Assembly (NCBI GenBank): GCA_963664535.1
Contig: OY761465.1
Coordinates: 1,573,602 to 1,637,601 of the forward strand
Reading direction: 5' to 3'
From: Candidatus Binatia bacterium
GTDB lineage: Bacteria; Desulfobacterota; Binatia; UBA9968; JAJDTQ01
Length of the DNA stretch: 64,000 bases
Shown here: positions 1 to 64,000 of the stretch, piece after piece
Layout of the letters: each line of letters opens with the position of its first letter
Position numbering within the stretch: the first letter of the stretch is position 1
Position numbers and translations under genes: made by a program
The notes under the pieces: generated by a model
What the model was told of the DNA's origin: nothing
Databases searched by the model: none
What the model saw: only the letters and a program-made list of their open reading frames with translations

Positions 1-699
1 GAGGCCCTGGAGCCCGGCACGGTGCGCCTCGGCGAGTCGGTCCGGAGCCTGTCCTGGAACCCCGACACCCGCCGCTGGCGAGTGGAAACCCACGGCGCCC
101 GCCTGGAGGCGGACGCGGTCATCTGCACGCTGCCGGCGTTCGCCACGGGAGACGCCCTGACGACACTCGATCCGGAGCTGGCCCGGGAGCTGAAGGCGAT
201 CTCATTCTCCTCCACCGCCACCGTCAACATCGCCTACCGCCGCGGCGACATCGCTCATCCCCTCGACGGCTACGGCTTCGTAGTCCCGCACGTGGAAGGC
301 CGGAAGATCATGGCCTGCACCTTCAGCAGCGTGAAGTATAAGGGTAGGGCTCCGGAAGACATCGCCCTGCTCCGCTGTTTCGCCGGCGGCGCCCTGCAGC
401 CCGGCCTGCTCGAACAGCCGGACGAAGCCCTGGAAGCCCAGGTCCGGGAAGACCTGGAGGCGCTGCTCGGCATATCCGGCCCGCCGATCCTCTGCCGCAC
501 CACCCGCTACACCGACGGCATGCCTCAGTACAACGTCGGGCACCTGGACCGCGTTGAGAGGATCGAGACCCGGTTACAGCGATTTTCCACCCTCGCCCTA
601 GCAGGCAAGAGCTATCGGGGAGTTGGCATCTCCAACTGCATCGCCGGCGGCGAGACGGCTGCGGACGGGATCATCGAACACCTCTCGCGGGGTCAATGA
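1..699 (+). CDS. hemY: protoporphyrinogen oxidase, C-terminal part; the 5' end lies outside the window
   Basis: The reading frame is open from nt 1. The C-terminal motif ...AGKSYRGVGISNCIAGGETAA... matches the conserved HemY/PPOX FAD-oxidase tail. Confidence 0.6.
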   Translation, partial: EALEPGTVRLGESVRSLSWNPDTRRWRVETHGARLEADAVICTLPAFATGDALTTLDPELARELKAISFSSTATVNIAYRRGDIAHPLDGYGFVVPHVEGRKIMACTFSSVKYKGRAPEDIALLRCFAGGALQPGLLEQPDEALEAQVREDLEALLGISGPPILCRTTRYTDGMPQYNVGHLDRVERIETRLQRFSTLALAGKSYRGVGISNCIAGGETAADGIIEHLSRGQ

Positions 700-720
700 G
701 GGGCCGAATCCGCCGTCTCA

Positions 721-737
721 GTCACGGCATCCGTGAC
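721..737 (+). terminator. perfect 7-bp-stem hairpin GTCACGGcatCCGTGAC just after the hemY stop
   Basis: The inverted repeat is read directly in the sequence and is followed by T-rich sequence. Putative intrinsic terminator. Confidence 0.3.
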
Positions 738-789
738 TTGGTCGTTCTCCGGGACGACAACTTTGGTTCCCAACAATTACAAACCCCAA

Positions 790-850
790 ATAAATTTTTG
801 CCAAAAAAACTATTGCCAAAAATTATTTTGTCGATTATGATGAGGATCCC
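790..850 (+). promoter_or_regulatory. AT-rich promoter-like region with a TTGCCAAAAA direct repeat upstream of the ATPase pair
   Basis: TTGCCAAAAA occurs twice (798-807 and 814-823) in the only strongly AT-rich stretch of the first 5 kb. TTGCCA is -35-like, with AATTAT/GATTAT downstream. Confidence 0.3.
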
Positions 851-878
851 TTAAGAATTGCAACAGAGAGACTCACAA

Positions 879-2081
879 ATGCGCAACATAACGGGACAGG
901 CAGTTATCGGCGACGATCTTTACGGGAGAGAGTATGAAGTCACCCGACTTTGGGAAATGCTGGAACAGGGCGAGCATATACTGATGCTTGCTCCCAGACG
1001 GGTGGGCAAGACGAGCTTAATGCTTGAGCTTCATCGCTCACCTCGCGAAAACTGGGACGTCTTCTATGTCGATGTGGAGGCCGGCAAGGGACCCGCGGAC
1101 TGCGTTGCAGCGATTCTCGCCGCGCTGGCGGCGGATCCTCAATACCGGACCCGTTTTGAGGCGATGCCATTCTCTAACGCCATCAAGGACGTTTTCGGCC
1201 ATCTGTCTGTCAACGCCGACGTCGGCGCACTTCGAGTTGAGCTCGGGAACGCCATCGGGCGGGAATGGGACCGCGCGGCGGACCAACTCCAGACACGCCT
1301 TACGAGTCTCCTGGACGTAGGACGCCGTCTTCTAATCATTGTCGATGAACTGCCCTTCCTTCTCTCGCGGATGCTCCGAGCCGGAGGGCAGGAACGAGAC
1401 ACCGAGTTACTGTTGTCGCGCCTTAGGCACTGGCGTCAGGCGCCGGAACTGCGCGGAAGGGTCCACACCCTTCTTGGTGGATCGATCGGCCTCGATGGGG
1501 TGCTGAGACGGGCCGGCCTTTCAGGCACCGTGAACGACCTCACGCCATTTCGACTGGATTCGTGGGACCCACCCACGGCAGTCAAATTCCTGAAGATACT
1601 GGGACGCGATTACAACTTCGCCCTTGGAGACGAGTCTGTTGAGCAAATCCTGGATTTGCTGGGAGATGCTGTTCCGTATCACGTACAGTTATTCTTTTTG
1701 GCCCTCCGCGATGCCTGCAAAGGCGACCCCCAAAACGTCTCGCAACACTTGATCGCGGTTTGCTTTGCGGACCAGTTGGCGGGGTCGAGTGGCACCGTTC
1801 ATCTGGACCACTACGCGACGCGCCTTGAGTTCGCTCTTGACGGGGACGAGCTCCAAACCGCGCTCGACATCCTGGGTCGTGCCTGCCGGCGCGAATGGGG
1901 TGTCAGTCTCGCGGAACTCGATGATCTGCGGCAACGGAGCGAGGCGGCGTTTCGGTCCGTGTTGCGTAACCTCCAGACCGACGGCTACCTCCGCCGACAT
2001 CCAGATGAAACCTTACGCTTCCGTTCGAACCTCTTGCGGCAGTGGTGGATGAAATATCAAGGAAGAGCAGCCGCGCGATGA
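879..2081 (+). CDS. P-loop NTPase of the archaeal-ATPase/STAND type (Arch_ATPase/COG1672-like)
   Basis: Walker A LAPRRVGKTSL and Walker B LLIIVDELP. The C-terminal part is winged-helix/DUF234-like. ATG at 879; the track ORF starts at a TTG at 858. The stop overlaps the next gene by 4 nt (ATGA). Confidence 0.6.
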   Translation: MRNITGQAVIGDDLYGREYEVTRLWEMLEQGEHILMLAPRRVGKTSLMLELHRSPRENWDVFYVDVEAGKGPADCVAAILAALAADPQYRTRFEAMPFSNAIKDVFGHLSVNADVGALRVELGNAIGREWDRAADQLQTRLTSLLDVGRRLLIIVDELPFLLSRMLRAGGQERDTELLLSRLRHWRQAPELRGRVHTLLGGSIGLDGVLRRAGLSGTVNDLTPFRLDSWDPPTAVKFLKILGRDYNFALGDESVEQILDLLGDAVPYHVQLFFLALRDACKGDPQNVSQHLIAVCFADQLAGSSGTVHLDHYATRLEFALDGDELQTALDILGRACRREWGVSLAELDDLRQRSEAAFRSVLRNLQTDGYLRRHPDETLRFRSNLLRQWWMKYQGRAAAR

Positions 2082-4945
2082 CCCGACGACGCCTCTACAA
2101 CCCCGCACAACTCACTCCCGACGAGTTACGCACGTCTTTTGTTGCGCGGGAAGACACTCTTGCGGAGATGCTCCGCTTGACCGGCGAACAGGAGCCGGGG
2201 CATCCCTGCCAGCACATGATGCTCATCGGCCCTCGCGGCATGGGGAAGACAACGCTCGGTCTGAGATTCCTCCATGAGATAGTGGACATACCTACCCTGG
2301 CGGCAATCTGGCAGCCCGTTGCCTTCCACGAGGAGAGCTACGGACTCAGCAACTTGGGCGAGTTCTGGCTCGCCGCCCTGAACCACCTGACCCGGAGCAC
2401 CGAAGATCCCAGGTGGGCTGACCGAGCAGAAGCCTTGGCAAGAGACGAACGAGACGACAGCCGGCTTGCAGCATACGCGCTGGCTGCGTTGATGGACTTC
2501 TGCCAAGCAAGCGGGAAACGATTGATTCTGTTCGTAGAGAACATCGACACGGTCTTCAAGCAACTGGGTGACGAGCGCCAAGTCCATGAGTTGCGCGCCA
2601 CCCTGATCGAACGCCCCGAGATCCTGCTCATCGGCTCCGCCAACACCGTCTTCGAAGCCATTCACAGCCACGGCGAACCGCTTTACGAGTTCTTCCGGCT
2701 CTTCATTCTCAAGGGACTAGGGCCGGAGGATACTCGGCGAATACTCGCAACCCTCGCGAACGATGAAGACAAGCCGGAAGTCATAGAACTTCTTGACCGT
2801 GAACAGGGCCGGCTCGAAACCATACGCCGTTTGACCGGTGGCAACCCGCGGTTGGTCGTGCTTGCGTGCCGGATACTGATCGAGTCGCCTCTAGGCTCCG
2901 CCTTCGACGATCTCGAACGCCTCATCGACGAACAGACACCCTACTTCAAGGCTAGGATTGAGGAATTGCCGGTCCAGGCGCGCAGAGTATTCCACTGTCT
3001 CGCGGAGGGCTGGAAGCCGATGCAAGCCAGGGAGGTAGCTGACGCAGCGAAACTCAACTCCTCCCACGCCAGTGCCCAACTCAGGCAACTGATCGAGAAG
3101 GGTTACGCGCGAGAAGTGACCGTACCCCACGCCAAGCGGACACTGTATGAGGTGGGCGACCGATTCTACAACATCTACTACGTGCTGCGTTTCTCACGCA
3201 CCGGTCGCGACCGTCTGGCGCGACTCGTCGCTTTCCTTCACGACCTCTTCGGTCCCACCGGCATTCGAACGATGTATCCGGCCGCTTTGGAAGGTCCGCG
3301 CATTGGAGCCCCGCATGGCGACGACCACTCGAGTTTGTTGGGCGTCTTGGCTGCGTATGTGGCCGAAGACGAGGACTTCGCAGGACGCGACGACTGGCTG
3401 TGGCAAGCGCTCTCCTTGGCTAAAGAGACGTGGGGTCCGAACGCTCCAGTAGTTGCGGAGATCCGCGAGTCTTTTGCCGCGTATGACCCTGCGACTCCAA
3501 CCCGATTGACTGAGTTGTTGAGCCGCAGCGCCGCACTTTCCGAGCTTGGACGTCTCCAGGAATTGGAAGTACTGTATCGGGCAATGATCGAAGAGAGGCC
3601 GAACGACGCCGGGGCGTGGACGTTTTTGGGCCTTACACTAATGGAAGTGGGACGGTATCACGAGGGCATCGAGGCCTTCAACCGGGTTCTGCGTGATCCC
3701 TTTCCCGCCGACAAGTCAGAATCGCGTTTTTTGTCTGCTGTAGCGTCGTATGGCAAGACGGAGGCTCTCTTTAAATTGAAGCAGTATGCAGAAGCTCTCG
3801 AAGTCGCAAAGTGGTTCGAAAAAAACATAACCCCAGACGACTCGGAATCCTTGCTGCACTTGGCCGCATTCGCATACGACGTGAGCGGCAGAGCTTTGGC
3901 GCAACTGGACCAGAATGAAGAGGCCATGGTCGCTTGGGAACGAGTTGCCGAATCTACACGAGGCCATGACCCCCCGTGGATAAGACGCAGGGCCGCCAAG
4001 TCACTCTGCGCCAAGGGTGCTACTCTCTATAAGTTGGACCGATCCGAGGAGGCCGTGGTTGCTTGGAAACGAGTTGCCGAGTATGTCCACGTAGACGATA
4101 CACCGGATTTGCGGGGAATCGCCGCTAGCGCCCTACGTTCAACGAGTGCTGCTCTCGACAAGCTCAGTGACCTAGACGAACTTGCCCGTGTATGCGAGCG
4201 TGCCAAGGACTATGTTGGCTTGGATGATGCTCCACTTCTGCGGTATGCGGCTGCCAATACTATACTCGCCAGATACCTTACTCTATTGGGCCTACGACGT
4301 TACGAAGAATCGAACGCCGCTTGGCGTTCGGCCGCTGACTATGTCCGCCCAGATGATCCACAGGATTTACGCAAGCCCATCGCAGCTATCCTGTCAACGG
4401 GCGCCAGCCTGCTGAATGCTTTGGGAAGATCCGCCGAGGCAGAAGAACTATGCAACAAAGCAACAGAGATTGATCCAACACATGCTGAGTCATGGCGGGT
4501 GTTTGCAGAAGCCATCCTTGATCAGGACGATTCGGCGCGTTTTGCAAAGGCCGAGGACTGCGCCAGATACGCGGTCAACTTGGCACTTGACAGTGCAGTT
4601 GCTGTCCATACGCTCTGCGATGTTCTGTCTCGTCGCGGCAACTGGACAGCGGCGCTGGATGCGTTTGAGCGCGCTCTCCGCATAGGTGGTGTTGAATTCC
4701 AGAGTAAGAAACGTCCGCATCTGGCGGTGTCGTTGTGCCAAGCCATCACCGCTGGCTATGCACCACGAGCAAAGCGGATCATGGAAGAATTCGGTCTGGC
4801 CGAATCGATGGAGCCCCTTTGGCATGCGGTACGGTTGGCGTTAGGTGAAGACCTCGGCCCCCTGCCCGCGGAGATCATGGATGCCGTGACCGACATCCGG
4901 CAATGCTTCTTCAGCAATCTCGATAGCTCTTCAGACGATACGTAG
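2078..4945 (+). CDS. P-loop NTPase (STAND-like) with a winged-helix domain and a long C-terminal TPR-repeat array
   Basis: Walker A GPRGMGKTTLG and Walker B LILFVENID. The C-terminal ~450 aa are TPR-like repeats (WxxLG, YxEA patterns). The ATG at 2078 overlaps the upstream stop as ATGA. GC is lower than the surroundings. Confidence 0.6.
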   Translation: MTRRRLYNPAQLTPDELRTSFVAREDTLAEMLRLTGEQEPGHPCQHMMLIGPRGMGKTTLGLRFLHEIVDIPTLAAIWQPVAFHEESYGLSNLGEFWLAALNHLTRSTEDPRWADRAEALARDERDDSRLAAYALAALMDFCQASGKRLILFVENIDTVFKQLGDERQVHELRATLIERPEILLIGSANTVFEAIHSHGEPLYEFFRLFILKGLGPEDTRRILATLANDEDKPEVIELLDREQGRLETIRRLTGGNPRLVVLACRILIESPLGSAFDDLERLIDEQTPYFKARIEELPVQARRVFHCLAEGWKPMQAREVADAAKLNSSHASAQLRQLIEKGYAREVTVPHAKRTLYEVGDRFYNIYYVLRFSRTGRDRLARLVAFLHDLFGPTGIRTMYPAALEGPRIGAPHGDDHSSLLGVLAAYVAEDEDFAGRDDWLWQALSLAKETWGPNAPVVAEIRESFAAYDPATPTRLTELLSRSAALSELGRLQELEVLYRAMIEERPNDAGAWTFLGLTLMEVGRYHEGIEAFNRVLRDPFPADKSESRFLSAVASYGKTEALFKLKQYAEALEVAKWFEKNITPDDSESLLHLAAFAYDVSGRALAQLDQNEEAMVAWERVAESTRGHDPPWIRRRAAKSLCAKGATLYKLDRSEEAVVAWKRVAEYVHVDDTPDLRGIAASALRSTSAALDKLSDLDELARVCERAKDYVGLDDAPLLRYAAANTILARYLTLLGLRRYEESNAAWRSAADYVRPDDPQDLRKPIAAILSTGASLLNALGRSAEAEELCNKATEIDPTHAESWRVFAEAILDQDDSARFAKAEDCARYAVNLALDSAVAVHTLCDVLSRRGNWTAALDAFERALRIGGVEFQSKKRPHLAVSLCQAITAGYAPRAKRIMEEFGLAESMEPLWHAVRLALGEDLGPLPAEIMDAVTDIRQCFFSNLDSSSDDT

Positions 4946-4989
4946 GCGGGCGCGCTTCTTACCGCGCCCCCTTTCCTCTGGATCCCGGA

Positions 4990-5424
4990 TCAAGTCCGGG
5001 ATGACAGGGAGGTGGGCTCGATCCGCTGCCGGCTCAACGTCGGCTCGTATAGCATCTGGACGACCACGCCGTCGGGATCCGCGCAGTAGAAGGAGGCGCT
5101 GCCGTCGCGGTGGCGCTTGAAGGGCTTGATGATGGTGACCTGCCGGGCGCGGAACTCGGCTTCGAGTTCCTGGACGCGGTCGATTTCGGAGACGATGAAG
5201 CCCAGGTGGTCGAGGGACGAGGTGGCGGAGGGAGCCCGGTCGCCGGGGGTCTCGTGCAGGGCGAGATTGTCCGTCCCGGAGCTGAGGTAGGCGTTTTGGG
5301 GGTCGGGCTGCCACACGACTTCCATGCCCAGAATGTCTTGGTAGAAGGCTTTGGAGCGCTCGACGTCCTTGACGTTGAGGGCGATGTGGCGCATTCCCAT
5401 CAGGCCGCTGAGCGCCTTGGGCAT
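4990..5424 (-). CDS. VOC family protein (glyoxalase/bleomycin-resistance/dioxygenase fold)
   Basis: MRHIALNVKDVERSKAFYQDILGMEV is a classic VOC N-terminal beta-alpha-beta-beta-beta signature. Confidence 0.7.
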   Translation of the reverse strand: MPKALSGLMGMRHIALNVKDVERSKAFYQDILGMEVVWQPDPQNAYLSSGTDNLALHETPGDRAPSATSSLDHLGFIVSEIDRVQELEAEFRARQVTIIKPFKRHRDGSASFYCADPDGVVVQMLYEPTLSRQRIEPTSLSSRT

Positions 5425-5484
5425 GGTGTCTTCCTTGCTGGAGTCGAGACGAGGCCGGCCGGCGGCCGGCCCCGCTTGCGGAAA

Positions 5485-6342
5485 CTAGCCGTCGAGGGCG
5501 CCCTGGATGGCGCGGGCCGTGTTGAGCCGGGCCAGATGGGAGCGGAACTCCCCGGACGCGTGGATGTCGTCCAGGGCGTCGACGCCCTCCGCAACCTGGG
5601 CCGCGGCCGCGGCGACGGCGTCGGCGGTCAGCGTCTTGCCCCTGAGCTGGTCCTCCACCGCGGTGGCCCGGAAGGGCGTGCCGGCGAGGCCGGTGACGCC
5701 GATGCCGACGTCGGTGCAGGTGTCGCCGGCGGTGCGCAGGCATACCGCGATTCCGACGATGGCGAAACCCGAAGCCTTCTGCTTGACCTTGCGGTAGGCG
5801 GCGCGGGCGCCGGCGGCGGGCACGGGAACGCTCACGCCCGTCAGGATCTCGTTGGGCTCGGCGGCGGTGGTCAGAGGTCCCAGGAAGAAGTCCCCGGCGG
5901 CCACTGAACGGGAGCCGCCGCTGCTCGTAAGCGTCACCTCCGCGCCCAGGGCCAGCAGCGCCGCGGGCCAGTCCGCGGCCGGGTCCCCGTGGACCACGCT
6001 GCCGCCGATGGTGCCGCGGTTCCGCACCTGCGGGTCGCCGATGCTGCCGGCGGTCAGGGCCAGCAGCGGACAGTTCTCGTTCACCTCGCTCGACGTCTCC
6101 ACCTGGTGGTGCGTCACCAGCGCCCCGATGCGGAGCGCGCCGCCATCCAGTTGGATCTGACGCAGGGAGTCCAGCCGCTTGAGGTCGATGACCACCGAGG
6201 GCTGCGCAAGCCGCAGCTTCATCATCGGCAGCAGGCTGTGCCCGCCGGCCATCACCTTGGCGTTTTCGCCGGCGTCCGCCAGGCTGGCGGCCGCGGCCTC
6301 GAGGCTGTCCGGGACGATATAATCGAAAGCTGCAGGTATCAT
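5485..6342 (-). CDS. coxM: FAD-binding medium subunit of a xanthine dehydrogenase/CO dehydrogenase family molybdoenzyme
   Basis: The CO dehydrogenase flavoprotein fold motifs AGGHSLLPMMKLRL and GTIGGS are present. It lies immediately downstream of coxL. Confidence 0.8.
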   Translation of the reverse strand: MIPAAFDYIVPDSLEAAAASLADAGENAKVMAGGHSLLPMMKLRLAQPSVVIDLKRLDSLRQIQLDGGALRIGALVTHHQVETSSEVNENCPLLALTAGSIGDPQVRNRGTIGGSVVHGDPAADWPAALLALGAEVTLTSSGGSRSVAAGDFFLGPLTTAAEPNEILTGVSVPVPAAGARAAYRKVKQKASGFAIVGIAVCLRTAGDTCTDVGIGVTGLAGTPFRATAVEDQLRGKTLTADAVAAAAAQVAEGVDALDDIHASGEFRSHLARLNTARAIQGALDG

Positions 6343-6362
6343 GATCGGCTCTCGCTATCTGG

Positions 6363-8690
6363 TTACTTGGTACCGCCCTGGCACAGGCGCCAGATCTTCT
6401 CGGGCTTGAGCGGCATGTCGATGTGGGTGACGCCGAACGGGGCCAACGCATCCACCACCGCGTTGACGATGGAGGGCGTGGAGCCGATGGTGCCGGCCTC
6501 GCCCACTCCCTTGACCCCCATGGGATTCACCGGCGACGGGGTCTCCGTTCGGGCGAATTCCAGCGGCGGCAGGTCTTCCGCCCGGGCCACGGCGTAGTCC
6601 ATGAGGCTGCCGGTGACGAGCTGGCCGTCCTCGTCGTAGACCACTTCCTCCAGCAGCGCCTGCCCCAGTCCCTGGGCGATGCCGCCCTGCACCTGGCCGT
6701 CCACGATCATCGGGTTGATGACCTTGCCGCAGTCGTCCACCGCCACGTACTTCTTGATCTCGATCTCGCCGCTGTGGGTGTCCACTTCCACCACGCAGAT
6801 ATGCGTGCCGAAGGGGAACGTGAAGTTCGACGGCTCGAACACGGACGTGGCCTGGAGCCCCGGCTCCATGCCCGCGGGCAGCTTGGTGGCCACGTGCGCC
6901 TGCAGGGCGACCTCCTGGATGGTGATGCCCTTGTCGGGCACGCCCTTGACCGAGAACTTGCCGTCCTCGAACTCCAGGTCCTCGGCGCTGCACTCCAGCA
7001 CGTTGGCGGCGATGGCCTCGGCCTTCTCCCGGACCTGCTGGGTCGCCATGTACACCGCGGTGCCGCCCACGGAGATGCCGCGGCTCCCGAAGGTGCCGAT
7101 GCCGTTGGGCACCACCGCCGTATCGCCGTGCAGCACGGCCACGTCCTCGATGGGAACGCCGAGATCGTCGGAGACGATCTGCGCGAAGGTGGTCTCCTCG
7201 CCCTGGCCGTGGGGCGAGACGCCCGTCAGCACGGTGGCCTTGCCGGTGAAGTCCATGCGCACGGTGCCGCTTTCCCAACCGCCCGCCGGCAGCGCCGCGG
7301 AAGGACCCATGGCGCAGATCTCGACGTAGGTGGAGAAGCCGATGCCCAGGTAGCGGCCTTCCTCCCTGAGCCGCTTCTGCTCCGCGCGAAGGTCCTGGTA
7401 GCCCACCATTTCCAGCGCCTTGTCCAGCGCCGCCTGGTAGTTGCCGCTGTCATAGGCGAGCCCGGTGGCCACCGGCAGCGGGAAATCAGTCGGCTGGGCA
7501 AAGTTCTTGCGGCGCAACTCCACCGGGTCCATGTCCAGCTCCCGCGCGATCAGGTCCATGGTGCGCTCGATCACCAGGGTGGCTTCCGGCCTGCCGGCGC
7601 CGCGGTAGGCGTCGGTGGCGACCTTGTTGGTGAAGCCGCCGGTGGAGGTGAACTTCAGGGTCGGTATCTTGTAGGAACCGCTGATCATCAACCCGGTGAG
7701 CGGCGGCATTCCCGGCGTGAGGAGCTGGTGATAGGCGCCGGTATCCAGCAGGCTGTCGTAGGTGACGCCCAGGATGGTGCCGTCCTTCTTCACCGCCGCC
7801 TCCACGGTGCCCACCTGTCCGCGTCCGTGGATGGTCGCCTGCATGTTCTCGCGCCGCCCTTCGATCCACTTCACCGTGGCCTTGAGCTTCATCGCCAGAT
7901 GGGCCAGCAGAGCCTCCTCGCGGTAGACGTTCAGCTTGCATCCGAAGCCGCCGCCCACCTCCGGGGCGATGACCCGGATGCGGTGTTCCGGGAACCCGAG
8001 CACGAGCGCCAGCATGGCCCGCAGCAAATGCGGGATCTGGGTCGAACTCCACACGGTCAACTCGCCTTCACCCGGGAAATACCGCGCCACCACGCCGCGG
8101 GTCTCCACCGGAATCGGCGCGAGCCGCTGGTGGATGAACTTCTGCTTGACGATGACGTCCGCCTCGGCGCGGGCCTTGTCCATGTCACCGGTGCCGCACT
8201 CGAAGGTGAAGGCCTGGTTGCTGTCCCACTGGGAATGGACGAGCGGCGAGCCCGGCTGAAGCGCTTTCTCGAGATCCGAAACCGCCGGCAGCGGCTCGTA
8301 GTCCACCTCGATGAGGTCCAGGGCGTCCCGCGCCGTGTAGGAGTCCTCGGCCACCACCGCGGCCACGGGCTCTCCCACGTAGCGCACCTCGCCCTGGGCC
8401 AGCACCGGGTGCGGCGGCGTGCGCAGCGTCGGATTGGCGGCGGCGCAAGGCACCGAGCCCACGCTGTCGCCGATGTCCGCGCCGGTCACGACGCTGACGA
8501 CGCCGGGCAGCGACTGGGCGGCGCCCTTGTCGATGCCGTTGATGCGGGCGTGGGCGTGGGGGCTCCGCAGGATGGCCACCTGCAGCACGTCCGCCATCCG
8601 GAGATCGTCCACATAGTGCGAGAGGCCCTGCACCAGGCGCGGGTCTTCCCGCCTCTTCACCTTGGTTCCAACAAGCTTGCTTACCGGCAT
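6363..8690 (-). CDS. coxL: molybdopterin-binding large subunit, form II CoxL-like (xanthine dehydrogenase family)
   Basis: It is 775 aa with an aldehyde oxidase/xanthine DH a/b hammerhead and MoCo-binding domains. The active-site loop is AYRGAGR (form II type, not the form I AYxCSFR). Confidence 0.85.
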   Translation of the reverse strand: MPVSKLVGTKVKRREDPRLVQGLSHYVDDLRMADVLQVAILRSPHAHARINGIDKGAAQSLPGVVSVVTGADIGDSVGSVPCAAANPTLRTPPHPVLAQGEVRYVGEPVAAVVAEDSYTARDALDLIEVDYEPLPAVSDLEKALQPGSPLVHSQWDSNQAFTFECGTGDMDKARAEADVIVKQKFIHQRLAPIPVETRGVVARYFPGEGELTVWSSTQIPHLLRAMLALVLGFPEHRIRVIAPEVGGGFGCKLNVYREEALLAHLAMKLKATVKWIEGRRENMQATIHGRGQVGTVEAAVKKDGTILGVTYDSLLDTGAYHQLLTPGMPPLTGLMISGSYKIPTLKFTSTGGFTNKVATDAYRGAGRPEATLVIERTMDLIARELDMDPVELRRKNFAQPTDFPLPVATGLAYDSGNYQAALDKALEMVGYQDLRAEQKRLREEGRYLGIGFSTYVEICAMGPSAALPAGGWESGTVRMDFTGKATVLTGVSPHGQGEETTFAQIVSDDLGVPIEDVAVLHGDTAVVPNGIGTFGSRGISVGGTAVYMATQQVREKAEAIAANVLECSAEDLEFEDGKFSVKGVPDKGITIQEVALQAHVATKLPAGMEPGLQATSVFEPSNFTFPFGTHICVVEVDTHSGEIEIKKYVAVDDCGKVINPMIVDGQVQGGIAQGLGQALLEEVVYDEDGQLVTGSLMDYAVARAEDLPPLEFARTETPSPVNPMGVKGVGEAGTIGSTPSIVNAVVDALAPFGVTHIDMPLKPEKIWRLCQGGTK

Positions 8691-8693
8691 GGC

Positions 8694-9176
8694 TTACGTC
8701 CCAGCTTTCATTTGTTCCGCGGCCTGTTGCACCGCGTCGACGATATGCTTGTACCCGGTACAGCGGCAGATGTTGCCTTCGAGCCCGTGGCGGATCTCCT
8801 CCTCCGAGGGGCTCGGATTCTCCTGGAGAAGCTGCCGCGTGGCCATGATCATGCCGGGGGTGCAGAAGCCGCACTGGAGGCCGTGGCAGTCCCAGAAAGC
8901 CTCCTGTATCGGATGCAGCCCGTCGTCGGTGGCGAGCGACTCGATGGTCTGGACCTCGCACCCGTCGGCCTGTACGGCCAGCAGCGTGCAGGACTTCACC
9001 GCCGCGCCGTCCACCATGACCGTGCAGGCGCCGCACAGGCTCGTCTCGCAGCCGATGTGGGTGCCGGTCAGGCCGAGAACATCCCGGAGATAGTGCACCA
9101 GCAGCAGGCGGGGCTGCACCTCCGCGGTCCGGCCGACCCCGTTGACTCGAACCTCGATCTTGGTCGTGTTTGCCAT
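8694..9176 (-). CDS. coxS: (2Fe-2S)-binding small subunit of the CoxSLM-type molybdoenzyme
   Basis: It carries two [2Fe-2S] motifs ([11 protein letters not shown] and CGFCTPG...CRCTGY). The start is MANTTKIE at 9176. Three nt separate it from coxL. Confidence 0.85.
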
Positions 9177-9430
9177 AGTTCCTGAACCTTTCGGGTCGAA
9201 AGAATATACTTCGCCCGATTGGAGGTCAAGGGAAAGTTGATCGTTCCGGCGCGGACCGCCCAACCGTTGCGAAGCGCGGTCGAGGGTGCCGCGGGCCGGG
9301 GCATCCTTGACGATCCGAAGCATGTGTGACAGATTCCACGGGTTTGCAGGCGGGCCCGGGCAAGCCCTTCGGGACGCCGCGCAAACGCCATCTCGACTGC
9401 AGCCGCAAACCAAGGATCTGGAGGGAATTC

Positions 9431-10378
9431 ATGAAGGTATTCATCACCGGAGCCGGAATGCTCGGATGCCACACGGCCAGGGAGCTGACGCAGAAAGGAC
9501 ACAGCGTTCACCTCTACGACCTCAGTCCCGACCCGGAATACGTCGCCGCCATCGCCGGAAAGAAACGTCTGACGACGTCGCGCGGCGACCTGCTGGATTT
9601 GCCCAACCTGCTTCGCGCTCTGGCCCAGGCCAAGCCCGACGTGTTGGTGCACACCGCCGGTTTCATCGGCGGCCAGGTGGAAAGCCCGCCCTACCGCGGC
9701 TTCCAGACCAACACGGTGGGGTCCGTGAACGTCTTCGAGGCCTGCCAGATCTCCCGGATCAAGCGGCTGGTGCACCTCAGCACGTTCGGCGTCTACGACT
9801 GGACCCAGATCCGCAAGGGGCCGGTCAGGGAGGACGCTCCGCGCTGGGGCAACCGGTTCTATCCCGCCACCAAGGTGGCCAACGAAGTGCTGCTGGACGC
9901 GTACGAGAACTACTACGGCATGGAGTGCGTCCGCATGCGGCCCACGGGGGTCTACGGCCCGGGGCACTATCGCGGCGGCTCCGGCGGCGGCATCGCCATG
10001 AACGACTTGGTGCGCGCGTGCATGGGCGACGGCCCCATCGAGCTCGAGGGCCGGCACGTGGGACCCAACGATTTCGTCTACGCCGCCGACGTGGGCCGCG
10101 GCATCGCCCTGGCCTGCACCGCCAAGGACGCGCCGGGCAAAGCCTTCCACCTGGGCGCCGGCAAGAACTACGGCCCCGCGGACTTCCTCCGGGCGCTGCG
10201 CCGGCTACTGCCGGGCCGGGACGTCAAGCTGGCCCCGGGCGCCGGCAAGAAGACCGCTCGTCCCCGCGTGGACCTGTCCGCGTCGAAACGCATCCTCGGA
10301 TACGAGCCGCAGTATTCCCTGGAGAAGGGCATCGCGGACTACATGGAAGTGGTGCGGCGTCACGGCTTCTGGCATTGA
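9431..10378 (+). CDS. NAD-dependent epimerase/dehydratase (extended SDR)
   Basis: There is a VFITGAGMLG Rossmann motif and a YxxxK-type catalytic region. A GGAGGG RBS lies upstream of the ATG at 9431. Confidence 0.75.
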   Translation: MKVFITGAGMLGCHTARELTQKGHSVHLYDLSPDPEYVAAIAGKKRLTTSRGDLLDLPNLLRALAQAKPDVLVHTAGFIGGQVESPPYRGFQTNTVGSVNVFEACQISRIKRLVHLSTFGVYDWTQIRKGPVREDAPRWGNRFYPATKVANEVLLDAYENYYGMECVRMRPTGVYGPGHYRGGSGGGIAMNDLVRACMGDGPIELEGRHVGPNDFVYAADVGRGIALACTAKDAPGKAFHLGAGKNYGPADFLRALRRLLPGRDVKLAPGAGKKTARPRVDLSASKRILGYEPQYSLEKGIADYMEVVRRHGFWH

Positions 10379-10404
10379 AGCCGTGACCGTAATGGGAAGC
10401 CGTT

Positions 10405-10428
10405 GGGGGCGACCGGGCGGTCGCCCCC
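10405..10428. terminator. strong GC hairpin (GGGGGCGACCG / CGGTCGCCCCC) between convergent genes
   Basis: It is a 10-11 bp perfect inverted repeat between the epimerase (+) end and the ferritin-like gene (-) end. Likely a bidirectional terminator. Confidence 0.4.
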
Positions 10429-10444
10429 ACGGGACAGGACACTA
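10428..10444. mobile_element. solo terminal inverted repeat of the IS630-family/MITE element (CACGGGACAGGACAC+TA)
   Basis: These 15 nt are identical to the right end of the MITE at 22120-22134 and closely match the IS630 element's left-end repeat. No partner end lies nearby. Confidence 0.45.
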
Positions 10445-11110
10445 GCCTCCGGCCGGGTCTTCGAACCGGCGCAGAATCGCGTCCACGTCGACGCCCAACT
10501 CCCGGCCTTCGCGGATCACGCCTTCCTTCTGGCTGGCCCAGCTCTGGACGAACATGTTCTCCAGGAACTCGCGGTTGGCGGGGTCCTCGGCAAAACGGGC
10601 GAGCTTTTCCATGACCATGTCCTCGTGGCCTTCCTCATCGTCCACGATGTCCTTGGCGAGTTGCCGCACCACCGGATCGGGCGTCACGTCCCGCAGGTGC
10701 TGCATGAACACCACCGCGGATTTCTCGGCGATGTTGCAGAGCCGGAACGCCCGCACGTCGCCGGTGAGGAACTGACCGAAGTAGCCGTCGTAGGCATCCG
10801 CGGGAATGTCGTCGGCGGCGCCGCGGCCGTCGAGGTAGTCCTTGATCAGGGCGTAGTGCCTGTACTCGTCGGCGGCCTGCTCGGCCACGTGGGCGCGCTC
10901 GTGGGGCTCCAGCTCGCCGTATTGCAGCAACGCCCTGGTGAAGGCCACGCCGTGGGCCAGCTCCTTCTTGGCCTGCCGCTGCATCAGGCCGACGAACTCC
11001 GCGGTCCGAGGGTTCAACTCCGCCAGCGCCTTGCGGATGGCGATGACGGGCCCCTCCAACTCATCGTGGTATCGGCTCCACAGCGATTCGACGAATTCCC
11101 TTCCGGTCAT
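10442..11110 (-). CDS. ferritin-like domain protein
   Basis: An E...EExH-type diiron-like helix pattern is present (AEQAADEYRHYALI, EEGHEDMVMEKL). The start is MTGREF at 11110. The track ORF extends further upstream. Confidence 0.5.
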   Translation of the reverse strand: MTGREFVESLWSRYHDELEGPVIAIRKALAELNPRTAEFVGLMQRQAKKELAHGVAFTRALLQYGELEPHERAHVAEQAADEYRHYALIKDYLDGRGAADDIPADAYDGYFGQFLTGDVRAFRLCNIAEKSAVVFMQHLRDVTPDPVVRQLAKDIVDDEEGHEDMVMEKLARFAEDPANREFLENMFVQSWASQKEGVIREGRELGVDVDAILRRFEDPAGG

Positions 11111-11311
11111 GGCAATGATTCCTCCACACCCAGGCTGCCTCACACTAACGGGCGGTCCGGGCGGTGTCAATTGGGTGAAGTCCTGGTTGCCCAAGGCCGG
11201 GATCCACCGGCGACTCTTTGCCGCGGGTGCACGTACTGCTACAAGAAACACGAAACAAACACTTCGACTCACGGACACACACCGGCTCGATTCCGAAAGG
11301 AGACTGGACAT

Positions 11312-11684
11312 GGCGGACGACGCGCGCAAGGCCTTCGAGGACGTATCGCTCGGGGCCACAAACAAGGCCTATGACATCATCGCCGAGTTGGACCCGGAAT
11401 ACTCCCGGCACCTTACGGGGCTCTTCGTCGACGGGACCTTCGGGCGCGAGGGGGCCCTCGACCGCAAGACCAAGGAGCTGATCATGGTGGGCATCACCTG
11501 CGCCCTGAACCGGCCCCGAGGGGTGCGGCTTCACAGCGAGCGGGCGCTCAAGCTCGGCGCCACGCCGCGGCAGGTGCTGGAGACGGTGGAAGTGTCGGCC
11601 ATACCCGGGGGCATGCCGGGGCTTTGGCTCGGGGCCGAGACGCTCGACGAGATCATGCGCGAGCAGGGGCTGGAGTTCAAGTGA
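11312..11684 (+). CDS. carboxymuconolactone decarboxylase family protein (AhpD-like)
   Basis: The CMD domain motif is KTKELIMVGITCALNRPRG. An AAGGAG RBS lies upstream of the ATG at 11312. Confidence 0.7.
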
Positions 11685-12895
11685 ATCAGGCCGCCGGTCC
11701 GCTGCACGGGGTCCGGGTGCTGGACCTGTCGCGGGTCCTGGCCGGCCCCTACTGCACCATGTTCCTGGGCGACCTGGGAGCGGAGGTGGTCAAGGTCGAG
11801 GAGCCCCGCAGGGGCGACGACACACGAAGCTGGGGGCCGCCGTTCCAGGGCGGCGAGAGCGCCTACTTCCTTTGCGTCAACCGCAACAAGCGGAGCGTCA
11901 CCCTGGATCTCCGGACTCCGGGCGGCATCGAGCTGCTGCGGCGGCTGGCCTCGGAAGCGGACGTGCTGATGGAGAACTTCCGGCCCGGCACGCTCGCGGG
12001 CTGGGGCCTGCCCGAGGCGGAGATCCGGCGACGGAACCCCCGGCTCATCTACGCGTCGCTTTCGGCCTTCGGCTCCAGCGGACCGCTGAAGGAACGGCCG
12101 GGATACGATGTGGCCATCCAGGCATGGGGCGGGCTGATGAGCATCACCGGTCCCGCCGGCGGCGAGCCGACGAAGGTGGGAGTCGCCATCGTCGACATCG
12201 TCGCCGGCCTCATGCTGGGCCAATCCATCGCCGCGGCCCTCTATGCGCGGGAGAAGACCGGCGAGGGGCAACGGATCGCAACCTCGCTCATGGAGGCGGA
12301 GGTCGCCAGCCTGATCAATGCCGGGAGCAACTATCTCGTGACCGGCGAGGTCCCGGGACGCTGGGGCAACGCCCATCCCAACATCGTGCCCTACCAGAGC
12401 TTCGCGACGGCGGACGGCCATCTCGTCGTCGCCGTGGCCAACGAGGCCATCTGGGCGCGGTTCTGCGACGGCGTCGGCAAGATGGAACTGGCGGCGGACC
12501 CCCGGTTCGACACCAATGCCCGTCGGGTGGAGAATCGTGACGAGCTCCTCCGAATCCTGGGCGAGATGTTCGGCGCGCGCCCGCGCCACGAATGGATCGA
12601 TCTCCTGAACCGCGCGGGCGTGCCGTGCTCCCCGGTCCAGGACATCCGGGAAGTGTTCGAGTCGCCCCAGGTGCTGGCAACCGGAATGTTGCAGGAGATC
12701 GACCACCCGACGGCCGGGAAGGTGCGCATGGCGGGTTTGCCGGTGAAGTTCTCCGGAACTCCGGCCTCGGTCCGGCTCCCGCCGCCGCTCCTGGGCGAGC
12801 ACAACGAACAGGTGCTGAAGGAATGGCTGGAGCTGGACGACGATGCCATCGTCGAACTCCGGAGCCAGGGGACCCTCGGGCCGCGCCCGGGGTGA
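11681..12895 (+). CDS. CoA transferase family III (CaiB/BaiF)
   Basis: GVRVLDLSRVLAGPYCTMFLGDLGAEVVKVE is the canonical N-terminal CaiB/BaiF signature. The GTG start overlaps the upstream stop (GTGA). Confidence 0.8.
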   Translation: MNQAAGPLHGVRVLDLSRVLAGPYCTMFLGDLGAEVVKVEEPRRGDDTRSWGPPFQGGESAYFLCVNRNKRSVTLDLRTPGGIELLRRLASEADVLMENFRPGTLAGWGLPEAEIRRRNPRLIYASLSAFGSSGPLKERPGYDVAIQAWGGLMSITGPAGGEPTKVGVAIVDIVAGLMLGQSIAAALYAREKTGEGQRIATSLMEAEVASLINAGSNYLVTGEVPGRWGNAHPNIVPYQSFATADGHLVVAVANEAIWARFCDGVGKMELAADPRFDTNARRVENRDELLRILGEMFGARPRHEWIDLLNRAGVPCSPVQDIREVFESPQVLATGMLQEIDHPTAGKVRMAGLPVKFSGTPASVRLPPPLLGEHNEQVLKEWLELDDDAIVELRSQGTLGPRPG

Positions 12896-12928
12896 CCGGG
12901 CGTTTCGCCGCGGCGAGGAAAATCAGCG

Positions 12929-13384
12929 ATGCAACAAGGGATGACCTGCGAGGAGTTTCGACCGGGCGACGTCCACCGAACCGCCCGGCGCACCGTGACC
13001 GAGACCGACGTGGTGCAGTTCGTCAACCTGTCCGGTCTCATCGAGCCGCTGTTCAACGACGCCGAGTACATGCGGAACGAGACCGAGTACGGCGAGCGCA
13101 TCGCGCCCGGAAGCCTCACCTTCGCGCTGGCCGAGGGGCTGACCACTCAGACCGGCATGATCCACGGCACGGGCCTGGCCTTCGTGGGCCTGGAGGGGAT
13201 GCGGCTGTTCCAGCCGGTCAAGGTCGGCGACACCATCGGCGTCGAGATCGAGGTGCTCGAGAGCCGCCGGACCAGGTCCCGCAACGCGGGCATCGTCCGC
13301 TGCCGGCACCTGGTGAAGAACCAGCGCGGCGAGACGGTCATGGAATATACGGTGAAACGCCTGATTCGCGGCAAGGATGAATAG
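12929..13384 (+). CDS. MaoC-like (R)-specific enoyl-CoA hydratase/dehydratase (hotdog fold)
   Basis: It is 151 aa with hotdog-fold MaoC motifs (FVNLSGLIEPLFND, GDTIGVEIEV). Confidence 0.75.
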   Translation: MQQGMTCEEFRPGDVHRTARRTVTETDVVQFVNLSGLIEPLFNDAEYMRNETEYGERIAPGSLTFALAEGLTTQTGMIHGTGLAFVGLEGMRLFQPVKVGDTIGVEIEVLESRRTRSRNAGIVRCRHLVKNQRGETVMEYTVKRLIRGKDE

Positions 13385-13440
13385 GAAACGTATCGGGTGG
13401 CCTGTCGAAACCCCGTTGCGGGCGGGTTCGAAACCCGTCC

Positions 13441-14490
13441 CTACGGGTTCCGGTCTTCGGCGGCGGGCTTCTCGGGGAAGAGCAGCTTGCGGAGTTGAAC
13501 GATGAACTTCGGTTCCAGCGCGAACAGGCCCTTTACGGTCTTCTCGATTTCCGCGCCGCCCAGGGGGCGGACTTCCAGCCCCTGGCTGTTGGCCTCGGCC
13601 AGGAAAGCCGGGTCCGCCACGGTGTCGGCGAAAGCCTTGCGGAGCGCCGCCACCTGCGCGTCGGGCGTCCCGGGAGGGAGGGAATAGGCGCGGGCCAGCT
13701 TGGCCGGGTCGTGGACCCCGTACACGAGAAACATGCGCGCGTCCTCGGACTTGGCCAGATCCAGGGCATTGGGCACCGACGGCAACTCGGGGTGCGGCTT
13801 GGCCATGGCCTGCAGCACCACCTGCGCTTCTCTGGCCGCGAGCATCTTCCGCCACGCCTGCTTGACCGCCTGCCAGTACCAGCAACCACCCTCCACTTCC
13901 TGATTACCGGCGGCCAGGCGCACGTTGACCGGGCCCTTGTAGCCGTCGATGAGCTTGACGGGCAGGCCCAGGGTGGCGCCCAAGACCCGCGACATGTTGG
14001 TGGCGGCATCGTTGCGGCCGATGCCTCCCAGCTTGACGGGCTTCTTGGCGCCGCTCCACGCCGCCAGATCGCCGATGCCGCTCGTCTTGGTCAGGATGCA
14101 CACCGGATGCAGGGTCGAGACAGCGCCCACCCAGGCGAACCGCCGCGTGTCGAACTGCACACCCTTGCCGCCGAATATCTGGCTGTGGATGAGGTCGCCC
14201 GCCCAGTTGCCCACTGTTCGTCCGTCGGGCTTGGCTTCGCGGTAGAGGTACTCCGCCGCCACGCTGCCGCCGCCCCCCACCATGTTCCTGACCGCGACCT
14301 TCGGGCGGTCCGGCAGGTGGCGGACAATGTGTTTGGCGAGGGTGCGGGTGGTGCGGTCGAAGACGCTTCCGGCTCCAGCCCCCACCACGAAGGTCAGGGT
14401 ACCCTGCTGCGCGTACGCCTCGCCGCCGGCGACGGGCGCCAAGGCCAGCAGCAGGACTGCCGCGAGAGTACGGGTGGAAAGCATCGGCAC
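13441..14490 (-). CDS. tripartite tricarboxylate transporter substrate-binding protein, TctC/Bug family
   Basis: There is a signal peptide. The Bug-family signatures PGGGFDRTTR and KPDGRTVGNW are present. Confidence 0.85.
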   Translation of the reverse strand: MPMLSTRTLAAVLLLALAPVAGGEAYAQQGTLTFVVGAGAGSVFDRTTRTLAKHIVRHLPDRPKVAVRNMVGGGGSVAAEYLYREAKPDGRTVGNWAGDLIHSQIFGGKGVQFDTRRFAWVGAVSTLHPVCILTKTSGIGDLAAWSGAKKPVKLGGIGRNDAATNMSRVLGATLGLPVKLIDGYKGPVNVRLAAGNQEVEGGCWYWQAVKQAWRKMLAAREAQVVLQAMAKPHPELPSVPNALDLAKSEDARMFLVYGVHDPAKLARAYSLPPGTPDAQVAALRKAFADTVADPAFLAEANSQGLEVRPLGGAEIEKTVKGLFALEPKFIVQLRKLLFPEKPAAEDRNP

Positions 14491-14554
14491 GATGATCCGT
14501 CTCGCGCGCCGCTACGACGGCAACGCGTTCGGAGAGGCTTGGGACTTCCTTGTT

Positions 14555-15697
14555 TCAGGCGCCGTTCAACCGCGGCATGACCTCCTTGTGGAAGAGGTTC
14601 AGGGAATCGATGACCTTGCCGTGGGCGAGGTTGCCGATGTGGAACATGCCCATGAAGTGGTCGGCGCCGATCTGGTTCATCTGCTGGTTGACCTGTCGCG
14701 CGACGGTGTCGGGGCTGCCGGCGATGACGAATCCCGTCTCAAGCAACTCCTCCCAGCTCATGGGGTGGAAGTTGACCCGCTCCTCGTTGCCGGGGCGGAA
14801 GTAGCTGGAAGACCTGGCGCTGACCATGGCTTCCTTGACCTTGCGCTGATCGACAGCGACTTCCGTCTTGGCTTCATTGAAGCCGCGGTTCCACAACGTG
14901 AAGAAATACCTCAACGGCGGCTCGGCGATGGCCCGGGCCTGTGCGTCGGTCTCACCCACGAAGATGTGACGGCAGAGGACGAACTTGTCGGGTGTGCTTT
15001 CCCAGCCGTCCTCCCTGGCCGCCTTGCGGTAGTAGTTGAAAGTGTCCTCGATCTGGTCGTTGGTCTGGTACACCTGCGCGATGGGGATCTTGCGCTTGAC
15101 GCACCATTCGATGGACTCGGCGCTGCGGGCCGCTACCCAGATGGGCGGGTGCGGCTGCTGCACCGGACGCGGCCAGATGGCGCAGTTCTCGAACTGGAAG
15201 AACTCGCCCTCGTAGCTCCATACCGGTTCGGTCCAGGCGGTCATGATGACATCGAATGCTTCCCCGAACCGTCCCCGGGACTCCTGGGGCTTGACGTTGT
15301 ACCAAAGGTACTCGGAGGGAATCCCCCGGACGAATCCCGCGATCAGGCGCCCCTGGGACAGGCAGTCGAGCATGGCGTATTCCTCGGCCACCCGGACGGG
15401 GTGCTGCCGCAGCGGCAGGATGTTGCCGAGGACGCCGATCTTGATGCGTTCGGTCTTCTGGCTCAAGGCCGCGGCAATGAGGTTGGGCGACGGCATGGTG
15501 CCGTAGGCGCTGTAGTGATGCTCGTTGAAGACCACGCCCTCGAACCCCAACTCCTCGCAATAGGCCATCTCGTCCAGATGCTCCTGGTAGTTGCGCGAGC
15601 CCACCGGCGGATCGAAATAGCTGCTCGGCACCGGGGTCCCGGGGACGTCCTCGGGGACCTCCGGATAGGCCAAAAGGTCGAAGTTGTAGACTTTCAT
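14555..15697 (-). CDS. LLM class flavin/F420-dependent oxidoreductase (luciferase-like monooxygenase)
   Basis: The TIM-barrel LLM motif is GFEGVVFNEHHYSAYG. It is 380 aa. Confidence 0.75.
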   Translation of the reverse strand: MKVYNFDLLAYPEVPEDVPGTPVPSSYFDPPVGSRNYQEHLDEMAYCEELGFEGVVFNEHHYSAYGTMPSPNLIAAALSQKTERIKIGVLGNILPLRQHPVRVAEEYAMLDCLSQGRLIAGFVRGIPSEYLWYNVKPQESRGRFGEAFDVIMTAWTEPVWSYEGEFFQFENCAIWPRPVQQPHPPIWVAARSAESIEWCVKRKIPIAQVYQTNDQIEDTFNYYRKAAREDGWESTPDKFVLCRHIFVGETDAQARAIAEPPLRYFFTLWNRGFNEAKTEVAVDQRKVKEAMVSARSSSYFRPGNEERVNFHPMSWEELLETGFVIAGSPDTVARQVNQQMNQIGADHFMGMFHIGNLAHGKVIDSLNLFHKEVMPRLNGA

Positions 15698-15792
15698 GCG
15701 GATCGATCTCCTTTGCGAGCGTGGACGGCGACCTGCGGAGGCTGAACGCCTAACCTAGTCCCATCCCTCGGCCACTGTCAATCACGGCAGCG

Positions 15793-17817
15793 TCAGCCCG
15801 TGAACATCTCGATGATGGTTCCCGGCGGAAACGGCAGGCTCAACGAGTAGTCGAAGACCAGGTAGAAGCCGGCCCATGCGATCAGCGTCAACAGGACGCT
15901 GATGAACCACTTCTCCCCTGCTCCCACCTTGAGGAAGAGGAAGGTGCAGAGCGGCACCGTGATGGAGAAGCCCAGCAGCCAGATGGAAACGAAAAAGCCG
16001 AGAATCCAGCCCACGATGGTCAGCGTCCGGCTGACGACCACCGGGTCCGCGCCTTCGGCGGGCGCTTCCGCCTTCCGCTGCTTCAGAAGTCCGGTGACGT
16101 CGATCTCGAGCTGCGCCAGGGTGAGCAGGATGCCGGGGATACCAATGACCCAAGGGAACAGGCTGGCGCGAAAGCCCCAGTCCTGCGCCTCCCAGACGCC
16201 CCATGCGAAACCCGCCAGGAGCACCCCCGTGAAGACGATATGCCAGGCGGTGAGAGTCTTGGGTCCCTCGACCACCTCCAGCTCCGGTACGGGGACGCTC
16301 ACGAGCGCGTCTCCGGCGGATTTCCGCTTCGCATCCCGATGCCGCTGATAGACCGGGTAGAGAATGCCGGCCAAAATGATCGATCCGATGACCAGCACGC
16401 CGGGGAACCCGACCCATCCCCAGCCATAGTTGTCCGTGGCCAGAAACAGGTTCTTTTCCGCCAGCGAGCCCAGCACCAACCCCAGCAGAAGCGGCGGGCG
16501 CGGCCAGTCGAGCTGCACCATGACCCAGCCCACCAGCCCGAAGGCCAGCACCACGATCAGATCCTCGAAGGCGTTGTTCTGGGCGAACCCGCCCAGGTAG
16601 ATGAGCACCAGCAGGAACGGCAGCACCAGACTGCCGCGCACCTCCGTGATTCGCGCCAGTTGCTTGAGGAAGATGAAGCAGATGGAGACCGTGATGATGT
16701 TCGAGATGACGACGATCCACACGAACGAGAACGTAAGGTCGAGGTGCCCTCCCCGACTGGCCGGCTCCAGCATCGGCGGTCCCGGCACGAGACCCTGGAT
16801 GATGAACGCGCCCAGCAGGATGGCCATGGTGACGCTGCCCGGGACTCCGAAGGCGATGGTGGGCACCAGGGCGCCGCCGAGGTTCGAGTTGTTGGCCGCG
16901 CCGGGGCCCAGCACGCCTTCCACCGCCCCCGTTCCGAAGCGCTCCTTGTCGGGCGAGCTTTGCACCGCGTGCGCGTAGGCCACCCATTGGGAGACGGCCC
17001 CGCCCATGCCCGGAATGATCCCGATGTAGGTGCCGATGGCGCTGCAGCGCAGCACCAGTGCCCAGTGGCGGAAGGTGTCCTTGACGCCCTCCATGACGCC
17101 GCCCAGCTTCTCGACCTTCTCCTCCGCGATGCTGGAACCCTTGACCGATAGTTCAATAACCTCGGGAATGGCGAACAGGCCGAGGGTCACGGGCACCAGC
17201 TTTATGCCGTCCCAAAGATACAGGTTGTCGAACGTGAACCGTTCTATGCCGGAGATGGGATCCAGTCCCACGGTCGCGAGCATGAGCCCCAGGGCGGCGG
17301 CGGTGAGGCCTCGGATGACGGCCTCACCGCTCAATGCAGCCAGGAAGGTCACCCCCAGGAGGGCCAGCATGAAGAACTCCGGCGAGCCGATGGCCAGCAC
17401 CAACGGACGGACGATGGGGATGGCCAAGGCCAGCGCGAAGGCACCGAAGACGGCGCCGACGAGGGAGCTCATGAGCGAGGCCCCTAGCGCGCGCCCGGCC
17501 TCCCCCTTCTTGGCCATGGGATGGCCGTCGACAATGGTGGACGCGGTAATGGCCTCCCCCGGTATGCCGAACAGGATGGAGGTGATGTCCCCGGTGGTGG
17601 CCGTGACCGCGGACATGCCCAAGAGGAAGGCGAACGCTTCCACCGCCTCCATCTTGAAGATGAACGGCAGCATCAACGCCAGAGTGACCGGCCCGCCCAG
17701 CCCCGGCAGGATGCCCACGGCGAAGCCGATCACGATACCCAGCATCATGAGCGTGAAAGTGGTCGCCGTGAAAACCTGTGCTAGGCCGGCCCCGAAGGCC
17801 TGAACCATTTCGCCCAT
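15793..17817 (-). CDS. TctA-family permease fused to a C-terminal TctB-like 4-TM domain
   Basis: The N-terminal ~500 aa is TctA (FGIPGEA motif and many TMs). The C-terminal ~150 aa has 4 TMs and the TctB-like LFPWVIGIPG motif. At 674 aa it is longer than the usual ~500-aa TctA. Confidence 0.8.
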   Translation of the reverse strand: MGEMVQAFGAGLAQVFTATTFTLMMLGIVIGFAVGILPGLGGPVTLALMLPFIFKMEAVEAFAFLLGMSAVTATTGDITSILFGIPGEAITASTIVDGHPMAKKGEAGRALGASLMSSLVGAVFGAFALALAIPIVRPLVLAIGSPEFFMLALLGVTFLAALSGEAVIRGLTAAALGLMLATVGLDPISGIERFTFDNLYLWDGIKLVPVTLGLFAIPEVIELSVKGSSIAEEKVEKLGGVMEGVKDTFRHWALVLRCSAIGTYIGIIPGMGGAVSQWVAYAHAVQSSPDKERFGTGAVEGVLGPGAANNSNLGGALVPTIAFGVPGSVTMAILLGAFIIQGLVPGPPMLEPASRGGHLDLTFSFVWIVVISNIITVSICFIFLKQLARITEVRGSLVLPFLLVLIYLGGFAQNNAFEDLIVVLAFGLVGWVMVQLDWPRPPLLLGLVLGSLAEKNLFLATDNYGWGWVGFPGVLVIGSIILAGILYPVYQRHRDAKRKSAGDALVSVPVPELEVVEGPKTLTAWHIVFTGVLLAGFAWGVWEAQDWGFRASLFPWVIGIPGILLTLAQLEIDVTGLLKQRKAEAPAEGADPVVVSRTLTIVGWILGFFVSIWLLGFSITVPLCTFLFLKVGAGEKWFISVLLTLIAWAGFYLVFDYSLSLPFPPGTIIEMFTG

Positions 17818-17994
17818 GATCCCTGACTTTCAGTGAAAAGAGGTGAGCCCGGAAAGGGAGTGGCCGGACAGCCATCCGGCAGGGCGTGCCTGACGGCAGT
17901 CCGCCGAGGCCCGCCCATCCGGCACACGGACGGAGACCGCCTCCGGCTCACGCTGAGCGCGGCCGGAAAACGGTCTCCCCCATCCAATACGCAA

Positions 17995-19029
17995 CTACTT
18001 TTTCGGCAACAGAGTCTTCTTCAACAGGGTCAACGTGGCGTCGTCCATGTCATAGAGCCCCTGCATCTTCTTCGCCACCCAGTTGCCGTCCTGCGGGTTC
18101 AACTCCACCTTCGACTTCTTGGCGGCCGCGACCAGCTCGGGGTCCTTCAAGGTATCCGCGAACGCCTTCTGGAGCGTCTTGACCCGGTCCGCGGGTACTC
18201 CGGGCGGCAGGCTGTAGGGCCGCGACAGGGCGCGGTAGACGTCAGCGGCCACCCCCAGGAGCTTCTTGCCGGTGTCACCCTTGGCCAAATCGAATGCCAC
18301 CCCCACATCCTGGAGGTCGGGGTGCTTGTCGGGGCCCACCTGGAGGATGGGCTTGACGTTGCCGCTTTCGATACCCTGGCTCCAGGTCGGCTTGATGGAC
18401 TGCCACGCCCAGCAGCCGCCGTCGATCTCGCCCTTTTCCGCCGCCAGCCGTATGAGCGCGGTACCGCCGTAACCCTCGATGATCTGTATCGGCAGGTCCG
18501 TCGCGGCCTTGATCAGCTTGGGCACGTCATCGGTGGTCGAGCCCGGACCGGTGGCGCCGATCTTGATCGGCCTCTTGGAGTCGAGCCACTCCTTGACGCT
18601 GTTGATGCCGCTGGCCTTGGTGAGCGCACAGGTGTTGTCGTCGGTAGACGGGGCGCCCAGCCAGTTGAATTTGCGCCCATCGAACTTGATGCCCTTCTTG
18701 CCGAGCACATGCTGCAGCACCAGCGGGCCGATCCAGTTGCCGATGGTCAGGCCGTCCGGTTTGGCCTTGGCGTAGATGTAGTTGGCGGCGATCATGCTGC
18801 CGGCGCCGGTCCGGTTCTGAACCACCGTTCTGGGGTTCCCGGGGACATTCTTGCCGAAGTGGCGGGCAATCAGCCGGGTGTAGGTATCGAAACCGCCGCC
18901 CGGAGAGAAACCGACCACGAAACGAATGGTCTTGCCCTTGAAGAAGTCGTCCGCTCCCATGGCGAGCGACGGAACCAACGCAAGGAAAAGCGCCGAAACC
19001 ATGACGGCACGTAAGATTCGACTGAACAT
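17995..19029 (-). CDS. TctC/Bug-family substrate-binding protein, paralog 2
   Basis: There is a signal peptide. PGGGFDTYTR and KPDGLTIGNW are present. Confidence 0.85.
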   Translation of the reverse strand: MFSRILRAVMVSALFLALVPSLAMGADDFFKGKTIRFVVGFSPGGGFDTYTRLIARHFGKNVPGNPRTVVQNRTGAGSMIAANYIYAKAKPDGLTIGNWIGPLVLQHVLGKKGIKFDGRKFNWLGAPSTDDNTCALTKASGINSVKEWLDSKRPIKIGATGPGSTTDDVPKLIKAATDLPIQIIEGYGGTALIRLAAEKGEIDGGCWAWQSIKPTWSQGIESGNVKPILQVGPDKHPDLQDVGVAFDLAKGDTGKKLLGVAADVYRALSRPYSLPPGVPADRVKTLQKAFADTLKDPELVAAAKKSKVELNPQDGNWVAKKMQGLYDMDDATLTLLKKTLLPKK

Positions 19030-19189
19030 AGCGAGCCTCCTGAGCTTTCGCGTCCCGAGACGCCACCGCTGATTTAAACTCTTCTTGTTTCACAAATACG
19101 GCCCAAAGAAAAGGGCAGGCGGGAGAAATCCGCCGCCGCAAACGGCCATTCCTCCAAAGGGGTTGACCTTGGCCCGACAATGCAATAGC

Positions 19190-19215
19190 ATGGAGCGAAC
19201 GATCGTTCGCTCCAT
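19190..19215. promoter_or_regulatory. perfect 26-bp palindrome ATGGAGCGAACGATCGTTCGCTCCAT, a candidate operator
   Basis: The sequence is self-complementary over all 26 nt. It lies ~190 nt upstream of the ferredoxin/NuoF-like operon. Confidence 0.4.
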
Positions 19216-19404
19216 CGGCGATCACGCGGGCATGCGCTACAGCGTCGACGGCGATTTGCTCTCCGAGACGGAATATGAGAAACATCTTTCCGAGGCGCTT
19301 CCCGGCGCCGGGGACGAGCGATTCCTGAACGATATACTTCAAGGACAAAGACTGGGTTCTTCAGATGAACTTGATGAACTAGCCCTGCCCACAAGGAAAA
19401 TCCA

Positions 19405-19728
19405 GTGAAGCGATTCTGCCTGGTCTGCCAGAACGTCGACTGCAAGAGCCGCGGCTCCGAAGAGCTGATGAAGGAGCTGCAGGAGCGGGTGGCGGCCAAG
19501 GGCCTGGAAGACGTGGAGGTGCGTTCCTACATGTGCTTCGGCGCATGCCAGGAAGGCCCCAACATGGTCGTCTATCCCGACAAGTGCTGGTATGCCGGTG
19601 TGAAGAAAGAGGATGTGGACGACGTCGTCGCACACCTGGCCGGAGGCCCGCACGTGGACCGGCTGGACAAGATCGACCCCTCGCTCAAGGAACTCATCTA
19701 CCAGTTGCTCGACACCGGAGTGTTTTAG
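19405..19728 (+). CDS. thioredoxin-like [2Fe-2S] ferredoxin (NuoE-like, short form)
   Basis: The Cys pattern is CX4C...CX3C (CQNVDC, CFGAC). It has a GTG start with an AAGGA RBS. It lies directly upstream of the NuoF-like gene. Confidence 0.65.
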   Translation: MKRFCLVCQNVDCKSRGSEELMKELQERVAAKGLEDVEVRSYMCFGACQEGPNMVVYPDKCWYAGVKKEDVDDVVAHLAGGPHVDRLDKIDPSLKELIYQLLDTGVF

Positions 19729-19733
19729 CGCTC

Positions 19734-20975
19734 ATGGAAGGCATCCTGTTCCCGCGAGGCGTGGCGGAGGGGATCGAGGGGCTTGACGCCTATCGCTCGC
19801 GAGGCGGCTACGACGCCCTCGGCCGGCTGAAGGAGCTGTCCCCCCAGGACGTCATCGCGAAGGTGGAGGCCTCCGGCCTGCGCGGCCGCGGAGGCGCCGG
19901 CTTCCCCGCCGGCAGGAAGCTCGCCCTCACCCTGGAATGTCCCGAAACGCCCCACTACGTGGTCATGAACGGCGGCGAGGACGAGCCCGGCAGCAAGAAG
20001 GACCGCGTGCTCATGGAGAACGTGCCCCACCTCCTCCTGGAGGGGATCATTCTCGCGGCCTACGCGGTGCGGGCGGAGAAAGCCTACCTCTACATCAACC
20101 ACGGCTATGAAGCCGCTACCGGCGCGGTGGAGACCGCCATGCGTGAAGCCCGGGAGGCGGGCTACTGGGGCGAGGATGTCGCCGGTTCCGGTTTCGCCCT
20201 CGAGCTGGTGACCGTGGCGGCCCCCTCCAACTACGTGGCCGGAGAGGACACCGCGGCGCTGGAGGTCATCGAAGGAAAAGACCCCCTGCCCCGGCAGAAG
20301 CCGCCGTTCCCGGTCACCGAGGGCCTGTTCGGCAAGCCCAGCCTGGTCAACAACGTGGAAACCCTGGCCAACATCGCGCCCATCGTCGCCAGGGGGCCGG
20401 AATGGTTCCGCTCCTTCGGCACCGGCGACAGTCCCGGCACCATGATCTTTTCGCTGGGGGACGAGATGGAAAGGCCGGGCGTCTACGAGCTGCCGTTGGG
20501 GACCCCCCTGCGGTACCTCGTGGAAGAATGCGGCGGCGGCCTGAAGGACGGCAAGCGCATCAAGGCCATTCTCCCCGGCGGCCCGTCATCGGGGTTCCTG
20601 CTGCCGGACAGCCTCGACCTGCCGCTGGATCACGACTCCCTGCGGGAGGCGGGCTCATCCATCGGGTGCGGCGTCGTCAAGCTCCTCACCGAGGACGATT
20701 CGGTGGTGGATGAGGTGGCGCGGATCGCGGACTTCTTCGCCGCGGAGTCCTGCGGCCAATGCCCGGCATGCCGCATGGAGACGAACATGCTCGCGGCGCT
20801 GATCAAGAAGGTTCAGCAGGGTGAGGGGAGCGATGCGTTGACGGAGCAGTTCGGGAAGGTAATCGCCTTCAACAAGGGGAAGGGGTTCTGCAGCCTGATC
20901 AACATGCCCGGCCCGCCCATCGAAAGCGCCGTGCGGCTCTTCCCCGAAGAGTTCCGCACGGCGGCCGCATTATAG
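19734..20975 (+). CDS. NADH dehydrogenase 51-kDa (NuoF-like) FMN/NAD-binding flavoprotein with a 4Fe-4S motif
   Basis: The FMN site GRGGAGFPAG and the C-terminal ESCGQCPACR cluster motif are present. It is 413 aa. Confidence 0.8.
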   Translation: MEGILFPRGVAEGIEGLDAYRSRGGYDALGRLKELSPQDVIAKVEASGLRGRGGAGFPAGRKLALTLECPETPHYVVMNGGEDEPGSKKDRVLMENVPHLLLEGIILAAYAVRAEKAYLYINHGYEAATGAVETAMREAREAGYWGEDVAGSGFALELVTVAAPSNYVAGEDTAALEVIEGKDPLPRQKPPFPVTEGLFGKPSLVNNVETLANIAPIVARGPEWFRSFGTGDSPGTMIFSLGDEMERPGVYELPLGTPLRYLVEECGGGLKDGKRIKAILPGGPSSGFLLPDSLDLPLDHDSLREAGSSIGCGVVKLLTEDDSVVDEVARIADFFAAESCGQCPACRMETNMLAALIKKVQQGEGSDALTEQFGKVIAFNKGKGFCSLINMPGPPIESAVRLFPEEFRTAAAL

Positions 20976-21155
20976 ATCGAGATTTTTCGTCGGCACGTTG
21001 AAGACCACGCCGTCGCCGTTTTTCACCAGGCACATGTCGTTGCTCCACTCCTTCACCACCTCCACCTCGTCTCCCGGCGAGAACTCGAACTCCTCGATGT
21101 CGGAGTTCTTGGTCGACTGATACTTGTAGGTAAACGCTTCCTTGACCGTGGCCAT
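20970..21155 (-). CDS. small hypothetical protein (61 aa, possible SH3/KOW-like beta-barrel)
   Basis: It has a strong GGGAGGGG RBS. The start is MATVKEAF. Confidence 0.4.
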   Translation of the reverse strand: MATVKEAFTYKYQSTKNSDIEEFEFSPGDEVEVVKEWSNDMCLVKNGDGVVFNVPTKNLDL

Positions 21156-21196
21156 CCGAGGCCCCTCCCTTCTCTGTCGTTCGCGTGTGTCCGCGT

Positions 21197-21889
21197 TCAG
21201 GCTTCGTGAGCGCCCCGCCAGCTTCCTCGCCGGGTGGGGTAACGCAATGTCTCCTCCAGGCGCTTCAGGAAAGCCGTCCGAGGCACCTCCCGGGCGCCCA
21301 GACTCAGCATATGCGACGTTGTAACCTGCGCGTCGATGAAATGGAAGCCCCAACCGGCGAGCCGGCCGACCAGCCGCGCCAGCGCCACCTTGGAAGCGTC
21401 CGCCTCGCGGTGGAACATCGACTCGCCGAAGAACCCCCTGCCCAAGGCAATGCCGTAGATGCCTCCGACCAAGCGCCTGCCGAGCCAGCATTCAACCGAA
21501 TGAGCCAGCCCCGCCTCATGAAGGCGGACGTAGGCCCGTTCCATTTCCGGCGTGATCCACGTCCCTTCCTGACCCGGCCGCTCCACCGATGCGCAGGCGC
21601 GGATCACACCCCGGAAGTCTTCATCGAAACCGATTCGAAACTTCCCCTGGTTCAGGACGCGCCGCAGCCGCCTGGAGACGTGAAAGTCAGTCAGGTCGAG
21701 GACGCACCGGGGGTCCGGCGACCACCACAGGATCGGTTGCCCTTCGCTATACCAGGGAAATATGCCCATGGAGTACGCCAGCAGGAGGCGCGCGCTGCCG
21801 AGGTCGCCCCCCACCGCCAGAAGCCCGTTCGGTTCCGCCTCGTGCGGGGAAGGAAAGGCGAGCTCCCGGCTCAAGCGATAGACAGGCAT
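21197..21889 (-). CDS. aat: leucyl/phenylalanyl-tRNA--protein transferase
   Basis: LLLAYSMGIFPWYSEGQPILWWSPDPR is the hallmark Aat motif. Confidence 0.85.
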   Translation of the reverse strand: MPVYRLSRELAFPSPHEAEPNGLLAVGGDLGSARLLLAYSMGIFPWYSEGQPILWWSPDPRCVLDLTDFHVSRRLRRVLNQGKFRIGFDEDFRGVIRACASVERPGQEGTWITPEMERAYVRLHEAGLAHSVECWLGRRLVGGIYGIALGRGFFGESMFHREADASKVALARLVGRLAGWGFHFIDAQVTTSHMLSLGAREVPRTAFLKRLEETLRYPTRRGSWRGAHEA

Positions 21890-21975
21890 GGATGGAACTC
21901 ATGGTGCAGAATCGAGGCAGTGGATGCAAGGAACACCCGTCATCCCGGATCCCGGGTCACGCCCGGGGCAAGCTA

Positions 21976-22134
21976 GTGTCCTGTCCCACGTAATTCTTTA
22001 CCAAGATGCGCAGGATTTCTTGTTGTCGGCAAGGCGCGATGACGAGCAGTGGCGGGCACCACGCGAGGAAGAGCAACGCAGCCGACGACAAGAAAGACAA
22101 GCAGATTGGTAAAGAATTACGCGGGACAGGACAC
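21976..22134. mobile_element. MITE (159 bp) with 29-bp terminal inverted repeats and a TA target duplication; related to the IS630-family element at 59971
   Basis: The left end is GTGTCCTGTCCCACGTAATTCTTTACCAA. The reverse complement of the right end is GTGTCCTGTCCCGCGTAATTCTTTACCAA (28/29 match). TA flanks both ends at 21974-75 and 22135-36. There is no ORF inside. Confidence 0.75.
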
Positions 22135-22273
22135 TAGGTCCGGGGTCCAGGCGACAGAGACTGGTCGGTGCATATCCCATCCGCCTTACGCGGCCTTCGA
22201 TGAGGGCGCCACGGTGATTCAAAGTTTGCGACTTCGGACCGTGATCGTGCTATATTCCCGGCAGGGTATCGCC

Positions 22274-22642
22274 ATGTTCAAGAGAATCGACCACGTAGCC
22301 CTGCATGTCGCGGACCTGGACCGCACCGTCTCCTTCTACGAGGAGAACTTCGGCTTCCGGAAGTATTTCCAGCACGAGGCGACGGCCGGGATGCAGATAG
22401 CCTACCTCAAGTTAGGGGACACGGTTTTGGAGCTGACCCACCGGAGCGAGGGCTCCATGACCGGCTTTCACTTCTGCCTGGAGACCGACAGCTTCGACGA
22501 GACCGTCGCGGAGTTGCAACGGCGTGGCGTGCCGTTGCTGCGGGAGCCTCACGGCACGGCGGCACGGGAGCCGCGGGAGGAAGGCTGGCGGCGGGTCGTC
22601 TTCGGCGGCCCCGACGGCGAGCAGATCGAGCTGCGAGGCTAG
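22274..22642 (+). CDS. VOC family protein (glyoxalase-like)
   Basis: RIDHVALHVADLDRTVSFYEENFGF is the VOC signature. Confidence 0.7.
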   Translation: MFKRIDHVALHVADLDRTVSFYEENFGFRKYFQHEATAGMQIAYLKLGDTVLELTHRSEGSMTGFHFCLETDSFDETVAELQRRGVPLLREPHGTAAREPREEGWRRVVFGGPDGEQIELRG

Positions 22643-22670
22643 CGGGCCGCGGCTCAGCAAGGGAACTCTC

Positions 22671-22979
22671 ATGGCGGACCAGGAACCCACGACGATCAAG
22701 GTGGAATGCCCGTGCTGCGGCGCGACCCTGTTCGTGGATCCGTCACTGGCGGTGGTGCTGCGGCACGAGTTGCCGCCGCCCCAGCACAAGGCGCCGGAGC
22801 TCAAGGACGCCGGCCGCCTGCTCCGGGAAGAAGCGACCCAGCGCGATCAGAAGTACCGCGACATCCTCCACGCGGAAAAGGACAAGGGGAAAGTGCTGGA
22901 CCGCAAGTTCCAGGAGTTGTTCAAAAAGGCCAAGGACGAGCCCATCGAGAAGCCCCTCAAGGACATCGACCTCGACTAG
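22671..22979 (+). CDS. hypothetical protein with an N-terminal zinc-ribbon-like segment and a Lys/Glu-rich C-terminal tail
   Basis: The Cys motif is VECPCCGATLF. There is no confident family match. Confidence 0.4.
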   Translation: MADQEPTTIKVECPCCGATLFVDPSLAVVLRHELPPPQHKAPELKDAGRLLREEATQRDQKYRDILHAEKDKGKVLDRKFQELFKKAKDEPIEKPLKDIDLD

Positions 22980-23106
22980 CCCACTACCTATCCGCGTAAC
23001 ATCCGTAGCGACGGAGATGCCGTAGGATGGCGCTTCTCTTCACCCTACGACCACGATGCCTCGCTCGGCAAGCGGCCGCACGTCAAACGTCTTCTCTGGT
23101 TTCAAA

Positions 23107-23694
23107 TCAGCCCGGCGAACGGTAATCGTACACGAGCTCCAGCAACTGCTTGACCATCCGGGCCGTGGCCCCCCAGATGTCCCAGTCCCGATACTGGAAA
23201 TGGTAGATGGGCTCCGACCTCCTGGACAGGCGGACATCCAGGGTCAGGGCGTCCTGCCGCAGCAGAGCGGCCACCGGCACGGAGAACACCTCGGCCGTCT
23301 CCCGGGGGTCGGGACGAAACTCGTACGGGTAGGGAATCAGCCCCACGAACGGGGTCACCAGGAAGTTGTAGCCCGCCACCACTTGGTCGAGCTGGCCGAG
23401 AATGCGCACGTCACCGGGGTCCACGCCGATCTCTTCCTCGGTCTCCCTGAGCGCCGTGGCCACCGCGCCATCGTCGCCCCGGTCGACGCTCCCCCCTGGA
23501 AACGCCACTTGGCCGCCGTGGGAGCTGAGGTTCTCCGAACGCAACGTCAGGATGAGGTAGTCTCCGTCCGGACGTTCCTGTATCGGCGCTAGCACGGCAG
23601 CCGGCCGGAAGTCGTCTCCGGCGACGGCCTTCGGCGTCCGGGTGCGGAGGATGTCGAATCTGTTTCGGTCAGCACCCACGGCGGTAGCAGGCAC
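23107..23694 (-). CDS. NUDIX hydrolase, CoA pyrophosphatase-like
   Basis: The NUDIX box is GGSVDRGDDGAVATALRETEEEIG. The CoA-pyrophosphatase-type upstream motif is VLAPIQERPDGDYLILTLRS. Confidence 0.7.
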   Translation of the reverse strand: MPATAVGADRNRFDILRTRTPKAVAGDDFRPAAVLAPIQERPDGDYLILTLRSENLSSHGGQVAFPGGSVDRGDDGAVATALRETEEEIGVDPGDVRILGQLDQVVAGYNFLVTPFVGLIPYPYEFRPDPRETAEVFSVPVAALLRQDALTLDVRLSRRSEPIYHFQYRDWDIWGATARMVKQLLELVYDYRSPG

Positions 23695-23710
23695 GGAGCA
23701 CTACATACGC

Positions 23711-24040
23711 CTACCCATCCCGCTTCAGCGACTCCGGGAAGTACCGGGACGGGGACCAGACCTGTGCGTTGAAGTTGGTGCAGCCGAGAATCCTCAGTTC
23801 GCGCATGATCCGGATGTAGTCTTGCGACTCGACAAAGCCCGACCACGCCTGGAGGGATTCGAACTCGATCAGAATCGCGACCTGGGGGCTGACCTCCAGG
23901 GGGTTGCGGAGATTGCGGATCTCCCGGACGCCGGGGGCGGCCAGCGTCATGGGCAGCCAGTCGTTCTTGGCCTTGTTGCTGTAGATCGTCAGGTTGGCTT
24001 TCTGGTCCGGCAGGTCCCATTGGACGATGTAGTAAACCAT
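23711..24040 (-). CDS. hypothetical protein (109 aa)
   Basis: The ORF has good coding character and no recognisable motif. Confidence 0.35.
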   Translation of the reverse strand: MVYYIVQWDLPDQKANLTIYSNKAKNDWLPMTLAAPGVREIRNLRNPLEVSPQVAILIEFESLQAWSGFVESQDYIRIMRELRILGCTNFNAQVWSPSRYFPESLKRDG

Positions 24041-24118
24041 AGCTCGTATTTCCTTGTGTTGTTGACCCTGCCTACCCTGACGTCAGCCTACCCTTTCCGA
24101 CCCCCGCCTGTCCCGACC

Positions 24119-24910
24119 CTACATGAGCGTCCTTACGAGTCCGCCGTCGATAAGCAGCGTGGTCCCGGTGATGTAGCTGGCGCGGTCGGAACCGAGAAAA
24201 ACCACCAGGTCCGCGACTTCCTCGGACTGGCCGAAACGGCCCAGGGCGATCTCGGCCTTGCTCTGCTTCTGAACCTCCTCCAGCGGCAGGTTGAGCCGCT
24301 TGGCCCGGGCCACGTTGAGGTTGTGATGGCGCTCGGTGTCGATGCGTCCGGGCATGACGGTGTTGATGAGGATGTTGTCGGGCGCCAACTCGCGGGAAAG
24401 CGTCTTGGCCCAGCCCACCACGCCGGTGCGGAAGGTGTTGGACAGAACCAGGCCCGGGATGGGCTCCTTGATGCCGTAGGAGGTGATGTTGATGACGCGC
24501 CCGGCGCCCGCTTTCTTCATGTGCGGCGCCGTCTCCCGCGTAAGCCGGACCGTGCCCATGAGGCTGAGATTGTACGCCGCCATCCAGTCGTCCTCGCTCA
24601 ACGCGTCGAACGCGCCGAACGGAGGGCCGCCGGCGTTGTTCACCACCACGTCCACCCGCCCGAAGGCATCCACGCTCCGGGCCACGAAGTTGCGGATGTC
24701 GTCGTACTTGGACATGTCCGCCACGGTGGCAAGAACGTCCCCACCCGTGGCCTGCCGAATCTCCTCGGCGGCGCCTTCCAGGGCGTCACCGCCTCTGGCG
24801 CAAATGCTCACCTTCGCGCCTTCCGCGGCGAATCCCTTGGCGATGGCCCGTCCCATTCCCTGACTCGCGCCGCCTACCAGCGCCACCTTGCCTGCCAATC
24901 CCAGATCCAT
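24119..24910 (-). CDS. SDR family oxidoreductase
   Basis: The Rossmann motif is [18 protein letters not shown] and a YxxxK-type region are present. Confidence 0.8.
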
Positions 24911-24976
24911 CCAGATCTCCTCGTTCAGGTTACGGTATCCGCGCGACGGGCCCGATAGCGCCGTCCCGGCGGATCT

Positions 24977-25222
24977 TCACTTCTGTGTCCAATAGATGTT
25001 GTCGTCGAACTCCGGATCCAGCCGCATGAGATAAAGCGACAGCATCCCGTGAGCACCCAGCGGCCGCAACTGCCGCGGATCCTTGCTCTTCAGGGCGGCG
25101 ATCTCTTCGGCGCTCAGGTCATAGTCCGACAAGGCCGTTTCCAGGTCCGAGCGCGCCTGGCTGAGGGTGTCGGGTTTCATCTTCAGGTCGAAAAGAAACC
25201 GGTTCAGGTGGTAGCGGCTCAT
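24977..25222 (-). CDS. extradiol ring-cleavage dioxygenase, LigA-like small subunit
   Basis: RYHLNRFLFDLKMKPD resembles the LigA GYNLNQFAMSL region. The start codon overlaps the LigB stop (TGATG). Confidence 0.5.
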   Translation of the reverse strand: MSRYHLNRFLFDLKMKPDTLSQARSDLETALSDYDLSAEEIAALKSKDPRQLRPLGAHGMLSLYLMRLDPEFDDNIYWTQK

Positions 25223-26085
25223 CAGATCCTCCAGCTCACGAAGCCCCACCCGGTGGCGACGTGGTCGGGCATGTAGAAGCTGTCGGAGGCCGGGGTCTCG
25301 CCCACCGCCCCGACCGTCACCATCCAGTTCAGAAACTCCGAGTTCCCCGACTGCCGCAACTGCTCCAGCGTCAGCCCGGCCAGGGCGGGCCCCTCGCCGG
25401 CGCGCATCTGCCGGAGCAGGCCCTCATCGAAGCTGGTGTCGATCTCGCCGATCCGGGGCGAGCCGGGGAAATGCGACAGTCCGCCGGTGGCGAGCATGGC
25501 CACCCGGTCGGAAGCCGCGTCCGCCACCTCCCGGATCAGGCTCCCCAGCGCGTAGCAACGGGCGGGCGTGGGGAGGGGGTCGATCCACGTGTTGACGAAG
25601 ATCGGCAGGATGGGGATGTCCGGCTCGGGCAGGAGGAAATGCAGCGGCACCATCTGGGTGTGCTGCAGCTCGATGTCCTCGCCGAAGGACAGGTCCAGCC
25701 CGGAGGCGACGCCGGCCTCGAGGATGGCCCGGCCCAGCTCCGGGTGATTCCGGTAGTGGAAGTCGTACCGGGTGAACCGGCCGCGGACCTCGTCCGACAG
25801 CGTGACGAAGAAAGTCGGGATGTTGTCGAAGAAGAAGTTCACGAACTGATCGTTGGCGACCACGATCAGCACGTCGGGCCTGGCGGCATCGAGGTCGCGG
25901 CGAAGCACCGAGAAGGCGTGCTCCGCATCGGTCCGAAGCTTCCGCTGCACTTCCAGGGACGGCTTGCCGCCGGCCGCCTGCGGCGCCATGCGGTAGTGCA
26001 GCGTCATGAACTCCTCCCACTCGGAGCCCGGGTCCAGTAGCATGTTGGGGGCGTGGCTGGCGGCCAACGCGGCGACAAACGGCAT
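25222..26085 (-). CDS. class III extradiol dioxygenase, LigB-like catalytic subunit
   Basis: The LigB fold motifs are ASHAPNM and HFPGSPRIGEID. The start is MPFVAALAASHAP at 26085. Confidence 0.7.
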   Translation of the reverse strand: MPFVAALAASHAPNMLLDPGSEWEEFMTLHYRMAPQAAGGKPSLEVQRKLRTDAEHAFSVLRRDLDAARPDVLIVVANDQFVNFFFDNIPTFFVTLSDEVRGRFTRYDFHYRNHPELGRAILEAGVASGLDLSFGEDIELQHTQMVPLHFLLPEPDIPILPIFVNTWIDPLPTPARCYALGSLIREVADAASDRVAMLATGGLSHFPGSPRIGEIDTSFDEGLLRQMRAGEGPALAGLTLEQLRQSGNSEFLNWMVTVGAVGETPASDSFYMPDHVATGWGFVSWRI

Positions 26086-26255
26086 TTTTCGGTCCCTTCC
26101 CTTGCGGTTCCTTCTAAACGCTCTGGGCAAAAGATGGTATAATCGGCGCCTGGAAATTACAACTGAACTCCGGATTTCAAGCAAGTTCAACGCACCGGTG
26201 CTCCCTGTCCCAGGGGAAAGTCGGGACCAGACACCGTGGTGATGAGGACGGCCCT

Positions 26256-27221
26256 ATGAGACTGATGGTGTGCGCTACGTTGATGGTCGCTGGGTTGGTT
26301 ACGCTGGTCCCTCCGTCCACCGCGAACGAGTGGCAGCCGGGCGACACCGTTTTCGAATATCGCGAGCCCTCGGGCGAGGGAACGGAACGCGAGCCCGGGT
26401 CCACCATCATCGGAGCCCCGCGCGTACACGTCGCGAAGTCCAGCGACACCCTCCTGGACATCGGCCGCCTGCACCACCTGGGGTACCTGGAGATCACGCG
26501 GGCGAACCCCGGCGTGGATCCCTGGCTGCCGGGCGACGGGTCGCGGATAAGCATTCCCGCCCAATGGATTCTTCCCCGCGGTCCACGGGAAGGGCTGGTC
26601 CTCAACATCGCCGAGATGAGGCTGTACCACTACCTGCCCGACTCCAGGGTCATGACCTTTCCGTTGGGGGTCGGCGTGGACGGCCAGGAGACTCCGGCCG
26701 GAGAGTACCGCGTCGGACAGAAGCGGACGAATCCTACGTGGTACGTGCCGAAATCCATCCAGGCCGAGATGGAACGCCCGCGCAAGGTCGTCCCTCCGGG
26801 GCCGGACAACCCGCTGGGCAAATACTGGATGCGTTTGTCCCACACCACTTACGGCATCCACGGCACCAACAACCCCTGGGCCATCGGCCGCCGCGTGACT
26901 CACGGCTGCATCCGGCTCTATCCCGAGGACATCGAGTACCTGTATCCGCGGGTGCCCAAAGGCACGCCCGTACGGGTGATCTACCAGCACGCCAAGGTGG
27001 GCTTGATGGACGGAAAGGCCTACGTCCAGGTGTACCGCGACGGCCGGGCGAGCGACACCGAGCTCATGGCCGACCTCATCCGGCAGATCCTGGAGCTGAA
27101 GCTGAGCGTCGATCTGCGAGCGTTGAGAGAGATGCTGCTGGAACTGCCCGACGGGGCCATGACCCCGCTGCCTCTGAAGGAAGCCGCGGTCATCGACGCC
27201 ACCGCGCACGCAGCCCCCTGA
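26256..27221 (+). CDS. L,D-transpeptidase (YkuD domain) with an N-terminal LysM-like segment
   Basis: The catalytic motif is HGTNNPWAIGRRVTHGCIRL. There is a signal peptide. Confidence 0.8.
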   Translation: MRLMVCATLMVAGLVTLVPPSTANEWQPGDTVFEYREPSGEGTEREPGSTIIGAPRVHVAKSSDTLLDIGRLHHLGYLEITRANPGVDPWLPGDGSRISIPAQWILPRGPREGLVLNIAEMRLYHYLPDSRVMTFPLGVGVDGQETPAGEYRVGQKRTNPTWYVPKSIQAEMERPRKVVPPGPDNPLGKYWMRLSHTTYGIHGTNNPWAIGRRVTHGCIRLYPEDIEYLYPRVPKGTPVRVIYQHAKVGLMDGKAYVQVYRDGRASDTELMADLIRQILELKLSVDLRALREMLLELPDGAMTPLPLKEAAVIDATAHAAP

Positions 27222-27242
27222 AGGAGCCGCCACGCGGCCGCA

Positions 27243-28112
27243 TCACGTCCGGTACTTCTCGTCCAGGGCGTACTTCTCCTCGAGCCCCACGATGTCGTGG
27301 AAGTCGTCGAACGGCAGCAGCCGGTCCATGAGGGCCTCCGCGGTGCCGGCCTCCCGGAGGTTGGTGTAGTAGCTCTTGAGCGCCTGGGCCGCTGAATAGA
27401 GCGGACCCACGGGCCAGACGATGAGGGCGAAGCCCAGCTCCCCGAGCTCCGCCGGCGTCATCAGCGGCGTGACCCCACGTTCGATCATGTTGGCCACCAG
27501 CGGACCCGGCACGTTGCGGGCGATCTCCCGCATCTCCTCGCGGCTTTCCGGAGCTTCGATGAACACGGCGTCGGCGCCGTTCTCCTTGAAGGCGATGCCG
27601 CGCCGGATGGCCTCGTCGAGGCCCAGGGCTTGGCGCGCGTCGGTGCGGGCCACGATGAAGAGGTCCCCGTCAGCCTTGGTCGCCACCGCCGCATTGAGCT
27701 TCTTGAGGTACTCTTCCAGCGGCACCACCTGCTTGCCCCTCATGTGCCCGCAGCGCTTGGGCCACACCTGGTCCTCCAGGAACATGCCCGCCGCCCCGGC
27801 CCGCATCAGCTCGTTGACGGTACGGACCACGTTCACCGCGTTGCCGTAGCCGGTGTCCGAGTCCACGATGACCGGCGTCGGCACCGCGCCGCAGATGCGG
27901 TAGATGGTGCTCAGCATCTCGGTCTGCGTGAGGATGCCGAAGTCCGGCTCGCCCAGCATGGTCGCCGAGATGCCGTAGCCGGTGGTGAAGATGACGTCGA
28001 AGCCGGCGCGTTGGGCGATGCGCGCGCTCAGGGCATCGTACACCCCGGGCATGACCAGGGTTCCGTTCCGGTCGAGGGCTTCCTTGACTCTGCTCATTTG
28101 GACCTCCAGCAT
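27243..28112 (-). CDS. isocitrate lyase/PEP mutase family protein (PrpB/carboxyvinyl-carboxyphosphonate phosphorylmutase-like)
   Basis: The ICL/PEPM barrel signatures are VMPGVYDALSARIAQRAGFDVIFTTGYG and KRCGHMRGK. An alternative start is at 28097. Confidence 0.75.
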   Translation of the reverse strand: MLEVQMSRVKEALDRNGTLVMPGVYDALSARIAQRAGFDVIFTTGYGISATMLGEPDFGILTQTEMLSTIYRICGAVPTPVIVDSDTGYGNAVNVVRTVNELMRAGAAGMFLEDQVWPKRCGHMRGKQVVPLEEYLKKLNAAVATKADGDLFIVARTDARQALGLDEAIRRGIAFKENGADAVFIEAPESREEMREIARNVPGPLVANMIERGVTPLMTPAELGELGFALIVWPVGPLYSAAQALKSYYTNLREAGTAEALMDRLLPFDDFHDIVGLEEKYALDEKYRT

Positions 28113-28548
28113 GTTTGGTTTGAAGAGAGTGACCCGAACACCAAGCAGGACGCGAAGGAAGTCATCGTCTTTCAGAGTATCCTTCTGAACTGCACGGGAG
28201 TCGAGTCTATCTCATATAGTGACGCAAGACGATGCGCGACCGCACCATTGTAAAACAGGGCTCAACCCATCGCCGTGTGGAGAACTGCGCCATTGGTTCC
28301 AGATAACCGTCAATAAAATCGGTCGGAAACCCTCTGTTCGGATCACGACTACGTAACGCAGGCTCAATTCAAAGAATCTGCTGTCTCTGGGACATGAGGC
28401 AGGAACCTTGAACCGGGTGACCTCAATCAAGTATCTTGACATCCTAGGGACCGTAGGGCGGCGGTACGGAAGACAGGTACCCTTTGGAAAAGCAGAACAG
28501 GCGTGAAAGCCCTAGCCGGGCAACCTCGGTAAGAACAGGGAGAAGAGC

Positions 28549-31245
28549 TTGAGCACGGAAGATCCGTTGGTGACAGCGTTGAGCCTCTCGTCCGGAGCAG
28601 AATTTCAGAAATGCGCGCTCCAGATCAACCCTCGGCACTATTCAGGTACGTATCGCGGCCAGCAGGCAACGCTCGGCGATGACGAATACGTCAGCGCACT
28701 AATAGACAAGGCAATGGACCTCGGAATCACAGTACTGGCGGTAACGGATCACAATCACGTAGGAGGCGTGGATGCGATCAGAATCGCGGCGCAAGAGCAG
28801 AAAATTCACGTGTTTCCTGGTTTCGAGTTGTCATCGACCGAAGGTATCCACGTCCTTTGCCTTTATTCACCAGAAACCACAGAGGAACAACTAGGTCGTT
28901 TTCTCGGCGAGTTCGGCATTCGTGCCACTACGACGTCAAGTGACTTGTGCGACAAGTCTTTCTCCGAACTCCTCGCATGCGTGCATGATCAGGGAGGCAT
29001 TTCCATCGCGGCGCATGTCACACATGACAATGGGTTGCTGCGGACCCTCCAGGGACAGCCTCGGGTCCGTGCCTGGAAGGACGAAAACCTCTACGCCATC
29101 CAAATCCCCGGACCGGTCAACGACCTTCCGGACGACATACGGCCGATCGTTCAAAATAGGAATGGCGACTATTTCCGGGAATACGCACCCGAGCCCGACC
29201 TTGCCATAGCGACAGTTAACGCAAAGGATGTCGCGGCGCCAGACGACCTCGCTGACCCATCGGCTACTTGCTGGATCAAAATGTCCGAGGTCAGCATGGA
29301 AGGCCTGCGCCAAGCATTTCTCGATCCCGGGTCGCGAGTCCGGCTGAACAGCGATCCGGTGCCTGAGGAGCACTCTGAGCTTGTCGCCATGGGATGGCAA
29401 GGGGGCTTCCTGGACGGCACAATGTTCCACTTCAATCCAAATCTGAACGTCTTGGTGGGAGGTCGTGGTGCAGGCAAGTCAACGGTAATCGAAAGCTTGC
29501 GTTATGTACTCGGACTAGAACCGTTAGGTGAAGAGGCCCAATCGGGCCATGCAGGTATTCTCCGTAACGTCCTCCGTAATGGTACCAAGGTGTCTCTCCT
29601 GGTTCGTTGCCATCGCCCAGGGCCGCGAGACTACCGCATCGAACGCACCGTCCCTAATCCGCCGGTCGTACGCGATACTCAGACAGGCGAGGTGCTAAGC
29701 GTAGCGGCGACCAACATTTTTCCCGGTGTAGAGGTCTATGGGCAGCACGAGATTTCGGAACTCACAAAGAGTCCGGAAAAGCTGACCCGGTTGCTTGAGC
29801 GGTTTGTGGAGCGAGACGATTCCGTAGGCAACCAGAAGCGCGAACTGCACCGCGAACTGGAACGCTTGCGTAGTCGGATTCTCGCGGCTCGTAAGGAGCT
29901 CAGCCAGATAGGGGAAAGACTGGACGCTCTGCCAGGACTTGAGGGGACGCTACGGCGCTATCAGGAAGCGGGGTTGGAACAGGACCTGAAAGAACAAAGT
30001 CTTCTGGTACGGGAGGAGGGTGTCCTCGAAACCATACCCGAGCGCCTACAACCGTTGCGGTCCTGCTTGGATGGGTTGCAGCAGGAGTTACCGATTGACC
30101 GGACTTTCCTCTCCCCAAAAGCTCTGGAAGATCTGCCTGGGAAAGCGATCTTGGCTGGTGCCAATCAAGTGTTAGCGAAACTGAACGCCGATCTGGAGAA
30201 AGTGTTACCCGACTTCACTCGGGCACTCGACAAGGCCGAACAGGGTCTCCAAGGTGTCCATCGACAGTTCGGCGAGCGTAGGACCGCGGTGCAAGCAGCG
30301 TACGAGAAGAAGCTTCGGGAACTCCAGAAAGCCAGGATCGACGGTGAGGAGTTCATACGGCTCCGACGTCGGATAGAAGAGTTACGACCCCTCAAAGAAC
30401 GGCAAACGACTCTAGCTCGGATGGAGACGGACCAACAAGAACGACGCCGGAATCTGTTGGCTGAATGGGAGGACATTAAGGCAGCAGAGTTCCGGGCGCT
30501 GGAACGCGCCGGCAAACGTGTCACGCGGAAACTCGAAGGCCGTGTTCGTGTACGTGTCGAGTTTGGCGGAAACCGCGAGGCATTGTTCCAACTCCTCCGT
30601 GATGAGATAGGCGGACGACTGTCCGAGACGATCGACATTCTGCGACAGTCCGACAACTTGTCTCTCAGCGCTTTTGTAAAGGCTTGTCGCCAAGGTCCGG
30701 ACATTCTTCTCACGGAATTCGAAATCTCGGGTGTTCAAGCAGATCGTTTGGCTCAGGCCCCCGACGAGATTCTCATGCAGGTTGAAGAGCTTGACCTCCC
30801 GTCCATCACAAAGATCGAGCTGAACACGGCACCTCCTGACGAAAGGGAAAACTGGCAAGCGCTCGATCAGCTCTCCACTGGCCAAAAGGCAACTGCTGTA
30901 CTGTTGCTCTTGCTACTTGAGTCCGATGCACCACTCGTCGTGGATCAACCGGAGGATGATCTCGACAACCGCTTCATCACAGAAGGAGTTGTCCCGCGTA
31001 TGCGCGACGAGAAACAGCGTCGCCAGTTTCTTTTCTCGACTCATAACGCAAACATTCCAGTCCTCGGAGATGCCGAACTCATCCTAGGTCTCAGCGCATC
31101 GGGAGAAGCGGAAGAAGGGAACGCGAAGATTGCACCGGAACACATGGGTTCTATCGATGCTCAAGCTGTGAGAGAGCTTGTGGAAGAGTTGCTCGAAGGT
31201 GGCGAGGACGCGTTCAAGCGCCGGCGGCGCAAGTACGGATTCTAG
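28549..31245 (+). CDS. PHP-family phosphoesterase domain fused to an SMC/Rad50/RecN-like ABC ATPase with a long coiled coil (Ppl-like architecture)
   Basis: The N-terminus carries PHP motifs (AVTDHNHVGG, AAHVTHDNG). The ATPase part has Walker A GGRGAGKST, a ~300-aa Leu/Glu/Arg-rich coiled coil, signature LSTGQK, Walker B/D-loop VVDQPEDDLD and an H-loop FSTHN. It has a TTG start with a GGGAG RBS. GC is lower than the flanks. Confidence 0.7.
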   Translation: MSTEDPLVTALSLSSGAEFQKCALQINPRHYSGTYRGQQATLGDDEYVSALIDKAMDLGITVLAVTDHNHVGGVDAIRIAAQEQKIHVFPGFELSSTEGIHVLCLYSPETTEEQLGRFLGEFGIRATTTSSDLCDKSFSELLACVHDQGGISIAAHVTHDNGLLRTLQGQPRVRAWKDENLYAIQIPGPVNDLPDDIRPIVQNRNGDYFREYAPEPDLAIATVNAKDVAAPDDLADPSATCWIKMSEVSMEGLRQAFLDPGSRVRLNSDPVPEEHSELVAMGWQGGFLDGTMFHFNPNLNVLVGGRGAGKSTVIESLRYVLGLEPLGEEAQSGHAGILRNVLRNGTKVSLLVRCHRPGPRDYRIERTVPNPPVVRDTQTGEVLSVAATNIFPGVEVYGQHEISELTKSPEKLTRLLERFVERDDSVGNQKRELHRELERLRSRILAARKELSQIGERLDALPGLEGTLRRYQEAGLEQDLKEQSLLVREEGVLETIPERLQPLRSCLDGLQQELPIDRTFLSPKALEDLPGKAILAGANQVLAKLNADLEKVLPDFTRALDKAEQGLQGVHRQFGERRTAVQAAYEKKLRELQKARIDGEEFIRLRRRIEELRPLKERQTTLARMETDQQERRRNLLAEWEDIKAAEFRALERAGKRVTRKLEGRVRVRVEFGGNREALFQLLRDEIGGRLSETIDILRQSDNLSLSAFVKACRQGPDILLTEFEISGVQADRLAQAPDEILMQVEELDLPSITKIELNTAPPDERENWQALDQLSTGQKATAVLLLLLLESDAPLVVDQPEDDLDNRFITEGVVPRMRDEKQRRQFLFSTHNANIPVLGDAELILGLSASGEAEEGNAKIAPEHMGSIDAQAVRELVEELLEGGEDAFKRRRRKYGF

Positions 31246-31254
31246 GGCAACAAA

Positions 31255-32631
31255 GTGACGAAGACAGAGCTTCTGGAGCTGATTGCAAACGGCGAGAACT
31301 CGGGCGTGGACTTTAAGCGCGATGTAATTGACAACCGCGCGCTCGCGAAGGTCCTCGTGGCATTCGCCAACCTGCGGGGTGGACGCCTCCTCCTCGGGGT
31401 GGACGACGATGGAACCGTCCGCGGCCTTACGCGGCAAGATCCACGGTTGGAAACAGAAGAGGATGAGACTGGTCCGCACACGTACCAAGCCCTTGAGGAG
31501 TGGGTGATGCAGGCGTGTCGCGACAAGATCCGCCCCGAGATCATCCCCTACTTCGAAACCTTCCGAGAAGTCGCGCCTGGACGTGACGTGGCTGTCGTAC
31601 AAGTCGGTCGCGGGTGGGGTGTACACCACGTGTGGCACAATCAGCATCGCACCTACTACATCCGCGTCGGGACGTTGAGCCGTGAGGCTAGCCCGGAAGA
31701 ACTGGCGCGGATGTTTCAACAGCGAGGTGCCTTTCGCTTGGAACTACAACCGGTGTCAGGCACTTCGATCGACGACTTGGACCCTCGACGCCTTACTCAA
31801 TATTTTGCGGAGATACGAGAACAGCAAGTCCCGGCATCGAATCCACCTGAGGAGTGGCGTATCGAAACAACGGCATGGGCACGGAACGAGGACCAGAAAC
31901 ATTGGCGGGAACTTGTCGATCAGAGGGAACGAGATTGGTACCGTGAACAGGCAGCCGCATGGAAATCATTGCTCGTCAACACCGAGTTTCTCGCCGAAGA
32001 TGATCCGCAACCTGGGACCGTGGCCGGACTTATGTTGTTTGGTAGCAACCCCAGTCGATTCCTACCCCAAGCGAAGATTGACGCCGCCGCCTACTTCGGT
32101 TCGGTGAAAGACTATGCCGCAAAGGAACGGCGCACGCTGCGGGGACCGCTCGTCAGTTTGAAAGGTGTCGACGGTTCCGTGCTGGAGCCTGGCCTCGTGG
32201 AACAGGCAGTGGAGTTTGTCAGACGGAACATCCAGACGGTGCATCTGGAAGGGGGGATACGCCGCCAAGAACGGTGGGACTACCCGGTCGAGGTCGTTCG
32301 TGAGGTGATCGTCAACGCGGTCGTTCACCGCGATTATCTGCTGTCGAGTTCGGACATCGAACTCAGTGTCTATTCCGACCGGCTTGAGGTCATCTCACCC
32401 GGGCGCTTGGCGAACGGCATCACCACAGAGCGAATGCGAGTCGGATGCAGAAGCGCCCGCAACGAGCTGCTGAAAGACGCCATGCGAGACTACGGTTACC
32501 TCGAGCACATGGGTATGGGCGTACCACGAAAGATCATTCGGGGTATGCAGGAGCAGAACCGCACCGATCCCGACTTTATCGAGGACGACGAACGGTTCAC
32601 TGTACGATTGTGGAAGGATCCGCGGGCCTAG
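31255..32631 (+). CDS. COG2865-type protein: Schlafen-like AlbA_2 (divergent-AAA) N-domain plus a C-terminal HATPase_c_4/RecG-C-like domain
   Basis: The N-terminal motif is ENSGVDFKRDVIDNRALAKVLVAFANLRGGRLLLGVDDDGTV. The C-terminal motif is REVIVNAVVHRDYLLSSSDIELSVYSDRLEVISPGRL. It starts 9 nt after the PHP-ATPase gene. Confidence 0.65.
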   Translation: MTKTELLELIANGENSGVDFKRDVIDNRALAKVLVAFANLRGGRLLLGVDDDGTVRGLTRQDPRLETEEDETGPHTYQALEEWVMQACRDKIRPEIIPYFETFREVAPGRDVAVVQVGRGWGVHHVWHNQHRTYYIRVGTLSREASPEELARMFQQRGAFRLELQPVSGTSIDDLDPRRLTQYFAEIREQQVPASNPPEEWRIETTAWARNEDQKHWRELVDQRERDWYREQAAAWKSLLVNTEFLAEDDPQPGTVAGLMLFGSNPSRFLPQAKIDAAAYFGSVKDYAAKERRTLRGPLVSLKGVDGSVLEPGLVEQAVEFVRRNIQTVHLEGGIRRQERWDYPVEVVREVIVNAVVHRDYLLSSSDIELSVYSDRLEVISPGRLANGITTERMRVGCRSARNELLKDAMRDYGYLEHMGMGVPRKIIRGMQEQNRTDPDFIEDDERFTVRLWKDPRA

Positions 32632-32873
32632 GCGTTCCGAGGATGGTCACAGGCACGGCTGGACTTGAGAAGATCCAATACCGCCAATATTCAAACAACA
32701 GATTTGGAGCGGTTCTGAATCGAGACACAGGCCACGAATCTTCGACAACTCGCTACTGCGTGTCCTTCACCGTTGAAGCCAGGCGAGTTCCAAGTGAACA
32801 ATCGGGCTGAAGCCCCTGACACGACGACGAGCATCCCACGCTGGCCATACGATACGCGTGACCAGTTAATCCG

Positions 32874-33158
32874 CTACTCCGCGGGAATCTCCACGATCAC
32901 GTCGCCGAGCACCTTGGCGACGCAGCCCAGACGCTCGGCGGCATCCGCGCTGAGCATGGACAGCGTCAGCTCCTCATTGTCGTCCATGGGGCTCAGGTTG
33001 TTGTCTCCGGCGAGGATCTTCACCCGGTCCGTGCCGCAGATGGCCTCGGTGCAGTCGTGGCGAAGGGTGACGCCGTTCCGTATGGCCGCCACCAGGATGG
33101 TGGTGCCGTCGTCGACCTCGAAGCTCTGTCCCAGTGGCATGAAAGTGACTCTAGGCAT
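32874..33158 (-). CDS. small hypothetical protein, ferredoxin/beta-grasp-like fold with an incomplete Cys set
   Basis: The N-terminus (RVTFMPLGQSFEVDDGTTIL, HDCTEAIC) is 2Fe-2S-ferredoxin-like, but only three Cys are present. Confidence 0.35.
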   Translation of the reverse strand: MPRVTFMPLGQSFEVDDGTTILVAAIRNGVTLRHDCTEAICGTDRVKILAGDNNLSPMDDNEELTLSMLSADAAERLGCVAKVLGDVIVEIPAE

Positions 33159-33246
33159 GGCGGGTTTGTAGGAGACGCTTGCCGGGTTGTCAAGAAGTTG
33201 CGTCCGATGGGTCGGCGCCCCATCGGCGTCTCAGGGTTTTCGTACA

Positions 33247-33269
33247 GGGGCGGGCTTGAAACCCGCCCC
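33247..33269 (-). terminator. GC-rich hairpin GGGGCGGGcttgaaaCCCGCCCC abutting the stop codon of the MBL-fold gene
   Basis: An 8-bp perfect stem immediately follows the minus-strand gene ending at 33269. There is no clear U-tract. Confidence 0.3.
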
Positions 33270-33991
33270 TACAAATCCACCACCAGGCCGTCCTCCGCCG
33301 TCTCCACCGGCAACGACCGGCGCCGGGCCAGCATCTCTTCTCCCATGTGCGTCAGGATCAGCCGCTTGCACTCCAGCCGCTCACGGCGCGCGGCGATCTC
33401 CACGTAGCTCATGTGCGAGGGAGACGGCGCGTCGTAGTGGCAGCACTCGCAGATGAACAGGTCGGCGCCCCGGCTGTGGGCGATGAACTGGTCCGTCCAG
33501 CTCGAATCCCCGGAGAAGAGCACGGTGCGGCCCGCCACCGTCACCCGCAGGCCCAGCGACACGGCGTCGGTCTGGTGCGGCACCCGGAAGCCCAGCACCT
33601 CGGCGCCGGCCACGGCGGTGACGGTGCCGGGTTGCAACTCGGTGAAGAGGGCGAAAGGCAGATCCTTCTCGCCGTACATCACCTTCATGAGATCGCGGAC
33701 GCGGGTCTCGGTGCCGGGCGGCCCGGCCACCGCGAGGGGGCGGGTCCGAGGCTTGTCGTAGAGGTAGTGGATGAAAAAGAACGGCAGTCCGCCGAAGTGG
33801 TCGCCGTGCAGATGGCTCAGGGTGACGGCGTCGACATCGGCGGGGTCCAGGCCCGCGCGCCTGAGGGCGGGGAGCGTGGAGGGGCCGCAGTCCAGCAGGA
33901 AGAGGCGCGGGCCGTCCTCCAGCAGATAGGCGGTCTGGTTTCTGCCGCCGCTGCCGAAGGCGTCCCCGCATCCGAGGAAATGGACTTTCAC
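33269..33991 (-). CDS. MBL-fold metallo-hydrolase
   Basis: The beta-lactamase-fold metal-binding motif is HLHGDHFGG. It is 240 aa. Confidence 0.75.
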   Translation of the reverse strand: MKVHFLGCGDAFGSGGRNQTAYLLEDGPRLFLLDCGPSTLPALRRAGLDPADVDAVTLSHLHGDHFGGLPFFFIHYLYDKPRTRPLAVAGPPGTETRVRDLMKVMYGEKDLPFALFTELQPGTVTAVAGAEVLGFRVPHQTDAVSLGLRVTVAGRTVLFSGDSSWTDQFIAHSRGADLFICECCHYDAPSPSHMSYVEIAARRERLECKRLILTHMGEEMLARRRSLPVETAEDGLVVDL

Positions 33992-34137
33992 GATGCCGAG
34001 ACTAACAGCGCCGGATCGACCTTGGCAACGCGTGCCGGGTCTGCCACATTCCCCTGAGTATCCCGGTCTTGTTTCGGGGCCGCGTCCGCGGCGCGGCGAA
34101 GCCCGATCGCACTAACTTCGCACATGAAGTCGACTTC

Positions 34138-37100
34138 ATGAAGATCATTCTCGGCCCCTGGCACCCCCACCTGGAACACGCCCTGGCGGACGAAATCCGC
34201 GACCGGCGCGCGCGCGACCGGCTCGCCCCGCTGCTGTTGGCGGTGCCGTCAGAAACGCTACGCCGTCGCATCAAGGTGCTACTGGCGCAAGAGCGCAACC
34301 TCCAACTCCTGAACTTCGATGCGATCACCTTCTCCCAACTCAGCCTGAAGCTCTACCACGAGACCCACGGTCCCGTGGAACCGACGTTGCGCAGCGGAAC
34401 CTTCATGGAGGAGGCCCTGAAACGCGTGCTTCCGGCCCGGGGCCGCTTCGCGGGCATCGCGGACAACGATGGCTCGTGCGCGGCGCTGTGGCAGACCCTG
34501 CGGGACCTCAAGGACGCCGGGGTGGATCCGGATGCGGCCCTGGACGCGCTGCGGGAAGGGCATTTCGGAAACCGCGACCGCGACTCCTTGCAGGCGCTCC
34601 TGGAGTTGCACCGCGAGGTGCAGCGCCGCTTTCCCGAATGGGACGCGCGGGACCGGCAGGACCTCGACGCTCGGGTCGTGCCGCGGGCGCCGTTCTCGCG
34701 CTGGCTCGGGCAGTTCGAGCGCATCTATTACTACGGCTTCTATGACCTGACCCAGACCCAGTTGGACTTGTTGCGGAGCGTCGCCGGCGCTTGGCCGGTC
34801 ACCCTGTTCTACCCGCTTGTACGGGGGGACCCGGACTGGTCCTTCGCCGAAAGATTCTTCGACCGATACCTGATGGGACTGGCGGGGGCGGACGAAGTCG
34901 TGGATCTGCTCGGCGACGCGGCGGCAGACGGCGCCGTTGCGGGCGGCGCTGAAGCCGTCGCTTCGGACGACCCTGAACACGACCCGCCGGACGGCGGCGA
35001 ACGAGCGGCGCGCCGGGCGGACAGTCACCCGACCCGGGACAGCCGGCGCGGGCGGGCGCCCCGCCGCGAGGCGCTCAGTTGCGCCGGCCCGCGCGCCGAA
35101 GTGCTCACCGCGGCCAAGCTCATCCTCGGACTTGTGGAAGAAGAGGGCTTCGAATGGCGCCGGGTGGGCGTAGCCTCGCGCACCCTGGACGGCTATCTTC
35201 CGTGGATCCGGGAGATCTTCCCCGCCCACGGCATCCCTTTCGACACGCCGGCGCGAGAGTCGCTGGCCCGGTCCCAAAGGGTGCGCGCCCTGCTGGCGCT
35301 GCTGGAGCTGCCGGCACGCGACTACCCGCGCGCCGGGGTCATCGATCTGCTCGCGTCCCACCGCTTCAACTTCAGGGCCGTGCTCGGACCCCACGCAGAC
35401 GCCCGGCCGGATCTGTGGGACGTGGCCACGCGTCTCCTGGGCATCGGGCGCGGCATGGGCGAATGGCGCCGGTTGGAGCGCTTCCTCGACACCGGGCTGG
35501 CATACCGGCGCGAACATGACGAGGATACGGACCGGCCCCGGCGCATCGAGGCGGAGGACATCCGCGCGCTACTGAAAACCGTGGAGGCGTTGCACGCGGA
35601 ACTGAGCGCGCTGCCGCCGGAAGGCGCTTGGTCGGAACTCGCGGGGCGCTGCCGAGCGCTCATGGACCGCTTCCTTGCGCCCATCCGGGATGAACGAGAG
35701 CGTGGCGTGATCGGCGCCATCGACGGCGTCCTGGACGAGTTGGCCGCCCTGGACCGCGTTGCCGACCGCGTGGCGGTCCCGGCATTCGCGGCGGCCTTGC
35801 GCAAGGGCCTGGAGCGGGGCTCGGTGCCGATCGTGGGGCAAGCCGCGGCCGGCGTCGCCGTGCTGGACGCCGCCGCCGCCCGCGGCATCCCCTTCGATGC
35901 CCTGTTTCTGCTGGGCATGAACGAAGGGACGTTTCCCCGCGCCATTCGCGAAGACCCCTTTCTTCCCGACCGAGCCCGGAACGTGTTCGAAACCGTGCTG
36001 GGCTACAAGGTGGCCTCGAAGCTGGCGGGATACGACGAAGAGAGGCTCCTGTTCGCGCTGCTCGCCGGCGCGGCGGCCGAGCGGCTCTATTGCACCTGGC
36101 CGCGCGAGGACGCGAGGGAGCGCGCGCTGGCGCCGTCGTGGTACCTGCGCGGGCTGGGCGCGGACGCAGGCCGCCCGGATGTCCTCACGCGGGTGCTGCC
36201 GAAAAACCTTCCAGGCAAACACCCGCCACCGCCCTTCGACAAGGACCGCTGGCTCTTGCCCGAAGAGCTGGCGGTACGCCGGGCGCTCTCGGGAAAGGAC
36301 CCGCGCCCGCCCATGCGCATCGCCGGCGTTTCCATGGACAGCTTCGAACGAAGCCTGCGCGCGGTCCGCGCGCTGGAAGACGGCAGCGGCGCGCCGGGAC
36401 CGTTCGACGGCGACACCGGCCCGCTGGACGAAGTCTGGGCTGACGTGATCGAGCGCGGCGTCTCGCCCTCGATGCTGGAGGCCTACGGGCGCTGCCCGTT
36501 CCAGTACTTCGCCGGCCGTGTGCTCCGCCTGGAACGGCTGGAGCGTCCGGAAGGCAAGACGCCGGTCGGGGCGCTGGAGCACGGAGCGCTCTGCCACGAA
36601 ATCCTGGAACAATTCTACAAGGACACGGAGCAGGCCTTCGGGCCGGACTGGCGCGAGCGGCTGGACCGCGTTGCCGTCCGGGTCCTGTCCGACTTCTCGG
36701 AACGCAACCCCACGGGCTACCCAGCGGCGTGGGAAGTGGCGAGGGAAGAGCTCGTGGACATGCTGCGGCGCGAGGTCGAGGCGGATCGGCGGCAAATGAT
36801 GAAACTGGGCTTCCGCCCCGTGGCGCTCGAAGTGGAACAAAGCGTTGACCTTGCCGCGGCGCTCGATGCGGACTGGCCGAAAGAACTCCGGGACATCCGG
36901 CTTCAGGGACGGCTGGACCGCGTGGACTACAGCGACGCGGACGGCCGTTACCGGATCGTGGACTACAAGTACAAGAGCGGCCGAAAGCCCCAGACCGTGG
37001 ACCAGGACCCCGCGCGCTCCGCGGTCCGCGGGCAAAGGCTGCAACTGCCCATCTACGTGCTGCTGGCGGCCGGCGGCCGCGACAACCGGCTCAACGTGCC

Positions 37101-37425
37101 TGCCGCGACCCAAGTGGACGCGTCCTGGCACTTTCTCGCCCCCCATTGGGAAGAGGGCCCCCTGTCCACCCGTGAGTTCAAGGGGCAGTCGTGGCAGGAA
37201 CCCGAAGGCGAACAGATTCGTGACACGATGACACACCTTCTGATGGGCATTCGGGCGGGGGCGTTTCCCATGGTGCCCGGCGACTATTGCGGCTATTGCC
37301 AAGTGTCGGAGATCTGCCGAAAGAAGCACTTCCCGTCGGTCACGCGCGCGCGGCGGCACCCGGCGGCGGAAGCGTTGACGCGGATGCGAAAGGCCAAGCC
37401 CCTGAAGAAGAAGGATCGGCCATGA
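34138..37425 (+). CDS. addB: double-strand break repair helicase/nuclease AddB-like (PD-(D/E)XK nuclease with C-terminal Cys cluster)
   Basis: It is 1095 aa. The C-terminal CGYCQVSEIC motif is typical of the AddB Fe-S/nuclease region. Its stop overlaps the addA start (ATGA). Confidence 0.65.
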   Translation: MKIILGPWHPHLEHALADEIRDRRARDRLAPLLLAVPSETLRRRIKVLLAQERNLQLLNFDAITFSQLSLKLYHETHGPVEPTLRSGTFMEEALKRVLPARGRFAGIADNDGSCAALWQTLRDLKDAGVDPDAALDALREGHFGNRDRDSLQALLELHREVQRRFPEWDARDRQDLDARVVPRAPFSRWLGQFERIYYYGFYDLTQTQLDLLRSVAGAWPVTLFYPLVRGDPDWSFAERFFDRYLMGLAGADEVVDLLGDAAADGAVAGGAEAVASDDPEHDPPDGGERAARRADSHPTRDSRRGRAPRREALSCAGPRAEVLTAAKLILGLVEEEGFEWRRVGVASRTLDGYLPWIREIFPAHGIPFDTPARESLARSQRVRALLALLELPARDYPRAGVIDLLASHRFNFRAVLGPHADARPDLWDVATRLLGIGRGMGEWRRLERFLDTGLAYRREHDEDTDRPRRIEAEDIRALLKTVEALHAELSALPPEGAWSELAGRCRALMDRFLAPIRDERERGVIGAIDGVLDELAALDRVADRVAVPAFAAALRKGLERGSVPIVGQAAAGVAVLDAAAARGIPFDALFLLGMNEGTFPRAIREDPFLPDRARNVFETVLGYKVASKLAGYDEERLLFALLAGAAAERLYCTWPREDARERALAPSWYLRGLGADAGRPDVLTRVLPKNLPGKHPPPPFDKDRWLLPEELAVRRALSGKDPRPPMRIAGVSMDSFERSLRAVRALEDGSGAPGPFDGDTGPLDEVWADVIERGVSPSMLEAYGRCPFQYFAGRVLRLERLERPEGKTPVGALEHGALCHEILEQFYKDTEQAFGPDWRERLDRVAVRVLSDFSERNPTGYPAAWEVAREELVDMLRREVEADRRQMMKLGFRPVALEVEQSVDLAAALDADWPKELRDIRLQGRLDRVDYSDADGRYRIVDYKYKSGRKPQTVDQDPARSAVRGQRLQLPIYVLLAAGGRDNRLNVPAATQVDASWHFLAPHWEEGPLSTREFKGQSWQEPEGEQIRDTMTHLLMGIRAGAFPMVPGDYCGYCQVSEICRKKHFPSVTRARRHPAAEALTRMRKAKPLKKKDRP

Positions 37426-40400
37426 CGACTCCGCCCCCGGACCACAGGGCACGGCTGGAGGCCGCCACCAACTTCGACCGCAACGTGGTTGTGACCGCGG
37501 GCGCCGGCACGGGCAAGACCACTCTCCTGGTGGACCGCTGCGTCAATCTGCTGATGCGCAACAAGCCGGAGGCGGTGAAGGTGACCGAGTTCGTGGCGCT
37601 GACCTTCACCAACAAGGCCGCCAACGAGATGAAGGCGCGCCTGCGGGACCGTCTGGAAAGGCTCGCCGGCGACGGCGCGGCGCCAGCGCAGGCGGCGCGT
37701 GACGCCGGGGCCGATGAAGTGGAGGCCCTGTGCCGGCGCAATGACGGACTCAAGCCCAACGACGTCCGCGAGCGCGCCGGCGAGGCGCTTCAACACCTGG
37801 AACGCGCCCATATCGGCACCATTCACCATTTTGCGGCCTCGTTGCTCCGCCTCTACCCGCTCCAGACCGGACTCGACCCCGGATTCCGGGACGGCGACGA
37901 ACGGCTGCTGAAGGGACATTTCGACACCGCCTGGGCGCTGTGGCTCGACGGCGAGCTGTCGAGCACCGGTCCCGGGACCGGCGAGTGGAAGCGCGCTCTC
38001 GCCAACTTCACCCTGGATCGGCTCGGCGCGCTCGCGCGGAAGCTCTGCGCGGAAGACGTGGACCTGGACCGGCTCCAGAGTCCAGGCGCCGGGGACGGCG
38101 CCCACCCCGATCTGCTCGTATGGCTGAGGAAGCTGGATGCCACGGCCAGAAACCTCTCCGAACGTTATCCGCCGCCCGGCGCGAACGCGCTGGAACGGGC
38201 GCTGCCCGTGGCGTTGGGAATCGTCACGGCCGCGGCCGGTGGCGGCGCCGAGGCCTCCGCCCCGACCCTGGACGATCTCCGGCTGCTCGAGGCCGACGTC
38301 AGCAGGCGGCCCAAGAATTGGACCCCGGAGGACCACGAGCGCGCTCGAGACCTCATCGCCGACGCGCGCCGACTGGCCGCGGTGGACCCGAGGGAACGGG
38401 AACGCCTGTGCGCCTTGCTGGCGCCCTTCGCCCGTGAGACCCGCGCGGACCTGACCCGCAAGGGGCTGGTGACCTTCGACGGCCTGCTGGTACGCGCGCG
38501 GGACCTGCTGCGCGACCACCCGCGCATCCGTGAGGACCTGAAGAGCCGTTTCAAGGCCATCCTGGTGGACGAGTTCCAGGACACCGATCCGCTCCAGTAC
38601 GAGATCCTGCTGTGGCTGTGCGAGGAACGCGCGCAACACGCCGGTCACTGGCGCGACATCCGCCTTACCCCGGGCAAGCTGTTCGTGGTGGGGGACCCCA
38701 AGCAATCCATCTACGGATTTCGCGGCGCCGACATCGAAGCCTACCTGAAGGTCGTGCAGGAAGTGATCGAGTTCCAGGACGGGGCAGGGTACCCCCTCAC
38801 CGCCAACTTCAGAAGCGACCCCCGGATCCTGGACGTCGTGAACGACGTCTTCGGGCGCCTGATCGAGGAAAAGGCCGGCCTCCAGCCCGAATACAACGCC
38901 CTCCAGTCGGGACTCCAGCGACCCGCCGAGACGCCGGATCCGGAACGGAACCGCCCGCCGGTGCGGGTGCGCCGGGTCACGATGAAAGGGAGAATGAACG
39001 TGGAACAGGCGCGCCTGCTGGAGGCTGCATCCCTGGCCCGCTGGCTCGACGAGGAGGTGTTGCGGGGCCGGACCCTCCTGCGCGACCGGGACGGCAAGGG
39101 CATGCCTGCCATGCCGGGGCACGTGGCCTTTCTCTTTCGCGGCCTCACCAACGTGGCCATCTACCTGGAAGCGCTTCGCCGTCGGGGCATCGGTTACGTG
39201 GTGACCGGCGAGCGGAGTTTCTTCGACGCCCAGGAGGTCCAGGGTGTCGTGAATCTGCTGAGGGCCATCGACAACCCCCAGGACCGGCTGGCGCTGGTGG
39301 GCGTGCTGCGCTCGCCTTTGGGCGGGCATGACGACAACGAGATCCACGCCCTCGGCCGCAAGCGCCTGCTGGACTACCGCGCGGTGTCGTGGACACGCGG
39401 CGCGGACCTTCCCGGCACAACCCGTGACCTGTATCGGCGGCTCCTTGAACTGCACCGCGAGGCCCCGTTCCTGGAAGCCGGGCAGGCGGTCGCGCTCGTT
39501 CTGCGGGAACTGCCGCTGTTCGTTCTGGCGGCCGGCACGGGGGCGGGCGCGCAGGCCGTCGCCAATCTCGAGAAAGTCCGCCTCGTGGCCGAGGAGACCG
39601 GCGGCACGCTCAAGGAGGTAGTCGCCGAGCTGGAGCGGCGCATGCTGGGGCGCGAGCCCGAGCCCGAGAGCCCCCTGGAAGAGGAGGGTCTGGACGCCGT
39701 GCGCATCATGAGCATCCACGCGGCCAAGGGCCTGGAATTTCCCATCATGGTGCTGGCGGACGCGCTGGCGGGGTCCGGGAGAGGCGGTCGGGAGGACGTC
39801 CAGATACAACGGGACTGGGCCACCGGCCTCACGGGCTTTCACGTCGGCGACCTGTGGGATCTCCCGGGCGTATTCATCGAGGCGAAACGGCGCCAGCGGG
39901 ATGAATACGAACGCCGCCGCCTCCTGTACGTGGCCATGACCCGGCCGCGGGACCGGTTGGTGATATCGTTCGCGAACCAGGGCGACGGAAAGGCACGGCG
40001 CGACAGCCTGCTCGCCTTGCTGGAGGACGGGGGCGAGTCCGAACTGACCCACGCCGGCCACGAGGACCGTCCCATCGTCGTCCCAACCGGCGACGGACAG
40101 ATGGAAGTCGAAGTGGTGGTGGAGGAGCCGGAAGCCCTTGGCGGCAGCCGCCACGAGGAGAGTCCGGCCGCGGATGCCGATGACGGGTCGGTGTACGAAG
40201 ATCGGTGGCGCCGGCGGCGCGAAGTATGGGAGGAACGCAATCGACAAATCGTGTTCCGCTCGCCGACCGGGTCCAGGCCCGCGGGCGAGGCAGGCGAGAG
40301 CGAAACGGAGCGGCGGCGCGGCCGCCGACGGTCCGGCGCCCGTGATTTCGATCGCGACACCGCGCTCAAGCTCGGAGTCGTGGCGCACGGCGTGCTCGAA

Positions 40401-40871
40401 CACTGGGATTTCCAAACGGCGCGCATCGCGCAGGATCTCGCCGACGCCATCGCCCTGCACACAGCCGCCCTCCCGGCCGAGGAGCGCGCGATTGTCATCC
40501 GTGAACTGAAGGACATGTGGCCCACCTTCACGGAGTCCACGATCTACGACGAGCTTCGGACCGCTCGCATCGTGGGGCGTGAGATGCCCTTCCTCATGCC
40601 CTGGAACGGGCAGCAGATCATGGAGGGACGGATCGATCTCGTCTACGAGCGCGACGGGCGGCTCTACGTGGCCGATTACAAGACCGACCGGCTCACCGCC
40701 GAAGAAATCGGACAAACCATGGACGAATACGACCATCAGGCATCGGTCTACACCGAAGCCGTCCAGCGCTGCCTGGACCGGGACGTGGCCGCGTTCCGGC
40801 TGATCCTGCTGCGGCTGGGCCGTGCCGTGGACGTGCCGCTGAAGGTGAACGGCGGAAGCCCCGTGCCGTGA
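37422..40871 (+). CDS. addA: UvrD-family helicase/nuclease AddA-like
   Basis: The helicase motifs are Walker A TAGAGTGKTT, motif II DEFQDTDPLQ and the UvrD-C region. It is 1149 aa. Confidence 0.75.
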   Translation: MTTPPPDHRARLEAATNFDRNVVVTAGAGTGKTTLLVDRCVNLLMRNKPEAVKVTEFVALTFTNKAANEMKARLRDRLERLAGDGAAPAQAARDAGADEVEALCRRNDGLKPNDVRERAGEALQHLERAHIGTIHHFAASLLRLYPLQTGLDPGFRDGDERLLKGHFDTAWALWLDGELSSTGPGTGEWKRALANFTLDRLGALARKLCAEDVDLDRLQSPGAGDGAHPDLLVWLRKLDATARNLSERYPPPGANALERALPVALGIVTAAAGGGAEASAPTLDDLRLLEADVSRRPKNWTPEDHERARDLIADARRLAAVDPRERERLCALLAPFARETRADLTRKGLVTFDGLLVRARDLLRDHPRIREDLKSRFKAILVDEFQDTDPLQYEILLWLCEERAQHAGHWRDIRLTPGKLFVVGDPKQSIYGFRGADIEAYLKVVQEVIEFQDGAGYPLTANFRSDPRILDVVNDVFGRLIEEKAGLQPEYNALQSGLQRPAETPDPERNRPPVRVRRVTMKGRMNVEQARLLEAASLARWLDEEVLRGRTLLRDRDGKGMPAMPGHVAFLFRGLTNVAIYLEALRRRGIGYVVTGERSFFDAQEVQGVVNLLRAIDNPQDRLALVGVLRSPLGGHDDNEIHALGRKRLLDYRAVSWTRGADLPGTTRDLYRRLLELHREAPFLEAGQAVALVLRELPLFVLAAGTGAGAQAVANLEKVRLVAEETGGTLKEVVAELERRMLGREPEPESPLEEEGLDAVRIMSIHAAKGLEFPIMVLADALAGSGRGGREDVQIQRDWATGLTGFHVGDLWDLPGVFIEAKRRQRDEYERRRLLYVAMTRPRDRLVISFANQGDGKARRDSLLALLEDGGESELTHAGHEDRPIVVPTGDGQMEVEVVVEEPEALGGSRHEESPAADADDGSVYEDRWRRRREVWEERNRQIVFRSPTGSRPAGEAGESETERRRGRRRSGARDFDRDTALKLGVVAHGVLEHWDFQTARIAQDLADAIALHTAALPAEERAIVIRELKDMWPTFTESTIYDELRTARIVGREMPFLMPWNGQQIMEGRIDLVYERDGRLYVADYKTDRLTAEEIGQTMDEYDHQASVYTEAVQRCLDRDVAAFRLILLRLGRAVDVPLKVNGGSPVP

Positions 40872-41653
40872 GAACCTCCTCCCACATCACCGCCGAAGGA
40901 ATGCTGGCCCGTCTCGGCGTCAAGCAAGGCGCCCTGGGTGAGGCGGCGCTGGTGGCCGGCCCGCGGGAACGGGCCGCGCGGCTGCGCGCTTCCCTGGATA
41001 ACCCGCGCGAGACCCTCGCCTTCCAGGACTACAAGATGTACACGGGCGAACTGGACGGGCACCGCGTCACCGTCGGCAACGGCGGGCGCTACTCCGCGGA
41101 CACGGCCATCACCACCGAACTGCTGTGCGCCGCGGGCGTGGAGACGCTGGTGCGAGTGGGTAGCTGCGGGTCGCTCCAGGAAACCGTGAAGCTCGGCGAC
41201 ATCGTCATCGTCACGGGCGCGGTGCGCGGCGACGGCGCGAGCCCCCGCTACGTCACCGACGACTTCGACACGCTGTTCCGCCCGAGCGCGCGGGAACCGC
41301 ACGAAGGTGAGGCCCATCTCGCCCTGCCCCACCCGCGCGTGACGGAAGCGCTCACGCGGGCCGCCGAGAGCTTGGGCGCGCCGGTGCACCACGGCGTCGT
41401 GTTCACCACCGACGCCCTGTTCCGGGAAACCCCGCGACTCCTGGCCGGCCTCGAAGAGGAGGGAACCACGGCCATCGACATGGTGACCGCCGCCTTCCTC
41501 ACCGTGGCGCAATCCCAGGGCGCCCGCGCCGGCGCCATCCTCGCGGTGTCGGACGAATGCGTCAGCGGCAAGCTGGGCTTCCAAGGCCCAGCCTTCCGCC
41601 AGGCCGAACAACGAATCATGGCAATCGCCGTCAAGACGCTGGCGTGGCTGTGA
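40868..41653 (+). CDS. PNP/UDP-family nucleoside phosphorylase/nucleosidase
   Basis: The PNP_UDP_1 signature region is RVGSCGSL. The GTG start overlaps the addA stop (GTGA); an in-frame ATG alternative lies at MLARLG. Confidence 0.6.
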   Translation: MRTSSHITAEGMLARLGVKQGALGEAALVAGPRERAARLRASLDNPRETLAFQDYKMYTGELDGHRVTVGNGGRYSADTAITTELLCAAGVETLVRVGSCGSLQETVKLGDIVIVTGAVRGDGASPRYVTDDFDTLFRPSAREPHEGEAHLALPHPRVTEALTRAAESLGAPVHHGVVFTTDALFRETPRLLAGLEEEGTTAIDMVTAAFLTVAQSQGARAGAILAVSDECVSGKLGFQGPAFRQAEQRIMAIAVKTLAWL

Positions 41654-41684
41654 CCGCCAAACAGAAGCGTACCCCGCCCCACCT

Positions 41685-41766
41685 GGATTCCCGCTTTCGC
41701 GGGAATGACGGGAGAGGGATGCGCGAATGACGGGAGAGGGAGAATGACGGAAGAGGGATGCGGGAA
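41685..41766. repeat. composite short repeat: palindromic unit GGATTCCCGCTTTCGCGGGAATGAC plus 3 tandem 17-mers GAATGACGGGAGAGGGA
   Basis: The tandem 17-mers lie at 41703-41719, 41725-41741 and 41742-41758. The palindromic core is CCCGC-ttt-GCGGG. The reverse-complement copy is at 44031-44079. Confidence 0.7.
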
Positions 41767-41977
41767 GATCATCGCCGGTTGCAGAGAGATCGAGGAATTC
41801 GTACCGTCGAGCTTCGAAGAGGAGTTCACTATGGGTCGCGTGCCGGTCATTGCCACGAAGGGCCGGCCGTCACCGATCTGCTGGCAGAGGCGGTGCGTTG
41901 CCGGCGCACGACGCCGGACGGTGCGTAACGGGCCGCAACGCGCTCCGAACCGTCGCATTACGAAAAGGAGGAACACC

Positions 41978-43021
41978 ATGAAACCGTATCTCCGCTCCAT
42001 GCTCCGTGTAGCCTTGGCGACAGGCATCGCCGTGGTCGTCACGGCCGCGACCGCGGCGTCCGCCGCGGACTTCTACAAGGGCAAGACCATCCGCATCATC
42101 GTGGGCTCGGCTCCGGGCGGCGGCTTCGATACCTACGCGCGGCTGGTGGCCCGGCACCTCCCCAAGCACATACCGGGGGCCCCGAGGACCCTGGTGACCA
42201 GCATGACCGGGGCCGGCAACCTCATCGCCGCCAACTACATGTACAACAAGGCCAAGCCCGACGGCCTCACCATCGGCCACTGGGTGGGGACCCTGGTGCT
42301 GCAGCAGGTCCTGGGGAACAAGCGTGTCCAGTTCGATGCCCGGAAGTTCGAGTGGATCACCGTCCCCAAGCCCAGCTACACGGCCTGCATCGTGGCCAGG
42401 GACAGCGGCATCGCCAACATGGACCAGTGGCTCGCGGCCAAGAAACCGCTCAAGCTCGGCGGCATGGGACCGGGCAGCTCCATCTCGGACATTCCCCGGT
42501 TGCTGGAGAACATAACCGGGGTGCCGCTCCAACTGATCGAGGGCTATGGCGGCGCCGCCAGGATCCGTCTCGCCATCGAGAAGCGGGAGGTCATGGGCGG
42601 GTGCTGGAGTCCCGACGTCATCTTCTCGTACTGGCCGAAGCGGATCCCCGCCGGAGAGCTGAACTTCGTGATACAGGTGGGCGTCGGCAGACATCCCAGC
42701 TTCCCCAACGTCCCGAACATCCTGGAGTTTGCCAAGAACGACGCACAGCGGCAGTTGACGGGCGTGGTGGGCCGCAACGCCCACGAGATCCTGCGGGCCT
42801 TCTCGCTGCCTCCGGGCACCCCCAAGGACCGCGTGGAACTGCTGCGCAAGGCCTTCGCGGCCACCTTCAAGGACCCGGAGCTGCTGGCCGAGGCCAAGAA
42901 GTCCAGGCTCATCATCAACCCCATTCCCGGCACCCGGGTGGCTCAGGCGGTGAACGAGTTCTTCGAGCTCGACGCCGAGCTGATGGCCCGGTTGAGGGGC
43001 ATCCTGGTCCCGAAACAGTGA
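41978..43021 (+). CDS. TctC/Bug-family substrate-binding protein, paralog 3
   Basis: There is a signal peptide. PGGGFDTYAR and KPDGLTIGHW are present. An AAAGGAGG RBS lies upstream. Confidence 0.85.
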   Translation: MKPYLRSMLRVALATGIAVVVTAATAASAADFYKGKTIRIIVGSAPGGGFDTYARLVARHLPKHIPGAPRTLVTSMTGAGNLIAANYMYNKAKPDGLTIGHWVGTLVLQQVLGNKRVQFDARKFEWITVPKPSYTACIVARDSGIANMDQWLAAKKPLKLGGMGPGSSISDIPRLLENITGVPLQLIEGYGGAARIRLAIEKREVMGGCWSPDVIFSYWPKRIPAGELNFVIQVGVGRHPSFPNVPNILEFAKNDAQRQLTGVVGRNAHEILRAFSLPPGTPKDRVELLRKAFAATFKDPELLAEAKKSRLIINPIPGTRVAQAVNEFFELDAELMARLRGILVPKQ

Positions 43022-43061
43022 CGCGCGTCCGGCCGGGGCGGGCGGACGCCGAAGGGCGCGC

Positions 43062-43982
43062 ATGATCGTCGAGGTCCACTGCCATCCCTTCGGGCCGCCC
43101 GCCTACCGGGACCTGCGCGGCAGGATCCGCAGCGTCCCGGACCTGATAGGCTTCCGCCGCAACCATCCCGATCTCTACCGGGCCCGGGACACCGAGCCGC
43201 TGGTGGACTACGTGGACGAGCTGATCGCCGACATGGACCGGTACGGCGTGGACAAGGCGCTGATCATGACCACCGGGGGCTGCGACGGCCCGGACGAGAA
43301 GGACGAGAAGACCGCGGCGGCCGTGGCGCGGTATCCGGAGCGGCTGTACGGGCTGGCGAGCCTGGGGGAAGACTACTCGGGCAACGGCGTCTGGGAGAAC
43401 GCGCCGGCGCTGCGGGCGGCCGCGCCCGAGCAGATCGCCGACCGCATCGGGCGGCTGGGCTTCAAGGGCATCGGCGAATCCCACGGCGGCCCTTTCACCA
43501 CCGAGACCCACCCGGTCAAGATCGCCGACGACCTGCGCCCCATCATGGAAACCCTGGCCGGCTACCGGGTGCCGCTGCTCATCGCCACCGGCTGGACCCA
43601 GTTCCCCGGCCGCATGTACTACGCCGACCCCATCTACGTGGACGAGATCGCCGGACGCTACCCCGATGTCCCCATCGTCCTCACCAAGATGGGGCGGGCC
43701 ATCCAGCACTACTTCGAGTCGGCGCTGATCGTTGCCATGCGCAACCCCAACGTGTATTTCGATACCACTTCCACCACCGCCGAGCACCTGCGGCGGGCGG
43801 TGGAGACCATTGGCGCCGGCCGCATCATGTTCGGCACCGACTGGTCACCCACTTGGCGGTGCGTGGAGGTGCCCGAGCCGCTGTACCCGGCCAGGCTCAG
43901 GGTCGTGCGGGAGTCAGGCATCTCGGAGGACGACGTGGAGCAGGTGCTGTGGAAGACGGCGGTGGAGTTGTATGGATTGTGA
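43062..43982 (+). CDS. amidohydrolase-2 family TIM-barrel metal-dependent hydrolase
   Basis: The N-terminal metal-binding motif is MIVEVHCHPF. The C-terminal motif is GTDWSP. It is 306 aa. Confidence 0.65.
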   Translation: MIVEVHCHPFGPPAYRDLRGRIRSVPDLIGFRRNHPDLYRARDTEPLVDYVDELIADMDRYGVDKALIMTTGGCDGPDEKDEKTAAAVARYPERLYGLASLGEDYSGNGVWENAPALRAAAPEQIADRIGRLGFKGIGESHGGPFTTETHPVKIADDLRPIMETLAGYRVPLLIATGWTQFPGRMYYADPIYVDEIAGRYPDVPIVLTKMGRAIQHYFESALIVAMRNPNVYFDTTSTTAEHLRRAVETIGAGRIMFGTDWSPTWRCVEVPEPLYPARLRVVRESGISEDDVEQVLWKTAVELYGL

Positions 43983-44030
43983 AAGAAGTATGGATCGTGA
44001 AGGAATGAGACCCGCGGAACGAGACCCGCA

Positions 44031-44079
44031 CCCGTCATTCCCGCCCTCCTCTCCGTCATTCCCGCGCAAGCGGGAATCC
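44031..44079. repeat. second copy (opposite orientation) of the GTCATTCCCGCGMAAGCGGGAATCC / CCCTCYCCCGTCATTC repeat family
   Basis: The sequence is CCCGTCATTCCCGCCCTCCTCTCCGTCATTCCCGCGCAAGCGGGAATCC. It is inverted relative to 41685-41766. Confidence 0.7.
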
Positions 44080-44127
44080 AGGAGGGGCGGGGAACGGGGG
44101 CCGTATCAACAAGAGGAGGATTCCATC

Positions 44128-44886
44128 ATGCGTTTGGACGGTAAAGTCGCGATCGTGACGGGCGGCGGCATCGGCATCGGCCGCGCCTACTCCAAGGGGC
44201 TGGCGCGCGAAGGCGCCAAGGTCGCCGTGGCCGACATCCAGGTGGAGGCCGCCACCCAGGTGGCGGAGGAGATCAGGAAGGAAGGCGGCGATGCCATCCC
44301 CGTGGCGGTGGACGTCGCCTCGCCCGAGAAGACCCGCGAGATGGCGGATGCGGTACTGAAGGAATACGGCCGCATCGACGTGCTGGTGAACAACGCGGCG
44401 CTATACACGGCGCTCACGAAAAAGTCCTTCATGGAGATCGATGAGGACGAATGGGACCGGGTCATGGCGGTGAACGTCAAGGGTCTGCACCTGTGCGTGC
44501 AGGCGGTCTATCCGGCCATGAAGGAGCAGGGCAAGGGCAAGATCATCAACATTTCCTCCGGCACGATCCTGGGCGGGACGCCCATGTTCCTCCACTACGT
44601 CACCTCCAAGGCCGGCGTGCTGGGATTCACCCGGGCGCTGGCGCGGGAGATCGGCCCCGACGGGATCAGCGTCAACTCCATCATGCCCGGCCTCACCATA
44701 TCCGGCGACAGCCAGGACGGCGTCACCACCCCCCAGCAACTGGAGAACCGGCGCAAGAGCCGCGCGTTCCAGCGGGACCAGTACCCGGACGACCTGGTGG
44801 GCACGGTCATCTTCCTGTCGTCCGATGACAGCGACTTCGTCACCGGCCAGTCCATCAGCGTGGACGGCGGCCAGCACATGCACTGA
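44128..44886 (+). CDS. SDR family oxidoreductase
   Basis: The Rossmann motif is GKVAIVTGGGIGIG. NNAA and S-Y-K catalytic elements are present. Confidence 0.8.
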   Translation: MRLDGKVAIVTGGGIGIGRAYSKGLAREGAKVAVADIQVEAATQVAEEIRKEGGDAIPVAVDVASPEKTREMADAVLKEYGRIDVLVNNAALYTALTKKSFMEIDEDEWDRVMAVNVKGLHLCVQAVYPAMKEQGKGKIINISSGTILGGTPMFLHYVTSKAGVLGFTRALAREIGPDGISVNSIMPGLTISGDSQDGVTTPQQLENRRKSRAFQRDQYPDDLVGTVIFLSSDDSDFVTGQSISVDGGQHMH

Positions 44887-44892
44887 CCTGTC

Positions 44893-46194
44893 ATGACGGG
44901 GCTCGAACTCGCCGCGTACCGCGTACGTGAAATCCGCCTCGGCCGCGCGACGCGCTATGCCTCCGGCGTTCTGGAAGTGGATGCCGAGCGCCTGGCGGCA
45001 TGGGCGGAGGAGGACCCGCGGGTGCGCTCCGCGAGCTTCGACGTGGTGCACCCCGGCGAGAAGGCGCGGGTCACCGGCATCCGCGACGTAGTGGAACCCC
45101 GCATCAAGACCTCCGGCACGGGGCAGGTGTTTCCGGGAGTCCTCGGACCGGTGGCTCCAGTGGGCCAGGGGCGCACCCACCGCCTGTCAGGCATGGCGCT
45201 GGTCACCGCCGTGGCCTACGAGGGCACCGTCCGGACCGGCACGACTGCCCAGCGCAGCGCCATCCTGGACATGTGGGGCCCCGGTGCCGACATGACCCCG
45301 TTCAGTTCGCTGAACAACCTGGTGCTGACCCTCGACCTGGAGGACGGACTGTCCGCGTACGAGGCGCACCAAGCCATCCAGCGGGCGGAGTTCGGCACGG
45401 CCCTGCGGCTCGCCGAGGCCACCAACGGCCTCGATCCCGATGCCGTGGAGATTCACGATCCCGACGCCGACGGAGCCGACCTCCCGTGCGCCGTGGTCAT
45501 CATCGGCTGTTTCACCGAGCCCGACAACAAGCCGTCCAACGTCGCCTACTACGGCTTCCCGGTCCAGGAATCCCTGTCCACGGTGATCCACCCCAACGAG
45601 CTGACCGACGGCGCCATCACCTCCAGCACCATCCGCACCGTCAGCTATCATCCCATCACCTGGAACTGGCAGCATCAGCCCCTGGTGCTGGGGCTCTTGC
45701 GGGACCGGCGGTACCGGTTCGCGGGAGTGATCCTCCAGCGCATCGGCTTCGAGACCTCCCGCGAGAAGGAGATCGCGGCCCACAATGCCGTGCGGGTGGC
45801 CATGTCCCTGGGAGCCGACGCCGCCCTGATCACGCGCACGGGCTCGGGCAACGCATTCATCGAGGTCATGCTGACGGTGAAAGGCTGCGAGGAGAAGGGC
45901 ATCAAGACCGTCCTCGTCACCTACGAATACGGCGGCAAGGACGGCACCGAATCTCCCCTGCTGTACTACGAAAAGGAAGCCGACGCCGTGATCAGCACCG
46001 GCAACCGCGACATCGTCGTTGAGCTACCCGCCGCGGAACGGGTGGTAGGCGCCTACGACCGGCTCCAGCTCATCAACTATCCCGGCGCGCCCTACGTAGC
46101 CGCCGGCGACCCGTTGGTGCTGGAGGCCCGCGACGTCATCGCCGGCGGCATCGACATCTGGGGCGGCCGCGACCGGCTCTGCCGGCCGTACTGA
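44893..46194 (+). CDS. glycine/sarcosine/betaine reductase component B family protein (non-selenoprotein homolog)
   Basis: The region ITRTGSGNAFIEVMLTVKGCEEKGIKTVLVTYEYGG resembles the Gly_reductase family. There is no in-frame TGA. Confidence 0.45.
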   Translation: MTGLELAAYRVREIRLGRATRYASGVLEVDAERLAAWAEEDPRVRSASFDVVHPGEKARVTGIRDVVEPRIKTSGTGQVFPGVLGPVAPVGQGRTHRLSGMALVTAVAYEGTVRTGTTAQRSAILDMWGPGADMTPFSSLNNLVLTLDLEDGLSAYEAHQAIQRAEFGTALRLAEATNGLDPDAVEIHDPDADGADLPCAVVIIGCFTEPDNKPSNVAYYGFPVQESLSTVIHPNELTDGAITSSTIRTVSYHPITWNWQHQPLVLGLLRDRRYRFAGVILQRIGFETSREKEIAAHNAVRVAMSLGADAALITRTGSGNAFIEVMLTVKGCEEKGIKTVLVTYEYGGKDGTESPLLYYEKEADAVISTGNRDIVVELPAAERVVGAYDRLQLINYPGAPYVAAGDPLVLEARDVIAGGIDIWGGRDRLCRPY

Positions 46195-46242
46195 CGCCCC
46201 GTACTCAAACCCGTTACCGTACGGAGCCGGGGGGTTGAGACT

Positions 46243-47313
46243 CTACTCCGGATACAGCGGCGCCTTGTACACCGTCCCCGGCACCACGACGCCGCCGGCC
46301 GGCCGTTCCCCTTCCTTCAGGTGGGAGAAACGGTCGCTGAACGCAGGCGGCAGCGGCCGCCCGCCGGGTGTGCCGAGCCATAGACGCAGGAGATTGCGAC
46401 GGCGCTCGGGCTCCGGGTAGTCCTCGAACTCGGTGCGCGAATGGGCGGTGACGTGGTTGTGCAATATCTGCACGTCGCCCCGCAGGAACTCCATGTCGTA
46501 CGACAGCTCATTGCACAGATCGGCGAAGAGGGTCAGCGCCTCCTTCAGGGCCTCGGTGTGGCGCGGCAACTGCTCGAACCGCTGGGCCGAACGGACATAG
46601 GTGCCTCCGGCGCTCACGGTGAGATAGTCTTCGTAGAAATTGAAAATGGCGAGCTGCCACCACGGGTCCTTGCCCTCCGGGACCTCGCCGCGGCGGTCGC
46701 GGTAGATGGGGGCGGCCAGCTCCGCCACCAGCTCGGGCCGGCGCTTCAGCATCTCGTTGTAGACGTTGAGAGTGCTCGTGAACCGGCTGCTGCCGCCGGA
46801 CTTGGCCGGGTGCAGGCACATCAGCACCACCAGGTCGCAGGCATCGCAGTGAAAGGGCAGCATGTCGTGGGTCTGGTAGCCGCGGTGCTTGGGGTTCTTG
46901 AGGGTACCGCCGAGATCGGCCACATGACCTAGCAGATGTCCCTTGGAGTTCTGGGACACGGGCTCGCCGAGGAAGAGGCCGATGCCCCAGAAGGCGATGG
47001 CGGACTGCAGGCGGCTGTAGCGATGCACCGGCACCCCGCGTATGAGCGACAAACCGCGACCGTCGACGACGTCGGAAGCAATCTCGTCGAGCCGGTCTCC
47101 CAGGGTCGAAAGCACGAAGTCGTCGCGGGTGATGTCCAGGATGTCGAGCCCGCGTTCCTCCACCCGCGCCACGGCAGCGTCCAGCTCCGCGACCTCGCTC
47201 TCGGTCAGCGGGTGTATCCAGCTCTGGTCAGAGGCCAGATCTTCCGCGGTCCAGGCCGCGGGGTCCACCACGGGCTGATTCAGCACGGCCGGTTGTCTGA
47301 TAACGTTCAGCAT
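46243..47313 (-). CDS. TauD/TfdA-family Fe(II)/2-oxoglutarate-dependent dioxygenase
   Basis: A HxD...H facial-triad context is present (THDMLPFHCDA...H). It is 356 aa. Confidence 0.65.
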   Translation of the reverse strand: MLNVIRQPAVLNQPVVDPAAWTAEDLASDQSWIHPLTESEVAELDAAVARVEERGLDILDITRDDFVLSTLGDRLDEIASDVVDGRGLSLIRGVPVHRYSRLQSAIAFWGIGLFLGEPVSQNSKGHLLGHVADLGGTLKNPKHRGYQTHDMLPFHCDACDLVVLMCLHPAKSGGSSRFTSTLNVYNEMLKRRPELVAELAAPIYRDRRGEVPEGKDPWWQLAIFNFYEDYLTVSAGGTYVRSAQRFEQLPRHTEALKEALTLFADLCNELSYDMEFLRGDVQILHNHVTAHSRTEFEDYPEPERRRNLLRLWLGTPGGRPLPPAFSDRFSHLKEGERPAGGVVVPGTVYKAPLYPE

Positions 47314-47347
47314 GGGGCTTCCTCCGAACTTCGCCCGGAATTCAATC

Positions 47348-49495
47348 TCACAGGTTCTCGACCTTGGCGATGCGGCACGGCAGCCCGCGTGTGTCCGCCG
47401 ACCCCGTCACCGGGTCCCACGGCCCATCATAGCGCATGGCGGCGTTGATGTTCACCTCCAACGCACCACGGTGAGGCGCCTCCGCCTCCGGATACCACCA
47501 GCCCATGCCGGTGCGCGCCACCCCCGGCAGCGTCGCGTCCGTGACGCGGACCTTCAGGCGGCAGCGGCCCGGCCCGCCGGCCGTCTCCACCCATACCCAG
47601 TCGTTCTCGGCGAGACGGTACCGCGTGGCGGTCTCCGGGTGCAGTTGAAGCCACGGGTCCGGCGACACCTTGCGGGCCCAGCCCTGGTCCCGGAACCGCG
47701 AGTGGTGGTAGGTGCGCTCCCGCACGCCGGTGAGCAGCGTCAACGGATAGGCGTCGCGCACCGCAAGCGTCTCGCGCTCCGCCCGGGTCGGCGTGTAGTC
47801 CGGCAGCGGGTCCAGGCCCAACTCGGCGAGGCGCTCGGAATAGAGTTCTACCTTGCCGGTCTTGGTCTTGAACCCGGCCTTCTCGAAATCCCCATAGGTG
47901 AACGGGAAGTTCGCGTACCCCTTCTCCCGCATCTGCTCCACGGTGACGCCGCAGTCGCCCAGCAGGAACTCGTTGAACTCGATCTTGGTCTCCCAAGGGA
48001 TGAAGCGCCGCGCCTCGGCGACGCCCCGGGCTTCGATGCGCCGGGCCAGGTCGCGGGCGATGCGGAAATCGCCCCGGGCCTCGCCTTGGGGCTCCACCGC
48101 CGGCTGGATCAGGCTGAGGCACGGACCGGAGCCCTCCAGCGAGACTTCCTCGTCCTCCAGCCCGGTGGTCTTGGGCAGCACGAGGTCCGCGTACTCCGCG
48201 GTCGGGTTCATCATGTGGGTGGCCACCGCGAAAAAATCCAGGGACCTGAGCGCCTCCAGGGTCTTCGGCGTATCGGGATAGGTCACCACGATGTTGACGC
48301 CGCTGACGTACATGGCGCGCACCGGGTACGGCTTGCCGCTGAGCACCGCCTCGATGACCGACGGGTTGTGACAGGCGGTCTGCCAGCCTTCGGGTCCCGC
48401 CCACAGCGGGAACCGGTCCGCGCCGATGGTCTGCTTCTCCACCTCCAGGGGCAGACGGAACTCGGGCTTGTGCAGCACTTCGATGTAGTTGGTGAATCCC
48501 GCCGGCTTCTTGGCGCGGCGATTGCCGCCCTCGCGGTCCAGGTTGCCGCTGATCGCCACCAGGCAATGGAACGCGCGAAAGGTCTGGACGCCGGCGCTGA
48601 AGGCGTCGATGCCGTGCCCGCTCACGAAGCAGGAGGGGCCGTCCGCGTAGTACTCCGCAGCCTTCTCGATGTCTGCCCGCGGCACCCCGGTCAACTCCGC
48701 GGCGCGTCCGGCAGGATACTGCGCCGCCCGCTCCACGAGCGCGTCGAAGCCGTGGCACCAGCGCTCCACGAACTCACGGTCGTAGCGGCCATGCTCCACC
48801 AGCCAGTGGATCATGGCCAACCCGATGGCCGCGTCCGTGCCCGGCCGCGGCCGCAGCCACACATCCGCCATGGTGGCCGCAGGGGTTTCGCCCGGATCGA
48901 TCACGACGACGCGCGCACCCTTCGCCTTGGCGCGCTTGAGCGCCTGCCACTGCGGCGGGTCGGCCGCATACGGATTGCGCCCCACCACGAGCGCGCAACG
49001 GGTATTGTCGATATCCTCGCCCTTGCCGATGGCCAGCCCCGTGATCCGGTCGCTCAACGCACGGCACCCGCCGCAAAGGTCCTGGTTCATCATCCAGTTG
49101 GGCGACCCGAAAGCCCGCAGGAGCAGCGCCACCATGACCCCGCGGCTGAAATGCGCGTTGCTCACCGCCCCGCAAAGCGCCTTCGGCCCATACCGCTCCC
49201 GCACGGCCAGCATCGCCTCCGCCATCTCGTCCAGCGCCTCGTCCCACGACACCCGCTGCCACCGCCCCCCGCCCCGCGGCCCGGTGCGCTTCATCGGATA
49301 GAGCACCCGGTCCGGATGATAGGTCAACTCCGGCAACCCCCGGATACCCTTCACGCAGAACGCCCCCAGCGACGCCGGATGCTCCGGGTACGGCGACACC
49401 TTGGTGACCCGCCCGTCCTCGACGGTGACCAGCGATCCGCAATGGGCGCTGCATTCCCAGCAGGTGCTGGGGATGATGGCTGTGCCGTTGTTCAT
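47348..49495 (-). CDS. molybdopterin-dependent oxidoreductase, DMSO-reductase family (cytoplasmic, N-terminal 4Fe-4S)
   Basis: The N-terminal Fe-S motif is CWECSAHCGSL...C. Mo-bisPGD domains and the C-terminal beta-barrel follow. There is no Tat signal. Confidence 0.8.
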   Translation of the reverse strand: MNNGTAIIPSTCWECSAHCGSLVTVEDGRVTKVSPYPEHPASLGAFCVKGIRGLPELTYHPDRVLYPMKRTGPRGGGRWQRVSWDEALDEMAEAMLAVRERYGPKALCGAVSNAHFSRGVMVALLLRAFGSPNWMMNQDLCGGCRALSDRITGLAIGKGEDIDNTRCALVVGRNPYAADPPQWQALKRAKAKGARVVVIDPGETPAATMADVWLRPRPGTDAAIGLAMIHWLVEHGRYDREFVERWCHGFDALVERAAQYPAGRAAELTGVPRADIEKAAEYYADGPSCFVSGHGIDAFSAGVQTFRAFHCLVAISGNLDREGGNRRAKKPAGFTNYIEVLHKPEFRLPLEVEKQTIGADRFPLWAGPEGWQTACHNPSVIEAVLSGKPYPVRAMYVSGVNIVVTYPDTPKTLEALRSLDFFAVATHMMNPTAEYADLVLPKTTGLEDEEVSLEGSGPCLSLIQPAVEPQGEARGDFRIARDLARRIEARGVAEARRFIPWETKIEFNEFLLGDCGVTVEQMREKGYANFPFTYGDFEKAGFKTKTGKVELYSERLAELGLDPLPDYTPTRAERETLAVRDAYPLTLLTGVRERTYHHSRFRDQGWARKVSPDPWLQLHPETATRYRLAENDWVWVETAGGPGRCRLKVRVTDATLPGVARTGMGWWYPEAEAPHRGALEVNINAAMRYDGPWDPVTGSADTRGLPCRIAKVENL

Positions 49496-50355
49496 GGCGT
49501 TATTGCCGGTAATCGACGGGAGCCTGAGAAGCTTCCTTGCTCCCTTTCCCTCCAGGAGAGGATCAGGTGAGGGCCGACAGCCTCCTCCGGACCTTCGATC
49601 TGGATGCCGAAGAACTCCAGCCCTCCATCGGCTTCAATCTCGACGGAATAGTCCCACCCGTGGACTTCAAACTCGAACAGCACGCCGCCCGCAAGAGTCG
49701 GAAAAACTGAAAGGGCTCCGGCCAGCGAGGGGCGTTGTCTGAGAAAAGTCTTTGCCATCTTGATGGCTTCATCGGATGGCGCAGAGCCTTCACCATCATG
49801 CCACCCGTCCTGCAGGTTTCCGAGATCGGTCAATCGTTCCATACAACGCATCAGCTGGTAAGTTTCCCGTACATGGGTGATGAGGGCTTTTCGACGGTAA
49901 CTGTCGAGAAAGACAACATTTCCGTCAGGATCACGCCGGTCTGGAAACTCGATCCTTTCCTGGTCGCGCAGACCGGCGCCAAATTTGTTAAGGGCACGGA
50001 TATGCTCAGAGGAGAGTGCTGGGAACCGGTCTTGGCCGGCGCCATCGATCAGGCCGACTAGATCCTTGAAGGACTGATCGACAATCTCTTCGATCTCGTC
50101 CGTGAAACCCGGCAATGTTGTATGCGCTTGTTCCAGGCTCCAATCGAGTTTTGGAACTGCACTCCCATCCTCGATCCCGACCAAGTCAAGTGAAATGCTT
50201 TTGTCGAACCCTTTGGGGAGGCGTTCACGGTCGGCATGCGACTGTCGCCAACGATCCTTGGCGTAGGCAACCAGCAAGTCGCGGAAAGCAGTCAGATCGG
50301 CTAGCACTGTCGTCGGCAGGCGCGGGCCTTCAAAGCGTGCCCCGACATAACGCAA
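49492..50355 (-). CDS. hypothetical protein (287 aa), lower-GC, translationally coupled to the molybdoenzyme
   Basis: The ATGA overlap with the downstream gene is at 49492-49495. There is no recognisable motif. GC is about 57% against a backbone of about 68%. Confidence 0.45.
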   Translation of the reverse strand: MRYVGARFEGPRLPTTVLADLTAFRDLLVAYAKDRWRQSHADRERLPKGFDKSISLDLVGIEDGSAVPKLDWSLEQAHTTLPGFTDEIEEIVDQSFKDLVGLIDGAGQDRFPALSSEHIRALNKFGAGLRDQERIEFPDRRDPDGNVVFLDSYRRKALITHVRETYQLMRCMERLTDLGNLQDGWHDGEGSAPSDEAIKMAKTFLRQRPSLAGALSVFPTLAGGVLFEFEVHGWDYSVEIEADGGLEFFGIQIEGPEEAVGPHLILSWREREQGSFSGSRRLPAITP

Positions 50356-50704
50356 CTCGAATATTTTCCGTCCAGTAGGCAGGTCGGTATCTCCAGACCG
50401 CGCAACTCAACTGTACCCTTAACCAGATACCACCGGACAAGCCGGACTTCAAAGTTCAGAGGCAGGCTTCCTATGTAAGGGAATGTGGTAAGGTGATCTG
50501 TAGGGTGGTTTCTCATGACAGAAATGGAGACGTGGATCCTTCATACACGCAAGTCGGCGTCTACCAAATGGCCCGAATTGCCGCCAAGGATAGCAAGTGA
50601 CCCACGAGGCTGCCGTATACGGCGACGGTTCAGTTTCGACCCTCGACGAGGCACTTGAGGCCCTCCAATCCCTCTCCTTGCCGGACGAAGACAAAGGGTA
50701 GTCC

Positions 50705-51676
50705 GTGGTCATAGACTTCCAGCACCACTACGTGCCCGAGGAACTGGCCCGAAAGAAGGGCCTCTACTCCGACAAGGTCGCCGTGGCCACAGAGGGCGGG
50801 GTGCCGCGGATGACCCTTCACGCCAAGCTCTACGACGCGGAGGCGCAGCTTCGGGACATGGACGAGGCCGGGGTGGACGTGTCGGTGGTGTCCTGCCATC
50901 TGGGGTGGGACGGGAGCCTGGAGGATTGCAGGGTCATCAATGACAGCTACGCGGGGCTGGAGCGGCGGTACGACGGACGGTTCGTCGGGCTGGCGCATGC
51001 GCCCGTCCTGGAAGGCGAAAAGGCGCTGGACGAGCTGGATCGGGCGATCCTGGAGCGCGGGCTCCACGGCGTGACCATCACTTCACAGGTGGGCGGCCTC
51101 TTTCTCGACGCGCCGGAGCTGGACCGGTTCTACGAACGGGTCGAGCGGCTTGGTGTTCCGATATTCGTGCACCCGGCGCTGGTGCCCAAGGGTTACGAAT
51201 CCATTCAGGGCTACGATCTGCCGCGCATCATCGGCAGGGAGATCGACCTGACCATCGCTACCATCCGGCTGATCGCCGGCGGGGTGTTGGACCGCCACCC
51301 GGAGATCGACTTCGTCATCGGGCACTTCGGCGGCGGCATCGCCGCGTTCAAGGACCGGCTGGTGGCCATGGCGCACCGGTTCGGCACCTTGAAACATTCG
51401 TTCGAAGAGTACTTCGATCGGCTCTATTTCGACCTCTCCGGCTTCGAGGGCGGGCTCACGGCCTTCGGTTGCGGCCTGCTGGGCATCCGGCCGGAACGGC
51501 TCGTGTTCGCCACGGACTATCCGCAGAACTTCACCGGCGTGAGCACGCAGGGCGGCAAGGGCAACCAGGCGATCCGTGAATATATCGAGGCGGTCAGGAA
51601 TCTGGAGCTTGAGGAGCAGGTCAAGGAGGACATCCTGGGGGGTACGGCCGCCCGGCTGCTGAAACTGGACGGTTGA
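50705..51676 (+). CDS. amidohydrolase-2 family protein (ACMSD-like decarboxylase/hydrolase TIM barrel)
   Basis: The motifs are MVIDFQHHYVPEE, GVPIFVHPA and FATDYP. It has a GTG start. Confidence 0.7.
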   Translation: MVIDFQHHYVPEELARKKGLYSDKVAVATEGGVPRMTLHAKLYDAEAQLRDMDEAGVDVSVVSCHLGWDGSLEDCRVINDSYAGLERRYDGRFVGLAHAPVLEGEKALDELDRAILERGLHGVTITSQVGGLFLDAPELDRFYERVERLGVPIFVHPALVPKGYESIQGYDLPRIIGREIDLTIATIRLIAGGVLDRHPEIDFVIGHFGGGIAAFKDRLVAMAHRFGTLKHSFEEYFDRLYFDLSGFEGGLTAFGCGLLGIRPERLVFATDYPQNFTGVSTQGGKGNQAIREYIEAVRNLELEEQVKEDILGGTAARLLKLDG

Positions 51677-51722
51677 AACCCCTGTCCGTCCAATCCCTGC
51701 CTGTCCAATGAACGGAGGTCCC

Positions 51723-52268
51723 ATGAAATACCTTGGACTCATTCTCCTGACTGTCTTGGTGGGCGCCCTGCTTGCCGGCCCGGGCGCGGCGGGCGAAACC
51801 GTGGAGGTCCTGCTGGTGGACCGCCTGGACGACCAGCGCGGCTTTTGCCTGGACATCCGCGGCTACAAGGAACGCGCCAGGGTCGACAGGGGCCTACAGG
51901 CACACAGTTGCTACAGCTATCAGGGGCAAGTCGGCGTCGACCAGGGATTCGACAGCGACGGCATCAAGGCGGGGCGCTTCCACATGCCCGGGTTCGACGT
52001 GTGCATGACCGCGGGCGGTGCCCACGCGGGCTCCGGGCTCGGGCTCGCGAAATGCGACGGCTCGCCGTCACAGGGGTTTTCCATGACGTCCGAGGGCGCG
52101 ATCGTTGCCAAGAGCGCGCCGAAGCTGTGCGTGACGGTGACGGGTGGCGAATCGAGGCAGGGAGGAGGCGGCCGGCCGCCGCATCTCATTCGGCGCCTGA
52201 CCCTGGAGCCTTGTGACGAGAAAACCGCCAAGTACCAGCGGTGGCGCGTCCGCACCAAAGCGGACTAG
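51723..52268 (+). CDS. secreted ricin-type beta-trefoil lectin domain protein
   Basis: There is a signal peptide. GFCLDI and QRWRV (QxW) repeats are present. A GGAGG RBS lies upstream. Confidence 0.6.
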   Translation: MKYLGLILLTVLVGALLAGPGAAGETVEVLLVDRLDDQRGFCLDIRGYKERARVDRGLQAHSCYSYQGQVGVDQGFDSDGIKAGRFHMPGFDVCMTAGGAHAGSGLGLAKCDGSPSQGFSMTSEGAIVAKSAPKLCVTVTGGESRQGGGGRPPHLIRRLTLEPCDEKTAKYQRWRVRTKAD

Positions 52269-52281
52269 CCGCACAACGACG

Positions 52282-52304
52282 AAGGGAGGTTTCAAACCCT
52301 CCCG
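52282..52304 (+). terminator. hairpin GGGAGGtttcaaaCCCTCCC after the lectin gene; its right arm begins the ~1.4 kb duplicated segment
   Basis: The stem is 6 bp. The second copy at 62292 lacks the left arm. Confidence 0.3.
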
Positions 52305-52532
52305 TCATTCAAGAGCAGCCATGCTCAGGCATACGCTTGTATCGCCAATAAACATGTGATTTAAGCAGGTTAAGATCGTTTGATACTGCCAAACCACGCC
52401 GTCTCCCACACTCCACTGCGCTCCGATTCCTTCTCTCGTGTTGATTGTGGGGTTGACTATTTCCTGGTCCACGCCTATCATACCCGTGTTTTCCGGTCTC
52501 CCAGCCGATACCCGAATTCGCGAGGTAACCCC

Positions 52533-53795
52533 ATGCAACACGCCGCAAAACTCGTCGCCAAAGTCAAGCTCATGCTGACCAAGAGAACGGTAGACGCTCT
52601 TGAGTCCGAAGACAAGCCCTGGATCGCCTGGGATGACAAGCTGACCGGATTCGGTGTGCGCGTCCACCCCTCCGGAGCCAAGTCCTTCGTCGTGAACTAC
52701 CGTGCCGGCAACGGCGGGCGCAAGGCGCCCAACAAGCGCGTGGTGGTGGGCCGTGTCGGGCGGGTTACCCCGGACCAGGCCAGGCGTCTGGCCCAGGAAC
52801 TCCTGGGGCGCGTGGCCGCGGGAAACGACCCCGCGGGGGAGCGCGCAGAGGCGCGTTCTGTGCCGACCCTGGGAGAGGCGTGCAAGGACTACATGGAGTC
52901 GGGCCATGGGCGCGCGGCCAGCACCGAGCGGGGCTATCGCCGGTATACGGCCTTGTATCTCGGCGACTGGCTGTCCCGCCCACTGGATGCCATCACCCGC
53001 CGGGAGGTGGAGAACCGGTTCAGGTTCCTTACCGAGCGCCACGGAGAGATGCCGGCCAACCAGTGCCTGTCGTTCCTTCGGTCGGTGTACCGCAGGCCCT
53101 GCGTGGACTACGAGGGTCTGCGCAATCCGGTGGAGCAGTGGCTTGCGGCCGGAGGGCGCTACCACCGGAAGACACGGCGGCGGATATCGTCTCCGGCCGA
53201 GGTGCTGCCGTGCTGGCGGAAGGGGCTGGAGGCGGAGGTGGGCAATGCGGTTCACCGGGACGTGGTTCTGTTTGGGCTCTACACGGGGATGCGGCTTGGA
53301 GAGGTCGTGCCGCTTCGGTGGGAGGATGTAGACCTGGATGCCGGGCTTTTCCGGGTGGAGGAGACCAAGACCGGGGCGCCGCTCGAGTTGCCGGTGACGC
53401 GGCAGCTTGGAGAGATACTGGCGCGGCGGCGGGCGGAGGGCCACACGGTTGGGGAGGAGCTTCGCGTGTGGGTGTTTCCGTCGCCGATGAGCGATTCCGG
53501 GCACGTGGAGGAACTCTACCGACACTACGGGGCCATCGGGCGAGCAGGCGGAGCGAAGTTCTGGTTTCACGCGTTGCGGAACTGCTTCATCACGGTGGCG
53601 GAGCGGGAGTTGATGCTGCCGCGGTCGTTGACGAAGCGTCTGGTGAACCATGCCCGGCCCGGTGACGTGACCGAGGGCTACGCCGCGGACTGGACGGTGG
53701 AGCAGTTGCGAGAGCCTGCGCAACGGGTCGCGAACCGCATCGATGAGTTGATGGCCCGACAGGTGCCGACCGTGCCTCACTCGCTTGGGAAGTGA
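52533..53795 (+). CDS. int: tyrosine-type site-specific integrase, P4-like with N-terminal DUF4102 arm-binding domain
   Basis: The DUF4102 region is DKLTGFGVRVHPSGAKSFVVNYR. The catalytic residues are present (R in GMRLGEV, HALRN, and Y in the GYAA tail). Confidence 0.85.
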   Translation: MQHAAKLVAKVKLMLTKRTVDALESEDKPWIAWDDKLTGFGVRVHPSGAKSFVVNYRAGNGGRKAPNKRVVVGRVGRVTPDQARRLAQELLGRVAAGNDPAGERAEARSVPTLGEACKDYMESGHGRAASTERGYRRYTALYLGDWLSRPLDAITRREVENRFRFLTERHGEMPANQCLSFLRSVYRRPCVDYEGLRNPVEQWLAAGGRYHRKTRRRISSPAEVLPCWRKGLEAEVGNAVHRDVVLFGLYTGMRLGEVVPLRWEDVDLDAGLFRVEETKTGAPLELPVTRQLGEILARRRAEGHTVGEELRVWVFPSPMSDSGHVEELYRHYGAIGRAGGAKFWFHALRNCFITVAERELMLPRSLTKRLVNHARPGDVTEGYAADWTVEQLREPAQRVANRIDELMARQVPTVPHSLGK

Positions 53796-54016
53796 CATGC
53801 GCGCGACGAGGCACATCCAACGGCTCCCGGAACAGCAGGTTGTGTCAAACAGGACCCTGGCGGCGTGATCCTTTACACCGGAATACACCTTACCTCCGCC
53901 GCCTCCCTGTCCCACAACCAGGACCACTTCATGATCCAACAAGAGTCTGGCGGCGGAAGGCGGTGGTTGCGCAGAGAGCCGTGGGTCAAGGGTGCGAATG
54001 GCGCCACCAGCATCGG

Positions 54017-54034
54017 GGATGCGTGGGGTGTGAG
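54017..54034. repeat. 18-nt direct repeat GGATGCGTGGGGTGTGAG (copy 1 of 2; second at 58304-58321), a candidate att core
   Basis: The match is exact over 18 nt and extends to a 28-nt near-match (GCATCsssGGATGCGTGGGGTGTGAG). It flanks the nuclease-like gene plus the two tandem integrases. Confidence 0.45.
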
Positions 54035-54259
54035 GAGAAAAGACTCCGCATGGAGTCAGATGGGCGATTGTGCCCTGCACACCGTCATTGGGTGGAACAG
54101 CCTGCGCCGCAAGAGTTTGGAGCCTTCGCGGCGATTGAGCGAGACGACCGGGCCGCAGTGTCCGAGCGAGTTCCGCATCGCCTTCCAGGCAACAGAGGTA
54201 ACAGACCGTACCGTACGGTGCAAGCACGAAGCGAGGCGTTTCACACACCGCGCACCGAA

Positions 54260-54480
54260 GGTTCGGTGTTACCGTCCGTCAACGGACGGGTTGCACTTGT
54301 TACCGCGAATCGTCAAGACGAGGTTCACATGTTACCGGAGACTTGAGTAGCGTGGTGAAGTGACCGGTGCACGAGGTCGTGCATGGTCCGGTGCACACGT
54401 TTGGAGTTACCGCGCATGAACCTGACGGTTAGGTTCTCGTTACCCGTCCTCACACTGCAAGCGGTCGTGCACTGCACGAT
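54260..54480. repeat. repeat- and palindrome-rich non-coding region (4x GTTACCG, palindromes CCGTCCGTcaaCGGACGG and CGTGCACTGCACG)
   Basis: GTTACCG occurs at 54268, 54298, 54332 and 54406. Several short perfect palindromes are present. There is no credible ORF across 53.8-54.66 kb. Confidence 0.45.
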
Positions 54481-54663
54481 GCAGACCGGCCTGCGGACAC
54501 CACTTGCATAAGCAACACCAGTTCTTCCCACGTCACTTGATGGCTTGATGGCGACTTACCCCTGATGTACCGACGTACCGCGGTGGAGGGATCGGCTTAG
54601 GCGGCGCTGGTGGCGCTTGCGGTGCCGGAGCGAGAAAAGTGGACCGCGACGGTCACGTTTTCG

Positions 54664-55536
54664 TTACTTCTCCGCACCGTGTACGCGGTCGTGGACGCCC
54701 GCTGCGAGAAGGTCTTCGATCACTTCTTTGAGTTCGACCACCGCAAGTGGACATTCTGGCCAATTGTGCTGCCAGCAGACGATCAAATCGCACTTCGCCG
54801 GGTCGTGTCCATGGTCCAAGAAGGTACGAGACATAAACTCAAACTCGATCCGCACACGCTGCCATCGGTCTTTCTTTCGATCGACGAGGCGCTTCGCCTC
54901 GCAGTCGGGGAAGGAGGCGTGTACAGCTTCGACGAGGAAGCCGAGTTCACGGCTGACCATGCCAAAGAGAAAGACGACTCCTAGCTCGTTGATCGGAGCG
55001 TGCCTCAGTCCGCGAAAGTCGATTGGGGCGCCGAACTGCGGTCCGCCACTGTTGCCCAGATGGACGTAAGGTTCCGGCGAGACAGTCTTGGTCTGTTTCA
55101 CTGGCGGTTGTCCTGATTCGTGCGATCCATCAAGTTGGCTCAACAGCGGAGACTGTGGCTCGTTTCGAACGAGCCATGCTCTGTACCTAGCCAGTAGACC
55201 ACTTCGGCCGCCGAAGCGGCGGCTAACGACTCCGTCTGAAATCAGACTGTGATGGTTGAACTGGTTCAACGTAGGGATCCGCCCAAGGCCCGATGCCACC
55301 GAATGGAACTCGCTCAGAAGTTCGTCATCCTCCAGGCGCTCGCGATGCCTGGGATGTTTCGGGATGCCAGCGCGCTCCTTGAGTTCCGACCACCCACCAT
55401 CAGGGAAGAGACGGTAGATTTGACGCTGGCTGATCCCGGAGATGCGCTCGAAGTCTGATCGCGACAGCGGTTGCCCTTGCTTCTCACTTGCGTGTTGGGC
55501 TTCCTGGATCAGATCGTTCTGTGTGAGCTGGCTCAT
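54664..55536 (-). CDS. hypothetical protein with an N-terminal HTH-like region and a C-terminal DUF559/Vsr-like (PD-(D/E)XK) endonuclease-like domain
   Basis: The C-terminus (FPDCEAKRL ... RVRIEFEF ... HGHD ... DLIVCWQHNW) parallels the DUF559 pattern (DFaClEAKL ... vEvDG.qH ... GwrVlRfwn). Confidence 0.45.
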   Translation of the reverse strand: MSQLTQNDLIQEAQHASEKQGQPLSRSDFERISGISQRQIYRLFPDGGWSELKERAGIPKHPRHRERLEDDELLSEFHSVASGLGRIPTLNQFNHHSLISDGVVSRRFGGRSGLLARYRAWLVRNEPQSPLLSQLDGSHESGQPPVKQTKTVSPEPYVHLGNSGGPQFGAPIDFRGLRHAPINELGVVFLFGMVSRELGFLVEAVHASFPDCEAKRLVDRKKDRWQRVRIEFEFMSRTFLDHGHDPAKCDLIVCWQHNWPECPLAVVELKEVIEDLLAAGVHDRVHGAEK

Positions 55537-55717
55537 GCTCCATGTCCCTCACGGCGGTCCTTGTCTAGCGCAGGCGTGTACATTCAGCGTGGCGCTTGTA
55601 CTCAGGCCACCGTCCAAGACTCGGCTGCGGGGCCTCAGAACCGCCCAAAAGGCGATCTTATTTTTTATCACACATTGTAGGGCCACGTACATTACCGATC
55701 CGTCCTCCTTCTGCGTC

Positions 55718-56977
55718 TTAATCGGATAGCTGGTGCGACGGATCGAGACCAGGAGGAACTGGTGGACCGGAGAGTCTGGCCTGTGGTTCAATCTGCGAGG
55801 GCGGCGTCTCGGCCCGAAAGCCCATGGCGCAGGCGATGACTGCAGCCGCCTGCTTGGCCGCACCCTGTAGCGCGATATCGTCGAGGTGGGCGTAGATGGC
55901 GGTTGTGGCGCGCTTGCGGTGTCCGAGCAGGCGGCCCACCGTGGTCAGCCCTACGCCGTTCATGACACCCTGGGAGGCGTAGGTGTGGCGGGTGTCGTGG
56001 ATTCGGACGCCTTGCAACCCGGCTTCCTGGCGAATCGCGCACCAGAAGCTGTAGAGCCTGCCTGGGGTGAGATCCTCGGGGAACACCCGCCCGTCGCCCT
56101 CCAGGCGGGGAAGGGCCGCGAGCACCTTTACCGCTTGCGGTCCGAGCCACAGGGTGCGCGGTCCGGTCTTGGAGTCCGGGAGGCGGACGCTTGCGCCGTC
56201 CCCGGACAGCTTCCCGATCTCGTCCCACCGGAGGTTCAACACCTCGGAGAGCCGCGCGCCGGTGAGGGTGAGGAGGTGGAGCGCAGCCACGGGCCAGGGA
56301 CGCTTCGCACGGCATGCATCAAGGACTGCGCCAAGGCGTTCCAGTTCTTCGCGGGTGAGATGGCGCGCGACCGGTCTTCTGGGGTTCATGACGATGTTGG
56401 CGCAGGGGTCGGGAGCGTCCTCGGACACCTCGCCCCACTGGCGCGCCGTGCGCAGCATGGCGCGGAGGATCTCGAAGGCGCGGTTGGCCGCGCCGGGCCG
56501 GTCGACGCTGGCGGAGTCGAACCACGCGGAGACCCGCGCATGGTCGATGCGATCGAGCCGCAGTCGGCCGAAGGCGGGCATGAGCCTCTGCCGCATGTAG
56601 CTGTCGTGGGCTTTGAGCGAGGACGGCTTGCAGCGGCTCCTGAGCCGCTCGCGGTAGCGGGCGGCGAAGTCGCCGAAGAGCGCCGGCCTGGGCCTGTGGC
56701 CGGGCACCGTGGCGTCGCCTGCCCAGATACGGGCGAGCACTTTGGCAGCCTCCCTTCGCGCATCGGCGAGGGGGGTCTCTGGGAAGCGCCCGAGGGTGAG
56801 CTTGCGCATCCGGCCCCGCACGCGGGTCTGGACGATGAAGGAGCGCACGCCCGAGGGCTGCACCCTGACTCCGAAGTGAGCGAGCGCGCCGTCCCAGAGC
56901 GTGTACTCGGTCCGCCTCGGCTTGGCGGCTGCAATGGCGCTAACGGTCAACGGCTTCTTGCCCTGCCTACGATCCAT
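55718..56977 (-). CDS. tyrosine-type integrase, P4-like (DUF4102 N-domain), downstream member of a tandem pair
   Basis: The DUF4102 region is WDGALAHFGVRVQPSGVRSFIVQ. The catalytic residues are present (R in GARLSEV, HDTRHT, and Y in AIYAHL). A GGAGG RBS lies upstream. Confidence 0.85.
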   Translation of the reverse strand: MDRRQGKKPLTVSAIAAAKPRRTEYTLWDGALAHFGVRVQPSGVRSFIVQTRVRGRMRKLTLGRFPETPLADARREAAKVLARIWAGDATVPGHRPRPALFGDFAARYRERLRSRCKPSSLKAHDSYMRQRLMPAFGRLRLDRIDHARVSAWFDSASVDRPGAANRAFEILRAMLRTARQWGEVSEDAPDPCANIVMNPRRPVARHLTREELERLGAVLDACRAKRPWPVAALHLLTLTGARLSEVLNLRWDEIGKLSGDGASVRLPDSKTGPRTLWLGPQAVKVLAALPRLEGDGRVFPEDLTPGRLYSFWCAIRQEAGLQGVRIHDTRHTYASQGVMNGVGLTTVGRLLGHRKRATTAIYAHLDDIALQGAAKQAAAVIACAMGFRAETPPSQIEPQARLSGPPVPPGLDPSHQLSD

Positions 56978-58115
56978 GACGCCCCTCCTTCCTGCTTCCG
57001 GTCATCGCCGCCTCAACGATGCCGCCGATGCGGCCCGCAGCCTCCCGGACGTGGTCGTCGGCAAGGTGAGCATAGCGGTCGGTGGAGGCGATGTCCGCAT
57101 GGCCGAGCAAGCGGCCCACCGTATAGAGGTCGATGCGGCTCATGACCGCGTGGGAGGCCAGAGTATGACGGAAGTCGTGTATGCGCACGTCCTCCAGACC
57201 CGCCAGCCTTCGCAGCTTCTGCCAGCGAAGCCCGAGATCGTTCATCGGCCCGGAGCCCGTTGTGTTGGGAAAGACGTAGCGTGAGACACGCGGCACTCCG
57301 GAGAGCACCGCTCGGGCGGGTGGCGGAAGCTGGATGGTCTTCGGGCCGGTCTTCGAATCCGGCAACAGCGCCCGGGCGCCGCGTATCCAGTCCCACCGAA
57401 GGCCGGTGATCTCGGACGACCGCGCGCCGGTGAACAGCAGGAGACGGATCACGGCGACGGCCTGACTGTCCTCGGCATGGTCGAGCACGAAGCCGAGGCG
57501 TTTCAACTCCTCCACGGAGAGGAACCGCTCCCTGGCCCCAGTCCTGTAGCGGCGCATGTTACGGCAGGGGTTGGAGCCCTGGGGGCGAATGTCCCACAGT
57601 TCGGCCTGGGCGAGCATGACGGAGAGCACGGGCAGCGCTCGGTTGGCGGTGGCGGGAGAGCTGCTCAGGGAATCGAACCAGCGCTGCACGTCGGCGCGGG
57701 AGATTTCGGGGACGCGCATGAAGCCGAAGAAGGGCAGGAGTTGGTTCTTGAGCACGGAGCTGTTGCTCTGGCGGGTGGAGGGCTTCCAGCGCCTGGACTG
57801 GCGGCGCATGAATTCGTCCGCGAAGTCCTGGAACAGGGGTCCGGCCTTGTGCTCGGCCGTGGCGGCGTCGATAGCGGCGACGGCTCGATCACGCGCCTGG
57901 GCGGCGGTCAGTTCAGCGGTCGTGCCGAGGGTGAGATTGACCGCGCTCGGGGCTCGCTTCACGCGGACGAAGAAGGTCCTCGAATCGTCGGCTGCGATCT
58001 TGAGGCCGAAGGCGGGCAGGGTGTGATCGAGGACGATGAGCGGGCGCTTCCGGTGCCTGGGCTCGGCGAACTTTCGGTTGATGGTTCTTTCATTGAGATT
58101 TGCGAAGATGCGCAT
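56967..58115 (-). CDS. tyrosine-type integrase, P4-like (DUF4102 N-domain), upstream member of the tandem pair; overlaps the next gene by 11 nt
   Basis: The DUF4102 region is LPAFGLKIAADDSRTFFVRV. The catalytic residues are present (R in GARSSEI, HDFRHT, and Y in DRYAHL). The start is MRIFANL at 58115, with a GGGAGG RBS. The track ORF extends to 58160. Confidence 0.8.
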   Translation of the reverse strand: MRIFANLNERTINRKFAEPRHRKRPLIVLDHTLPAFGLKIAADDSRTFFVRVKRAPSAVNLTLGTTAELTAAQARDRAVAAIDAATAEHKAGPLFQDFADEFMRRQSRRWKPSTRQSNSSVLKNQLLPFFGFMRVPEISRADVQRWFDSLSSSPATANRALPVLSVMLAQAELWDIRPQGSNPCRNMRRYRTGARERFLSVEELKRLGFVLDHAEDSQAVAVIRLLLFTGARSSEITGLRWDWIRGARALLPDSKTGPKTIQLPPPARAVLSGVPRVSRYVFPNTTGSGPMNDLGLRWQKLRRLAGLEDVRIHDFRHTLASHAVMSRIDLYTVGRLLGHADIASTDRYAHLADDHVREAAGRIGGIVEAAMTGSRKEGRHGS

Positions 58116-58303
58116 GTGGCTGCCTCCCATAGTTGTTCCCTCGAATGCCACCGGTTCCAAGGAAACAACGGCGGCGGTTCACGGAAGGAGATGCAGCCCG
58201 TGCAGGGACAGGGGGGTGAGTGGCCGTGACGCCCTAACGCAGCGTTAAAGCGGAAGAAATCGTCCGTATGGCTGGTCGGGAAAGTCTCGCTCAAGGCATC
58301 CCG

Positions 58304-58321
58304 GATGCGTGGGGTGTGAGA
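58304..58321. repeat. 18-nt direct repeat GGATGCGTGGGGTGTGAG (copy 2 of 2)
   Basis: It is identical to 54017-54034. It lies ~190 nt upstream of the tandem-integrase start. Confidence 0.45.
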
Positions 58322-58808
58322 ACCCTTAACGGGCGCCAGCCCGTCCAAGAAGGGGGATTGGCCGCTGGGCTACGATGTCGGGGAGGAGTGCATGGACGGT
58401 CAGCAAGGCAAAGCCGCCGTGGCGATTGAACGGTGCCGGTGTCGCGTTGCACGGGACATTGCGATTGGGCGCTGCACCGCCACGGGTACAGAGTCGGACA
58501 CGCTGCCGGGGGCGTGCCGGAGCAATTATGTCCGACGACGGGAACGACGCTCACCCGTGTCGGCATCACCGCGGACGGCGTGATGGTGGAAGATGACGAC
58601 TCGGCATCTCGCGGTTGAGATCGGCACGAGCACAGGGACGCCTGCTCATGCTTGTAGTTGTCGTCCCTGTGCTGTCCCGGCAGCGTGACAACCACGGACA
58701 CCGGCGACACGCGGGCATCCCATCCACAGGTGATTGACGCCATTGACACGCCGTGCCTGGTCGCTGTACAAATCTGGATGAATGGCAACACTCAACGGAG
58801 GCTCGGCG

Positions 58809-59210
58809 ATGAGGACGTTTCTTGTAGTACTGATTGCAGCGCTACTCATGGTTGGCGGCACGACCGTTGCTCATGCAGGGGACTGCAGTGGGATGTCTGT
58901 CGAGAAGGCCCGCAATATCCTCCTTGAAGAGAGCCCCACTCGCACAGAGTACCCCTGTGCGGCGAAGCGGGTAAAACAGGATATCAAGGCATGCCTGGAG
59001 TTTTTTAAGCAGGACGAATGTACGGGCCCAGCTAAAGTTTGGTTGAATGCATGGGACAAGTTAAAACCGCAACCCTCCGAGGAGTCAAGTTCCGTCAAGT
59101 CCTTGGCGTTGTCGACGCCGTCAATCCTGAAACCGCGTGCTCCCTTTGCGAAATCTATCACGGACTATTTGCGTGAGACGCCCTATCCGTACGGCCGTGC
59201 GCCCCGATGA
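58809..59210 (+). CDS. small secreted hypothetical protein (signal peptide, Cys-containing)
   Basis: The signal peptide is MRTFLVVLIAALLMVGGTTVAHAG. A GGAGG RBS lies upstream. GC is lower than the backbone. Confidence 0.45.
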   Translation: MRTFLVVLIAALLMVGGTTVAHAGDCSGMSVEKARNILLEESPTRTEYPCAAKRVKQDIKACLEFFKQDECTGPAKVWLNAWDKLKPQPSEESSSVKSLALSTPSILKPRAPFAKSITDYLRETPYPYGRAPR

Positions 59211-59767
59211 GCATGCCGGAACCGGCCACAAACGCATCAAACGGTTCACCATCGGGCACGGGCAACGGTACCGAGGGAGGGCGGTTCGGCCGGTTGAGCA
59301 GGGATCCAGGTGCCGTCACCCCTGGCTTGGCCGCAGCGGTCCTCGGTTTTACTGTTGGCGCGCTGACTGGCGTCTCCGGTCCTGACGCTGTAGTGCTGGC
59401 TGCGGTTCTGCCCGCAGTCCTGTCGGCTGCCGGTCCCACCGCTGTCTTTCTCGTAAGCAGAGGAGATGGTGGCACACGCCGCATGCGTGCCGTCAGTGGC
59501 CTGATCGTCCTGTTTTCCGTTGGTATCCTCGTCGGCGCCCCTTTCGGATCTTGGTACAAGGACTACAGTGAGAGAAGCGCGTTCAATGACGCGCTGAAGA
59601 AAGCGGAGGTCGCCCGGCAGGCTATCAGAGTCCGTCATTTCGAGGATCTGAGGGACTGCACAATCTTAGAACACCAAGTGAGTACTCAGCGTGATCGCCT
59701 TGATCTGCCGCCGGTCACAATCTCACAGGTTTGCCCGTTCCTCGACGATCCGAATTCCGGCAGATGA
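59207..59767 (+). CDS. hypothetical membrane protein (3-4 TM, Gly/Ala-rich)
   Basis: It is coupled to the upstream gene by an ATGA overlap. Hydrophobic helices are present (AAVLGFTVGALTGV, VVLAAVLPAVLSAAG, LIVLFSVGILVGAPFG). Confidence 0.45.
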   Translation: MSMPEPATNASNGSPSGTGNGTEGGRFGRLSRDPGAVTPGLAAAVLGFTVGALTGVSGPDAVVLAAVLPAVLSAAGPTAVFLVSRGDGGTRRMRAVSGLIVLFSVGILVGAPFGSWYKDYSERSAFNDALKKAEVARQAIRVRHFEDLRDCTILEHQVSTQRDRLDLPPVTISQVCPFLDDPNSGR

Positions 59768-59970
59768 CGAACATCTGGCCGACCTCAACCACTGCTGAGA
59801 GCTTTCCCCCAACCACAGACACGGCCTGTGACGGTCCCATGACGGTACATCAGGCCCTGACCGTGCGCTGGACCATCTCCCGGAAGCGGTGCTTTCCCCA
59901 GCGCTGGCGGATACAGGTCAGGCTCGAATGGTGGGGGCAGGCGCTCGTGCAACCCGTAATCGATGAACTA

Positions 59971-61124
59971 GTGTCCTGTCCGATTAATTAGTTGAAGAAC
60001 AATGGAGTGTGTCGTACCATGGGAAGAAAGGACAGGAGGGCACCATGGCACGACCCCCAGCGGCGATCGTTTTGAGCGAGGAGGAGAAGGCGGAGCTAGA
60101 AAGATGGAGTCGGCGGCGCAATACGCGAGCGGGTCTTCATCTACGAGCGGGCGTGGTTTTGGATTGCGCGCGAGGTTACACCGGGGAGGAGGTGGCGAAG
60201 CGACACCACACGAGCCAGCAGACGGTGTCGAAGTGGCGGGGGCGGTTCGCCCGAGAGCGACTGGCGGGACTGTCCGATGCGGTGCGAAGCGGCCAGCCGC
60301 GCAAGCACAACGACGTACGGGTGCAGGAAGTGTTGGACGCGACACTGAATCGACGGCCGAAGCATGCCACGCACTGGAGCGTTCGGAGTTTATCCGAGGA
60401 CCTGGATGTGCCACGGGATTTCGTTCATCGTGTATGGCGGGCATTCGGGCTCAAACCTCACTTGTCTCGGAACTTCAAGCTATCCACCGATCCGCACTTC
60501 ATCGACAAGGTGCGGGACGTGGTGGGTCTTTATCTGAATCCGCCGGACAACGCGCTGGTGTTGTGCGTGGATGAGAAAAGCCAGATTCAGGCATTGGACC
60601 GTACCCAACCCGGTTTACCGCTGAACTACGGCACACCCGAGACCCGGACCCATGACTATCGGCGCTATGGCACCACCACGCTGTTCGCCGCACTGGAGGT
60701 GGCTACGGGTCGAGTGGTGGGCAAGCTGCACCGCCGGCACAGAAGCCAAGAGTTCACCGCTTTCTTGCGCCACATCGACTCGCAGGTCCCGGCCGCCTTG
60801 GAAGTCCACCTCATTCTCGACAACTACGGCACCCACAAGACCACCCAAGTCAAGAACTGGCTGTTGCGACACCCCCGATTCCACTGTCATTTCATCCCCA
60901 CCTACAGTTCCTGGATGAACTTGGTGGAGCGCTTCTTCGCAACCTTGACCGAACACCAGTTACGCCGCGGCACCTACCGCTCCGTGGTCGCTCTGGAGAA
61001 AGCCATACGAAATTACCTCGACCTGCACAATCAACATCCCAAGCCGTTTCGTTGGACCAAGTCCGCTGACGCCATCATTGACTCTGTCACCAGTGTTATT
61101 AAACGAATTAACCAGACACCACAC
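59971..61124 (+). mobile_element. IS630-family insertion sequence (1154 bp) with imperfect ~21-bp TIRs and a TA target-site duplication
   Basis: The left end is GTGTCCTGTCCGATTAATTAG. The reverse complement of the right end is GTGTGGTGTCTGGTTAATTCG (16/21 match). TA flanks both ends at 59969-70 and 61125-26. It contains a single DDE transposase gene. Confidence 0.7.
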
Positions 61125-61127
61125 TAG
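60045..61127 (+). CDS. IS630-family transposase (HTH + DDE)
   Basis: The N-terminal HTH is [21 protein letters not shown]. The DDE region spans [14 protein letters not shown] ... [10 protein letters not shown] ... [19 protein letters not shown] precedes the ATG at 60045. The stop lies within the right TIR. Confidence 0.85.
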
Positions 61128-61199
61128 CATGGCCGTGGGCGCTAGGAAAAACGCCGCTTCGGTGTCTGACGGCCGTTTGCCTCTGCCGTCTCAATAGTG

Positions 61200-61660
61200 C
61201 TAGGCGGAAGGGAATCGGCTGAGAATGCGCCTTTGTTTATTGAAGCATTCGACGATGCCAGCGAGGAACTGGAGCGACGCCATTCCGAATTGGAAATGCC
61301 CGGAGTCGGACGAATCAGCCGTATCTTGACGGATGCTGGCTCGGGTTTCCAGATAGACCCGCCGAAGCTTGTCGCCGCCCGGCGGGTGGCCACAGTCCAT
61401 GACCGCTACCAGGTACAGGAAGCCAGGCCGGACGGGGATATGGGTGGTGTACGCGGTCCAGATCTGATTGGGCCGGTCGATGGCGAGGCCATGGAGAAGG
61501 ACGGGGTGGGGTTTGGTGGTCCGCGATGCCTGGTAGATGGCCTGTAGTCTCATCAACCGCAGAATTGATCGCACCCAACGGGCCAGTGTGTCGCGTCTCC
61601 GTTTCGACGCGGGAGAAACCGTGACCGATGCTGCCGCGCGTGCTATATTCCATCGGTTCC
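61200..61660 (-). pseudogene. IS3-family transposase (OrfB integrase-core) remnant
   Basis: IDRPNQIWTAYTTHIPVRPGFLYLVAVMD matches the IS3 rve core, and the C-terminal GIVECFNKQRR matches the IS3 tail. It is truncated and degraded, with no intact catalytic region. Confidence 0.55.
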
Positions 61661-61678
61661 GCTTGAGGGGAAAGAGAG

Positions 61679-61951
61679 TTGAAGAAGTCCGATGTCGTGT
61701 CCCACGTGACGAGCAGCGCCTCCCTGTCGAAGGCCGAGTCGGTCGCCGCAGTCGACGCGGTGTTCGACGCCATCTAGGACTGTCTGGCGAAAGGAGAACC
61801 GGTCGTCATCACGGGGTTCGGGACCTTCTCGACGACGAGCCGACCGGCCCGCCGGGGGCGGAACCCGAGGACGGGTGAGCGCATCGACATCGCCGCCTCG
61901 ACAGCGCCCTCGTTCAAGGCCGGCAAGGCCCTTTGCGATGCGGTGCGCTAG
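61679..61951 (+). pseudogene. HU/IHF-family DNA-binding protein gene with an in-frame amber codon at codon 33
   Basis: The 90-codon frame reads [89 protein letters not shown]. The TAG lies at 61775-61777. It has a TTG start with a GGGGAAAGAGAG RBS. Confidence 0.55.
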
Positions 61952-62291
61952 AGTTCCGCCGGGTAGAGCAGGCGGGCGGCGCCATCAGGCGGCAGGAATG
62001 CTGGGTTTACAGAAGCCACCAAGCCACCGTAAGTGTTCGGTGACGGGGTGATTGCGAAGCAAGGAAACACCGAGCATAGATAGCGCGTCGTCGTGCAGAA
62101 CCGGAATCACCGCTGTCTCGGCGCTGGCATCACCCTTTGACCGAACGAAGACAAGCCACCCGAAGCGCCGTGTTGACCATGTGTTGATTGTTCCGGCGCG
62201 AATCATCCGGTCTTTCAAGAGGAGAGTTTTACTTATTTGTTTTCAGCTAGTTACGGGCGGCGAGCGGTAGGACAAACCCCTACACGGCCAA

Positions 62292-63672
62292 GTTTCAAAC
62301 CCTCCCGTCATTCAAGAGCAGCCATGCTCAGGCATACGCGAGTCCGAAGACAAGCCTTGGATCGCCTGGGATGACAAGCTGACCGGATTCGGTGTGCGCG
62401 TCCACCCCTCCGGAGCCAAGTCCTTCGTCGTGAACTACCGTGCCGGCAACGGCGGGCGCAAGGCGCCCAACAAGCGCGTGGTGGTGGGCCGTGTCGGGCG
62501 GGTTACCCCGGACCAGGCCAGGCGTCTGGCCCAGGAACTCCTGGGGCGCGTGGCCGCGGGAGACGACCCCGCGGGGGAGCGCGCAGAGGCGCGTTTTGTG
62601 CCGACCCTGGGAGAGGCGTGCAAGGACTACATGGAGTCGGGCCATGGGCGCGCGGCCAGCACCGAACGGGGCTATCGCCGGTATACGGCCTTGTATCTCG
62701 GCGACTGGCTGTCCCGCCCACTGGATGCCATCACCCGCCGGGAGGTGGAGAACCGGTTCAGGTTCCTTACCGAGCGCCACGGAGAGATGCCGGCCAACCA
62801 GTGCCTGTCGTTCCTTCGGTCGGTGTACCGCAGGCCCTGCGTGGACTACGAGGGTCTGCGCAATCCGGTGGAGCAGTGGCTTGCGGCCGGAGGGCGCTAC
62901 CACCGGAAGACACGGCGGCGGATATCGTCTCCGGCCGAGGTGCTGCCGTGCTGGCGGAAGGGGCTGGAGGCGGAGGTGGGCAATGCGGTTCACCGGGACG
63001 TGGTTCTGTTCGGGCTCTACACGGGGATGCGGCTTGGAGAGGTCGTGCCGCTTCGGTGGGAGGATGTAGACCTGGATGCCGGGCTTTTCCGGGTGGAGGA
63101 GACCAAGACCGGGGTGCCGCTCGAGTTGCCGGTGACGCGGCAGCTTGGAGAGATACTGGCGCGGCGGCGGGCGGAGGGCCACACGGTTGGGGAGGAGCTT
63201 CGCGTGTGGGTGTTTCCGTCGCCGATGAGCGATTCCGGGCACGTGGAGGAACTCTACCGACACTACGGGGCCATCGGGCGAGCAGGCGGAGCGAAGTTCT
63301 GGTTTCACGCGTTGCGGAACTGCTTCATCACCGTGGCGGAGCGGGAGTTGATGCTGCCGCGGTCGTTGACGAAGCGTCTGGTGAACCATGCCCGGCCCGG
63401 TGACGTGACCGAGGGCTACGCCGCGGACTGGACGGTGGAGCAGTTGCGGGAGCCTGCGCAACGGGTCGCAACCCGCATCGATGAGTTGATGGCCTGACAG
63501 GTGCCCACCGTACCTCACTCGCCGGGGAAGTGACATGCGCGCGACGAGGCACATCCAACGGCTCCCGGAACAGCAGGTTGTGTCAAACAGGACCCTGGCG
63601 GCGTGATCCTTTACACCGGAATACACCTTAACTCCGCCGCCTCCCTGTCCTACAAACCAGGACCACCTCACG
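62292..63672 (+). repeat. segmental direct repeat of 52290-53930 (integrase region), ~98% identical, with a ~263-nt internal deletion
   Basis: The block 62292-62339 equals 52290-52337. From 62340 onward the sequence matches 52603 onward with scattered mismatches. Similarity ends near 63672/53930. Confidence 0.8.
62340..63497 (+). pseudogene. 5'-truncated, nonsense-mutated duplicate of the P4-like integrase gene
   Basis: It lacks the start codon and the first ~23 codons of the 52533 gene. It has a premature TGA (CGA->TGA) at 63495-63497 that removes the last 11 codons. Confidence 0.7.
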
Positions 63673-64000
63673 TAAAACTCCCCCAAATCCAGCCCGTCCA
63701 CCAGGTCGCTTACGTGGTGCGCCAAATGCCCCGCAGGTACCCACTCCGCCAAATCCGGCGGCATCAACAGCTTCTGCCCAGGTTCATACCCTCGATAGCT
63801 CGTTGGCACTCCCCTCTCCTTCCGCTCCTTGTCTCCTCCCGCTCCTCTTTATACTTTCTCCCTTGCCCGCTTTTCTACGGCGCAGACTCCTAGTTCCGGT
63901 ATGGTTATTATAAATGCAGTAGTTCGCGATTATTGCGAAAATCCGTCGGTTCATCAACTATCGACTTCTGTTGCTGTGATTGTCCCAATTCGCGTTTTCT

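Follow-up and report, generated by a model that had tools for sequence, protein, structure and literature searches.

Two inverted hairpin repeats of the dRS3/NTS/SRM family in intergenic spacers of a Candidatus Binatia-like chromosome

The Neisseria Transformation Sequence (NTS) belongs to the dRS3/Ssn-related motif family and is the single-stranded DNA (ssDNA) target of small GIY-YIG Ssn nucleases (PMC11893778). The same study set NTS membership at ≤1 mismatch to CGTCATTCCCGCGMAVGCGGGAATCYRG and supplied the motif definitions behind the degenerate SRM pattern, HGTCWYN(0-2)YYVSBRHN(0-5)WNVSBRGN(0-2)RNCYNB. Characteristic of the family are extragenic positions, tens to hundreds of copies per genome, a GIY-YIG_unchar_3 (Ssn) gene in the same genome, typically with the motif at its flanks, and strand-specific binding and cleavage of ssDNA by Ssn, 5' of the hairpin. 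Ssn nucleases have been described mainly from Pseudomonadati, and a role for them is known from naturally competent Neisseria. The family goes by the name dRS3 in Neisseria, where its doublet form is the Neisseria 'REPIN'; the Neisseria REPIN master sequence has the same core, and Bertels and Rainey attributed this Neisseria sequence to a RAYT transposase (bioRxiv 10.1101/2021.07.10.451892). dRS3 is, in addition, an integration target of filamentous phages via a transposase-type recombinase (PMC1797815). Here, we describe two copies in a Candidatus Binatia-like chromosome, within a 64-kb stretch of DNA that was analysed as a whole (the window).

Two perfect NTS cores in inverted orientation

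Copies A (41668-41766, minus strand) and B (44031-44096, plus strand) are inverted and lie on either side of a TctC gene and an amidohydrolase gene. This arrangement, proposed in an earlier sequence-only reading of the window, is real: the palindrome ATTCCCGC-N4-GCGGGAAT occurs exactly twice (41687-41706 and 44058-44077), with 0.07 occurrences expected from shuffles, and the two copies form an inverted repeat with 44-nt arms of 93% complementarity (41668-41711 and 44053-44096). Both copies are intergenic, the window holding two such elements, and they are spaced 2341 nt apart in divergent orientation with their 5' ends facing inward. The inverted repeat reaches ~17 nt further outward than the earlier reading had it, into a G-rich flank (CCAGG-N-GGGGCGGGG). 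The core of copy A, CGTCATTCCCGCGAAAGCGGGAATCCAG (41683-41710, minus), has its 8-bp stem at 41687-41706 and a GAAA loop, while the core of copy B, CGTCATTCCCGCGCAAGCGGGAATCCAG (44054-44081, plus), has its stem at 44058-44077 and a GCAA loop; each agrees with the NTS consensus at 28/28 positions and fits the SRM pattern. Inverted-repeat detection and alignment delimited the G-rich 3' flanks, which occupy 41668-41682 (minus; ending in GTGGGGCGGGGTACG on the element strand) in copy A and 44082-44096 (plus; GAGGGGCGGGGAACG) in copy B. The flank of copy A is common to copy B and to copies in relatives and metagenomes, the metagenome matches having been selected by that flank.

Folding of both copies as ssDNA recovered the 8-bp stem in the minimum free energy and the centroid structures. 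The z-score of the whole-region fold was significant for copy B only (-27.6 kcal/mol, z = -3.3; copy A, z = -0.8), and in the fold of copy B the 5' half-site unit described below pairs with the G-rich 3' flank. An extended outer stem made of the C/T-rich 5' units and the G-rich 3' flank was thus convincing in copy B only and, given the z-scores of -3.3 in B and -0.8 in A, we refrain from counting it among the features of the family. The sequence features that do define the family are all present in both copies: the 5' CGTC, the 8-bp GC-rich stem, the 4-nt loop and the 3' CCAG.

The SRM pattern has three matches in the window, as opposed to 0.87 expected in order-1 Markov sequences: copies A and B and a variant at 4978-5006 (minus), a hairpin of another stem subfamily (TGTCATCCCGGACTTGATCCGGGATCCAG) that forms the 3' tail of the glyoxalase ORF. 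Rfam models at gathering thresholds assigned no family anywhere in the window. The identical 25-mer was retrieved from GTDB genomes, with >20 phyla among the matches listed, and from IMG/VR viral contigs. Judged by sequence, A and B are instances of the already described dRS3/NTS/SRM hairpin family; the earlier designation as a REP/MITE-like repeat was right in kind, and the 28/28 consensus match now specifies it. Because they are perfect copies of a repeat known from Neisseria and many phyla, we regard them as an ordinary new instance of that family and not as a signal for cassette or island boundaries. This identification removes a false lead, adds an uncultured Binatia-like lineage to the carriers of NTS/SRM hairpins and supports the view that a single sequence of 25-28 nt is common to very distant phyla and viruses.

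A further partial copy had been placed at the left edge of a duplicated integrase segment. The 14-mer concerned, CCCTCCCGTCATTC, lies at 52297-52310 and 62300-62313, both times inside a 48-bp direct repeat with two identical copies; the first (52289-52336, plus) marks the left edge of the integrase island, and the second occupies 62292-62339. This direct repeat carries CCCGTCATTC only; it has no NTS/dRS3 palindrome, fails the SRM pattern and falls outside the repeat family. The CCCTCCC it contains forms the 3' arm of a terminator-like structure of the lectin gene, the hairpin GGGAGG-TTTCAAAC-CCTCCC (52284-52303, plus), likewise no family member according to its fold and its homologues: relatives with an empty site have a homologous CCCGCCC, and in L124 and L126, whose empty site is the lectin|Amidohydro_2 spacer, the same place is taken by the homologous hairpin GGGCGGG-TTTGAAA-CCCGCCC. 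The window has seven occurrences of the heptamer GTCATTC, where chance predicts 7.3; five of them fall in copies A and B, and the remaining two are the one duplicated island edge. The supposed third copy is the 3' arm of the lectin terminator followed by a chance GTCATTC. A tRNA or tmRNA gene as target of the island was not found.

Tandem units on the 5' side of the hairpin

The tandem 17-mers of the earlier reading are present in both copies but are not uniform, since Tandem Repeats Finder (TRF) and heptamer spacing gave units of 17-22 nt. In copy A, the array spans 41711-41766 (minus) and consists of ~3 units of GTCATTC, (C/G)CGCA and TCCCTCTCCC, each 17-22 nt long; TRF reported a period of 22 nt with 3.3 copies and 76% matches at 41699-41766, with a nested array of 17 nt x 2.0 at 41725-41758. 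Copy B has one unit (44031-44053, plus; CCCGTCATTCCCGC followed by CCTCCTCTC), in which the left stem arm is intact, and its two GTCATTC heptamers, at 44034 and 44055, have a spacing of 21 nt. Each unit corresponds to the 5' half of the element, comprising GTC, the left stem arm ATTCCCGC and a linker rich in C and T; in copy A the arm is degenerate. Directly 5' of copy B, TRF detected two further short tandem duplications (43970-44029, plus), one of 18 nt x 2 that spans the amidohydrolase stop codon and one of 14 nt x 2; the former was not seen at the corresponding junction of L122, the closest syntenic relative.

Comparable half-site arrays recur elsewhere. Composites 84-88% identical to that of copy A were found in metagenome contigs L135, L136, L138 and L142, and arrays of CGTCATTCCCGC plus a pyrimidine linker of 7-11 nt, with up to ~6 units (5.8 by TRF), occur in Binatia, Chloroflexota, Betaproteobacteria, Elusimicrobia and viral contigs, always adjoining a complete hairpin on its cleavage side. 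An extra GTCATTC lies upstream in 15 of 162 copies (~9%), mostly at a spacing of 19-23 nt, versus downstream on the same strand in 2 of 162. While arrays that contain half-sites were clearly one-sided, tandem repeats in general were not significantly more frequent on the 5' side of the motif (34 of 311) than on the 3' side (20 of 311; p = 0.065). We found no published description of such arrays, and the word 'tandem' is absent from the main text of PMC11893778. The analysis brings out a recurrent sub-structure that may bear on how the repeats are cut and propagated.

The units are duplications of the element's cleavage-side half, and slippage or repair at that site is their most likely origin. 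In copy B, where a half-site is intact, its left arm might base-pair with the one right arm available and so provide a second cut site; SsnA cuts split-hairpin and extended-loop substrates in vitro (PMC11893778). It is conceivable, if rather doubtful, that half-site arrays are a non-random footprint of Ssn-type nucleases that cut and re-prime ssDNA, or that they are functional multi-cut sites. The multi-cut variant has several left arms competing for a single right arm. If the footprint reading were true, the arrays would be a direct sequence record of how pan-bacterial hairpins multiply.

Bracketed genes and syntenic relatives

Between the copies lie the remnant of a class II aldolase gene (41766-41935, plus), a gene for a TctC-family periplasmic binding protein (41978-43021, plus; PF03401) with an orthologue in L122, and an Amidohydro_2 gene (43062-43982, plus; PF04909), whose product is 93-95% identical to proteins P0001 and P0002. 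Comparison by blastn and tblastx with the intact genes of L121 and L122, which were identified by Pfam labels, showed that the aldolase remnant lacks its 5' part and has a 109-nt internal deletion. It begins exactly at the end of the copy A array, so that copy A abuts the truncation point. Look-ups of the exact TctC and amidohydrolase proteins of the window returned no record, and the segment showed no compositional anomaly, its GC content of 65-70% being that of the flanks.

L122 (~90% nucleotide identity) has the aldolase, TctC and amidohydrolase genes in the corresponding position but lacks NTS at both junctions; its own NTS copies lie in two spacers that are NTS-free in the window, SDR|Gly_reductase and Gly_reductase|TauD. 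One NTS of L122 is interrupted by a 22-nt hairpin. L121 lacks TctC as a clean indel in which no NTS is involved, and in the Binatia reference chromosome L267 the bracketed segment is absent and PNP directly adjoins SDR. Gly_reductase, also absent from L267, is flanked by NTS doublets in L122 and L126. Overall, the syntenic relatives carry ~9 full NTS copies in ~90 kb, with positions in L122, L124 and L126 that differ from those of the window and no NTS in L121 and L267. The closest amidohydrolase gene in another context (L123) is without an NTS core.

Since relatives carry the repeats in other spacers and one has the same segment without repeats, the elements are, on this comparative sequence evidence, mobile spacer occupants and not cassette ends, and the different spacers occupied in ~90% identical relatives show that they moved or turned over recently. 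It must be added that the relatives differ in the bracketed segment itself and that copy A coincides with a deletion scar in the aldolase pseudogene. A cassette defined by the repeats was accordingly not borne out, given that L122 has the genes without NTS and L121 loses TctC without NTS; nor does the motif, which is found at varying intergenic positions, have a special tie to island boundaries. The suggested role in rearrangement gained some support as a link to plasticity, from the position of copy A at the aldolase truncation and the absence of the segment from L267. The comparison provides a clean case, in nature, of elements recently gained or lost between ~90% identical genomes, with one copy at a gene-truncating deletion.

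Origin of the copies and relation to described systems

We favour the reading, at a probability of roughly 70%, that A and B are independent, lineage-specific insertions of NTS/SRM hairpins into two intergenic spacers of a Candidatus Binatia-like chromosome. By analogy with Neisseria and Wolbachia biochemistry, the element strand would fold into a hairpin when single-stranded, as in replication, uptake, conjugation or repair, and a small GIY-YIG Ssn encoded elsewhere in the genome would bind this hairpin and cut a few nucleotides 5' of CGTC. Such cutting would affect the recombination of motif-carrying DNA, and Ssn may also multiply the repeats. With the 5' sides of the inverted copies A and B pointing at each other, each strand of the region would receive a single cut, at one repeat's inner edge, and the TctC-amidohydrolase segment would be severed from one homology arm.

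Searches of the window with a GIY-YIG regular expression, tblastn with two Ssn queries (E > 0.5) and Pfam detected no Ssn homologue, and none was found in ~110 kb of the relatives' loci, gene tables included. Of 260 motif-selected loci, seven have a GIY-YIG gene no more than ~150 nt from the motif, and three of these show the order NTS(+)-ssn-NTS(-), an IS-like unit to which the orientation of A and B is opposite. GIY-YIG is also the most recurrent family among 332 ORFs located within 200 nt of the motif, in which no RAYT-like cluster was present. This result bears on the proposal that the hairpins are non-autonomous and copied by a REP-associated tyrosine (Y1/HUH) transposase, Ssn being an unrelated binder. 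The identical core ATTCCCGCGCAGGCGGGAATC has been treated as a Neisseria REPIN linked to Group 2 RAYT (bioRxiv 10.1101/2021.07.10.451892), and inverted doublets with facing 3' ends make up 32 of 162 copies and also occur in L122, L124 and L126. However, a REPIN needs two inverted REPs within ~130 bp, while the window copies are divergent singlets 2.3 kb apart, and PF01797 (Y1_Tnp, RAYT) had no match among 40 window proteins scanned or in the relatives' gene tables, the motif-adjacent ORFs yielding GIY-YIG instead; we consider this origin unlikely. A REPIN split by insertion into the doublet was also rejected, because the orientation of A and B is the reverse of what it requires.

A mobile 2.3-kb TctC-amidohydrolase cassette with A and B as its terminal repeats, whether composite-transposon-like or defined by recombination, appears very improbable, even though the 93% complementary 44-nt arms of the copies sit exactly at both junctions, L267 has nothing of the segment that separates PNP from SDR, and Gly_reductase offers a second L267-absent gene with NTS doublets at its flanks. 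Against it stand the repeat-free junctions of L122, the TctC indel of L121 and the amidohydrolase of L123, as well as the left junction, which is a deletion scar inside the aldolase gene and not a transposon end; no transposase, target duplication or compositional anomaly was seen, and recombination between inverted repeats inverts and does not excise. REP elements stabilise upstream mRNA, a precedent for hairpins that act mainly at the RNA level, as terminators or mRNA-stabilising stem-loops, for which the repeat family would be no more than a handy supply. Each copy follows a stop codon at a distance of 30-70 nt, the surrounding genes all running in one direction, and the palindrome folds on either strand. 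Yet we judge such a main role improbable: a U-tract is lacking, a promoter and terminator scan of 41400-44400 found nothing, no Rfam family was assigned, and A and B are oppositely oriented relative to transcription. Moreover, conservation extends to non-palindromic, orientation-defining flanks that a simple RNA hairpin does not need, and SsnA does not bind RNA (PMC11893778).

Compared with the NTS/SRM-Ssn system (PMC11893778), the window copies have an identical 28-nt consensus, down to the 5' CGTC and the 3' C on which cleavage and binding depend, and are likewise hairpin-forming, intergenic, orientation-defined and adjacent to variable genes, with GIY-YIG genes adjoining the motif in sampled independent loci. 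They differ in that no ssn lies within 64 kb and in their Binatia-like host, which is not discussed in that paper and is not known as naturally competent. They add half-site arrays in tandem on the 5' side and, on the 3' side, a G-rich flank specific to the lineage, both unmentioned in the main text of PMC11893778. The dRS3 definition ATTCCC-N8-GGGAAT (PMC1797815) is contained in the window copies, and the relatives show mosaic intergenic arrays that include other repeats, next to variable gene content, as do neisserial intergenic mosaic elements (NIMEs), although the window is without RS elements bounded by successive dRS3. Unlike the dRS3-targeted phages, the nearby island has P4-like tyrosine integrases and an att site without the palindrome.

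With REPIN-RAYT and the REP/BIME elements of E. coli, the family shares short GC-rich extragenic palindromes, inverted doublets (in the relatives), vertical persistence and recognition as ssDNA hairpins. The window copies are singlets, however, without a RAYT gene found, and their best-supported partner is GIY-YIG and not a Y1 transposase. Classical REPs typically have a GT[AG]G head, which is missing in the NTS family. Like MITEs such as Correia elements, the elements are small, non-coding, present in more than one copy and inserted into spacers, but what is conserved in them is one 28-nt hairpin whose two flanks differ, with neither bounding terminal inverted repeats nor a target-site duplication.

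Two inverted hairpin repeats of the NTS/dRS3/SRM family

In the 64-kb window, the palindrome ATTCCCGC-N4-GCGGGAAT has exactly two occurrences (41687-41706 and 44058-44077; shuffle expectation 0.07), and a repeat finder paired 41668-41711 with 44053-44096 as 44-nt inverted arms with 93% complementarity. The two copies, A (41668-41766, minus strand) and B (44031-44096, plus strand), enclose a TctC and an amidohydrolase gene and represent a genuine, statistically solid repeat. The sequence-only reading had correctly placed the palindrome twice in inverted orientation, but the 44-nt arms show that each copy reaches ~17 nt further outward than it proposed, into a G-rich flank (CCAGG-N-GGGGCGGGG). 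Tandem units, which it had listed as 17-mers, are indeed present on the inner side of each copy, but consist of the element's own 5' half, namely GTC, the left stem arm ATTCCCGC and a C/T-rich linker. The array of copy A (41699-41766), in whose units the left arm is degenerate, has a period of 22 nt (3.3 copies) with a nested 17-nt unit (two copies; Tandem Repeats Finder, TRF), and copy B carries two GTCATTC heptamers spaced 21 nt apart. TRF also detected two short duplications (18 nt x 2 and 14 nt x 2) at 43970-44029, directly 5' of copy B, the former of which spans the amidohydrolase stop codon and was not seen at the same junction of a syntenic relative, L122.

On the element strand (5' CGTC-hairpin-CCAG), both copies contain the core CGTCATTCCCGCG[A/C]AAGCGGGAATCCAG and match all 28 positions of the Neisseria Transformation Sequence (NTS), which is defined as CGTCATTCCCGCGMAVGCGGGAATCYRG and contains the classical dRS3 repeat ATTCCC-N8-GGGAAT (PMC11893778, Nat Commun 2025). 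Copies A and B, which also match the Ssn-related motif (SRM) pattern, belong to this already characterised NTS/dRS3/SRM family, and both their hairpin potential and their intergenic position are evident. The SRM pattern has a third match in the window, at 4978-5006 (null expectation 0.87 per window). This minus-strand hairpin has the stem of another subfamily (TGTCATCCCGGACTTGATCCGGGATCCAG), shares the GTC/CCAG flanks and the C/T-rich 5' and G-rich 3' context of copies A and B, and forms the 3'-terminal ~16 codons of a glyoxalase ORF (4990-5424).

SsnA, a small single-domain GIY-YIG nuclease, binds the hairpin only as ssDNA and on one strand only, cuts a few nucleotides upstream of it and is inactive on dsDNA and RNA; in many phyla, ssn homologues are flanked by the NTS or its variants, the SRM (PMC11893778). 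The same core is the Neisseria 'REPIN' master sequence, tied to a REP-associated Y1 transposase, RAYT (Bertels and Rainey).

Distribution, protein partner and half-site arrays

A GTDB scan with one genome per species (query GTCATTCCCGC-N4-GCGGGAATCC) yielded at least 120 loci, and the matches listed came from Proteobacteria, Chloroflexota, Bacteroidota, Planctomycetota, Nitrospirota, CPR groups and others, including exact 25-nt NTS cores in a Nanoarchaeota MAG and several CPR MAGs (loci L079, L029, L037 and L061). The exact 25-nt core was also present in at least 120 IMG/VR viral contigs (L147-L266); among the matches listed, some contigs carried five copies, and at least three had an adjacent ssn gene. 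Both scans reproduce the breadth of a known family.

Neither a regex search nor tblastn with two Ssn queries revealed a GIY-YIG gene in the window, and Pfam scans covering 40 of its proteins showed neither a GIY-YIG nor a Y1-transposase gene. Among the matches listed, a GIY-YIG gene (PF01541) lay within ~150 nt of the motif at 7 of 260 motif-selected loci, and the layout NTS(+)-ssn-NTS(-) was found in L086, L144 and L233. When the 332 ORFs within 200 nt of a motif copy among these matches were clustered without prior bias, the GIY-YIG family formed the most recurrent cluster (six independent loci) and no RAYT-like cluster emerged. This independently supports the published Ssn-motif association for motif-selected loci, rather than for the host of the window. 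REPINs driven by RAYT, to which the shared master sequence would point, are not favoured by these data; inverted partners downstream, forming REPIN-like doublets, accompanied 32 of the 162 motif copies among the GTDB matches listed.

A further 15 of these 162 copies had an extra GTCATTC on the same strand within 60 nt upstream, mostly at a spacing of 19-23 nt, compared to two downstream. Arrays detected by TRF among the motif loci listed (for example with units of 20 nt in L154, 23 nt in L056 and 19 nt in L032; at most 5.8 units) were always located 5' of a complete hairpin and in its own orientation. For tandem repeats of any kind, the 5' and 3' sides of the motif did not differ significantly among the matches listed (34 vs 20 of 311, p = 0.065). 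A metagenome scan keyed on the 3' flank of the window copies identified 20 loci, four of which contained the whole composite of units, hairpin and G-rich flank with 84-88% identity to copy A over 60-88 nt. The main text describing Ssn (PMC11893778) does not use the word 'tandem'. Because SsnA still cuts when the hairpin halves are supplied separately or the loop is extended (PMC11893778), copy B, with its intact half-site, plausibly offers Ssn a second substrate.

Repeat positions in syntenic relatives

Five syntenic loci were identified via close homologues of the amidohydrolase and a lectin gene. In the window, the segment between the PNP and SDR genes reads copy A, aldolase remnant, TctC, amidohydrolase, copy B, with an NTS at both junctions. 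In L122 (~90% nucleotide identity), Aldolase_II, TctC and amidohydrolase genes are present with an NTS at neither junction; its hairpins instead occupy the SDR-Gly_reductase and Gly_reductase-TauD spacers, whose window counterparts are repeat-free and 6 and 50 nt long. The PNP-SDR segment falls outside the loci of L126 and L124, which harbour NTS doublets in the SDR-Gly_reductase spacer and next to an IS630-type transposase gene, respectively. No NTS was found in L121, which has Aldolase_II and amidohydrolase without TctC, or in L267, which lacks Gly_reductase and in which PNP adjoins SDR via a 145-bp spacer. As the hairpins reside in different spacers of close relatives, they show no fixed association with the TctC-amidohydrolase pair. 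The data, including the lack of a compositional anomaly in the bracketed segment, do not favour a mobile cassette. The comparison demonstrates recent NTS turnover among relatives, and gene gain and loss are concentrated along this whole stretch.

From 41766 onward, the window matches internal sequence of the L121 and L122 aldolase genes, minus a further 109 nt deleted internally. Positions 41766-41935 are thus a class II aldolase pseudogene remnant missing its 5' part (the gene is intact in L121 and L122), and the array of copy A ends exactly at the truncation point. This alignment provides one concrete link of the repeat to rearrangement. Accordingly, the long ORF 41705-43021 extends TctC spuriously upstream of its true start at 41978.

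The TauD dioxygenase gene (46243-47313) is single in the window and L267 and tandemly duplicated in L122, L124 and L126. Spacers of L122 (7334-8150, 10921-11135 and 12060-12107) contain other repeats: the PNP 3' end is triplicated in tandem (~357 bp) and carries 37-nt inverted repeats, a long palindrome follows the GTCCTGAGCGTAGCGA...GTCGAAGG pattern, and there is one NTS whose loop/right arm is split by a 22-nt CCCCGATCGGGG hairpin, a nested insertion resembling a NIME-like mosaic. Elsewhere in the window, an inverted repeat that is AT-richer than its surroundings (21973-22009/22101-22137; 37-nt arms, 92% complementary, 91 nt apart) separates the leucyl/phenylalanyl-tRNA protein transferase gene from a glyoxalase-family ORF. 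The low-GC region 49400-50700 (~0.55 vs 0.67), between a molybdopterin oxidoreductase and a second Amidohydro_2 gene, is another variable spot, as relatives carry an HTH_3/HigB toxin-antitoxin pair, a DDE_3 transposase or AbiE genes there.

Island edge and proposed Ssn cleavage

An integrase-rich island (52289-64000, right end beyond the window) is inserted after the lectin gene; in L124, L126 and L267 this site is empty, and lectin is followed by a convergent Amidohydro_2 gene. It encodes a P4-like integrase (ORF 52380-53795), two further integrases on the minus strand (55718-58160) and an IS630-type DDE_3 transposase (60009-61127). A 48-bp direct repeat (52289-52336/62292-62339) precedes both the first integrase and its 5'-truncated second copy (62340-63670, 98.6% identical to 52602-53931). 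The third, partial repeat copy previously proposed at this boundary is not supported. Its 'CCCTCCC' forms the 3' arm of a terminator-like hairpin that is conserved downstream of the lectin gene (52284-52303, GGGAGG-TTTCAAAC-CCTCCC), since the island-free L124 and L126 have GGGCGGG-TTTGAAA-CCCGCCC at the same place (~10565-10585). The stems differ by compensatory changes, and the island repeat begins inside the loop. GTCATTC is at chance level in the window (7 vs 7.3 expected), and the only two occurrences outside copies A and B, both at the island edge, reflect a single duplicated event. The island-edge repeat contains no palindrome and fails the SRM pattern. On these sequence grounds we regard the likeness as coincidental; a decayed half-site is unlikely.

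For copies A and B, we propose by extension from the published biochemistry that the element strand would fold when single-stranded, and that a putative Ssn encoded elsewhere in the genome would bind it and cut on the 5' side of CGTC. A role as an RNA hairpin is not favoured by the data. Because A lies on the minus and B on the plus strand, each strand of the region would receive a single cut, at the inner edge of one repeat, which would separate the enclosed genes from one homology arm. More speculatively, half-site arrays may arise on the cleavage side by slippage or through recurrent cutting and repair. Relative to the known family, the additions are modest: NTS/SRM gains a host lineage, close relatives show a clear NTS presence/absence polymorphism, one copy lies at a deletion that truncates a gene, and 5' half-site arrays recur. 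The proposed uncoupling would match the lowered transformation reported for the NTS-gene-NTS configuration (PMC11893778).

Follow-up and report, generated by a model that had tools for sequence, protein, structure and literature searches.

Tandem accretion of integrative elements at one site, with decay into cis-mobilizable elements, is known from systems of the ICESt1/CIME type (reviewed in PMC5704250). The locus described here lies in a window of 64,000 nucleotides (the whole stretch of DNA that was analyzed) and resembles these arrays in that two related elements in direct orientation share att sites at one target, that one member has an intact predicted integrase while the other is decayed, and that the internal att site would have been formed by an incoming element integrating into the att site of the resident. 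It differs from them in the target, which is the loop of an intergenic palindrome and not a tRNA or protein gene at its 3′ end, and in that transfer genes are absent from the elements of the window; a TrwC relaxase is found in one relative (L101). The integrase itself is of the P4-like or "DUF4102" type, with an Arm-DNA-bind_3 and a Phage_integrase domain and the residues R-K-H-R-H-Y. As in P4-like islands and in attP sites of the lambda type, the integrase gene adjoins attL, the promoter lies in the P′ arm, repeated motifs are present in both arms, and the crossover falls most likely in a 7-nt loop between inverted arms, comparable to the anticodon or T loops of tRNAs into which relatives insert (L034, L044, L051). 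Unlike the P4-like islands, the subfamily in the window uses a REP-like hairpin instead of a tRNA gene, and no excisionase gene was identified.

Several insertion sequences, among them IS1397, ISKpn1, ISPpu9/ISPpu10 and IS621, target REP or BIME sequences. The use of these palindromes as targets by insertion sequences has been described (PMC1525189). The present elements share with them the insertion into repeated extragenic GC-rich palindromes and the site-specific occurrence in multiple copies at multiple loci. Those insertion sequences, however, have DDE or DEDD transposases, whereas here we find a tyrosine integrase, an arm-type attP and the possibility of many kilobases of cargo. The last comparison concerns solitary ends of IS3-family elements, as they arise in one-ended IS911 events: here too the flanking DNA changes at a terminal repeat whose last letters are CA, but in our case only 97 nt of the insertion sequence are left and are fused to the 3′ UTR of the integrase gene.

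The host genes left of the insertion end with one for a ricin-B-lectin (51708..52268, plus strand; Pfam Ricin_B_lectin, E 1.3e-10). In a comparison with relatives for the empty site and the att core we found a locus, L104, which is syntenic with the window over 45124-52269 (86-90%); synteny stops at 52269. At the orthologous position, 16 nt past the stop codon of the lectin gene, L104 carries the empty palindrome (10563-10589) GCGGGCGGG TTTGAAA CCCGCCCCTAC, and the host genes downstream of this palindrome are absent from the window. The target is a palindromic, REP-like hairpin rich in GC, about 15 nt 3′ of the ricin-lectin gene; its left arm and its loop are joined, in the window, to the integrase-proximal arm of the element. 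The attL core (52284..52303, plus strand) consists of the host left arm GGGAGG (52284-52289), the 7-nt loop or overlap TTTCAAA (52290-52296) and the element arm CCCTCCC (52297-52303). The same type of junction is present in L001-L005, L007-L010, L012, L017, L023, L024 and L101-L103; the left junction, host arm / TTTSAAA / CCC[G/T]CC[C/T]GTC..., is shared by more than 15 relatives, in which the loci are unrelated. Recombination took place inside the identity segment GTTTSAAACCC[G/T]CC, and the 7-nt loop is most likely the exact point.

From the left flanks of attL, the right flanks of attR and the free sites the consensus of the palindrome can be rebuilt as GTAGGGGCGGG TTTSAAA CCCGCCCCTAC, the window's own left hairpin arm being the variant GAAGGGAGG. 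The palindrome is extragenic and GC-rich and has the GTAG...CTAC signature of REP sequences. Free palindromes were found at L002:5788, L002:9001, L005:6151, L017:661, L104:10572 and in the window itself (33247), and the density of the full palindrome, sampled in loci of about 20 kb, is roughly one per 20-60 kb. The 3′ part of a tRNA or tmRNA gene, the usual though not the obligatory integration target of such integrases, is ruled out here: attB is an intergenic palindrome, and neither a tRNA nor a tmRNA gene is present anywhere in the window. Rfam families above threshold were likewise absent from the window.

The first-pass annotation had described two copies of a segment, about 98% identical, as the borders of a mobile-element hotspot. 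Both copies are real. Positions 52289-52336 are identical to 62292-62339 (48/48), and 52602-53931 align with 62340-63670 at 98.57% identity (18 mismatches, one one-base gap, E = 0); between these two blocks copy 2 lacks 265 nt, the counterpart of 52337-52601. The period between the copies is 10,003 bp, both have unique flanks, and the window holds no other repeats of similar size. In the coding part 14 codons differ, eight of them synonymously and six non-synonymously, which argues that both copies were functional genes for most of their divergence. They do more than border a hotspot, however: a complete 10-kb element has copy 1 as its left end, and the element that follows it has copy 2.

This complete element, element 1, extends from 52290 to 62299. 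Its integrase-proximal arm (P′; 52297..52532, plus strand), assigned from the position of the motif in relatives and from a promoter scan, contains the tandem motif GTGTTGATTGTGGGGTTGAC at 52438-52457 and a sigma-70-like promoter, TTGACT-17-TATCAT, at 52453-52481. In most of 80 related loci the tandem motif is found about 55-100 nt 5′ of the integrase start codon; since it overlaps the -35 box, it could be part of the promoter or an operator rather than an arm site. The gene int1 (52533..53795, plus strand) encodes the 420-aa tyrosine integrase, which is intact as annotated and has full-length relatives at 64-98% identity. It matches Arm-DNA-bind_3 (PF13356, 60.2 bits, E 2e-16, profile positions 1-82) and Phage_integrase (PF00589, 46.7 bits against a cut-off of 27.1, E 4e-12). 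By inspection of motifs, not by structural alignment, the candidate catalytic residues are R254, K279, H346, R349, H373 and Y383, in the contexts GMR254LGE, ETK279TG, FH346ALR349, NH373A and EGY383. No solved structure was matched by sequence to this integrase.

The distal arm (P; 62160..62292, plus strand) carries the tandem motif GTGTTGACCATGTGTTGATTG at 62170-62190 and ends with CGGCCAAG. It is 84-91% identical to the arms at nine independent sponge-metagenome junctions, where the match spans about 137-170 nt and always ends ...CGGCCAAG|TTTSAAA|, followed by unrelated host DNA that mostly starts with CCCGCCCC(C)TAC and often with CCCGCCCCTAC, the other half of the palindrome. Four more junctions match only the last 25-57 nt of the arm. 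We conclude that 52290-62299 is one complete element because 62160-62292 is this conserved distal arm, which elsewhere abuts varied host DNA. The motif GTGTTGAY-N-GKGTTGA is common to both arms (62170 and 52438). The core arm on the P side (GGCCAAG) does not repeat the P′ core arm in inverted orientation, which, like the lack of an identified excisionase gene and the overlap of the P′ motif with the -35 box, counts against the tandem reading. With an intact integrase gene, a promoter and both arms, element 1 is probably still able to excise, as judged from its sequence.

The interior of element 1 is mostly secondary mobile DNA, and the integrases, the nuclease-like gene, the IS630 element, the IS3 remnant and the HU pseudogene reported between the two copies could each be located. 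At the right edge of copy 1 there is an IS3-family right-end fragment (53835..53931, plus strand), recognized by alignment with full IS3 elements in L006, L049, L046 and L084. It comprises the 3′ end of orfB and the terminal repeat, and ends ...GGACCACTTCA; a comparison with L001 puts its fusion with the 3′ UTR of the integrase gene close to the microhomology CCGGA. Of the complete elements, those in L006 (4384-5713) and L049 (1958-3294) encode rve and HTH_21 domains (Pfam) and end ...CCACCTCA, which assigns them to the IS3 family; in the window only the 97-nt end, present twice, and an orfB remnant are retained. Further to the right two 25-nt direct repeats (54010..54034 and 58296..58320, plus strand; 23/25 identical) enclose a nested 4.3-kb integrative element (54035..58295, minus strand; Pfam, BLASTP), 75% identical at the nucleotide level to L021 4574-7090. 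Its target is uninterrupted in L039 and L002 and occupied in L021 and the window. The nested element encodes, all on the minus strand, an HNH_repeat protein (54664-55536; Pfam), integrase B (55718-56977) and integrase A (56967-58160; both Pfam, BLASTP); the two integrase genes overlap by 11 nt and their proteins are 39% identical. A classification as Recombinase-in-trio (RIT) was rejected, there being two adjacent integrase genes between the 25-nt repeats and not three.

Two small open reading frames read from the sequence (58782..59767, plus strand), presumably cargo of element 1, gave no Pfam match and have no relatives among the related loci compared; the first (58782-59210) has a signal-peptide-like N-terminus and the second (59207-59767) is hydrophobic. 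They are followed by an IS630-family insertion sequence (59968..61127, plus strand; Pfam DDE_3 and HTH), assigned to this family by its transposase gene (60009-61127; DDE_3 = PF13358, E 1.4e-20) and its terminal inverted repeats CTAGTGTSSTGTCYGRTTAATT of about 22 nt at 59968 and 61127, each adjoining TA. The IS3-family orfB remnant (61395..61544, minus strand) covers residues 93-148 of about 307 (tblastn 62-70% identity, E 1e-17 to 1e-18), with DNA matches to L006, L049, L046 and L084. Finally there is a pseudogene of an HU-type DNA-binding protein (61679..61942, plus strand; tblastn to the HU gene of L034, E 2e-14) with an in-frame TAG at 61775-61777.

Immediately after the P arm follows the internal overlap TTTCAAA (62293..62299, plus strand), where element 1 passes into element 2 as P-O-P′; this type of junction is also present in L096/L099, where it is followed by a P′ arm without an integrase homologue. 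Of the P′ arm of element 2 only 40 nt remain (62300..62339, plus strand) before the deletion of 265 nt, which removed the arm motif, the promoter and codons 1-23. The pseudogene int2 (62340..63497, plus strand) accordingly begins at codon 24, as the annotation had it, and comparison with int1 gives codons 24-408 followed by TGA, the annotated CGA to TGA change, which falls at codon 409 (R409*; 53757 / 63495). It keeps both domains (Phage_integrase 47.3 bits; Arm-DNA-bind_3 from profile position 26). With these losses one member of the tandem is without integration functions. The second IS3 right-end fragment (63573..63670, plus strand; ending ...GGACCACCTCA) forms the right edge of copy 2, and there element 2 is broken by an IS fragment, the first 46 codons of a DUF772-type (IS5/IS1182-like) transposase gene (63671..63809, minus strand; tblastn to the L006 DUF772 transposase, E 2e-4; 80% nucleotide identity to L018/L019), which is cut exactly at the IS3 end.

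From left to right the array comprises the host left arm, the loop, the P′ arm and int1, and then, past the interior of element 1, the P arm, a second loop, the P′ remnant and the int2 pseudogene. Both attL (52284-52303) and the internal junction (62285-62306) are present and have 48 nt in common; an attR of the array does not occur within the window. Very probably two sibling integrative elements of one family sit in tandem in a single attachment site. Tandem acquisition of related islands at one site followed by decay of one of them, as proposed in the first-pass annotation, is supported by the empty site in L104 and by the conserved P arm left of copy 2, which ends at the same 7-nt loop with which both copies start. 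The underlying reaction would be site-specific recombination of the lambda/P4 type. Int1 would recombine attP with the GGGAGGTTTCAAACCCTCCC hairpin, its core domain acting on the hairpin arms and its N-terminal arm-binding domain on the GTGTTGAY tandem motifs of both arms, and the second element, on arrival, would have used the attL or attR of the resident first one. Past position 64000 the array is expected to close with P arm - loop - CCCTCCC - host.

Element 2 could also have been a minimal element with little more than the integrase gene (P′ - int - short spacer - P), which entered attR of element 1 and was then truncated. In some genomes copies indeed share only about 1.6-1.7 kb (L061/L078/L079 95-96%, L011/L041 99.75%), and in L048 a P-arm-type motif lies about 220 nt past the integrase stop codon; however, within the window nothing P-arm-like is found right of copy 2, and the closest relatives with the integrase-IS3 fusion carry long cargo (the relaxase of L101, methylase/Z1 genes in L105). 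We consider such a minimal element unlikely, and it would be a variant of the tandem arrangement rather than a competitor.

The fused IS3 end, absent from the earlier reading, calls for separate consideration. Both copies of the repeat stop on the right precisely at the IS3 terminus ...CCACYTCA. A unit of 1.64 kb (loop - P′ - int - IS3 end) with both edges the same occurs also in L101 and L102, the IS3-end edge occurs in L105, and beyond the terminus no two of the five contexts (both window copies, L101, L102 and L105) have the same DNA. The tandem arrangement leaves this repeat edge and the differing flanks unaccounted for. Copy 2 might stem from a process anchored at the IS3 end, in which the unit was duplicated or relocated, either through the action in trans of an IS3 transposase on the solitary end or because IS3 copies recombined homologously with one another; this IS3 is common in the related genomes and sits inside a P arm in L084. 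We give this origin a slim chance, as the left edge is the integrase crossover loop to the base, nothing resembling an IS3 left end is present there, and a complete conserved P arm lies directly before copy 2, as expected from an integrase reaction but not from an IS3 event. What happened on the right side of the two copies is more plausibly due to IS3-related events than is the duplication. Any activity of the solitary IS3 end is conjectural.

At similarly low probability, the 1.64-kb unit could be a mobile chimera served by two enzymes, a different one at each end: its left end would be put into the loops of REP-like hairpins by the tyrosine integrase, and its right end would be the substrate of an IS3 transposase supplied in trans or of recombination with the many copies of IS3. 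If so, the adjoining cargo would be continually swapped or deleted, which would explain five contexts with shared fusion edges but unrelated right flanks. That the real chromosome has only one integrase copy, the assembly having produced an artefact or a strain chimera, is very unlikely, even though a metagenome-assembled genome is the probable source of the window and multi-copy families such as that of the integrase classically lead to misjoins: between the copies there are 18 substitutions with an excess of synonymous changes, an indel and the 265-nt deletion, their flanks are unique, a normal attR and the observed junction share only about 15 nt, and the exact P-O-P′ junction recurs in an independent, unrelated assembly (L096/L099).

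The integrase belongs to a multi-copy family which occurs in several phyla and inserts into the loops of REP-like palindromes. Relatives L034, L044, L051 and L057 use tRNA-Met as target; L034 can serve as the model element, being 8.2 kb long, bounded by 62-bp direct repeats and having an HU gene near its distal end, with the crossover in the 7-nt anticodon loop. With a REP-like hairpin as target many sites per genome are available. The tandem event itself is ordinary; less ordinary are the hairpin target and the spread of the integrase across many sponge-associated bacteria.

Comparison of the window with itself revealed a single large direct repeat, with copy 1 at 52289-53931 and copy 2 at 62292-63670. 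The first 48 nt are identical (52289-52336 versus 62292-62339; 48/48), the counterpart of 52337-52601 is missing from copy 2 (a deletion of 265 nt), and the remainder (52602-53931 versus 62340-63670) shows 98.57% identity with 18 mismatches and one 1-nt gap. The integrase gene of copy 1, int1 (52533-53795), codes for 420 aa with an Arm-DNA-bind_3 and a Phage_integrase domain and has the catalytic motifs R254, K279, H346, R349, H373 and Y383; no relatives were found in the PDB by sequence search. In copy 2 the reading frame of int2 begins at the equivalent of int1 codon 24 and is closed prematurely at codon 409 by a change from CGA to TGA (R409*). The single 265-nt deletion has cost the second element its arm motif, its promoter and codons 1-23, and inspection of the sequences gave no convincing microhomology at this deletion. 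The first-pass annotation had described the repeat accurately, with positions correct to 1-2 bases: two ~98%-identical copies, the second deleted at the 5' end, an intact 420-aa integrase in copy 1, and in copy 2 the loss of the promoter and the first ~23 codons together with a nonsense change near the 3' end.

The copies differ in 14 codons, and since 8 of these changes are synonymous, most of the 1.4% divergence accumulated with both genes under selection. Two sibling elements account for this pattern better than does either an artefact or a recent duplication.

Both copies begin at GTTTCAAACCCTCCCGTC. Upstream of copy 1 lie host genes for a molybdopterin oxidoreductase, an amidohydrolase and a ricin-B lectin (51708-52268), and, together with the host sequence GGGAGG directly before it, the copy forms a complete hairpin GGGAGG-TTTCAAA-CCCTCCC 15 nt beyond the stop codon of the lectin gene. 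Copy 2 is preceded by ...CACGGCCAAG. Relatives of int1 were collected in a protein-guided scan with one genome per species, from which more than 439 were returned and 80 loci kept (related loci from other genomes and metagenome contigs carry L-numbers). The integrase module starts at the same point in L001-L005, L007-L010, L012, L017, L023 and L024, where TTT[C/G]AAA and then CCCGCC[T/C]GTC... come after a left flank that varies but is usually GTAGGGGCGGG. Complete free palindromes (GTAGGGGCGGG TTTCAAA CCCGCCC...) occur near the integrases of L002, L005 and L017, and a free variant with the right arm CACGCCC in L004.

Relatives of the lectin protein are 87% identical, and one of them is encoded on a 2.0-Mb contig (L104) which is syntenic with 45124-52269 of the window at 86-90% nucleotide identity. 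The synteny ends at 52269. At 10563-10589 of L104, 16 nt past the lectin stop codon, the sequence GCGGGCGGG TTTGAAA CCCGCCCCTAC is uninterrupted and folds into a hairpin of -11.7 kcal/mol, and the host genes directly after it are present nowhere in the window. The empty hairpin and the end of synteny therefore mark the DNA from 52290 to beyond 64000 as an insertion relative to L104, the right junction of which is outside the window. L104 provides the empty site that the first-pass annotation had proposed to seek in related genomes, and the lectin-adjacent hairpin is the attachment site of the element. An exact 37-nt pattern for the host junction had no match in metagenome contigs. A tRNA or tmRNA near the two copies, considered in the same annotation, was ruled out as attachment site, since ARAGORN found neither in the whole window and Rfam gave nothing at gathering thresholds.

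The candidate hairpin targets for Int1, written out, are GGGAGGTTTCAAACCCTCCC and GGGCGGGTTTSAAACCCGCCC. The 9-mer GTAGGGG[CA]G showed no enrichment over chance in the fetched DNA, and only full palindromes are informative. The form of the target palindrome and the handful of free copies suggest that it is REP-like. About 35 nt after the empty hairpin, L104 has a different GC-rich palindrome also ending in CCCCTAC (10626-10650; GGGGGCGACCGGCCGGTCGCCCCTAC), and the two together resemble a REP doublet. A vacant palindrome with one mismatch, GGGGCGGG CTTGAAA CCCGCCCCTAC, lies within the window itself at 33247-33272. It forms the right edge of a low-GC block (28000-33000; 54-59% versus about 67%) which encodes an 898-aa PHP/AAA_21 protein (28549-31245) and a Schlafen AlbA_2 plus HATPase_c_4 protein (31255-32631) and looks like a small defence-type island.

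In L010 a TTTGAAA-CCCGCCCCTAC junction likewise follows the 8 nt that stand directly before copy 2 (CGGCCAAG). This prompted a scan of metagenome contigs for CGGCCAAGTTTSAAACCCKCC, which gave 20 matching contigs from 13 independent loci, several of them from the Aplysina aerophoba sponge metagenome MKWU01. At 9 independent loci the left 125-140 nt are homologous to 62160-62292 of the window (84-91%, E 1e-36 to 1e-57), the homology stopping at about that distance from the loop. The right flank differs at every locus and mostly begins with CCCGCCCC(C)TAC, which is the palindrome's right half. No integrase homologue was found to the left of these junctions in the up to 5 kb available per contig, so that we regard the sequence as a conserved distal arm (P arm) adjoining variable cargo. 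A free-standing miniature element of 135 nt was rejected, as the up to 5 kb examined in the metagenome contigs contained no left-type junction. Viral contigs gave no match to the junction pattern. The P arm contains a tandem motif, GTGTTGACCATGTGTTGATTG, at 62170-62190, and the integrase-proximal arm (P' arm) a similar one, GTGTTGATTGTGGGGTTGAC, at 52438-52457. In most of the 80 relatives, and across phyla, the latter precedes the start of the integrase by ~55-100 nt; in the window it overlaps the promoter TTGACT-17-TATCAT. From this anatomy and by reference to lambda-type recombination both motifs are putative arm-type binding sites for the N-terminal domain.

Four junction types can be distinguished around the loop: the empty site attB of L104 (...GCGGGCGGG, TTTGAAA, CCCGCCCCTAC), the left element-host junction attL of the window (...GAAGGGAGG, TTTCAAA, CCCTCCCGTCATTC), the internal junction of the window (...CACGGCCAAG, TTTCAAA, CCCTCCCGTCATTC) and attR, for example in L083 (...CACGGCCAAG, TTTGAAA, CCCGCCCCTACGG). 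One recombination scheme accommodates all four. The element's own site, attP, and attB share GTTTSAAACCC[G/T]CC (S being C or G), whose symmetric centre is the 7-nt loop (O), the probable overlap region by analogy with lambda integration. From the scheme follows the order attL, element 1 (52290-62299, period 10,003 bp), a P-O-P' junction and the remnant of element 2. An independent assembly (L096/L099) also has a P-O-P' junction followed by a P' arm, there with no integrase homologue. The normal behaviour of the family is shown by a clean relative, L034, in which a 62-bp direct repeat bounds an 8.2-kb element that has its integrase at one end and an HU gene close to the opposite end; this repeat is the 3' half of tRNA-Met, with the crossover in the 7-nt anticodon loop.

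The tandem acquisition at one attachment site and subsequent decay proposed in the first-pass annotation are thus supported by the empty site of L104, the P arm before copy 2 and the P-O-P' junction. Either order of arrival yields the identical array, and the two orders are therefore indistinguishable (cf. PMC5704250). Element 1 retains an intact integrase, its promoter and both arms and, on lambda-type logic, could plausibly still be excised if attL recombines with the internal junction. The alternative of two insertions of a self-contained, integrase-only transposon corresponding to the 1.6-kb repeat was rejected for the window, because neither right flank has the other half of the hairpin and a full P arm precedes copy 2; minimal integrase-only forms may exist elsewhere (L048, L011/L041, L061/78/79). 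A candidate minimal element of 1.5 kb between 10-nt repeats in L050 was not significant, and L021 and L039 were wrongly considered as additional tandem arrays, their integrases sitting at the 5' end of an ssb gene.

Between the copies we located each of the features listed in the first-pass annotation: a nuclease-like gene for an HNH_repeat protein (54664-55536, minus strand), two overlapping integrase genes (55718-56977 and 56967-58160, both minus strand), two small ORFs with no family matches as presumed cargo, an IS630-family element (59968-61127) with ~22-nt terminal inverted repeats, a short remnant of an IS3-family orfB (61395-61544, minus strand) and an HU gene with an in-frame TAG (61679-61942). 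The products of the overlapping genes are 39% identical to each other and 27% to Int1. A 25-nt direct repeat, GCATC[GG/CC]GGATGCGTGGGGTGTGAG, at 54010-54034 and 58296-58320 flanks the HNH_repeat gene and the integrase pair. Its conserved sequence is uninterrupted in L039 and L002 and is occupied in L021 by an integrase pair 75% identical to that of the window. This makes the 4.3-kb block an integrative element in its own right, nested in element 1. Its target is a conserved non-coding sequence (...TCCAACAAG...GCATCNGGGATGCGTGGGGTGTGAG...) with no match to an Rfam family, occupied in the window (53932-54034 and 58296-58400) and in L021 (about 7000-7090), empty in L002 (20522-20640) and L039 (about 6950-7060), and also found in L037 near 21185. 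Elsewhere the window contains inverted repeats at 18678-18948 and 42068-42338 (272 nt, 77% identity) and at 41668-41740 and 44025-44096 (73 nt, 86% identity), the latter pair also matching short sequences adjoining an IS630-type gene in L104 (8185-8292).

The main point which the tandem model leaves unexplained is the right boundary of the repeat. Each copy ends in roughly 97-120 nt (53835-53931; 63573-63670) that form the right terminus of an IS3-family element of roughly 1.33 kb, of which complete copies with rve and HTH_21 domains and the end ...GGGACCACCTCA were mapped in L006 (4384-5713), L049 and L046. From comparison with L001, which has no IS3 piece, the integrase 3' UTR appears to be fused to the IS3 end at a CCGGA microhomology. 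Close relatives with this fusion, located through the protein database, lie at unrelated hairpin sites: L101 (9756-11406, 93% to the window unit) and L102 (1704-3350, 96%) share both edges; in L105 (9915-11223, 90%) the match begins inside the integrase gene and the P' core is degenerate, with the same IS3-end edge; and in L103 (4290-5569, 96.5%) the integrase is interrupted at window-equivalent 53569. The fusion of the 3' UTR with the 97-nt IS3 right end is conserved across up to about 10% divergence. The DNA directly after ...CCACCTCA is unrelated in five out of five contexts (both window copies, L101, L102 and L105). Copy 1 is followed by conserved backbone sequence which in L002 lies 9.3 kb from the integrase, copy 2 by codon 46 of a DUF772-type transposase gene read backwards, and the unit of L101 by cargo including a TrwC relaxase.

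Our best guess is that the fusion arose once, through a deletion inside an element, and that copy 1 may retain the ancestral arrangement. The right side would later have been remodelled at the solitary IS3 end, perhaps through recombination with other IS3 copies or through a transposase supplied in trans. The same IS3 is inserted inside the P arm of L084 (around 2936, 36 nt from the core), is represented by a solitary left end in L005 (11295-11354, 136 nt after another integrase) and in L006 (4384) lies within the 5' end of a DUF772 transposase gene; these placements hint at a preference for the elements or their hairpins.

The relatives of int1 with 64-98% protein identity come from genomes labelled Binatia, Thermodesulfobacteriota, 'Deltaproteobacteria', Alpha- and Gammaproteobacteria, Acidobacteriota (Vicinamibacteria), Gemmatimonadota and Poriferihabitaceae. 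For the Aplysina aerophoba assemblies MKWU01 and MPMX01 a sponge origin is documented; the names of several other records imply one, and for the remaining bins it is suggested by the bin names; the RHO and IRC bins are consistent with the sponge species sequenced in PMC8163846, from which we infer a sponge origin there too. Six copies occur in Binatia CBDBFB01 and four each in OZ243926 and OY282363. The length shared between copies is only about 1.6-1.7 kb in some genomes and at least 6 kb in the Binatia genome, and element size ranges from near integrase-only units to relaxase-carrying islands of more than 10 kb. The closest full-genome relative, L101, encodes a 986-aa TrwC-type relaxase/helicase (14491-17451), and at least some family members look mobilizable by conjugation. 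As in copy 2, 5'-truncated or interrupted integrases are frequent among the relatives, for example in L006 (from residue 37), L067 (from 59), L068 (from 32) and L103 (cut); in L068 a second occurrence of the upstream 400 nt lies 11 kb downstream.

Targets differ by subfamily and comprise the TTTSAAA palindrome, tRNA-Met (L034, L044, L051, L057) and the 5' end of ssb (L021, L039). At this third target type distant integrase relatives lie at or just inside the ssb 5' end (MSFGLNRAQVIGRLGADV...; L021 about 9800, L039 about 9750), and the ssb gene is uninterrupted in L037 (about 18300, reverse strand).

By its mechanism the element belongs to the lambda/P4-type integrative elements, and the local structure is a standard case of tandem accretion in which one partner has decayed (PMC5704250), an event of textbook island biology. 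DDE and DEDD insertion sequences are well known to insert into REP-type palindromes (PMC1525189), whereas the present family has an arm-binding tyrosine integrase. The full-text literature searched, of partial coverage and leaving novelty unproven, contained no description of tyrosine-integrase elements targeting REP-like palindromes or of this sponge-associated integrase family. What goes beyond the ordinary is that such an integrase has its attB in the loop of a palindromic hairpin that is itself repeated, so that many sites per genome can be occupied, with up to six copies in one Binatia genome. While the mechanism is ordinary, the choice of target, the copy number and the range of hosts are of moderate interest. 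If confirmed, the family would be a recurrent source of contig breaks and misjoins in sponge-microbiome assemblies and a concrete vehicle of cross-phylum gene flow in sponge microbiomes.

Follow-up and report, generated by a model that had tools for sequence, protein, structure and literature searches.

Why should the same 18-nt sequence stand at both ends of a 4.3-kb segment with two adjacent integrase genes, and what kind of site does it mark? In the window (the whole 64-kb stretch of Candidatus Binatia DNA analysed here) GGATGCGTGGGGTGTGAG is present in just two exact copies, at 54017-54034 and 58303-58320, both on the + strand, and scanning the same 64 kb at up to 3 mismatches gave no further copy. 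None of 100 dinucleotide-preserving shuffles contained two matches (mean 0.07), so the pair is not due to chance. An earlier sequence-only reading of this DNA had reported such an exact pair, and the pair is real; its first coordinate is correct, while the second, 58304, is one off. The near-direct repeat that it described also exists, but the length of 28 nt was generous, because only one of the three bases following GAG is identical: in its extended form the repeat is 25 nt with 23 of 25 positions shared (54010-54034 versus 58296-58320), and both mismatches fall within the loop of a 5-bp hairpin, GCATC-GGG/CCG-GATGC. In 596 Gb of genomes we found 19 exact matches to the 18-mer, with ~17 expected by chance; it is the conserved flanks around ~14 of these, and not their count, that identify the motif as a real conserved site.

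Between the repeats lie, as had been claimed, a nuclease-like gene and two tandem integrase genes (Table 1). In the cargo protein two HNH_repeat (homing-endonuclease-associated) repeats at the N terminus are followed by an uncharacterised C-terminal domain; the protein is a singleton cluster, has no match in PADLOC, NCBIfam or PDB, and its region (54308-55733) is missing from related elements. Both integrases are full-length tyrosine recombinases with the R..K..HxxR..H..Y residues intact. Int2 combines arm-binding, SAM-like and catalytic domains and has a complete catalytic set (R242, K270, H327xxR330, H353, Y362); Int3, which is 39% identical to it and whose gene overlaps int2 by 11 nt, equals a database protein of 382 aa (P0001) at 100% identity and has more than 3000 homologues with E<=1e-20. 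Counted from the start of P0001, ATG 58115, the second repeat copy lies 188 nt from int3, which bears out the ~190 nt given earlier; from the TTG of the longest ORF the distance is 143 nt. The distal end of the segment contains a right inverted repeat GACTCC-GCAT-GGAGTC (54042-54057), a GGGCGAT box and a highly conserved block of ~110 nt (54100-54215). It is 87% identical to L021/L022 over 54023-54307 and 79% identical to L024 over 54094-54278 (L numbers denote the loci compared), and nothing in Pfam or Rfam scored above family threshold for it. The int-proximal arm holds a conserved block, GTCTCGCTCA, at 58284-58293, and the stem of the attR hairpin covaries, GCATC/GATGC being replaced by GCACC/GGTGC in L020 and L024. 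No excisionase gene was recognised in the element, no relaxase domain was found in 54035-58302, and MPF genes are absent from it.

Table 1. Features of the proposed element and its flanks, in window coordinates; a slash marks the predicted nick
Feature	Position	Strand	Basis or remark
intA unit copy A, P4-type integrase (ORF 52380-53795), outside the element	52289-53931	+	Pfam
Relaxase-side (left) flank, putative remnant of a MOB-F-type oriT region	53935-54009	+	Cut at 53932-53934 by the intA unit
Left inverted repeat of the target oriT, hairpin GCATC-GGG-GATGC, part of attL	54010-54022	+	Sequence read directly
Core of attL, GTGGGGTGTGAG	54023-54034	+	Predicted relaxase nick 54031/54032, GTGGGGTGT/GAG
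Conserved distal end of the element	54035-54307	+	Homology to L021/L022, L024
Cargo gene, 290-aa protein	54664-55536	-	Pfam PF18780 at 2e-13
int2, tyrosine recombinase, 419 aa	55718-56977	-	Pfam Arm-DNA-bind_3, Phage_int_SAM_3, Phage_integrase
int3, tyrosine recombinase paralogous to int2	56967-58160	-	Likely start ATG 58115 (382 aa)
Int-proximal arm, upstream of int3	58116-58295		Conserved blocks in ten-member family alignment
Element-borne left inverted repeat, hairpin GCATC-CCG-GATGC, part of attR	58296-58308	+	Same position in every family member
Core of attR, GTGGGGTGTGAG	58309-58320	+	Predicted nick 58317/58318
Right flank, outside the element, with features of an oriT right half	58321-58360	+	Sequence read directly

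The surroundings are a mosaic of mobile DNA: from 52.3 to 63.7 kb they hold two copies of intA and a transposase of the IS630 type, and housekeeping genes are lacking. Copy A of the intA unit, which recurs with 98.6% identity at 62292-63670, truncates the oriT remnant next to the first repeat copy; it belongs to the context, outside the integrative element. That remnant is conserved elsewhere: 53935-54034 is 95% identical to L002, a Binatia MAG, and 90% identical to L003. In relatives the left flank runs on into an RHH gene and then a TrwC relaxase gene, and in the window this relaxase side has been replaced by the intA unit 82 nt left of the hairpin. The hairpin, predicted to fold as ssDNA, also occurs together with its flank in the single-copy sites L002, L007, L013, L034 and L039. 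On the other side, BLAST found nothing homologous to the right flank (58321 onward) among the fetched loci, and the likeness of this flank to the right half of an oriT is that of two features only, a hairpin ACGGGC-GCCA-GCCCGT (58329-58344) and a GGGGGAT box (58352-58358) of a type that is visible also in the oriT-like sites compared. The flanks of the two repeat copies are not homologous to each other. Since the oriT remnant is cut by the intA unit and none of the window ORFs tested was recognised as a relaxase, T4CP or T4SS gene, we place the element in a chromosomal patch of decayed mobile DNA, in which both integrase genes are intact.

The view that the repeats delimit a discrete integrative element, with the integrases at one end, is supported by comparison with relatives. 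Homology of the window to L021/L022, L023, L020 and L024, which are 77-86% identical to it in DNA sequence, begins at 54023, the first base of GTGGGGTGTG in the first copy, and ends at 58322/58323, just beyond the second. Relatives carry direct repeats of their own (GATGCGTGGGGTGTGA in L003, GTGGGGTGTG in L021, TGCGTTAGGTGTGA in L024 and GCGTGGGGTGTGG in pSBAL17501), and the matching core variant stands at both ends, element by element. A tandem integrase pair with the core ~150-190 nt upstream was found at 12 independent loci. Seven of them (L020, L021/22, L023, L024, L057, L058 and L059), picked by int3 homology alone, show GCGT-NN-GGTGTG upstream of int3 on the opposite strand, with one exception to the spacing (L059, where the core adjoins the annotated int3 start); five more, retrieved by the motif, have the same layout (L003, L028/31, L046, L050 and L053). 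The two integrases are paralogues kept in tandem across the family: all 12 elements, from several phyla and at 36-100% protein identity, show one and the same gene order and orientation, with a constant spacing to the core. Unoccupied sites, which the sequence-only reading had suggested looking for in related genomes, were recovered for three relatives, but not, among the fetched loci, for the window's own flank pair. With the element removed in silico, L003 aligns across the junction to L002 and L013 (82-87% identity) and L031 to L045 and L033 (94% over ~590 nt); pSBAL17501 treated in this way gives one unbroken match to each of pS19502, NC_009661 and NC_009998 (100% cover, 96-98% identity), pSBAL17501 and pS19502 being an occupied and an unoccupied plasmid of Shewanella baltica. 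These homology limits, the relatives' own repeats, the restored empty sites and the intact catalytic residues are our reasons for accepting the earlier proposal of attL and attR bounding a nested integrative element.

The core itself resembles a nick site. In plasmid F the nick region consists of a hairpin GCAAAAACTTGTTTTTGC followed by GTGGGGTGT/GGT, and the part of the F oriT matched by the attL core is GCGTGGGGTGT/GG (PMC2504302, PMC3074121). In the window GCATC-NNN-GATGC is followed at once by GTGGGGTGT GAG, in the same register relative to the hairpin as in F; 11 nt are identical to the F nick region in the window and 16 nt in the Shewanella site, which has TTGCGTGGGGTGTGGT in common with F. 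Prediction of the ssDNA fold leaves the core unpaired, and a second hairpin stands 3' of it in fixed register at 40+ sites, with more than 12 distinct stem sequences. Independent covariation of the left hairpin is slight, with compensatory changes in only 4 of 33 sequences, since the pattern used to retrieve most sites fixed this hairpin. Single-copy sites are flanked to one side by genes for a T4CP, a TrwC/TraI relaxase and an RHH protein, and to the opposite side by genes of the leading region. The order is TrwB-type T4CP, TrwC relaxase (Pfam 3e-87), NYN, NikA-like RHH and motif in L041; TrwC, RHH, motif, YAcAr, DUF7146/Toprim and SSB in L044; and traD, traI, site and ArdC-like gene, with ParB further on, in pS19502, which is typed MOBF/MPF_F. 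This transfer-gene neighbourhood with a leading region 3' is present in L041, L044, L025, L039 and pS19502 and absent in the window. From its identity to F we infer that the shared core is the nick core of oriTs of the F/TraI and TrwC (MOB-F) type. By this comparison the repeat is a MOB-F-type nick core with one hairpin arm, rather than an arbitrary chromosomal target, and the conserved core and hairpin can be used as a marker of MOB-F oriTs in unannotated genomes.

Junctions of relatives narrow down where strands were probably exchanged. In L031 attL reads GTGG-GGTGTGA-G and attR GTTA-GGTGTGA-A, the differences segregating with the flanks, and in L021 only GTGGGGTGTG is common to both ends; the crossover would thus fall within about GGTGTG(A), a segment with the predicted nick inside it. 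The distal junction of L021 is without a hairpin, so oriTs are not the sole targets. About 6 of the 18 identical bases lie outside the crossover segment, as is expected when both partner sites are oriT-like. A crossover that includes the predicted nick would also suit a MOB-F relaxase, acting by strand transfer at nic between an oriT circle and a resident oriT as TrwC of R388 does; insertion, and any excision too, would then be the relaxase's work, and the integrases would have another purpose or none. TrwC is described in PMC3264647 as catalysing site-specific integration, with an oriT copy or a minimal nick-like sequence as target; one left flank is joined to at least three right flanks exactly at the motif, as expected from oriT-oriT recombination, and ~10 nt of core suffice at the L021 distal junction. 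Against this stand the retention of both integrase genes, with layout and core distance fixed, in 12 of 12 independent elements, the residues of the two window integrases, which suggest that both are catalytically competent, and the lack of a relaxase encoded by the element. In view of the conservation of the pair, it is hard to accept that the integrases are irrelevant to the junctions, and we consider the relaxase explanation unlikely.

Much less probable is that the likeness to the F nick site is coincidental and the motif merely a conserved recognition site of the integrases. The absence of a relaxase gene from the window and insertion sites that are not obviously oriTs, such as the L021 distal junction, would fit this; the stretches shared, in the same hairpin register, with the nick region that experiments defined in F, the F-like second hairpin 3' of the core, and the position of element-free sites between relaxase/T4CP genes and the leading region, on MOBF/MPF_F plasmids and TrwC contigs, do not. 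Least credible, by a small step, is that two oriT remnants of different conjugative elements happen to be neighbours and that the genes between them form no unit, as the mosaic character of the region and the unrelated flanks of the two copies might suggest. Four related elements lose homology precisely at both cores, the bounded unit recurs in unrelated contexts, three relatives have empty sites, and the hairpin of the second copy with 200 nt upstream of it is part of the conserved int-proximal end in all members. We put the probability at about three in four that the repeats are attL and attR of an integrative, probably mobilizable element of ~4.3 kb with a MOB-F nick core. The limits of the element are 54023/54035 on one side and 58320 on the other.

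Such an element would consist of the distal end, the HNH_repeat cargo gene, the two integrase genes in the order int3, int2, and an int-proximal end closing in the hairpin and GTGGGGTGTGAG. When the junction of the excised circle is reconstructed from 58284-58320 and 54035-54065, the predicted attP resembles a complete small oriT, with left hairpin, GTGGGGTGT/GAG, right hairpin and GGGNGAT box. The integrases, probably as a heteromeric pair on an asymmetric core, would carry out recombination between attP and a nick core that belongs to a resident MOB-F oriT or to a look-alike sequence. Insertion leaves a copy of the nick core at both junctions, and the element could then be carried by its conjugative host or be mobilised alone by the host relaxase. 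The family thus appears to insert into, and probably to exploit, transfer origins.

A bolder and more tentative idea, which we hold to be somewhat less probable than its opposite, is that attP is a working MOB-F oriT, att site and oriT being one functional site. If so, a helper relaxase could mobilise the excised circle via attP, and relaxase alone could cut out and transfer the inserted element, from its start at attL to its end at attR, with no excisionase; with the same two nick sites, the host plasmid could also be transferred without the element. In the recipient the integrase pair would insert the element again, right at the leading edge of a resident MOB-F element, and methylase, restriction or defence cargo would enter, and be expressed, first. 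Elements of this kind would be 'nick-site hunters' that couple site-specific recombination to conjugative DNA processing in Proteobacteria, Binatia, Thermodesulfobacteriota and others.

Hitch-hikers on conjugative plasmids and ICEs drive much of horizontal gene flow. The loci compared point to a very large family of tandem-integrase elements, not described in the literature searched, whose att core coincides with the MOB-F nick site. It was found in cultured Shewanella, sphingomonads and roseobacters and in many uncultured lineages, and the cargo seen to date consists mainly of defence genes, restriction-modification and toxin-antitoxin systems among them. Recombination at the relaxase nick core would make such an element land on a transfer-competent replicon, in the first DNA that enters a new cell, and would place defence cargo at the leading edge of conjugative elements. 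Transfer origins would at the same time be recombination hot spots with shuffled flanks. The occupied and empty plasmids of Shewanella baltica offer a ready experimental system.

Known systems share parts of this arrangement. In the oriTs of F (TraI) and R388 (TrwC), as in the window, a hairpin stands directly 5' of GTGGGGTGT, the nick (predicted in the window) follows the final T of this sequence, and another inverted repeat comes a few bases downstream; TrwC/TraI and T4CP genes are neighbours in relatives as well. Hairpin stems differ between the window and F, as do the bases after the nick (GAG versus GGT), and the window copies have no transfer genes attached. Recombination between oriTs by TrwC (PMC3264647) likewise joins two oriT copies at or near nic and gives a segment flanked by direct oriT repeats, but there the relaxase alone suffices, whereas the window family has a conserved integrase pair in every instance.

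The closest parallels in lifestyle are the IME_oriTs of streptococci and staphylococci (Libante et al. 2020, PMC7563843; reviewed in PMC5704250). They too are small integrative mobilizable elements with a tyrosine integrase and direct-repeat boundaries, which integrate into the oriT of a host conjugative element, use this host as helper and occasionally occupy other sites. IME_oriTs, however, belong to Firmicutes, use oriTs of MobT (Rep_trans) ICEs and have one integrase, an excisionase and their own relaxase, while the window element has two paralogous integrases and neither a relaxase nor a recognisable excisionase, and its family uses MOB-F (TraI/TrwC) oriTs in Proteobacteria and other Gram-negative phyla, with the att core as nick core. 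With TrwC/TraI oriTs as targets and no relaxase domain between its ends, we do not count it among the IME_oriTs, though it works alike. iOriTs, genomic islands with an oriT alone described from six nosocomial species (Ares-Arroyo et al., bioRxiv 2026, 10.64898/2026.01.13.699239), resemble the family in being att-delimited, in combining an integrase with an oriT-like site while lacking genes for a relaxase or mating pore, and in often keeping defence genes near oriT. All the traits that define them (att limits, integrases, an oriT-like attP, here predicted, and no relaxase or mating-pore genes) are found in the window element. As described, iOriTs keep oriT and att separate and sit at chromosomal spots, and an att site that is itself the oriT is absent from the text of that study; in the window element att and the oriT-like site coincide, and insertion favours the oriT of another element.

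Two or more paralogous tyrosine recombinases side by side are also known from XerC/XerD at dif, TnpA/TnpB of Tn554, recombinase-in-trio (RIT) elements and GInt. Int2 and Int3 are not XerC, XerD or XerS proteins: against NCBIfam they reach at best 46-65 bits, far below the cut-offs of 220-335, and unlike Xer proteins they have P4-type arm-binding N-termini. RIT elements have three adjacent recombinase genes of specific subfamilies, and GInt has three together with ginD; the window element, with two recombinase genes only, both encoding P4-type arm-binding domains, belongs to neither. A true recombinase trio does occur in L020, at 2103-5265, and is unrelated. What the window element plausibly has in common with these systems is the joint action of paralogous recombinases on an asymmetric core, which we infer for Int2 and Int3 as well.

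The 4.3-kb element in the window is a member of a large tandem-integrase family that uses the predicted nick core of MOB-F transfer origins as its attachment core. The sequence-only reading had noticed a repeated 18-mer, GGATGCGTGGGGTGTGAG. The window has exactly two copies of it, the first where that reading put it and the second at 58303 rather than 58304. There are no further sites with up to three mismatches, and two matches appeared in none of 100 dinucleotide-preserving shuffles of the window, which rules out a chance repeat. The repeat extends to 25 nt, 23 of them identical (54010-54034 versus 58296-58320), with both mismatches in a hairpin loop (GCATC-GGG-GATGC versus GCATC-CCG-GATGC). 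The nuclease-like gene and two tandem integrases reported between the copies are indeed there, as an HNH_repeat cargo gene, int2 and int3. The two integrases are paralogues (39% identity), both contain the catalytic R, K, HxxR, H and Y, and the element looks intact. Nothing in Pfam, NCBIfam, PADLOC or PDB matches the C-terminal domain of the cargo protein (∼120 aa), and the protein is a singleton at 90% clustering. By analogy with the restriction-modification, toxin-antitoxin or HEPN genes found at this position in other family members, it may be an uncharacterised nuclease or defence gene.

Features of the element, its insertion site and the neighbouring mobile DNA (window positions)
Feature	Position	Strand	Description
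intA unit, copy A	52289-53931	+	1.64 kb; only gene, P4-type integrase intA
18-mer, copy 1 (putative attL)	54017-54034	+	
Cargo gene	54664-55536	-	290-aa protein with two HNH_repeat units
int2	55718-56977	-	Full-length tyrosine integrase
int3	56967-58160	-	Full-length tyrosine integrase, overlapping int2
18-mer, copy 2 (putative attR)	58303-58320	+	
oriT-like hairpin	58329-58344		Right flank
GGGGGAT box	58352-58358		Right flank
IS630-type transposase gene	60009-61127		
intA unit, copy B	62292-63670		98.6% identical to copy A

Homologues of int3 number more than 3000, of which more than 120 share at least 68% identity. In every contig picked solely by int3 homology (L020, L021/L022, L023, L024 and three plasmids), int2 comes after int3 and the same end sequence lies upstream of int3 on the opposite strand, generally ∼150–190 nt away; the exception is plasmid L059, where the core adjoins the annotated int3 start. 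This end sequence reads GTCTCGCTCA-N-GGCAYC-NNN-GRTGC-GT(GG/TA)GGTGTGAG in the window's subfamily. DNA homology between the window and its relatives begins with the G of GTGGGGTGTG (54023) in copy 1 and stops at 58322/58323, just past copy 2, and these boundaries indicate that the repeats are the element ends. The relatives are flanked by direct repeats of their own core: GATGCGTGGGGTGTGA in L003, GTGGGGTGTG in L021/L022, TGCGTTAGGTGTGA in L024 and GCGTGGGGTGTGG in the Shewanella plasmid pSBAL17501. Cargo varies among elements (HEPN with IS1595; HigB/HTH with an Eco57I-type enzyme; Dcm/Vsr/REase; a BstXI-type restriction-modification system), and the cargo segment 54308-55733 was found in the window only and not in the relatives compared.

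Some 110 nt at the distal end (54100-54215) show ∼90% identity among the window, L021 and L024, whereas their integrase genes are only 77–86% identical. A small minus-strand ORF (54056-54244) is open in all three; no Pfam family reaches threshold for it, and the fetched loci contain no homologue. The sole Rfam match of the distal end is sub-threshold (sRNA ncS025, E = 0.17). This block of the distal end may contain a small RNA, a directionality factor or arm-type sites for the integrases. In the Shewanella element the distal end (17949-18389 of L058, pSBAL17501) has three units ∼220 nt apart, each consisting of a core-like GCGTG(GG/AA)GTGTGG and then a similar stretch (...ccaaggtggcattt...).

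In-silico removal of the element from three relatives gave sequences that are present uninterrupted elsewhere. Without its element, the Thermodesulfobacteriota chromosome of L003 is colinear with two Binatia loci (82–87% over ∼380 nt across the junction) and L031 is colinear with L045 and L033 (94% over ∼590 nt). Element-free pSBAL17501 of Shewanella baltica BA175 matches pS19502 (strain OS195) and other S. baltica plasmids in a single piece (100% cover, 96–98% identity), while occupied S. baltica plasmids match it in two. The unoccupied site that had been expected in related genomes thus exists for these three relatives, but none was found for the window's own flanks; the left one (53935-54034) is 95% identical to a Binatia MAG (L002), and the right one has no homologue among the fetched loci. 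Together with the homology boundaries and the relatives' own repeats, these empty sites support the proposal that the repeats are attL and attR of a nested integrative element.

Among 185,579 species genomes there are 19 exact occurrences of the 18-mer, approximately the number expected by chance. About 14 of the 19 occurrences nevertheless share conserved flanks across very different phyla; the other five (L001, L010, L012, L014 and L015), with neither hairpin nor conserved flanks, look like chance matches. A metagenome scan added 32 motif sites. The motif consists of a hairpin followed directly by GTGGGGTGT and matches the experimentally defined nick region of the F-plasmid oriT, in which hairpin GCAAAAACTTGTTTTTGC precedes GTGGGGTGT/GGT (slash, nick) and a second inverted repeat follows a few bases downstream (PMC2504302, PMC3074121). 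The window and F have GCGTGGGGTGTG in common in the same register, and the Shewanella site and F have TTGCGTGGGGTGTGGT. A second hairpin, of at least 12 different stem sequences, stands 6–9 nt after the core in almost all sites; it was scored with a purpose-written script, as MAFFT misaligns this hairpin with its variable spacing. RNAalifold on 33 sites recovered the left hairpin only. The left stem shows a compensatory change, GCATC/GATGC to GCACC/GGTGC, in sites with core variant GTTAGGTGT. In the predicted single-stranded DNA fold both hairpins form and the core between them stays unpaired. Single-copy sites adjoin DNA-transfer genes. The order in L041 is TrwB-type coupling protein, TrwC relaxase (Pfam 3e-87), NYN protein, NikA-like RHH protein, motif; in L044 it is TrwC, RHH, motif, YAcAr, DUF7146/Toprim, SSB; and in pS19502 (typed MOBF/MPF_F) it is traD, traI, the site, an ArdC-like gene and the rest of the leading region. 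From homology and context we conclude that the motif is the predicted nick region of MOB-F-type oriTs. The match to the F oriT and the presence of relaxase genes nearby led us to abandon a structured-RNA reading, and neither the window nor any of 12 related loci gave an Rfam match at gathering score.

Several features of these oriT regions should be mentioned. To the right of the single-copy cores of L002 (oriented 4170-5150), L004, L007, L008 and L013, the nick core is separated from the YAcAr gene by ∼1 kb of purine-rich sequence in which no ORF is convincing. Repeats of 120–200 nt are dispersed through it, and it may contain leading-region signals such as single-strand promoters. The L002 oriT flank gave no match to plasmids in a distant search. 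Among L025-L056, at least three unrelated right flanks occur next to one and the same left flank, with the junction exactly at the nick core, and converse cases occur too. These oriTs therefore appear to be hot spots of flanking-module exchange. The Alphaproteobacteria MAG contig L020, which has a tandem-integrase element, also carries a classic recombinase-in-trio (three adjacent tyrosine recombinase genes) with an IS91-type transposase (2103-5265) between two inverted oriT-like regions.

Joining the window element's ends rebuilds an attP with every feature of these oriTs: left hairpin, core, right hairpin (GACTCC-GCAT-GGAGTC) and a GGGCGAT box, the left hairpin being element-borne. The exchange probably takes place within roughly GGTGTG(A), because at the L031 junctions bases to the left of GGTGTGA (GTGG versus GTTA) stay with the left flanks and bases to the right with the right flanks, and because the two ends of L021 share only GTGGGGTGTG. 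A segment of this size is appropriate for the overlap region of a tyrosine recombinase, and it spans the predicted nick GGTGT/G. In the window, the hairpin arm present in both oriT-like partner sites accounts for about six of the 18 identical bases (GGATGC); these lie outside the exchanged segment. Most likely, int2 and int3 would cooperate at the asymmetric core to integrate the circle at the nick core of a MOB-F oriT already present, which would leave a nick core at each junction; other core-containing sequences would be used as targets now and then. The element would travel with its host or be mobilised via its own oriT-like site. With its orientation fixed, its genes point the same way as the leading-region genes. 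As the element lies directly 3' of the attL nick, a recipient would receive it before any other DNA.

The crossover position is also compatible with a joint made by a relaxase, as TrwC does between two oriT copies (PMC3264647), and so is the shuffling of flanks at the motif. We consider this unlikely, however, given that the same two intact integrase genes are present in all 12 independent elements, where their distance to the core is fixed. The idea that the repeats are unrelated oriT remnants is poorly supported and contradicted by the homology boundaries at the window cores, just as the relaxase neighbourhoods contradict a likewise poorly supported coincidental likeness of the core to the F nick.

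The intA unit stops at 53931 and homology to intact oriT regions runs from 53935 on; therefore the target oriT is, by its homology, a stump with just 82 nt of relaxase-side flank, adjoined by intA copy A. No relaxase, coupling-protein or mating-pore genes were found among the window ORFs scanned. Beyond the hairpin and box of the right flank come ORFs with no family match (58782-59210 and 59207-59767; no Pfam above threshold, no PADLOC family, no homologue in the fetched loci) and then the IS. The intA copies lie 10 kb apart in direct orientation. In copy B 265 nt are missing (52337-52601 of copy A), and with them the intA start codon and some of the arm-binding domain. The unit is bounded by GTTTCAAACCC...CCAGGACCACTTCA, no target duplication is seen, and a 66–70% homologue lies 2.4 kb from an oriT core in L049/L056. 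A minus-strand ORF over copy 1 (52305-54248), with no Pfam match, was dismissed as an antisense shadow of intA, and a tRNA or tmRNA target was discarded, there being no such gene in the window.

The window DNA is chromosomal. It encodes AddAB-like helicase-nuclease genes, TctA and molybdoenzymes, and its final 12 kb are a patchwork of mobile DNA; megablast of 52-64 kb against plasmids gave no match. At 28001-33000 lies a low-GC island (0.54–0.59; ∼0.67 in the surroundings) that is probably a defence island. One of its products, of 898 aa, combines PHP and AAA (AbiEii-like/SMC) domains, and another is a Schlafen/AlbA_2 protein carrying a RecG-C-like HATPase domain.

We found no literature linking the core to an integrase site; within a coverage that is incomplete, only F-plasmid papers, IME_oriT work and oriTDB turned up, and the tandem-integrase family is apparently undescribed. 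Integrative mobilizable elements that target oriT are already known, with their precedent in Firmicutes. The breadth of the family, the coincidence of att and nick and the Shewanella system make mechanistic questions directly testable. The element is not a recombinase-in-trio or GInt element, nor are int2 and int3 a XerC/XerD pair. Its closest precedent is found in streptococci, in the IME_oriT group, whose members carry an integrase and integrate into the oriT of a helper ICE (PMC7563843). The window element works in a similar manner but does not belong to this group: IME_oriTs encode a single integrase together with an excisionase and a Rep_trans relaxase of their own, and they target MobT oriTs. 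It does fit the operational definition of iOriTs, recently proposed islands that have an oriT and lack a relaxase (bioRxiv 10.64898/2026.01.13.699239), with the difference that its att site and its oriT-like site are one and the same.
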